Shown piece after piece: positions 1-34,595 of a stretch of 34,595 bases of DNA. Each line of letters starts with the position of its first letter. Position 1 is the stretch's first letter. The notes beneath the pieces are model-generated. The model did not search any database. It was not told the DNA's origin and saw only the letters and a list, made by a program, of their open reading frames with translations. The position numbers were made by a program, and so were the translations under genes. Source of the DNA: Nemertoderma westbladi (Eukaryota > Animalia > Xenacoelomorpha); the NCBI GenBank assembly GCA_032718475.1, contig JAUCBJ010006709.1, forward strand, positions 1-34,595, read 5' to 3'.

Positions 1-282
1 TCATAAAACGCACGAAATTTCTTTGCGTCATCACAATTGAAAAATCTTGGGTAATTAACAATTAATTCCAAATGTGCATTCACTATTACTTCTGTTTGAC
101 CATAGCGATTTCTAAGAGTGGTTAGTGCAACGTGATAATTATCTTCTGATAAAGATAATCCTTGGATTGCCGATAAAGCTGGGCCTTCTAAAAGAGTTTT
201 TAAATAATTGAATTTATCCACTCCATTTAAAGAATTATTTGTACCAATTGCAGAATCAAAACTCTCTATAAAGCCTTGCCAT
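1..282 (-). pseudogene. BEL/Pao LTR retrotransposon Gag fragment (DUF1759-like), runs off window edge
   Basis: Manual minus-strand translation WQGFIESFDSAIGTNNSLNGVDKFNYLKTLLEGPALSAIQGLSLSEDNYHVALTTLRNRYGQTEVIVNAHLELI matches the W..F...F...I..N..L....KF.YL...L.G.A...I.GL.L...NY..A...L..RYG pattern of BEL/Pao Gag; not in ORF track (no start codon). Confidence 0.85.
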
Positions 283-404
283 TCGGCCAACGCGTATTGC
301 AACCATCTTGAATAAGCACTTTTCTTCTATTGGTCCTACGCTGGCCAATGAAATCCCGCGCTCTATATGCTCACCTCTTAGGCACATTAAAAATAGCAGA
401 TCTA

Positions 405-2489
405 ATTCATTTTCCCTCTCCGAAACTTCCCCGGTGAAGTCCAGTATTACCTGTTACACTTAAACCCTAACTCTGCTTCTAATGACAACTTTCCGACTAA
501 ACTTTTACGGCTAGCGGCTGAACCTCTATCTACTCATCTAAGTTATTTAATAAACCTATCAATCTCCCATGGCTTCTATCCAACAACTCTCAAGTCCGCT
601 AAAGTTATTGCTTCCTTCAAAGGGGGCGATCCTACCGACCCCAATAACTTTAGGCCAATATCAATACTACCTGTATTAACTAAGATATACGAACAAATAA
701 TTGCCTCTCAACTCCAGTCTTATATTACTAAATTTTCTATCCTTACTACATGTCAATATGGTTTTAGACCTAAAACTTCAACTTCCCACGCTTTACTTTC
801 TGTGCTAGAACACATCCGCAAAGCACTAGATGATAAACATTCTACATGTGCAATATTTATAGACCTTAGGAAGGTCTTTGATACTCTCAACCACAAAATC
901 CTATTAGACAAACTCGATGCATACGGTATCAGAGGCCTTCCTAATCAACTAATATAATGTTTTTTGTCTAACCGAACACACTCAGTTGTTATTGACGACT
1001 GCTCATCCCCCCTAGAACCTATAACTTGTGGTGATCCTCTAGGATCTACCCTGTCACCACTTCTATTCCTACTCTACATTAATGACCTTCCTAACGCCAC
1101 TAACCTAATATCTACTCTATTTGCGGATGACACTACTCTATATAAATCCAGTAAGGACTTACACCATCTCATCTCAAGCACTAACTCTGAACTAGACAAA
1201 ATATCTGATTGGCTAATCGACAACCGACTATCTCTCAACTTGAAAAAGACTGAATACACCTTTTTTTCTAACACAATCGATAAAGCTTCTACACAGTTAC
1301 CTATACTGCATATAAAATCTAGCACCATTACATATACAAATTTTACAAAATTTCTGGGTATCTGGGTGGACAAAAACTTATCTTGGAAAGCTCATGTCAA
1401 TTACGTAACTAAAAAGATATCAAGGAATTGCGGTATCTTCTACAAACTACGACATATATTTCCCCTACATATACTACGTCAACTCTATTTTAGCTTAATA
1501 CACCCCTACCTAAACTATGGACTTCTACTCTGGGGAAGCGCCCATGCTTCCACTCTAAAACCCTTGAGAATAAAAATAAACAAACTACTCAGATGCATAA
1601 CATTTAGTCACTGGCAAGAATCTTCAGGACCTTTATACAAATCATTAAATATTCTTCCTTTACATCTTCTTTTCAAACATCAGGTTGCCGTTTTCATGTA
1701 TGATATCCACAATCACAATATTAGCCCGGCATCTGATCTCGGTCAATTGTTTAAGAAAACCGCAACCATTCACTCTCATAATACCCGGTCAGTTACACAA
1801 AATAAATTTTATCTGCCTCTATGTAGACTCATAGTAGCACAACGATCCATGAGTTTTCTAGGCCCCACAATCTGGAACGATATCCCCTACCATATACGAC
1901 AATATCTAACAAAGCAATGCTTCTCGAAGCATTACAAAATATTTTTAATAGCCAACATGATTTGATAAATTAATCACGACAGAGTAGACATTGACTAGAC
2001 TACAAATATTAATAAATAAATTAATACTTTCATCTCCCCATATAGGATTGCGCCACAGATTAGAGCAACTCGAGTCAAACGTAAACTAAAATTCGTAAGT
2101 TGGAACTTACGAACATTTAAACATGTGCAAGTACCACGCCCACGACACCCCCCCCCCCCCCCCCACCCCTCCCATCCCCTTTCCACCGCCCAAGCCCCCG
2201 CCCCCCCCCCCCCCCCCTCCGAAATCTTGTATCTAAGAAATACAATAGCATACCATACCTACATCATTCATATTTCACTGGTTGGCGGCGTTCACTAGCA
2301 ACATGCTATTTGCATCCAACCAGGCTATCATCTTTATCATACTATACATTAACCCAATTCATCACCATCAAAACTTTGTTAGATTTATGCAAAATAGTGC
2401 GGTGATGGGGTCTATATAATAAACAGATATGTTGTATTTTTTACGATGATAGTGAAATAAATTGAAATTGAAAATTGAAATTGAAATTG
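405..2489 (+). mobile_element. 5'-truncated CR1/L2-group non-LTR retrotransposon (RT region, 3'UTR, tandem-repeat tail)
   Basis: Frame upstream of ORF 964 reads NFRPISILPVLTKIYE, QYGFRP, IFIDLRKVFDT, then in-frame TAA at 955-957; ORF 964..1965 has GSTLSPLLFLLYINDL, LFADDT, KFLGIWVD; 3'UTR ends in AATAAA followed by (ATTGAA)n-like tail at 2461-2489. 5' boundary approximate. Confidence 0.9.
964..1965 (+). pseudogene. Reverse transcriptase C-terminal part of CR1-like ORF2
   Basis: FADD catalytic motif, LNLKKT, KFLG thumb motifs; preceded by premature stop in same frame. Confidence 0.88.
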
Positions 2490-2499
2490 CAATTGTGGT

Positions 2500-3400
2500 C
2501 ACACTAAAATTTATTTTCTTTGCGGACGACCTGGCATTTCATTCTGCAAACAAAAAGGACATCCAGAAAGGTCTTGATGAATTGCATAAATGGTCTATAA
2601 AAAACTCAATGGAAGTCAATATGAAGAAAACAAAAGTTCTCAAATTCAGGAATGGGGGGAGATTTGCGCACGATGATGTTTTCTACTACGATGGGACAGA
2701 TATTGAATTATGTAACCAGTATGAGTATCTAGAAGTTATCCTACAGCCTTCATTAAGTTTTACAAAACACATTGATAGTAAATAGCGCAAAGCCTTTGCA
2801 GCCATTGGCTGCCTCAGTAACATCCATCGCTGCTCCATAGAAACTGGAATACTAATATTTAACATGCAAATTGATCCAATGGTATCCTATGCTTTCCATG
2901 AAATTGCGCTTTATTTCACCGCTAACAACCTCAAAGAAATTGATAAAATTAAAGGCAGATATGTAAAGCGGCTCCTAAATATTCACAAAAATTCATCCAC
3001 AACATTAGCTTTTAAACTGATTGAATGTCAGTCATATGTAGAAAAACTAGCAACCAAGTACCCCTTTAATACGGAAGCGCTAAATGAATATCGTTCATAC
3101 AGAATGGGAAGGGAACTAAACTTTGTACAGCAAAATTTCCTACAAGGACCGGCCTTCAAGTCGACAACATGGAAAAACTCAAACCAAAGATACCACCATT
3201 TGATTACAAGGGCTACATTGCACGGCTTCCATCATAAACTGTGCACTGACTTGACACCATTCCACGATATCAATAACACGACCTGTGCCGACTCTGTACA
3301 TCTCCAGAACAGTGTGACCTGCTATTATCAAAACCGAATCATGAGCGCTTCATCTCATTCTCCCCCTATCTCAGTGGTCACACTTTTACTAAAGAAGTAG
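2500..3400 (+). mobile_element. Second non-LTR retrotransposon fragment (RTEX/RTE-like RT C-terminal half), degraded
   Basis: FFADDL, VNMKKTKVLKFRNGG, YEYLEV (degenerate YLG) in ORF 2462..2785; stop at 2783-2785, continues in 2864..3400. Clade assignment tentative. Confidence 0.75.
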
Positions 3401-3401
3401 C

Positions 3402-3963
3402 AGTACTCAATCAAGCTGTATTTATTGGGGCAACCATCTTAGATCTTTCAAAGCTAGAGATGTATGATTACTATTACTGTAAACTGAAACCTCTTGAAGA
3501 AAAGCTGAGATGTGAAATTCGAGCCTTAGCCGGGGACACCGACAGTTTCTTTCTTTCGGTTACCGGTTACTTCAAATTACGATCCCTCACACCCCCTCTT
3601 TACAAATCAAAACAAGGCTTCCTTAGGTTTTTTGAAAGATGAAAGTAGAGGTCTATTATACAAATCATTTGTATTTTTGAAACCGAAAATGTATTCATTC
3701 GAGTCATACGATGCGCAGCCAAAGCGGACTTGCAAAGGAATTTCAAAAAATATTGTAGCCAAGCAATTAACACAAACACTATTTAGACTGTTTTAACAAC
3801 GAATCAACAGATTACACAAACAATACAATATTTACTTCAAGGGAGCATCAAATGTTTACAGGGAGAATAAAAAAAAAACAATAAGTCTCTGGGATTCAAA
3901 ATCATTCTGGATGACGAAATATTACAGTAGACCATATGGCCACTATATTACAGGATTAACTAA
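3402..3963 (+). pseudogene. Protein-primed family B DNA polymerase (pPolB) C-terminal fragment
   Basis: Manual translation: VFIGATILDLSKLEMYDYYY, GDTDSFF (motif C), FVFLKPKMYSF, KRTCKGISK, terminal SRPYGHY; several frameshifts. Confidence 0.9.
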
Positions 3964-3998
3964 ACCAACAAAAAAAACTGTAATACCACCTTATTTAG

Positions 3999-4538
3999 TT
4001 GCAGAATAAAATACCATACAAAGCAAGCAGCAGATCATCACCAATTCAAATAATCAATCGTCAATATACAGCTCAAACTGAATTTCCAATTGATATAATC
4101 AAAGTTTCTCAACAACTAAAAGGTCAGATACGGCAAAATCCAAAAATGTTTGTGTATAAGACTGAATCTGCGACAATTATGCTATTCCCAACTGGTTCAA
4201 TAACAATAGTGGGTCCATGTAAAAATATTTATAATGATTTACTTTATCTGAAACAATGTACCAACATACTAATTAAGAAAATTAAATTAAATACAGTGAC
4301 CAGACTAATTAAGCTACCATCTCTTAATTTTAAATCATTAAGTAAAAAGTGTGGACATCATTTTGTAAACAATGTAAAGGTATATATTGATTTTACACCG
4401 GAGCTCTTTTGTGGAATTCGATTGTTTATTGGGCGATGTTATTTCAGTGTCTTTCACTCAATGAAAGTTATAAGTATGTGTCCTGTTGGTGATTTTGAAG
4501 AAGCTCTTATTATATTATTTAGTTTATTGAATAAATAA
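3999..4538 (+). CDS. TATA-binding protein (TBP)-like protein carried by the Polinton
   Basis: Two TBP-like half repeats: PKMFVYKTESATIMLFPTGSITIVG and FTPELFCGIRLFIGRCYFSVFHSMKVISM (cf. TBP PELF.GL...IF.SGK.V..G); about 180 aa, intronless; no ATG start, so the N-terminus may be damaged. Confidence 0.7.
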   Translation: MQNKIPYKASSRSSPIQIINRQYTAQTEFPIDIIKVSQQLKGQIRQNPKMFVYKTESATIMLFPTGSITIVGPCKNIYNDLLYLKQCTNILIKKIKLNTVTRLIKLPSLNFKSLSKKCGHHFVNNVKVYIDFTPELFCGIRLFIGRCYFSVFHSMKVISMCPVGDFEEALIILFSLLNK

Positions 4539-4554
4539 GTAAAATTAACTCGGT

Positions 4555-4770
4555 TGATTATACTATGTCATTATACTGTAAATGTTTTTGTATTATTCAG
4601 GTGATTATATACTGTTTGTATAACTATATAATATACTGTATGTAATTATATTATCTCTCAATATACTATATGTCATTATACTGTATGTGCGCGTGCGGTT
4701 TTATATATTTATGTGATTATACTGTATGTGGTTCTATATATTCATGTAACATATATACTAATTATAGTTT
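4555..4770. repeat. Degenerate short tandem repeat (ATTATACTGTATGT-like units) between convergent genes
   Basis: Repeated tactatgtcattatactgta / gtgattatactgtatgtg units. Confidence 0.6.
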
Positions 4771-4800
4771 TTATTAAATTTATGCAAAAAATATATTGAT

Positions 4801-5249
4801 TTATATTTTTAATAACATCTTACCTTGAGAACAATTCTCCCAATCTTCACAAAAATCTTCCCAAGTAATGGGGTCCCAGTCCCACCTCTCCTCACCAAAC
4901 CCTTCCAGAAGGAAGTCACTCACTTCATCCTCCCTTTCCAATTCCTCCAACAGATTGTGCTCCCAAAAGTTAGTGGGGGTTCTACGCCACTCCTCCAACT
5001 CCATCTCAGTCTCTCCCACGCCTAACACACATGAAATACAATCATTCTCTGAATTGAGATCCTCTTCCTCATCTTGGTCAAAATCGAGGTTCTCATCTTG
5101 TTCTATATCATCTAGCAGGGTCTCTTCGGAGATAGCCGTTACTATTGACAGCAATAGGTACACTGCGTTGTTGTGTTGGAGGCAGAGTCGTTGGTGTAGC
5201 AACGCATTGCGTTGGAGACAGGATCGATGGTGTTCAAATATGACGACAT
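4801..5249 (-). CDS. Highly acidic, Trp-rich hypothetical protein (Polinton accessory, probably frameshifted)
   Basis: ORF 4801..5202 is very D/E-rich; an ATG at 5249 lies 32 nt downstream of TATAAATAAA but in a different frame. Confidence 0.5.
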
Positions 5250-5281
5250 AATGCGAAGCAGTGAGGTTCAGTTTATTTATA
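5250..5281 (-). promoter_or_regulatory. Candidate TATA-box core promoter
   Basis: Minus strand reads TATAAATAAACTGAACCTCACTGCTTCGCATT-ATG: TATA box with CATT initiator-like motif about 28 nt downstream. Confidence 0.4.
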
Positions 5282-5584
5282 ATGGGGTAAGTTTATTGAA
5301 GATGAAATAAAGGTTAAATTAAGGTGAAATAAAATTTCAAATTTTCCTTCTTTTGATACAAACCGAGAATGATAAAGGGATTATTTCCCTACATTTTCAT
5401 TGGCTAACAATCCGTAAGACCAAGTTTTGTTTATTAGTTGATTAGTTTATTTAAATATTTACTAAATCCGCTAGATGGCATGCATTTATGCCGCGAATAT
5501 TAGTTTCACATTATACTGTATAAACGTTAAAAGTCAATTATTATTTTAATAGATATAATAATATTTGTATTATATAAGGAAAAC

Positions 5585-6133
5585 ATGATGAATATAGTAG
5601 ATATGCGGTTTCGTTTTGGTAGTACAATATTAATAGCCAGTCCTAGTGGTAGTGGGAAAACTTCTTTTTTGGAGAAAATGTTATTAAATAGGAAATTGAT
5701 CTTTAACGAAACTCCAAACAGTATTACTTGGTTTTATGGACAGACGAAACCAATAATTAATGGGGTTAATATTACTGCTTTAAATGAAATTCCAGAACAC
5801 TTTAATGAAAATGTGAAAAACCATTCTATCATTATAATTGACGATTTGATGACAGAACTACAAAATTCCAAACAAGTGACTACGCTATTTACTAAAGTAG
5901 CTCGACATACAAATTCATTGGTAATTTTTCTCACTCAAAACCTTTATCAAAAAGGAGGAGCATCTAGGACCCGTTCCATTAATTCCACATATTTCTTATT
6001 GCTCAAAAATCCTTTAGTTATATTATACTTATTTGTGGTTTATCGTCGACGAAAGTTTCTTAAATTTCTTAATATTATAGAACAAGTATGGAACATAATA
6101 TACGAAAGTATAGGAAAGAATTATAATTTTTGA
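5585..6133 (+). pseudogene. Genome-packaging ATPase (A32/FtsK-HerA family), C-terminally damaged
   Basis: Walker A SPSGSGKT, Walker B IIIIDDLM, ARH, FLTQN, RTRSINSTY; sequence loses family character after LLKNP. Confidence 0.9.
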
Positions 6134-6400
6134 AAAATAGCAACGCATTAGCGCGAGGAGCATTTATTCGAAAAAACGCTAGTAGCGAATTAATACGACT
6201 TCTCGTTAATATTACACTGAATACGCTCTATGGGAATATAAATATTGATGGAAAGATTGTTAAAAAATTGAAGCCATATAAGAAATATATGAGGCGATTG
6301 AAATCGAAAAATTCAGTTTCACTTCAAAGACGTTCTCTCTCTCTCAGGCTGGAGGGTTCCTCCCACTTATTTTGCCACTGTTGATAGGCGCCACAAACAT
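6130..6400 (+). pseudogene. Small basic conserved Polinton virion protein (QxGG-hydrophobic tail type), frameshifted
   Basis: LLVNITLNTLYGNI...KKLKPYKKYMRRL, followed in a shifted frame by QAGGFLPLILPLL (cag gct gga ggg ttc ctc cca ctt att ttg cca ctg ttg); typical position after the ATPase. Confidence 0.6.
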
Positions 6401-6703
6401 TGCCACAACTGTTGCCACAGCGTTAACATAACCATGTCATTCAAGAAACTATATTTAATAACCCCCAAACAACATGCTAGGTTGCAACCAACACAGTTGA
6501 AAACTAAACCATTAATTAAAGAAACAAAGAAAAAAGGTCAAAATAAACGGACAATAAACAATAGAAGAAAAGTGTTGAGACTGTTTGATTATACGCGTCA
6601 CAAATCGCGAAAATAATGTCTTGGTTAAAAAAACTTTCAGTAACTTGCAATTTTCGTTGTCTGTGCAATTCTAGCAGTGTTACCTATGGCTATGATCAAC
6701 TAG

Positions 6704-7699
6704 ATGGTAGAAAAACGCTTACTTAGCCAAAGCTTACTACAATCCTTCAAGTGTTGCAGGGTTTTCCACTCTAGGAAAGCTAGCAAAAGAGACAGGGGTC
6801 AATCCAAAACTCGTGAAAAGATGGCTTCAAAGTCAGCAGACCTACACATTGCATGCCCCGGCGAGGCATCTGTTTCCCACAAGCCGAATGTATTTTTATG
6901 GTATTAGTGATACCATTCAGGCAGATTTAATAGATATGCAAAAATTTCGCGCAACAAACTCAGGTTATGGATATATTCTAACCGCAATCAACTGTTTTAG
7001 TAAGAAGGGATGGGCATTACCATTGAAACGGAAGACTGGTATTGAAATTAAACATGCACTACAGTCTATTTTTACTGAAGAAGTACCACGTAATTTATGT
7101 ACAGATCAAGGTTTGGAATTCGACAATAAAGTTGTACTCAATTACTTGAAAATGAAAAAAGTTAAATATTATACAACACGATCGCAGTTCAAAGCAGCCA
7201 TTTGTGAAAGGTATAATAGAACATTGAAGACAAAGATGTATAAAATTTTCAGTAGAAGAGGCAATTATAAGTGGCTTGCTATTCTAGCAAAAATTGTATA
7301 CTCATATAATAATTCTATGCATAGATCTATTGGAATGCCCCCAGTTCAAGTCAATAAGTCGAATGAAGATAATGTGAGAAGAAAACTCTTCGGAAATTTA
7401 GCTAAAACGGCGTTTGAAAAAGGTTATACAAAAAATTGGACGGGTGAGGTGTTTACTGTGAAACGTATAAGCTAGATCGTTTTCCTCAGCCTATGTATCA
7501 TATAATAGATTCAGTAGATAGAGAAATAGAAGGAACATTTTACCCTCACGAATTGCAGACGGTGACACAAACAACTGATATTCAGCCAATCGAGTCCATT
7601 TTGAAGTCTCGAATAAAAAATGGTCGGAAGGAATTCCTTGTAAAATTTAAAAACTATAAACGGAACTCTTGGTTGAATGAGTCCCAACTACGTAAATAA
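6704..7699 (+). pseudogene. Retroviral-like (RVE) integrase with C-terminal chromodomain
   Basis: DDE triad QADLID / TDQGLEF / ICERYNRTLK; KGYTKNWTGEVF; GTFYPHELQ; chromo-like KEFLVKFKNY..NSW; N-terminal YYNPSSVAGF; in-frame stop at 7473-7475. Confidence 0.93.
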
Positions 7700-7710
7700 A
7701 TCAACAAAAA

Positions 7711-8541
7711 ATGAATAACTATATAACTTTATTCTCAAATGGACCTACAAACAAATTTCCTGATAATACCCTTTCGAAATTTACGGTTGATCTACCATTA
7801 CAATCAATCTCAGTGGTAATGTAGAAAGAAGTGAGACTATCTGAAATTCAATACTGTTCCTCATTCTATAATATACGTCAACAATCTCTGTTTACAATTT
7901 ATTATGGAGATAGGACATCGCAAGTTGTTCAATTTGAACCAGGACTATATACGAGTGTAGAAGCCAGTATTAATAAAATCAATCAACAAATTGATCACCC
8001 GAAGTGGCCCCATATTCAATATTTCAAATACTCAAATAAAATCGAGCTCGCTACTTCACAACACTTTTCTTTTGAAATTACTGGAAATTTGATTACAATA
8101 CTCGGTTTTGAGGAGTTTACGCAGGATAATGATCCGAGGGATGTACCTTATCTAGCTAATTGGTATGATTATTGGAGTGTAAATGTTAGTGAATTTGGCT
8201 CTTTAACATTCAAACTGCAACCGGGTCAGCGTGCTCAATTTAGAGGGATTTGTCCCTTTTCTTGCGATTTAGTCTTAGGGTGACATAATTTGTTTATCTA
8301 TAGTGACATTACTTCTCATGTGACTGTAGGAAATACGACAGCACCATTATTACGCACGATACCTCTTAAACTTGAGCATAATAAAGTTATAACACGCGAA
8401 TTTAAAAAAATTTATTACAGACCAGTTGCTAGAACAGTTGTTAATCAGATAAATATTGAATTACGCAATGAAAAAGGAGAACTAATATTATTTAATGGAG
8501 GTGCAACAATAATTACCCTACACTTAAAAAGTAAGTCATAA
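7711..8541 (+). pseudogene. Minor capsid protein (penton-like) paralog 1, copy 1
   Basis: MNNYITLFSN..FPDNTLSKFTVDLP N-terminus, LSEIQY, C-terminal FIYSDI..VGNTTAPLLRTI..YRPV..INIELRNEKGELI.F..G..IITLHL; internal stops including TGA 8281-8283. Confidence 0.8.
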
Positions 8542-9240
8542 TCGAGAAAATATTATATTTACCCTCGAATTCTTCACCTAAACGATTTCCATTAAATCAA
8601 CCTTCTAACTTTAATGTGGAACTATCTGAACCATTGCGTTTTAGTGGAAAGTGGATGGTGGGTTTGTCAGAAATTGTTTACCTCTCCTCGGTTCATAATT
8701 TAGAAGATACATTCATTTATATTCGGAGTTTACAAGGAACTAAAAGAAAATATATAATACCATCTGGTTGCTATACTGATGTGGAGGCGTTGCTTACACA
8801 GCTAAATATAGATGGTCTCAATTCCCATTTAGAACTAAGACAAAATGAGCTTTATGACAACATTAGTATTCAGTTTATCGGTGAAAGTAAAGTTGTTCGT
8901 TTTTATGGAGATAAGTTGATTGAGTTACTTGGATTACGGGGATTAGAAAATGAGTATTATGTTAATAAAAATAAATTTCTTGTTAGCTTAAAAAATGATT
9001 ATCTACAAATAATGCAAAGAGGGGAAATAGAGGGTGATTCTGATTTATTACATATTCAAAAAGCAGCAAATGTTTTTATGGGAAACATTAGTATGTTTTC
9101 AAATATTTGCGGAAATGAGATTGTTGTAAATCAACTGAAACCCCTCTTAAGATCTATTCCTTATCAAGGAGATTATGGTAAGCTTGTTCATCACGAATTC
9201 ACAAATATTAATTATAAATCCATTGATATGCAAAATATAG
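8541..9240 (+). pseudogene. Minor capsid protein paralog 2, copy 1 (truncated by the duplication junction)
   Basis: LYLPSNSS..FPLNQPSNFNVELSEPLRFSGKWMVGLSEI; PLLRSIP; ends fused to the integrase tail DSWLNESQLRK. Confidence 0.8.
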
Positions 9241-9286
9241 ACTCTTGGTTGAACGAGTCCCAACTACGTAAATAAATCAACAAAAA

Positions 9287-10118
9287 ATGAATAACTATAT
9301 AACTTTATTCTCAAATGGACCTACAAACAAATTTCCTGATAATACCCTTTCGAAATTTACGGTTGATCTACCATATACAATCAATCTCAGTGGTAATGTA
9401 GAAAGAAGTGAGACTATCTGAAATTCAATACTGTTCCTCATTCTGTAATATACGTCAACAATCTCTGTTTACAATTTATTATGGAGATAGGACATCGCAA
9501 GTTGTTCAATTTGAACCAGGACTATATACGAGTGTAGAAGCCAGTATTAATAAAATCAATCAACAAATTGATCACCCGAAGTGGCCCCATATTCAATATT
9601 TCAAATACTCAAATAAAATCGAGCTCGCTACTTCACAACACTTTTCTTTTGAAATTACTGGAAATTTGATTACAATACTCGGTTTTGAGGAGTTTACGCA
9701 GGATAATGATCCGAGGGATGTACCTTATCTAGCTAATCGGTATGATTATTGGAGTGTAAATGTTAGTGAATTTGGCTCTTTAACATTCAAACAGCAACCG
9801 GGTCAGCGTGCTCAATTTAGAGGGATTTGTCCCTTTTCTTGCGATTTAGTCTTAGGGTGACATAATTTGTTTATCTATAGTGACATTACTTCTTATGTGA
9901 CTGTAGGAAATACGACAGCACCATTATTACGCACGATACCTCTTAAACTTGAGCATAATAAAGTTATAACACGCGAATTTAAAAAAATTTATTACAGACC
10001 AGTTGCTAGCACAGTTGTTAATCAGATAAATATTGAATTACGCAATGAAAAAGGAGAACTAATATTATTTAATGGAGGTGCAACAATAATTACCCTACAC
10101 TTAAAAAGTAAGTCATAA
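9287..10118 (+). pseudogene. Minor capsid protein paralog 1, copy 2
   Basis: Duplicate of 7711..8541; shares the TGA (9858-9860) and has a frameshift before LSEIQY. Confidence 0.8.
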
Positions 10119-10912
10119 TCGAGAAAATATTATATTTACCCTCGAATTCTTCACCTAAACGATTTCCATTAAATCAACCTTCTAACTTTAATGTGGAACT
10201 ATCTGAACCATTGCGTTTTAGTGGAAAGTGGATGGTGGGTTTGTCAGAAATTGTTTACCTCTCCTCGGTTAATAATTTAGAAGATACATTCATTTATATT
10301 CGGAGTTTACAAGGAACTAAAAGAAAATATATAATACCATCTGGTTGCTATACTGATGTGGAGGCGTTGCTTACACAGCTAAATATAGATGGTCTCAATT
10401 CCCATTTAGAACTAAGACAAAATGAGCTTTATGACAACATTAGTATTCAGTTTATCGGTGAAAGTAAAGTTGTTCGTTTTTATGGAGATAAGTTGATTGA
10501 GTTACTTGGATTACGGGGATTAGAAAATGAGTATTATGTTAATAAAAATAAATTTCTTGTTAGCTTAAAAAATGATTATCTACAAATAATGCAAAGAGGG
10601 GAAATAGAGGGTGATTCTGATTTATTACATATTCAAAAAGCAGCAAATGTTTTTATGGGAAACATTAGTATGTTTTCAAATATTTGCGGAAATGAGATTG
10701 TTGTAAATCAACTGAAACCCCTCTTAAGATCTATTCCTTATCAAGGAGATTATGGTAAGCTTGTTCATCACGAATTCACAAATATTAATTATAAATCCAT
10801 TGATATGCAAAATATAGAAACAATAAATATACAGTTAAAAAATGATCGAGATGAATTCATAAAGTTTAATAATGGTACTGTAATTGCGACATTAATTTTG
10901 AAACGCCAATAA
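10118..10912 (+). CDS. Minor capsid protein paralog 2, copy 2 (complete frame; start codon apparently mutated to ATC)
   Basis: Open from ATC at 10118 through ..TINIQLKNDRDEFIKFNNGTVIATLILKRQ; TAATC overlap resembles a mutated TAATG stop/start coupling. Confidence 0.78.
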   Translation: MEKILYLPSNSSPKRFPLNQPSNFNVELSEPLRFSGKWMVGLSEIVYLSSVNNLEDTFIYIRSLQGTKRKYIIPSGCYTDVEALLTQLNIDGLNSHLELRQNELYDNISIQFIGESKVVRFYGDKLIELLGLRGLENEYYVNKNKFLVSLKNDYLQIMQRGEIEGDSDLLHIQKAANVFMGNISMFSNICGNEIVVNQLKPLLRSIPYQGDYGKLVHHEFTNINYKSIDMQNIETINIQLKNDRDEFIKFNNGTVIATLILKRQ

Positions 10913-10943
10913 ACGATAAATAAGGAGATATATTCAGGAAGCA

Positions 10944-11541
10944 ATGAGTTATAAAGATTATTATCAAAGGAGTTTGTAGAAAACATTACAGAGAACACTT
11001 TATAAGGCTATTCGCGGTGGTGTTAAAAATAAACAGAGTTGGACGATGAAGGGTCTCAGCCCAGAAATTGTTACACCCCCTTCCATAATGAGGCGTCGAT
11101 TACAATTATTAGAATGGAAACGAAAGGCTACCTTATTTTGAGGGGGGACATAGACGTCGACACATGAACAGTCGCACAGTTTTTGTGAGACACGGTCAAC
11201 GAGGTAAAGGTATCCTTGGAAATATTATTCGGATTGCAACTAAAGTAGTGCCCAAAGTTATTAAACCCGTCGCACGAGCAGCAATTCGCAAAAGTGCTCC
11301 TTTTGTAAAAAAGACAGGGAGAAAAATTGTCAGACGAGTTATTCGTTGGGGAATTCCACAACTTAAAAAGATTGGAAAGAAATTAGCAGAACAGGCCCTC
11401 GCCAGCTCAAAACCTTCCACTAAACGAGTAGCTCATAAAATTATTGAAGAAGTTTTAAATGCTGCTGATGGTAGGTCAATAAACGAAACACGCAAAAAAC
11501 GCAAATCAAAAAAGCATCACTGTCCAGATATTTTTGGTTAA
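10944..11541 (+). pseudogene. Basic core-like Polinton virion protein
   Basis: HGQRGKGILGNIIR motif, K/R-rich body, C-terminal DIFG directly upstream of the major capsid gene; upstream remnant MSYKDYYQ from 10944. Confidence 0.65.
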
Positions 11542-11555
11542 ACTAAATAATAATA

Positions 11556-12688
11556 ATGGAAGAAACCACAGAAGAACTAGATTTATTCAATCGCAGTAAT
11601 ATTCAGAGTGTAATTGAAGAAAGTTTTGAGCAGGAAATATACCCTGTGACTACATTGGGAGAGGGCACATCAGTTCTAGATTTCATGATTGAAAAGTCAG
11701 AAGATTACTATACGATAGGAAGTGAAACAACACTACAATTAGTATATTGTATTGTAACTACAGCACGACCTGACAATGGCGCAGTTTATCAAACACCACT
11801 AAGCCTCTCTACTCTATTTTCAAACATTAGCGTTTTGATTAATGAGCGGGAGGTAGAGTCTAATACTGCGAACTATCCCTATAAAGCTTTCCTAAAAGCG
11901 GTCTTACTTAATGATCAGAGTACAAAAGAAACGATTTAGCTGCCGAAGGGTTTGCAGAACAGGAAGCATTTGGTGTTCCTGTAGACTTTGCTGCAGCTGC
12001 TCATTTGGAAAGTAGACCATATCATGTTCAGGGGTCTCTATTTGTTGACCTTTTTGATCAGGTTAAATTTATCCCACCTAAAACTAGTATAAGAATTAGA
12101 TTAATAAGAGCTACAAATGCATTTAACTTAGTATGTATTGCAGCTGTACAAGAGCCTCGAATCAATATATCTAATGCTTTGTTGAAAATTAAACGAGTAA
12201 AATTGGATCCATATATACGTCAACAACATATAGAACAATTAACAATAGGAGATTATATTTATCCAATTACACAGAATGAGGTGACAACCTTTACTATAGA
12301 AAATGGTCAACAATCTCATGTGAGGGAAAATTTGTTTACAAGCAAGAATGTACCTCGCTATGTTAATATTGTCATGGTTCGAAATGACTCTTACAATGGA
12401 AACTTAAGATCTTGTTCCTGATTGTTTGATCACTTTAATGTGAATTACTTACAACTTACGCTTGATGGTAAGGTAATCGGAGGTGTGACATATAAACCAA
12501 ATTTTGCTAATGGACAATATATTAATGAGTATTGCGCCAGTCAAAAAAACCTGCTATCTATAACCAGAGGTACAAACAACGGTATTACTCCCACTAGATT
12601 TCGTGATTTATATCCAATATTTTCTTGGAATTTATCCCCCACGGGATTTATTGATGAAGAAGAACTAAACCCACATCAAATAGGCAAT
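11556..12688 (+). pseudogene. Major capsid protein (double jelly-roll), disrupted and 3'-interrupted
   Basis: EELDLF..IQSVI...EIYP, SLSTLFSNISVLIN, YPYKAFL, DLFDQVKFIP..IRIRLIR, YNGN, FDHFNVNYLQL; frameshift near 11935, in-frame TGA 12419-12421; similarity stops at about 12688. Confidence 0.88.
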
Positions 12689-13597
12689 AGTAGTAGGAGA
12701 AGCATAGATCTCACCCAACTCCTCCCTAGCTTGGGCTACGGGCTGCATCTCGGAGGGCTATTAAAAAGGTGCTAAATCGCGATGTTTAATGACCATCTGT
12801 CACCATCAATATTGATGCCTTCAACCAATCGTTGCTTATCACCTACGCGTAGCCTAACCTCGCGATGCCTGCCTTACTCGACAACTGTTACCACCCGTGA
12901 GTATTGATTCGCGTTGTTGCATCAACCAACCATCGCATATTCATCTTCGCGTAACCTAACTTCACGATGCATGGCTAGCCCCCACTACGCTATTATATTA
13001 TATATCGATTGCCAACTCACCACCACCACCGCTAGCCACGCATGGCTACTCCTCGACGGCTGTCGCCAAACCAATCAATCCAACCAACCAAGCCGCCTGC
13101 CTACCAGTAGTCCAACGCTATTATGATACGTGTTGAAATTCCGCCACGTTCCAGCTACACGTATACGAATATTTCCATAGTTATTTCCTATCCACGCAAC
13201 CAACCACTGTATACTGTATATGCTGACAACGTGGCCACCAACTACACACATCATGCATATATTATATTATATTGATTGCCAACTCCACGACCGCTGTCGC
13301 CAAATCAACAAACCAACCAGTATGATACATGAGATTCCGTCACGTTCCAGCTACGCGTATACGAGTATTAGTGATTAATATTACGCAATAATTTTTTTGT
13401 TTATACAGTAGTTCCCTACCAGCTAATCAACCAATCAATAAACCGAATTTAGGCTATTTCTCAGTTTAAGACCTGTATTATTTTTGAAAATATCTTATAT
13501 ATAATCTCTTGCTTTAATCGCAATTAATCATTTGTAATGGTTTTAGTTTAAAAGTTTTTACTTTGTTTGTTTGATTTACAATAAAATAAATTAAATA

Positions 13598-14041
13598 ATG
13601 TCTTCTGATTCCAATATGGTTATGCCAATAGTAAGGCATTCATTTTTTGCAGAAGATGGTCAAGCCTATATTGTTATTGATTATACAATTTACCGTCAGG
13701 AAGATGATAAATATAAAATTGAATTTTCTGAAAAAGCCAGGAAAGTTTTAAGCTCAATTGATATTGATGCTTCTGATAATAGTATTCATCTTTTAGATTA
13801 CAACCTGAAAGCTGAGCATGGGGGAAAATTAACCAACATCTTACTATTATCCATGATAGAGAGATTTATTGTTATTACACAATACAACGAAGCTGGTGAA
13901 AAGTTTGAAATACGGCTAAATCGGCATAGCCCCTACGAAATTATGTCTTTCTTTATTGTAATGATTTCAAAAGAATCCTTTGTCGAACCTGAAGAATCAG
14001 TGGATAATGTTGAATATGTTGATAATATCATTGATTCTTGA
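13598..14041 (+). CDS. Hypothetical protein (147 aa), probable Polinton accessory gene
   Basis: Clean ATG in A-rich context, intronless, flanked by AT-rich spacers; no motif recognised. Confidence 0.6.
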   Translation: MSSDSNMVMPIVRHSFFAEDGQAYIVIDYTIYRQEDDKYKIEFSEKARKVLSSIDIDASDNSIHLLDYNLKAEHGGKLTNILLLSMIERFIVITQYNEAGEKFEIRLNRHSPYEIMSFFIVMISKESFVEPEESVDNVEYVDNIIDS

Positions 14042-14139
14042 CTTTTCCCTCTATATTATAAATATTTTATGATTATATATAAAATTTTGTTGTTTTTAAA
14101 TAATCGAAAATTGTAGTAGTATTTGTATATACAGTATAA

Positions 14140-14645
14140 CACGAAGTGGGGACTTCGCGCAGCACGAAGTTGGCAGAGCCTTAGCGAATTGACACTGTTA
14201 GGGGGTAGGTCAATTTATGCAAATAGTCACGTTGGCCCTCTAGCGGCAGACTGGAGAACTGCAGATGGATTCGCCTCCCTTGAAAGTCACAGCTAATGGT
14301 CTAATACATATCTGCCAAGTTTCAGCTTAAACGGATTAAAAGCAAAGAAATGGGAGGGCATTTAATGTTTAGACATGTGGCCCTCTAGCGGGAGACCATT
14401 GCACTGATGGTGTCTGAAAGTCTCTCAAAAATCTCAACTTTTGCTCATATTGATACCTACAAATTTTCAACTTGGCAGCTTTAAATCCGACAAAGTTATT
14501 AGCATGTCAAAATCGTAACGACGACGACAACGACGACGACGACAACGACGACGACGACGACGACGACAACTATTTGCATAAATTGACCCACCCCCTAACA
14601 GTGTCAATTCGCTAAGGCTCCGCCAACTTCGTGGCTCGCCCCACA
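14140..14645. mobile_element. Non-autonomous element with 65-bp inverted repeats and internal (GAC)n microsatellite (MITE or Helentron-associated type)
   Basis: 14163-14227 is the near-perfect reverse complement of 14569-14633; (GAC/AAC)n at about 14518-14570; small hairpin cgaagt-ggg-acttcg at 14142-14156. Confidence 0.8.
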
Positions 14646-14710
14646 GTTTTGTTTGTTGTTGTTGTTGTGTATTGTGGTAATTATTTTCAATTTACTTTAA
14701 AATTTGGAAA

Positions 14711-15163
14711 ATGGATATTTTAAATGAAAAATGTCCAGTTTGCTATTCTAAGTTATTGCAACAACATCGAGATTATTATAAATGTGAAAATAAACATGTA
14801 ACTTGCGTACAATGTATTGCACAATATTCCGAAATGAATAATTATTGTTCTAAAATTTGTCCTATTTGTCGCGCACCCATATCTAAGTTTAATATAAAGT
14901 TGGCAAGATACCAACCCTATTATTGGAAAGAGCTTCGCAATATAACTTATATTTCTGCGAAAAGTAATGATCCGGGAGATTTATTTACAATATTGGTGAA
15001 TATTTTTTATAGAAACGTAGTACGACGCTGTTGCTACTATATTCCTTATTTTTTTAGCAGCGAACATAAAAAAATCATTAGCGCGAAATTTTCGGGAAGT
15101 GATTTCCAAACCGCCGATGTTACGTATCATTATTTCGCGTATAAAGATGCTCACCATGCTTGA
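14711..15163 (+). CDS. C3HC4 RING-finger protein (putative E3 ubiquitin ligase)
   Basis: CPVC-x13-CENKHVTCVQC-x15-CPICR spacing; intronless, ATG start. Confidence 0.8.
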   Translation: MDILNEKCPVCYSKLLQQHRDYYKCENKHVTCVQCIAQYSEMNNYCSKICPICRAPISKFNIKLARYQPYYWKELRNITYISAKSNDPGDLFTILVNIFYRNVVRRCCYYIPYFFSSEHKKIISAKFSGSDFQTADVTYHYFAYKDAHHA

Positions 15164-15382
15164 AATTACATCAGTCTATACTATAATTGGAAATAGCACC
15201 TTTTGCTGCAGCGAGCGTCACATACTGTAGTGGCGTCATATGTTAATTAAATATACAGTACTCTAATATTGTAGTTGCATCAATTATTGTTATATACATA
15301 GTAATGGTGTTGGTTTATTGATATTGATATTGATATTATATTATATTGTATTGTTGATATATCTTAATAATAATAATAATAA

Positions 15383-15730
15383 ATGGCTGACTTTAATTCA
15401 GGTCCATATAATTTAAACTTTCAAATGGGCACAAGTATGATAATTTCAGGGCCATCTGGTTCCGGAAAGTCAACCTTTGTAAGCAATTTAATTAAACACA
15501 AGAATGGTTGTTTCAACGAAGCCCCCTTGCGAGTATTGTATTGTTACGGGAGCAATCCCCCGACTATTCCCGGTATTACTCACCTTTACAAAGGCTTGCC
15601 TGAAAATATAGATAGTTTAGTGAATAGTCGAGATTTATTAATTATAGATGATTTGTTAACAGAAACTGAGTCCAGTACAGCTTTAACTGTATTGTTTACT
15701 AAGGTAGCTCATCATATTCCATCATCATCA
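15383..15730 (+). pseudogene. Packaging ATPase, N-terminal half (copy B)
   Basis: Walker A GPSGSGKS, Walker B LLIIDDLL, LFTKVAHH; truncated. Confidence 0.88.
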
Positions 15731-15734
15731 TATT

Positions 15735-16428
15735 CCAGAAAGGAAAACCAAACAGAATCGCCACGGATCAAGGTTCTGAGTTTCTAAATAAATCTGTAAG
15801 GAAATATTTAGATACGTTAGGTATACAGTATTACGTAATGTATTCTGTGAATAAGGCGGCTATTGTCGAGAGATTTAACAGAACCTTAAAAACAAAGATG
15901 TTCAAAATTTTCACGCAAAGGGGAAATAATATTTGGATAAAAATTTTACCTAAGCTTATCTCGGCTTATAATAGGTCGTATCATAGAACAATACAAATGA
16001 CACCTATTGAAGTTAATAAATTTAATGAAACTGAATTAATGAATAGATTATATGGGAAATATAGACAGATAAATCACAAGAAAATAAAATTTAAAGTTGG
16101 AGATACAGTACGATTATCTATTGCTCGTACTGCTTTTGCTAAAGGCTATCGAGAACAATGGACACGTGAATTATTTATTATTCATCGGGTCAGGTTGGAT
16201 AGAGTACCAGCGGTAATGTTCGATATTAAGGACAGCACCGGAGCTATAATAAAGGGCTCATTTTATTCTCACGAACTCCAAAAGGTCCACCCGAATAGTA
16301 ATATTTATCTAGCAATTGACAAAAAAAATATTGGCAAACTTAAAGAACGTGTACGCAATGGGAAGAAAGAATATTTAGTCCGATTCATCGGATCCAAGAA
16401 ACAGTCCTGGGTACAGCATATTCAATAA
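15735..16428 (+). pseudogene. RVE integrase C-terminal two-thirds with chromo-like tail (copy B)
   Basis: RKPNRIATDQGSEF upstream of the ORF, KAAIVERFNRTLK, KFKVGDTVRL, KGYREQWTRELF, GSFYSHELQ, KEYLVRF..SWV; first catalytic Asp region missing. Confidence 0.9.
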
Positions 16429-17833
16429 GCTTAGGTTCGTACTTCTTCAGTAAATATCTAGAGAACTATCCAATGAAAATCCTTCAAATTTTCAAATTAG
16501 CTTCCTAATAAGTAATGGGAAATGTTTGCTTTTCAAAATTTAAAATTTTTCCAATATTTCAAAAATCATTTTTTTACATTCACTGTGCGGACGTTGATTT
16601 TGGTGACGTCATAGTTATGTGTGTTGTGCCTGAGTGTGTTTAGTGATGTCCACAAACCCCAACTGGGGTCAAGACACATACGGAAATTAATGTCCACATT
16701 CCACAACTCGTGTAACACATACAGTATATGGGAAAGGAAACTGAAATGCTTTGTTTTTATGCAACTTCATGGATATGATTATAGTAATTGGATTACTTGG
16801 CCAGGTCAGTCCATAGAGATAATGTTCTTTTATTGTTTTTATACACTCGTGAATAATTATTGTAAAAGTTAATATTTCCCTATTAGTTACCTAAGGACTA
16901 TTTGTGGTACAAGTTTCCTTAGTTTACTCAGTTACTATAACAATGGGTTTTCACTTAGTCGATAGCGATAGCGCTGAACAATCCCGCCTGTAAAGCAATG
17001 CATACAAGTTAGCATGTAGCAATTTGTTTTGAAAATACTTGCAGTCTCAAGAAATAAACCGTAATACTGCCATCACTGCTCAAAATATTCTTTTTTTCTG
17101 CGGGAAGACTAATTATTTTTAGGTTGTATATAAATACAAATAGAGTGGCGCACAGCAATTAATGATATAACTCTTATCATTCAATTAATTATATTAATTA
17201 TGAATTGTATGCCTTAAAATTATTTGGACCCTTCTACAGTACGTATTGTAAGAGCAATAGACGCTAAGAATATATAATAAATTAACGAGAACACACCGTT
17301 CTAAATACTGTCCCTTGCGCACATCTGGGGACATTAGTTTTTGTATTGTTTTTCTGCAGGCCATACGGTATGTAGTTGCAATGGACATTTAAGAAAATTT
17401 TTTATATATTGACGAAAACACACCGTTCTAAATACTGTCCCTTGCGCATATCTGGGGACATTAGTTTTATTAGTGCTGGGAGTATTATATTAGGTCCTAC
17501 GTTTAGTTGCAATGAATGTTAAGAATATTTAATATATTAGCAAAAACATACCATTGAAAATACTGTCCTTTACGCACATCTGGGGACATTGGTTTTTGTA
17601 TAGGTGAGATAGGCTCTACGTGAACCATGTCCTGGAATATAGTGTCGTCATTCAGGTCCCTCCCCCCCCCCCCCCCCCCAGGGTTTAGGGTTTTTTCTAA
17701 ATATGTTAGGGAAATTTATAAATGAAAATAGCGATTTCTAAATTTTTAATTATACTTGTTTAGAAATTGGTCACATAGAGACTAACCAATTCGCGCGGGA
17801 AGGTTTTAAACTTTACATGCATTTAACTCAGAA

Positions 17834-19561
17834 TATTATTTCTCATTTTTTCCTTCACTCAAAACCTATCTACACCGTCATTTTTTAATGAATTCGTTTG
17901 AAATTTTCAGTGAATGGTCTTGACATATTCACTCACATATTGGCCGTTAATCAGAAGACTAATGTTAAGGGCACGTGTTTGTCCATACATTTGACTATTA
18001 AGCTTATGTACCTCTTCTGAGGAATTGGTTCAACAGAATGACTTGAAATTTGGAGGGGAATTAATTTTGCATGTGTCTCAGACGTGGTAGCAGAATAAAT
18101 AAAAAACATTATTGTGATCACCAGAAATTTTCAAAGTGAAAAATGTTATTTGCAAAAAGTGAAAAAAAACACGTATTTTGGCCGTTTTTTGTTATGTAAC
18201 TTTTTAAATTTCTAACCCATTGTCTAAATGTGCTATCACCTATAAAGGATTAGTATAAGAACATATACTAAAAATTTCATGCAATTTGGTCCAGTAGTTC
18301 CAGAGAAACAGGTACATGAGTGAAAAATAAAAACGAAAAATAAAATTCTGAGATAAAGCCATTTAAAGTTTTCAAACCTTCCCGCCATTTTATGTTAAAT
18401 GGAGGGATAATTCAAATTGTATTGAAAAAATAAGGAAGAATCCTTCCAAACTAAAATTTTCGATATGGGGGTTTTCTGGGGTGGTGATTGCATTTCCGAT
18501 GTCAGTTTTGACGTTTGATGAATTCCAGTCTGTCTGTTTGTCGGACAATCTGTCTGTCTGTCAGTCAATAATTAAGGAAACACACTACCGAACTGAAATT
18601 TAGGTTATGGGGGTTTTCCAGGTCGGTGATTTCAGCACCGAAGTTAGTTTGGACGTTTGAAGAATTCCAGACTGTCTAAATGTCAGTCTGTCTGTTTATC
18701 AGACAATCTGTCCGTCTGTCAGTCGAAATTTAGGAAAGGACACGACATCGCTAAAAATTGATTTAAAGGGGTTTTCCTGGTCGGTGATTCCATTTCTGAT
18801 GTCAATATTTAAATATAATGGCTTTGTGTTGGGTCTGTATTCATGTCGGTCTGTCCGTCAAAATATAACAGACAGACAGACAACCTAATAGACCATCTAG
18901 AATCCTTTAACCGTTAAAACGGACATAAGAAATGGAATCATAGACCGGGAAAACATCTACAACAATATTTTCAGTTGTGTATTTCATTCATTACTTTTTG
19001 ACTGACAGACAGGCCAACAAACAGAACAGACAGCGACAGATAGACAGACAAGCAGGCAGGCAGAATGACAGACAATCTAGAATACATAAACGTTGAGACT
19101 GACATTATAAATGTGAAACTAAACAGGAAAATTCCTACAGTATGGCAAAATTGTACATTGCACGTGTTTCTTAAATTTTGTCAGACTGACCGACTGACAG
19201 ACAAACAGACAGCTATAACTCGAGAACTAAAAGAGATCTCGCTATGTCGTTTTTCAGTTTTGAAATAGCCATTAAATTTTGATACAGAATCCTTAAAAAA
19301 ATTTTTTGATTTTTTTAAATTTTGACCACAAACACGTGCCCTTAACTAAAAAAATGAAAAAATGTTAACTAAATGTGTTTTATTTTTGCCCGATATTTTC
19401 AGATTATCGGCTCAAAACATAACTTACGCTCGAAATTTCAAAATTCTGTCTACAAGTTTTATTGGTTAATGTCAAGACCATTCACTGAAAATTTCAAACG
19501 AATTGATTAATATATGACGGAGTAGATCGATTTTGAATGAAGGAAAAAATGAGAAATAATA
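17834..19561. mobile_element. MITE-like element with ~100-bp inverted repeats (host of the TTAA element)
   Basis: tattatttctcattttttccttca...ttttcagtgaatggtcttgacat (17834-17925) mirrored at about 19470-19561; right side abuts the RTE fragment, so true termini are uncertain. Confidence 0.7.
17969..19341. mobile_element. Non-autonomous DNA transposon with 14-bp TIRs and TTAA target duplication (Kolobok-like)
   Basis: TTAA-GGGCACGTGTTTGT ... ACAAACACGTGCCC-TTAA; purine termini favour Kolobok over piggyBac; internal gtct/agac mirrored repeats. Confidence 0.82.
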
Positions 19562-20330
19562 CCATCGCCCTGATGCTCTCTAGTACGCTAACAGATGCAC
19601 AGTTTCTACTAAATAAAGTGGAGAGGGCTGCTAAGGAGGTTGGATTGCATATAAATGCTAGCAAAGACCGAACTCATGACCTTTAATGTTGATGGAACTG
19701 ACTTGACAACCATTGATAATAATCAACTAAGGAACGTTGACGACTTCCAGTACCTTGGATCATGGATAGAGAGTAGCAAAAAGGACATAGAAGTTAGGAA
19801 AGCAAAGGCTTGGGTAGCTCTATCAATAATGGATACCATCTGGAAATCAGATCTCTCCAGGCACCTGAAGATTCTAAGTTCTTTCGAGCCACAGTGGAAA
19901 GTGTATTTTTATACGGGGGTGAGACCTGGACACTGACGAAATCACTTGAACTACGAATTGATGGTTGCTACACAAGACTACTAAGGGCAGCCCTAAACAT
20001 CAGCTGGAGACAGCACATGGCAAACGCCGAGCTTTATGGTACAATACCACCTGTATCAACCACCCTCCGTGAATGCAGATTAAGATTCAGTGGGCACTGC
20101 TGGCGAAGTAAAGACGAGGTCTTACCAGATCTACTTTTCTGGCAACCAACTCATGGAAAGCGTAGTCGTGGACGACCGGCCTTAACATATATACTGTAGA
20201 TCAACTTGAAAGGGATACTGAACTTGGGAGAAACGAAATTGCGACAACTATGGAGAATCGGGAATCCTTGAAGGATCTCATTTCCACTATCCGAGTTCGC
20301 TCGACCTAGTAGTAGTAGTAGTTGTAGTAA
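19562..20330 (+). mobile_element. RTE-clade LINE 3' fragment
   Basis: KVERAAKEVGLHINASK, VDDFQYLGSWI, ESVFLYGGETWTL, LRFSGHCWR, GKRSRGRP; frameshifts; (AGT)n tail at 20308-20329. Confidence 0.9.
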
Positions 20331-21547
20331 CATTCATTGAAACTATACGTAGGGCCTATTATAATACTCCCAGCACTACAAAAACTAATGTCCCCAGATG
20401 TGCGCAAGGGACAGTATTTAGAATGGTGCGTTTTCGTCAATATAAAAAACATTTCTTAATGGCCATTGCAACTACATACCGTATGGTCTGCAGAAAAACA
20501 ATACAAAAACTAATGTCCCCAGATGTGCGCAAGGGACAGTATTTGGAATGGTGTGTTCTCGTTAATTTATTATATATTCTTAACGTCCATTGCAACTAAC
20601 TACCTACATAAGTAGAACGTAGGGCATAATATAATACTCTCAGAACTAAAAAACTAATGTCCCCAGATGTGCGCAAGGTACAGTACACTATTTAGAATGC
20701 GAGTTAATTTATTATAATGTCTATTTCCACTACAGTACGTAGAAATGGTCTAAAAAATTAAAGGTATAAAATTAATGATATAATTAATATAATTGAATGA
20801 TGTGAATGTAATTTGAAGGATAACAGTTACATCATATATCGTTGTGCTCCACCTTGTTTGTTTAAACATGAATTTAATTAGTGCCCACGCAGAAAAAAAG
20901 TAGCAGTGGCCGTATTACGATATTTGTCCATATCTTTTTTAAAAAATTTATACATGCTTGTATGCATAGTGCATGCGGGATTGTTAAGCACTATCGACTA
21001 AGTGAAAATCCATTCTTATAGTAACTGAGGAAAGTTGCACCGCAAGGGGTGCTTAGGTAACTCATAAGGAAATATTAACTTTTACAATTATTCACGAGTG
21101 TATAAAAACAATAAAAAAACGTTATCTAGGGATTGCCTGAGCTGCATTGTCTCAAAGACAGACCCGACTAACTAATCCATAAATAATTGAACATAACACA
21201 TAACATACTTAATTTCAACCACAAACCGGGGTCGTTAAAAATTAAGTTCACTGGGGACATTGTGACGTCACAAAATGACGTAGATAATGTGTGTATACTT
21301 ATCACTGTTATAGTGGGGACATCAATATTTACACCCCATACACACCGAACACATACGAGTGCGGCTTAACACAAACAAAGTGGGGACTGAGCCAAAATAC
21401 GGTGAAATTTCATATTTAGACTAATTTGGCAATGAAGATTTCGAATTTCCAGTCAGAACGTTCTGGGGACGTCCCCAGTTCGCGAAAGGTCCCCAGAACG
21501 TGGGTATTGTATGGCACTTACGTCCACAGTATGTAGCGTTAACCAGT

Positions 21548-21548
<1 letters not shown>

Positions 21549-21590
<42 letters not shown>
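21549..21590. repeat. (CA)21 microsatellite, left flank of the tyrosine recombinase element
   Basis: Perfect CA dinucleotide run. Confidence 0.97.
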
Positions 21591-21593
<3 letters not shown>

Positions 21594-22916
21594 GTACTAA
21601 ACGTGTAAATTGCGGACAACCGCCTGAGATAGCCAAACTGGGGACATGCTCATATTTCAACAAAAATCACTTTTTTCGAAAGTTAATGTCATTTTTCATT
21701 TAATTTTATTACTCTTAACTTCCTCCAATAGTATCGATTTGTAGATTTCGTTTTTATTCGATCTCGCCCCAGTAATGCAAAACGGGGACACATCTCTGAC
21801 GTCACACAGCGTTTCACTGTCAACCACTTTTCTCCAACCAAATGGGGACATATTATTGGCACTCCGGTCTCCATCAAAATATTATGTTCCATTTTTATAC
21901 AACAAGTGTTTATACTTTCGGATTGCACCTCCCACCTACTACTCGGGGAATGAATCGCTAACTTTTCTAAATAAACCAAATTTGAATTTGTGTGGCTATA
22001 AAAGGGCCTGTTGGTCCATTGATACCAATGAATTTCATAGTTTATACGAATCAGGGGATTGTGACCATCATATATTGGATATATTCAATATTTTTGTATC
22101 AGGCCTTCCGGCAGCCAAACACTGATTTTTAGGTGTACCCCGTTATCGCGCTTTAAGTATTTTTTTGACGGATTCGGATTATCTATCTAACCTAACTATT
22201 AATCTTGAATTAAGTTAGAAATAAATTAGACTCCTTTCCTAGGAAACTACAAATAATACAATAGGCCTATGTGTGAATACTGAATACTTTAATTAATATA
22301 TCAATATAAAACCGCTGTTCCCCAAATGGCAATTGATAAACACAGGTATTTTAATACCTTTAAAACTTAATTTTTGTTGCTTAGAATTATGTAGGTGGGC
22401 CTGTTATCCATCGTATAAGGGGTCATTGCAAGCACATTGTTTCAACGTCATCTATTGCAGGAGTAGCGCATTGTATTTAGGCATATGTACTGTACAGCAT
22501 TGTATCCACTGTGTAGGCCTACAGTACGAGTCCACGATACCCAACTTACCCATCCCAAACTGGGGACTTTTAATTGGCCTTTTCCAGGTGCATGAGACAA
22601 TGTTCCCATGGAAACACAATCTGTGTGTTAAGCTTTGTTAGGTTTTTAACGTAGAAGTGGGGACAGCAGGGGAAATGGGATGGCAGCATATCCGTGCGAT
22701 TTCTTGGAAAATGAGAATATTAGTTTTGTGCATTTGTAAGTTCGTTATTAATCATATAATAGGGGACAGACACGTCTGTGCCTTATTATTGCCGGTAAGA
22801 GAGAGCTTGTGTTCTCCGCGAGTTTTAATTAAATATTTTCAGTGAAATATTTGTTTTACCAATTTGTTTCTATTGACTGTATTTCATCGCTGAACCTGTT
22901 CTAATCATCGAAAACA

Positions 22917-25900
22917 ATGTCGAAGCGGAGAAAGAAGCCATTGGAAATAAATGTAAAGGTATGTTTCTTCAAGTACTGTAACAGTTCCGGTACCATTTTA
23001 GCCTGTATCATGTCGTAGTGAATTGAATAGAATAAACAAACGTTCGCTTTATTTTCCGTACCTTTCGGTAAAAATATCAAGCGAGTTAATGTAATAGAAC
23101 GATGCCTTTCGTGGCATAAGGTTTTCGGTAAAAAGGAAAGATAAAACCTACTATTAATTAGTCTTACTTACTATAAAGTACTGACTTTTTTAGTTATACA
23201 GCATACTATTTATACTATATTCATAAATAAAGTCTTACTTACCGGTACCTACTATATGGACTCTATGTTTGAACGAGGTTGTTATTTATCTGTCCATGCG
23301 CTTTTGTGGTACCTGTAACGGACACACGGACAAGTGTGGTGAACAGAGAGATTCGATTAAATTAATGTTTTTCAGTACGCCTACCTTTTTATTGGGTACC
23401 GAATTTTGAGAACCCTTTCCTTTTCTATAATTTATAGTCTAATATATTTTATCATTGTATTAAAATTACCAGGTTGGAGATTGCCATTTAATGAAATGGA
23501 ATGATGCGAAATCTTACCAGGGGACTATACTCGAATATCCTTATGCAGACGGAAAAGGTTAGATTATGAAAACAATAAAATACAGTAGCCTATTTAGCTG
23601 AGCAACTTTCTAAATCATAAACTATTGGTAGATATTATGTCTTCGAAATCCGAACATCCTCGGACAGGGGGTGGGTGGGTTGGCTAAATTGGGACGTCCG
23701 ATTTTTCGATTTTTTAGGATTTATAGTTTTAACATAATAAAATTCACAATACTATACAGTTGGAGTCTGGAATACATAATTCGATTAGTTTGTTAACATA
23801 AGGTATTAAGTTGAGGCATATCTTCATTGTTTTACATTTGTGGTTACTGTGGTTTTTTTCAGATTTCGCACTAACAGCATTATCGCAATTTGAAAAAAAG
23901 TTAGGTGGAACCTTGTCTCAATTTTAGCATTATTTTACGGAATGGTGCAAATTAATAAAATATATGGTTAGGACATTATCGTACCATTTTTGGTTTTTTA
24001 TCCTGCTATTCATTATCGGTATAATTTTATCAGTGAAAGTGGTCCGTGAAACTTTCCCAGGGAAAATGGGGCTTATGTTATTACTGTTACCTTGCAACAT
24101 TTTTAGGATCAAAAGACTTAGTTAAAGTGATGTACAACGAAGATTCTATAACTAGTGTCATAAAACGGAATTGGGTATTGGGAAAAATAATTCGTAGTCC
24201 AGATAATAACATCAATTCCAGAAATTCCGAAATTCCAGAAAGTAAAGTCGAAAGTTGTGAAAGTCAAGTTAATGAATGTCCCATAAGTCAGTTGGATCAA
24301 GTGTTTGAATGTCCCAGAAGTAAAGAAGGTCAAGACGAAAGTCTTAAAGATATTGAATGTCCCGTGCTTCAAAAAAGTCAAATCGACAGTTGTCAAAGTC
24401 AAGTTAATGAATGTCCCATAAGTCAATTGGTTGAATGTCCCGTGAGTGAGCAGAGTCAAGTGGTGGAATGTTCCGGAAATCAGCAGAGTCAATTGGTTGA
24501 ATGTCCCGTTAGTCAGCAGAGTCAAGTGGTTGAATGTCCCGTTAGTCAGCAGAGTCAAGTGGTCGAATGTCCTGTTAGTCAGCAGAGTCAATTGGTAGAA
24601 TGTCCCGTTAGTCAGCAGAGTCAAGTGGTGGAATGTTCCGGAAATCAGCAGAGTCAAGTGGTGGAATGTTCCGGAAATCAGCAGAGTCAAGTGGTGGAAT
24701 GTCCCGTTAGTCAGCAGAGTCAAGTGGTGGAATGTCCCGTTAGTCAGCAGAGTCAATTGGTTGAATGTCCCGTTAGTCAGCAGAGTCAAGTGGTCGAATG
24801 TCCTGTTAGTCAGCAGAGTCAATTGGTTGAATGTCCCGTTAGTCAGCAGAGTCAATTGGTTGAATGTCCCGTTAGTCAGCAGAGTCAAGTGGTCGAATGT
24901 CCTGTTAGTCAGCAGAGTCAAGTGGTAGAATGTCCCGTTAGTCAGCAGAGTCAATTGGTTAAATGTCCCGTTAGTCAGCAGAGTCAAGTGGTCGAATGTC
25001 CTGTTAGTCAGCAGAGTCAATTGGTTGAATGTCCCGTTAGTCAGCAGAGTCAAGTGGTAGAATGTCCCGTTAGTCAGCAGAGTCAATTGGTTGAATGTCC
25101 CGTTAGTCAGCAGAGTCAAGTGGTCGAATGTCCTGTTAGTCAGCAGAGTCAATTGGTTGAATGTCCCGTTAGTCAGCAGAGTCAAGTGGTGGAATGTTCC
25201 GGAAATCAGCAGAGTCAAGTGGTGGAATGTCCCGTTAGTCAGCAGAGTCAAGTGGTGGAATGTCCCGTTAGTCAGCAGAGTCAATTGGTTGAATGTCCTG
25301 TTAGTCAGCAGAGTCAATTGGTGGAATGTCCCGTTAGTCAGCAGAGTCAATTGGTTGAATGTCCTGTTAGTCAGCAGATTCAAGTGGTGGAATGTTCTGG
25401 AAATCAGCAGAGTCAAGTGGTGGAATGTCTTCTTACGGAATTCTTACGATTTAAGAAACATTGGAATAATTGATCAAAATTTGGAGGATGATGATGATGA
25501 CGATGACGATAGAGCTGGTGGATCGGATTGGGTAGCTGATTCTGAAGAAGAAATTGGACCAGAAGAATTTGATGCAGACAATGGAGGTCCCGTAACACAC
25601 GTAAATGACAAAATTACAATAGCTTCCACGTCAAATCGAACTGTTGGTGGCGATTATGTTAGGGTTTACAATAAAGAACAGATGTGTTATTATTGTCAAG
25701 TACCTCAGACCAAGTTAAAACGACACCTTTTATCACAACATCGTGGTGAGAAAGAGGTGTCTCAACTTGCAATTGCGAATACCTTAGATGAGGCTAATAT
25801 AATACAGGCAAAAATTCGAAATTTAGGAGCGCATCAACACAATTGTGATGTGCTACTGAGAGGAGAGGGTAAGCTAATGGTCGTTTATAGACCCACCCCT

Positions 25901-28900
25901 GGTCACAATTACTCTGAGAAAGATTATAGTCCATGTCCTACTTGTTTAGGCTGGTACGTTAGGCGAGATTTATGGCGACACAGATGCCCAGTTGAAATCC
26001 AAAAGAAGAGTAGGCGTTTCTTATATGAAAGCGAGCTTTTAAAGCCTACGAACATGGGTATATCTGGAAAAATTTCTGAAGTATTAGGGACTATGCGCCC
26101 AGATAATGTCTCAATTGTGGTGAAATCAGATCCTACTATAATGAAAATGGCAAAAAGCCTGTGTCACAAGCACGGTCATAATAAAGAAAGAAACGCTTAT
26201 ATCCGTGATAAGCTTAGAGAGGTGGGGCGGTTGTTGGTTCAGTTGCGCATATGTACAAACAAACCAAATGGTAAGTTGAGTGATTATTTGCGCCCAGAAT
26301 GTTTAGATAACGTCATAGAAGCGACCCATCAAATTGCAGGCTTTGATAGTGACACACTGTCTCTAAGTAACCCATCGCTCGCATTGAAGATTGGACATGC
26401 TGTGAAGAAATGCGCTACGTTATTAAAAGGTACCGCAATAGAACATAATGATAGCCAACTTCTCAACATTACAGACAATTTCCTTCATCTTTGTGATTTA
26501 CGCTGGTCTGACTTCGTATCAGCCCACGCACTCAGAACAATATATGATCGTAAACGCAACACAAGTGATAATTTACCAGTTACAAGCGATGTTGTGAAAT
26601 TCTGCGAGTATCTGCAGCGTAACATTGACATCCATATAGGGAAATTAATTTCGGGTCATTCAAATTGTAAAGAACAATGGGGGGTCCTTAGTGAGATTGT
26701 GTTGTCTTATTTAATCATATTCAATCGGAGAAGGCAAGGAGAGGTCAGCAAAATGAAAGTTCAGGATTTCAATAAATCAATAGACTCGGGAACTGTAAAT
26801 AATTCGATAGATACGAATGATTTAGAAGAATTAGAAGTTCAACTAATGAAAATATTTCATGTTGTGGAAATTGTAGGGAAGAGGGGTAGAAATGTTCCGG
26901 TTTTACTCACGGACAAGATTAAAGAAGCACTAGCTCTCTTAATAAAATTAAGGAACATTGTTGGCGTTAACGAGATGAATCCCTATTTATTTCCAAGATC
27001 GAGTCAGGGAAGCCTCTGGCACATACGTGGATACGAAGCAATAAATAAGCACGCCATCCTTGCTAAATTGCTAAATCCAGAAACTATGAAATCTACCGAT
27101 CTTAGGAAGCATCTAGCCACGAGTGTACAGGTCTTGAATCTGAAAGAGAACGAGCTCGATATTTTAGCAAATTTTATGGGGCACGACATTCGTGTACATC
27201 GAGAGTATTACAGGCTGCCCGATAAAGTCCTACGTGTCACACAGCTTTCCAAGGTTTTCTTAGCCATGGAACAGGGAAAGATAACAGAACATCGTGGCAA
27301 GAGCTTGGAGGAGATTACTTTAGGTAATGGAATTTTAATAATTAGATGAAACTGTTCGTTCCGTCTTGTTTCTTATATTTGTTGTGTTTTTAATAAACCC
27401 TAAATCATGTTCCTGATCTGCTTCGATTGTACCATCGCTTCTTACTGAACTACTTGTAATTGTTTCTGACTATTGTCTTGTTTTACTGCTGTTTGTGATA
27501 ATAATTGTTTTGTTCCGAATAATTAATTGTTTGTCCGAATAATTACCGCATAATCTAATAATTGCACAATATTTCTTCCCGATTGCGTGTTATCATACAG
27601 TAATTGCTCTATTGTTATGTGAGTATTGACATCTGATGTCTCTAAATATTGCACTGCTCAAAAACTAAACGTGCTTCAATTTAAATATTATTGTTATCAG
27701 AGTGCCTGTTTACACAATTCAACATGTTGATTCAACATTTTACCTTTTACCTTGGTTATATTGAAAAATATCGAGTGTTGAAAAATATCGAGAGTAAAAA
27801 TATCGAGTGTTGAAAAATATCGTATATAATATCGTAATATAACAAAAAAATTGCTCTACAACATTTATAAATAGAAGTAGAAAATACTAGCTAGTATAAA
27901 AAATTATAATGTGATATATTTACTCTCGATATTTTTCAACACTCGATATTTTTACTCTCGATATTTTTCAAGTCTCGATATTTTTCACCATTACCTTTAC
28001 CTTTTATACTTTATATTATTAACATTTTTTCATCATAGAACCATCCCGCGACAGCGATTCCGACAGCGATTCGGACAGCAGCAACGAAGGAGACCAAGAG
28101 AATGAGAATTTATCTTCAGCGGTAAATGTGGATCGCGTTGTTCCACGTCCACTACCACGGCAACATGGTAAAGACGAACATGGAAGTAAATCCTCAAAGA
28201 TGAAAGTCGGCGTGAGAAATAGTAAGTGTAGGATAATAATTTACTTCACAAACTACCCAGTTAAAAATACAATGGCGTGGCATTTGGGTTAAAATTGCGT
28301 CTGGAGTAGCAATTGCGTACCCATGTTATTGCGTTTGATTACTGAGACGAATAGAGTATTACAGTATCCACAAATAGTGTAACAATTATTAGGTACAGCA
28401 ATGGAGTAGGCATTCTAGGTGAAAACGAAAACCGCCACTAAGTGTTGAAACTTAACGCAAAGCCCAGCATAGCAAATCAAATATCTCGTTTCGGATCATG
28501 AACAATGTGAATTATTAAATAAGGGAACGGAACATAATACAGTATATATGGTTTTTAAACAAAACAATAAACTAGAGCCAATAACGCATGTTACAGTCTG
28601 ACAGTGTTACTTTGCTGGTGTTTGCTTATGTTGCTTTTGTCCAGGTGGTTGTGTGACTAATAAGTCACTTTAATAAGTCATCATTCCCGATCTAACCAGA
28701 TGTAGGTCGGGTTATAGAGTAGTGCAGCTGCCACATGTTGGACAGCCACTCTCATCAATGTTTGTCTGTTAGTTTAATATATTCCAACCTAGAATTACCA
28801 ACCTAGGGGTTTATATATAATGGGCTATGACACCACCCCCACCTGAATTAAATTACACATGACAGATTACTTTAAACTAACTAGTGTGATTTTCTGGGGA

Positions 28901-29831
28901 CTTTCGACGCAATAAAAATCCAGCCTTTTCCAGGGGAAATTCGACGCAAATAACAGCTGATTATTCCAAAAAATAAAACTGTACTGAAAACTATTTTATT
29001 GACATTAGTTTAGTATAGTATACTGTAGGCTGGTATAAGGTGTAGGTAGGCTGCTGTAGGGTCTATATGTTGGGATAGTCTGCAATTGGTTTGTGTAAAA
29101 GATTAATCCCGAAATGTCTGTGTCTGGTCTAGTTAATATATTTTTGCTTTTTTTTTCGCTGTTTATACGCTATTCTGACCCTATTGGAATCTTTGCATAT
29201 TTTAAAAATACCGCAAACCTACACAATAAATACGGTGTAAATACAATTAAGGGAAACGCTATTTCCACCACATTGCAAGGGCGGACATTACAACCGCGCT
29301 TTAATGTCGTTTAATAATGGCGTTAATAATAGAGCAGCATTTTTAACTGGGTAGTTGAATACATTATTACGCTACGGAGTTGTTACAGTATAGAGTTTAT
29401 TTAATTGTATTTTATTGATATAAATTATTTTCATTGCTATCCTTTTAAACTGTTAAATTAAATTGTTAAGCTAAGAAATTAAATTCAACTTTTAAACTTA
29501 TATTTAAACATTTTCGATGTTAACTCGCGATATACTGTACGTATACATCTTTAGAAACATGATACAGTAATCTACATAGAATAATTAATTAACAAGAAAA
29601 ACAAATGCTTATATATTTTTAGAAAAATCAGTTCAAAGGAAGACATGGTCAGATGATGAGAGATGGGCCATTAAAAGGGCAATTAGGGGATTTCCACTCG
29701 CCCTGCAACTGCCGGGCAAAGAAGATATAGAAAAGTGGATCTTCAAATATCGTGCTCTAGGGGACCGCAACTGGCGAAATGTAAAAGATTTTATACGAAA
29801 CAACAGATCGAAACTACTCAAACATCCTTAA
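22917..29831 (+). CDS. Spliced gene: Tudor-like + SQ-rich repeat + Zn fingers + tyrosine recombinase + SANT/Myb-like tail; exons 22917-22958, 23473-23557, 24107-27323 (one +1 frameshift near 25430-25470), 28039-28221, 29623-29831
   Basis: All four introns are GT-AG (gtatgt, gttaga, gtaatg, gtaagt donors; ccag, ttttag, catag, tttttag acceptors) with matching phases 0,1,1,1. YR motifs FNRRRQGEV, GKRGR, STDLRKHLAT, FMGHDIRVHREYY; last exon RKTWSDDERWAI..LPGKEDI..RNWRNVKDFIRN. Confidence 0.8.
24427..25428 (+). repeat. 33-bp coding minisatellite, 30 full units plus a partial, encoding (V/L)VECPVSQQSQ / VVECSGNQQSQ
   Basis: Unit (g/t)tggtNgaatgtcccgttagtcagcagagtcaa from 24427 to 25416; no unique spacers; more degenerate units upstream from about 24240. 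Confidence 0.97.
27753..27990. mobile_element. Small foldback/MITE in intron 3
   Basis: Tandem aaaaatatcgag units (27764-27822) mirrored by ctcgatattttt units (about 27913-27987); flanked by ttacctt direct repeats. Confidence 0.7.
28256..29351. mobile_element. Non-autonomous DNA transposon with CCCAG termini and TA flanks (CMC/EnSpm-like) in intron 4
   Basis: ta-CCCAGTTAAAAAT ... ATTTTTAACTGGG-ta. Confidence 0.65.
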
Positions 29832-30413
29832 CTGGAGGATTAGGAATTACTATCTGAATTAATCTAATTCTGTTATAAATGTATCTCTATAGTAAGGTTA
29901 AGGAACTATGATTTTGTTGTGTCGGTCGGTAATATCATATTCATATCATACCAGTAGAGTGTCAGGTATATATTGGAGTGAATTAAACGGAATAAGTGAT
30001 TTTAATGCCTGGGGCTGGTAAACTAATTTCCTTACAATAATTTGTCTGTAGACATCAGTCAATATTATTAATTTGTGTTATGTCCTCTATTTGCGCAATT
30101 AAGCTTGTGACGTCATGGAATTTGGAAAAATGATACATACACGTCGGTTACCGGCACTATGGGGACACAGGAATTGGTACGCAACTTACTATTGGTTCGG
30201 GGACACATACAGAAGACACACTCACACCCTGTACACTTATTTTTAACAAATCGTGGACAAATGAAGATACCATTGAATTAATGATATATTTATGTTAATT
30301 AGTGTTCTAATTAGGTTTTTTAGTCTTTTCAAATCGGGGTCGTCCCCAGTCTGCACGATGTCCCCGTTTTGTGGGTGAAAATTATGGGATGTGTCCCCAG
30401 TTTACACCATTTG

Positions 30414-30415
<2 letters not shown>

Positions 30416-30482
<67 letters not shown>

Positions 30483-30500
30483 ACACACACACACACACAC
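30416..30500. repeat. (CA)n microsatellite (~85 bp, one interruption), right flank of the YR element
   Basis: CA run with a single CCC interruption at 30480-30482. Confidence 0.97.
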
Positions 30501-30961
30501 CTACGGGTGAAAGGTGTAAATCGGGGACATCCCTTTGTTACAAACAAACCGAGACCACCTTTCAAATTCATTATTTTTGACAATATACTTTTGAAAATAT
30601 TATATTCTTTATCGCTATAAAATTTCCTATCTACCCTATATCCTTTGATTGACCCAATCACCGTTTTTCCAAACACGCACTTCACCTTAAAACCGGGGAC
30701 TCACCACGTCGGAGGGAATACACATATGTGTATAATTGTGTTAAATCTTGGTATGATATAAACAATACAAAACGGGACATTTTACATTTGACAAGCATAT
30801 TTCATTACTCAAATAAGATATCCATCCCTGAATATTACCAAAGCCTCATTACTATTATTCAGCATGATCTTGAAAATATGATTTACATTATTGTCATAAT
30901 TTAAAGCTATGATTGCAGTTTTTCTGCAAACCCACGGGTGTACATACAATTCGGGGACATA

Positions 30962-31905
30962 GGGGCCGTCCAAGTATGACGTCTGCACTTTTCCCCCAAA
31001 TGTTGACCCCCTCCCTCCCCTAAATCAGATATCATCAGATAGGTGTTGACCCCCCCCCCCCCCTAAATCAGATTAAAAAATTTTTTGGAATAAACTATTA
31101 TCAGCAGGTTAAAGGTATTATATTGCATTGGACAGTTGGAGGGGGTGCACGGGGGCTGGCTGTTACATAGCTTATCTACAGTATATAGGAAGGTATAGAG
31201 TTGTAGTAGGATAGCCTATCGGGCCCATGTGAAGAATACCAGACTTTCTGCCGTTATGTTTCACTTTGCAGTTACCCCCATGTGAAGAATACCAGGTTTT
31301 CACCAAAAACACAGGTTACTGAAGGGCTGAATCTAACCAAAACAATAAACGAATTAGTATATGTACAGGTTATAAGACAGAAATAAGCGCTACAAAACAC
31401 TTAATAAAGATAAATTAAAAAAAATAAAAAATCTTCATATATAAAATTACAATAAAAAGTCGACCGAAAAGTGAAATCCTGGTATTCTTCACATGGGTGA
31501 TGCATGAGTTTATGAATGATAATAAACAAACATAAGCTAATAATAAGCCTATATGAACCGGTGGAGGTAACGGTACTGCAGTCTCTAACAATCATTAGCT
31601 TAGGATTAATGTTTCATTTTCAGGCGAACCCCTGTACCGCAGTACCCCAGTAGCACGCGTCCTAATCACTGAAACATGGTGACTGGTAACTGAAACAGAA
31701 GGTCGTGCTACGGGCCTTCGGGGGCTTCGAACAATAAAATAGGCAAGCTATTTACTCTTCTGCTATATCTCTTCTAGCACCTATAAATGAACATGCTGAC
31801 GTCAGATTTTGGCTGACCCCCTCCCCTCCCCTCATCAGCACGTCATCAGATTTTCCCAACCCCCCTCCCCCCCCTAAAGTGCTGACGTCATACTTGGACG
31901 GCCCC
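30962..31905. mobile_element. MITE with ~30-bp TIRs and 3-bp ATA target duplication (PIF/Harbinger-like)
   Basis: ATA-GGGGCCGTCCAAGTATGACGTCTGCACTTT ... AAAGTGCTGACGTCATACTTGGACGGCCCC-ATA; empty-site paralog at about 32157-32185. Confidence 0.85.
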
Positions 31906-32893
31906 ATATTGTATTTCGTTCAATGATTCACGTAGATAGTGGCGGATATTGACCGCAACGCCTTCTTGAGCTGGAGCTATGGTATAGTATATGTCGATGC
32001 TAGTTTTAGCAGGTCTGGATAACTTTGCTCCCCGCCCTCCATATTTTGACAGTGTGCCTTTTGGCTGATATTTATTATGATATCGAAAACATTTATTTCA
32101 TTTGTCAAATTTTAAGGCTATTATTACAGTGCAAACCCGCGGATGTGCATAAAACTCGGGGACATATTGTATTTGGTTCAATGCATTCACCATAGCAGCA
32201 ATACGCCTTTTTAGTGCAGGAGCCATGGTATTCTGTATTTCAATGCTTGTTGTAGCAGCTTTGGATAATATTCACCACCCTCCATATTTTACCGGCGTCT
32301 TTTAATTAATAATATGATATAGATAAAATTATTTACATCTAAATGTTTTACCCCAAATAAGTTTATAAATAGCACAAACGGCCAGTGTAAAAGATCTATC
32401 CGGCAAATTGGAAAAAAAACGCTTTCTGTGAATCCTATATAAAGTTTTCATTTTTGTCTGGCAACAACCTATAAACTAGAAAGACTGCTTCTGTTTGGTC
32501 GTCCAATGGAAAGATATAAGTAGTAATGTACTAATGTACAATAATACTAATTTCTACTATATATAAAAAATAGATTTAAAAAATAAGTAGAGAGGTTGGA
32601 GAATATTATTAAAGGATCACATTGTTAGCTATCGATATTTATTTTCGGGCGTATAGCAGTTTGTTAACGAGGGGCTATTTTAATTTCGAGTGTTGCTAAA
32701 GACTAACCCTCGCGTAAAAACCTGGCTCTTTCCAGAGTGTAGGGAATTTTAGATTCTTTTGCTATTTATACTAAATTAGAATTTAATTAGAAAATTAGAA
32801 TTACATTAGAATTTTAGATTCTATTACACTAGTACTACTCATTAAAGATCTGACAATAGGCCTACGACTTTTTTTAACGTTAATATACTGTAC

Positions 32894-33852
32894 ATACAAT
32901 ATTGCAATGTTCTAGAGTTAATATATGGAAATAATAATAATAATAATATTGGTTATTTATATAGCGCTTTTCTACGCTCATCATACTCAAAGCGCTTTTA
33001 TTATAATTACCCCAGCAAAGCCAGGTTCCCATTATACCGCTGGGTTGGCGTTGGCATTAATGTCTAAAGTGTCTTGCCCAGGGACACAACAGTGCGAAAT
33101 TTCCTGAAGTTTTCCAAATAACCTGAAGCGAATAAAACTGAATAATCACTGATGCCGTTCCAGAAGCAAATTAACCTGTATAATTACCGAGGCCGCAGGC
33201 CGAGGTTATTATATTAGGTTATTGTTAATTTTCGCATATTGCTTCGGAAACTAGGTAAAATTATAATCGTATAATTTTAAAAAAATGTTCTATAAATGTT
33301 GTTTTTTCCTAAAATTATACTCTTTTCTTAGAAATTGCTCTGTTACGGGATTCTAGAAAATATATGTTGCAGTATATTCATATAATTTTATGTATTATCC
33401 TATGGTTCAGCAATATACCAAACTTGCTACGGTTTCTTTCAATAATGTACTGTAGCTATTGTACTAGTGTAACTAACCCGTGTCACCATAATTATGCTTT
33501 AGCTGTTTTGGCTAGTGATTTATGTTCTGGGACATATTGTGGACTCATTACATGATAAATTGTTGTGATAGATAGTGTTTTCAATGGTAGATAGTCAAGG
33601 CGTATACTGTATTCTTAAAAATGGTACAGTAGCTAGTGTTTTTAAAAATACCAACAAATCGTATTTTTATTACGAATATCCATATTAAATTTGGTTTATC
33701 TTTATTTATTTATCAGTGAAAATAACCTCGGCCTGCGGCCTCGGTTATTATACAGGTCAATTTGCTTCTGGAACGGCATCAGTGATTATTCAGTTTTATT
33801 CGCTTCAGGTTATTATTTCCGTATATTAACTCTAGAACATTGCAATATTGTG
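32894..33852. mobile_element. Inverted-repeat (MITE-like) element; left arm interrupted by a SINE-like insert
   Basis: 32894-32935 plus 33119-33210 are the reverse complement of 33721-33852; its interior 33525-33720 recurs inverted at 34406-34595. Confidence 0.78.
32930..33118 (-). mobile_element. Truncated SINE or LINE-tail fragment
   Basis: Minus strand has GTGTCCCTGGGCAAGACACTT (SINE core-like) and ends AAAAGCGCTATATAAATAACCAATA(TTA)n, an L2-type tail; absent from the mirrored arm. Confidence 0.6.
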
Positions 33853-34595
33853 TTTATTGTTAATTAGAGCATATTGAATGAACGAACAACATGACAGATT
33901 ACTTTGTATTTTTAAGTATCGTGTTCTAATACAAACACGCATATATTCAAATTTTTTCAAGCATTAGTAGCATTTAAATCGTAGCATTTAAATCCATTTC
34001 CTTGAATTAATATCGTTCCAGAGGTCGTGGGGTTCTACCCCTGCAGGCGGGCCAGGATAGTTTTCGTTTCGTTTTGGCACAAATGCTTTAAAAGTACTAA
34101 CCAAACCAGGGCGCATATATGCTTTGTTAATTAAATGGTCGTTAAATGAGTACCAGTTATCTCTTTGCCTGTAAGCAGTATAGTTCTGTGGGGTCTATAT
34201 TGGGAATGAGTCGTGAGACCTTCTTTTCTATTTTTCGCACTTGTTTCAAGGAGCTCTCCTTGTTTTGTTTTCGTTTCCGCACTCATTGCCTCTAACATAA
34301 GGTAAGGACGACCGAATCTGTGCAACTACTGTATATTTTTTTAATTATCTATTTAATAAATTGTTGCAGAAATCACGTTATTTTATTTTCTTCAATACTA
34401 GACTCTTTTCACTGATAAATTAATAAAGATAAGCCAACTTTACTATGTATATTTATAATAATAATACGATTTGTTGGTATTTTTAAAAACACTAGCTACT
34501 GTACCATTTTTATGAATAGGCTACACTAACTACCATTGAAAACACTAGCTACCATAAAAATTACACATGTACCGAGTCGGAAATATGTTCCAGAA

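What the first reader, a model, noticed from the sequence alone, without database searches (positions are those of the whole stretch)
22917..29831. Cryptic five-exon gene fusing a Tudor-like chromatin reader to a tyrosine recombinase and SANT/Myb-like tail
Seen: splicing exons 1-3 gives MSKRRKKPLEINVKVGDCHLMKWNDAKSYQGTILEYPYADGKGSKDLVKVMYNEDSITSVIKRNWV, an NLS-like start plus the Tudor pattern VGD..L.KW.D...Y.G.I....V.V.Y.ED....V, with aromatic-cage candidates W, Y, Y. All intron phases match through to a W-spaced helical C-terminal domain. YR catalytic R, K, R, H, Y appear present, with CYYC..H..H and CPTC..H.C zinc-binding motifs. Inference: a recombinase steered by methylated histones or other methylated proteins. 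I do not know this exact architecture as described.
Basis: partly seen in the sequence, partly recalled or inferred. Interest (0 to 1): 0.85.

Follow-up and report, generated by a model that had tools for sequence, protein, structure and literature searches.

The report
Transposon splices out its own recombinase
This gene lies in an 8.8-kb stretch between two (CA)n repeats that is likely a jumping DNA element, and RNA from two studies joins its outer exons while skipping the exon for the DNA cut-and-rejoin enzyme, which would give a small predicted DNA-binding protein that likely acts as the element's own brake.

Summary
The gene is real but is not the intact five-exon fusion described. Four GT-AG introns exist in the DNA. 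Exon 3 encodes a tyrosine recombinase (YR; Xer/Cre/lambda fold, R-K-R-H-Y invariant in 28 of 28 aligned sequences), and exon 5 a three-helix homeodomain/Myb-type domain found at the end of many relatives. Exon 3 of this copy has a frame break at about 25430, so five exons give no single protein. Spliced contigs from two studies join exons 1-2-4-5 and skip the YR exon in frame (172 aa: basic N-terminus, half Tudor, acidic linker, HTH); no contig uses exon 3's splice sites. The gene sits in an 8.8-kb unit between (CA)21 and (CA)42, with inverted GGAC arms 24 nt from each repeat, fitting the microsatellite-targeting CryptonV group. The YR family is large in animals and carries SET, BRCT, OTU or Tudor N-termini; the nearest relative (Patella) also has a Tudor. 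Tudor identity here is moderately supported; methyl-histone steering is untested. Best reading: a CryptonV-like transposon controlled by recombinase-exon skipping, like the P element's splice control. New variant of a known kind.

The parts
21549..21590 (.). (CA)21 microsatellite at the left boundary (likely target/crossover core)
   Evidence: end alignment
21591..21850 (+). Left end of element B: 24-nt arm to GGAC at 21614, further GGGGAC sites at 21640, 21784, 21844
22562..22767 (+). Three GGGGAC sites (22562, 22659, 22762) around the 5' end of the longest spliced contig (22682); candidate autoregulatory sites (inferred)
22917..22958 (+). Exon 1 coding part (basic, NLS-like start); 5' UTR reaches at least 22682
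   Evidence: joint exon 1-2 GT..AG in X4 and X5
23473..23557 (+). Exon 2: first half of Tudor-like domain; phase-1 donor joined to exon 4 in RNA contigs
24107..27323 (+). Exon 3 (predicted; skipped in the RNA contigs seen): second half of Tudor-like domain, repeat linker, acidic patch, Zn motifs, tyrosine recombinase
24421..25429 (+). 33-bp coding tandem array, 30.6 copies (11-aa unit)
25430..25438 (+). Frame break in exon 3: 8-nt copy of the sequence just downstream; a DNA contig of another sample continues left of 25439 with 791 letters that do not align here
25685..25987 (+). Two Zn-binding motifs (CxxC..H..H and CxxC..HxC)
26732..27211 (+). YR catalytic residues R (26732), K (26879), R (27104), H (27182), Y (27209)
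   Evidence: fold
27754..27995 (.). High-copy MITE-like inverted repeat in intron 3 (passenger)
28039..28221 (+). Exon 4: acidic/serine-rich linker
29623..30022 (+). Exon 5: homeodomain/Myb-type three-helix domain (to 29831), 3' UTR, untemplated poly(A) after 30022
30100..30415 (-). Right end of element B: inverted GGGGAC arms (30342, 30360, 30393)
30416..30500 (.). (CA)42 microsatellite at the right boundary

Best explanation
This is likely a CryptonV-type DNA transposon of about 8.8 kb that sits between two (CA)n repeats; its gene encodes a tyrosine recombinase in one large exon that this copy carries with a frame break, and spliced transcripts of the family skip that exon in frame, which would yield a 172-residue protein predicted to bind DNA and likely to repress the element. 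How it would work: (1) intact copies make Tudor-repeat-Zn-YR-acidic-HTH (domain order shown for relatives, inferred for this family); (2) the HTH and YR bind the GGGGAC arms, and the YR excises a circle and re-inserts it by crossover within a CA run (inferred from end anatomy and the Crypton model in PMC3212892); (3) in the tissues sampled, exon 3 is skipped (shown in contigs), which removes the catalytic domain and cuts the Tudor in half but keeps the basic N-terminus and HTH (shown by translation); (4) the short protein occupies the same GGGGAC sites at the ends and around the promoter, blocking recombinase or transcription, as P-element repressors do (inferred). The Tudor would tether the full-length enzyme to methylated chromatin rather than choose the site (inferred, untested).
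For: Ends: four ends in the window (B left, B right, and the neighbours on the far side of each CA run) all place GGAC 24 nt from a CA run in the same phase; 16 of 33 GGGGAC sites lie within 450 nt of the two CA runs, about 2 per strand expected in the whole window (motif chosen after inspection); arm pattern 4 matches vs mean 0.5 in 100 shuffles. CryptonV families are reported to insert in microsatellites (one sentence in PMC8869645). YR: fold matches XerH, XerD, XerA, lambda Int, Cre as top hits (E 1e-3 to 0.05); catalytic residues invariant; 1427 clusters at E<=1e-30; near-identical copies on several contigs in sea urchin, carp and snakehead; no viral-contig loci. Skipping: X4 (study P3) and X5 (study P2) contigs join exon 1-2 and 4-5 at GT..AG and run from 23557 into 28039; X5 ends in poly(A); DNA runs X1, X2 show no such joints. 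X4's four differences from the window all occur in X2's DNA, whose contigs cover exon 2, the YR and exon 4 at even depth (77, 80-82, 79). In X4 a depth-4.6 intron-4 contig breaks the graph at exon 5, yet nothing breaks it at the exon 2-4 joint (weak hint that exon-3 forms are rarer still). The joined frame is open, 172 aa. Three GGGGAC sites flank the transcript 5' end. HTH: pLDDT 91, homeodomain/TRF1-Myb matches Z 6.5-6.8, present in 87 of 259 stored relatives.
Against: Only contigs were available: they cannot give strand, level or absence of a rare full-length mRNA, and tissue is unknown. Transcripts that include a broken exon 3 would carry an early stop and could be removed by nonsense-mediated decay, leaving only the skipped form with no regulatory meaning. 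X5 differs from X2's main DNA contig at several sites, so its transcript may come from another allele or copy. No exon-skipped protein (N-terminal domain plus HTH without YR) was found among 122 listed cluster members of relatives or by a search with exon 5, and in locus L001 the YR and HTH share one exon, so skipping is not family-wide. No empty site, circle or second full copy in this genome could be examined (no genome held). No CryptonV sequence was available for comparison. HTH binding to GGGGAC is untested; Z under 8 shows only a common fold.
Confidence: 0.55

Rival explanations
1. Same transposon, but the skipped transcript is a by-product: broken copies make exon-3 mRNAs with early stops that are degraded, or the over 3-kb exon is simply poorly included, and the short protein has no role.
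For: The window copy's exon 3 has a frame break with a stop at codon 498; a unitig break at 25439 in X2 suggests two variants there; no skipped isoform among 122 relatives' members.
Against: X1's main contig has other sequence left of 25439, so the break is not in all copies; exons 4-5 stay open and the HTH keeps family-conserved residues; both introns flanking exon 3 are phase 1, so skipping keeps the frame.
Confidence: 0.25
2. The transcript comes from an internally deleted, non-autonomous copy that lacks exon 3 in its DNA (like the KP element), not from exon skipping.
For: X5 carries differences absent from X2's main DNA contigs; X1 depth is lower over the 5' YR (75) than over flanks (about 105), so structural variants exist. 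KP-type repressors are known for P elements (PMC12393704).
Against: No DNA joint or loose end skipping exon 3 is among the listed rows for X1 or X2 (tables were cut); X2 depth is even across exons 2, 3 and 4; X4's variants match X2's YR-containing DNA.
Confidence: 0.1
3. One reading: an expressed full-length Tudor-YR-SANT enzyme whose target choice is steered by methylated histones.
For: Tudor-YR-HTH proteins are annotated in Patella and Capitella and the window YR is sister to the Patella one; W, Y, Y cage candidates align.
Against: This copy has no open five-exon frame; RNA contigs omit exon 3 and half the Tudor; the site is explained by (CA)n and end arms; relatives swap Tudor for SET, BRCT or OTU.
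Confidence: 0.07
4. The gene belongs to the neighbouring Polinton/Maverick-type element or is a domesticated host gene.
For: Polinton-type genes (A32 ATPase, rve integrase) lie at 3277-16428; the short transcript is well covered in both RNA runs.
Against: Own ends at both CA runs, 5 kb from the last Polinton-type gene; no relatives in viral contigs; exon 5 is the C-terminus of YR proteins across animals.
Confidence: 0.03

Closest known systems
CryptonV (Repbase; Kapitonov and Jurka 2012, Repbase Reports, not held; seen only as one sentence and a reference in PMC8869645 and as a name in tables of PMC4455052 and PMC5753468)
   Same: YR-encoding DNA transposon of animals; insertion in microsatellites.
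   Different: I could not see CryptonV sequences or domain descriptions; Tudor, Zn motifs, HTH tail, GGGGAC arms and YR-exon skipping are not mentioned in what I read.
Crypton A/F/I/S (Kojima and Jurka 2011, PMC3212892, passages read)
   Same: Single YR; no long TIRs; short direct repeats at both ends (here the CA run); proposed circular intermediate; some carry a C-terminal DNA-binding domain (GCR1_C in CryptonF).
   Different: No DUF3504 match for this YR; here the second catalytic His is Thr; ends have about 24-nt imperfect inverted arms and repeated GGGGAC; N-terminal chromatin modules.
Drosophila P element splice control and KP repressor (PMC12393704, passages read)
   Same: Alternative splicing decides between transposase and a catalytically dead form that keeps the DNA-binding domain; such forms repress by occupying binding sites.
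   Different: P is a DDE transposase with an N-terminal DNA-binding domain and uses intron retention; here a YR, a C-terminal HTH and skipping of a symmetric phase-1 exon. Repression and tissue specificity are not shown here.
Nimaviral YRs that insert in telomeric repeats or rDNA (PMC10871703, passages read)
   Same: Animal-associated YRs with a zinc-binding domain that insert in simple repeats.
   Different: Those mobilise large viral genomes; not compared directly by sequence here; this family gave no viral-contig loci.
Starship Captain YR (DUF3435)
   Same: Language-model look-alike at 0.88-0.89 (lead only).
   Different: Fungal giant elements; no Pfam DUF3435 match.

Membership tests
Tyrosine recombinase superfamily | Lambda-Int/Xer/Cre catalytic fold | tested here: met
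   Model pLDDT 82; top Foldseek rows all Xer, lambda Int, Cre, prob 0.98-1.0 but E only 1e-3 to 0.05; Phage_integrase E 5e-4, under cut-off
Tyrosine recombinase superfamily | Catalytic R-K-(H)-R-H/W-Y | tested here: met
   R385, K434, R509, H535, Y544 invariant in 28 of 28; the H of HxxR is T in 27 of 28
Crypton DNA transposons | YR as the only mobility enzyme, no RT | tested here: met
   No RT or DDE ORF of 80 aa or more between 21591 and 30415
Crypton DNA transposons | [quoted passage not shown] | tested here: met
   (CA)n at both ends; only imperfect arms, 14 of 24 identical between B's two ends
Crypton DNA transposons | Multiple dispersed copies, empty sites, circular intermediate | tested here: inconclusive
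   No genome held; minor divergent contigs in X1/X2; relatives multi-copy in other species
CryptonV | Insertion in microsatellites | tested here: met
   Element B and both neighbours abut (CA)n in fixed phase; not seen in three short metagenome loci of relatives, which may not reach the ends
CryptonV | YR groups with Repbase CryptonV proteins | not testable with these tools
   Repbase sequences not held
CryptonA | DUF3504-type YR | tested here: not met
   No DUF3504 match at E<=0.1, although DUF3504 is detected in other proteins by the same library
Tudor domain | Five-strand barrel fold | not testable with these tools
Tudor domain | Sequence similarity and aromatic cage | tested here: inconclusive
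   5.2 bits on a two-sequence profile, 10 of 2000 shuffles as high; W, Y, Y align; exon 2 alone finds no Tudor in Pfam, PDB or Atlas; sister protein has a weak Tudor match
SANT/Myb domain | Three-helix HTH with spaced Trp | tested here: met
   homeodomain and TRF1-type Myb tie at Z 6.5-6.8, so the subfamily is not resolved; no Pfam Myb match
Polinton/Maverick | Gene inside the Polinton's boundaries | tested here: not met
   Polinton-type ORFs end by 16530; the YR gene has separate ends at 21591 and 30415

The most novel reading that the evidence does not exclude
A widespread, barely described family of microsatellite-targeting animal YR transposons controls itself by a splice switch: including one symmetric exon builds both a working Tudor reader and the recombinase, skipping it destroys both and leaves an end- and promoter-binding repressor. 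The interchangeable N-terminal modules seen across the family (KMT5A/Set8-like SET, Tudor, BRCT, OTU) are all types used in DNA-damage chromatin signalling (recalled), so these elements would write, read or erase repair marks to manage their own recombination sites.
Probability: 0.25. Interest if true: 0.85.

Novelty: new variant of a known kind. Interest (0 to 1): 0.6.

Why it matters
Crypton transposition and its control are essentially unstudied (a 2022 review, PMC9406493, says the mechanism has not been determined). This locus gives defined ends, a candidate binding motif, a candidate DNA-binding domain and a natural recombinase-less isoform, so excision, target choice and autoregulation become directly testable. 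A YR that inserts multi-kilobase DNA into (CA)n repeats in animal cells would also be of interest as an integration tool, and the family explains many 'uncharacterized' and 'KMT5A-like' gene models in fish, echinoderm and mollusc genomes.

Tried and rejected
No own genome held, so copy number and empty sites were not tested. No run is listed as RNA; X4 and X5 were judged RNA from GT..AG joints absent in X1/X2 and from poly(A). Lack of contig cover over the YR exon in X4/X5 is not taken as proof of absence; a depth-5.4 X5 contig touches exon 3 at 24344-24400. The 33-bp array and both CA runs lay outside the two stretches laid, so the break's left side and the element ends were not checked in reads. 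Exon 5 against longer proteins: 0 of 111 candidates. P0001 residues 1-62: only itself among 3 candidates. Exon 2 alone in Pfam, PDB, Atlas: no Tudor. P0254's Tudor is not detected by Pfam or PDB on the whole protein; it rests on the UniRef name and on similarity to P0001 (E 9e-4 in 259 proteins). Viral contigs: no loci by protein, profile or end pattern; viral fold library only generic integrases. Metagenome loci L001-L003 show no CA-bounded ends. Skipped isoforms in relatives: 0 of 122 listed members. An excision-footprint reading of the break (8-bp duplication) was considered and dropped because the two bases before the downstream copy are also present in X1 and X2 contigs. A host Myb gene with an inserted YR was rejected because exon 5 is the normal C-terminus of these YRs. 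Paper searches with no description of this family: (one search was for the P element); Kojima 2020 (Genes Genet Syst) and Repbase Reports are not held and may describe it; supplements were not read. Earlier-finding look-ups by sequence, place and 'exon skipping' gave nothing.
Full report
Observation. The window is animal DNA of about 35% GC with Polinton-type genes on the left. Exons 1-3 give the quoted N-terminus. But exon 3 is not one frame: the frame entered from exon 2 runs through a 33-bp array of 30.6 copies (24421-25429) and stops at 25473, while the recombinase lies in another frame. The five-exon join has its first stop at codon 498 of 1245. At the break, 25430-25437 repeats eight bases found just downstream. 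A 2235-nt DNA contig of run X1 matches 25439-26882 exactly and continues left with 791 letters that do not align to the laid stretch, and X2's contig starts exactly at 25439. I infer a deletion with a templated insertion in this copy (or an assembly fault), with other copies or alleles different; I could not see those letters.

The recombinase. Residues from 25580 fold with mean pLDDT 82, and the top PDB matches are XerH, XerD, XerA, lambda integrase and Cre (none at E<=0.001, best 1.4e-3). In 28 aligned sequences R385, K434, R509, H535 and Y544 and seven Zn-motif residues are invariant; the His of H-x-x-R is Thr in 27 of 28. The family is large: 132 proteins of 1020-2910 aa at E<=1e-20 among 4960 candidates, the named ones from molluscs, echinoderms, a nemertean and fish, and 1427 clusters at E<=1e-30 in the 50% library. 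Of 245 stored relatives covering at least 480 YR residues and at most 1800 aa (many are isoforms), 99 have an N-terminal SET, 2 BRCT, 1 OTU, 1 Tudor, 73 a long N-terminus with none of these and 69 a short one (a second Tudor protein, P0254, fell just under the coverage cut and was added back for the tree). Several species hold near-identical copies on different contigs. No viral-contig locus was found.

C-terminal domain. Exon 5 matches the end of 87 of 259 stored relatives, folds at pLDDT 91 into three helices and matches homeodomains and TRF1-type Myb domains equally (Z 6.5-6.8, rmsd 1.8-2.9 over 52-60 residues; Foldseek E only about 0.5-2). It is an HTH; Myb versus homeodomain is unresolved, and DNA binding is predicted, not shown.

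Tudor. On a FastTree of 75 YR cores (reduced to under 62% identity, short-N-terminus rows left out) the window YR is sister to Patella caerulea P0001 (99), whose first 55 residues match Tudor models weakly (LBR_tudor E 0.0017; Agenet and SGF29_Tudor in its isoform; SPF30 E 0.013 in PDB) and which UniRef names Tudor domain-containing. Capitella P0254 carries the same name and falls elsewhere in the same larger group. The spliced exon 1-2-3 N-terminus scores 5.2 bits on a profile of these two, reached by 10 of 2000 shuffles; the exon 1-2-4 form scores -0.2. Exon 2 alone finds no Tudor. I put Tudor identity at about 0.75; ligand binding is untested.

What is transcribed. Six runs were listed, none on record as RNA; four were laid. 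X4 (study P3) and X5 (study P2) hold contigs confined to exons 1, 2, 4 and 5, with GT..AG joints at introns 1 and 4, exon 2 running directly from 23557 into exon 4, a 5' end at 22682 and untemplated poly(A) after 30022. DNA runs X1 and X2 cover the introns and show no such joints among the listed rows. One X5 contig runs unbroken through all four exons. In X4 a depth-4.6 intron-4 contig is enough to break the graph at exon 5, but nothing breaks it at the 2-4 joint: a weak hint that exon-3 forms are rarer still; contigs cannot prove absence. X4's four differences from the window all occur in X2's DNA, which covers exon 2, the YR and exon 4 at even depth; X5 has further differences and may come from another allele or copy. 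Both introns flanking exon 3 are phase 1, so the 1-2-4-5 join is open for 172 codons: basic start, half Tudor, acidic linker, HTH. No such isoform was found among 122 listed cluster members of relatives, and in L001 YR and HTH share one exon, while L002 has separate YR, acidic and HTH exons.

The element. The gene is bracketed by the window's only two CA runs, (CA)21 at 21549-21590 and (CA)42 at 30416-30500. On both sides of each run lies an arm with GGAC exactly 24 nt from the repeat, in the same phase; pairwise identity of the 24-nt arms is 10-16 of 24, and the two right ends, and marginally the two left ends, resemble each other beyond shuffles (scores 42 vs max 37.5; 40.5 vs max 40). GGGGAC occurs 33 times against about 2 expected per strand; 16 lie within 450 nt of the CA runs, 6 in a nested inverted-repeat element at 17254-20685 and 3 around the transcript's 5' end. 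The motif was picked after inspection. So element B spans 21591-30415, flanked by related elements inserted at the same repeats. This fits the Crypton model of short direct repeats and a circular intermediate (PMC3212892, passages) and the statement that CryptonV families insert in microsatellites (PMC8869645, one sentence). Membership in CryptonV could not be tested by sequence.

Mechanism. Shown: domain content, ends, frame break, in-frame skipping. Inferred: HTH and YR recognise the arms; excision and re-insertion by crossover in CA runs; the short protein represses by occupying ends or promoter sites, as KP-type products do for the P element, whose activity is also set by splicing (PMC12393704, passages). 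My odds: microsatellite-targeting YR transposon 0.85; true exon skipping from YR-containing copies 0.8; a regulatory role for the short protein about 0.55 of the whole; methyl-histone steering of target choice under 0.1, a tethering role for the Tudor plausible. That SET (KMT5A-like by source names), Tudor, BRCT and OTU are all DNA-damage chromatin modules is recalled knowledge.

Novelty. Nine paper searches found no description of Tudor- or SET-bearing Crypton YRs or of YR-exon skipping; Repbase Reports and Kojima 2020 are not held and may hold one; PMC12730594 (find only), PMC9341512, PMC4738411, PMC5753468, PMC4455052, PMC9406493 and PMC10871703 (passages) add none. Two unchecked earlier notes of this scan report SET-type members between (TA)n or (CTA)n repeats in other genomes, seen after I had reached the CryptonV reading; they are not counted as support. 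Verdict: new variant of a known kind, interest 0.6.

Noticed in passing
window 3277-16530: Polinton/Maverick-type gene cluster with two A32-like ATPases and two rve integrases, a 1.58-kb tandem duplication (7665-9374 region), a TBP-like ORF (3999-4538) and a RING ORF (14681-15163); many frames are interrupted, and the cluster ends abruptly near 16530.
   Followed up: partly
window 16817-21127: Nested inverted-repeat element (arms 16817-17601 and 20328-21127) whose inner arms carry three GGGGAC-containing units each, enclosing another TIR element (17834-19561) and a LINE fragment; possibly a non-autonomous partner using the same motif.
   Followed up: no
window 21130-21548 and 30501-32300: Right end of a related element A and left end of a related element C abut the same CA runs, forming a tandem array of different families; no YR gene for either in the window.
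   Followed up: partly
window 22140-22700: Run X1 has no contig cover over the promoter region while X2 does; a variant or a filter gap.
   Followed up: no
window 26853-26882: Both DNA runs branch here inside the YR exon, and X1 depth differs on the two sides (75 vs 98), hinting at a structural variant among copies.
   Followed up: no
proteins P0129, P0146, P0244, P0250: Gene models in which this YR family (with SET) is fused to zf-FCS/QRICH1/DUF3504 (CryptonA- or ZMYM-type) domains, suggesting the two kinds of YR gene sit side by side in some genomes.
   Followed up: no
L001 1660-3930: A relative in which YR, acidic linker and HTH are one uninterrupted exon, so the skip seen here is impossible there.
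   Followed up: yes
window 27754-27995, 28897-28983, 23073-23120: Very high-depth small repeats (MITE-like) inside the introns.
   Followed up: no
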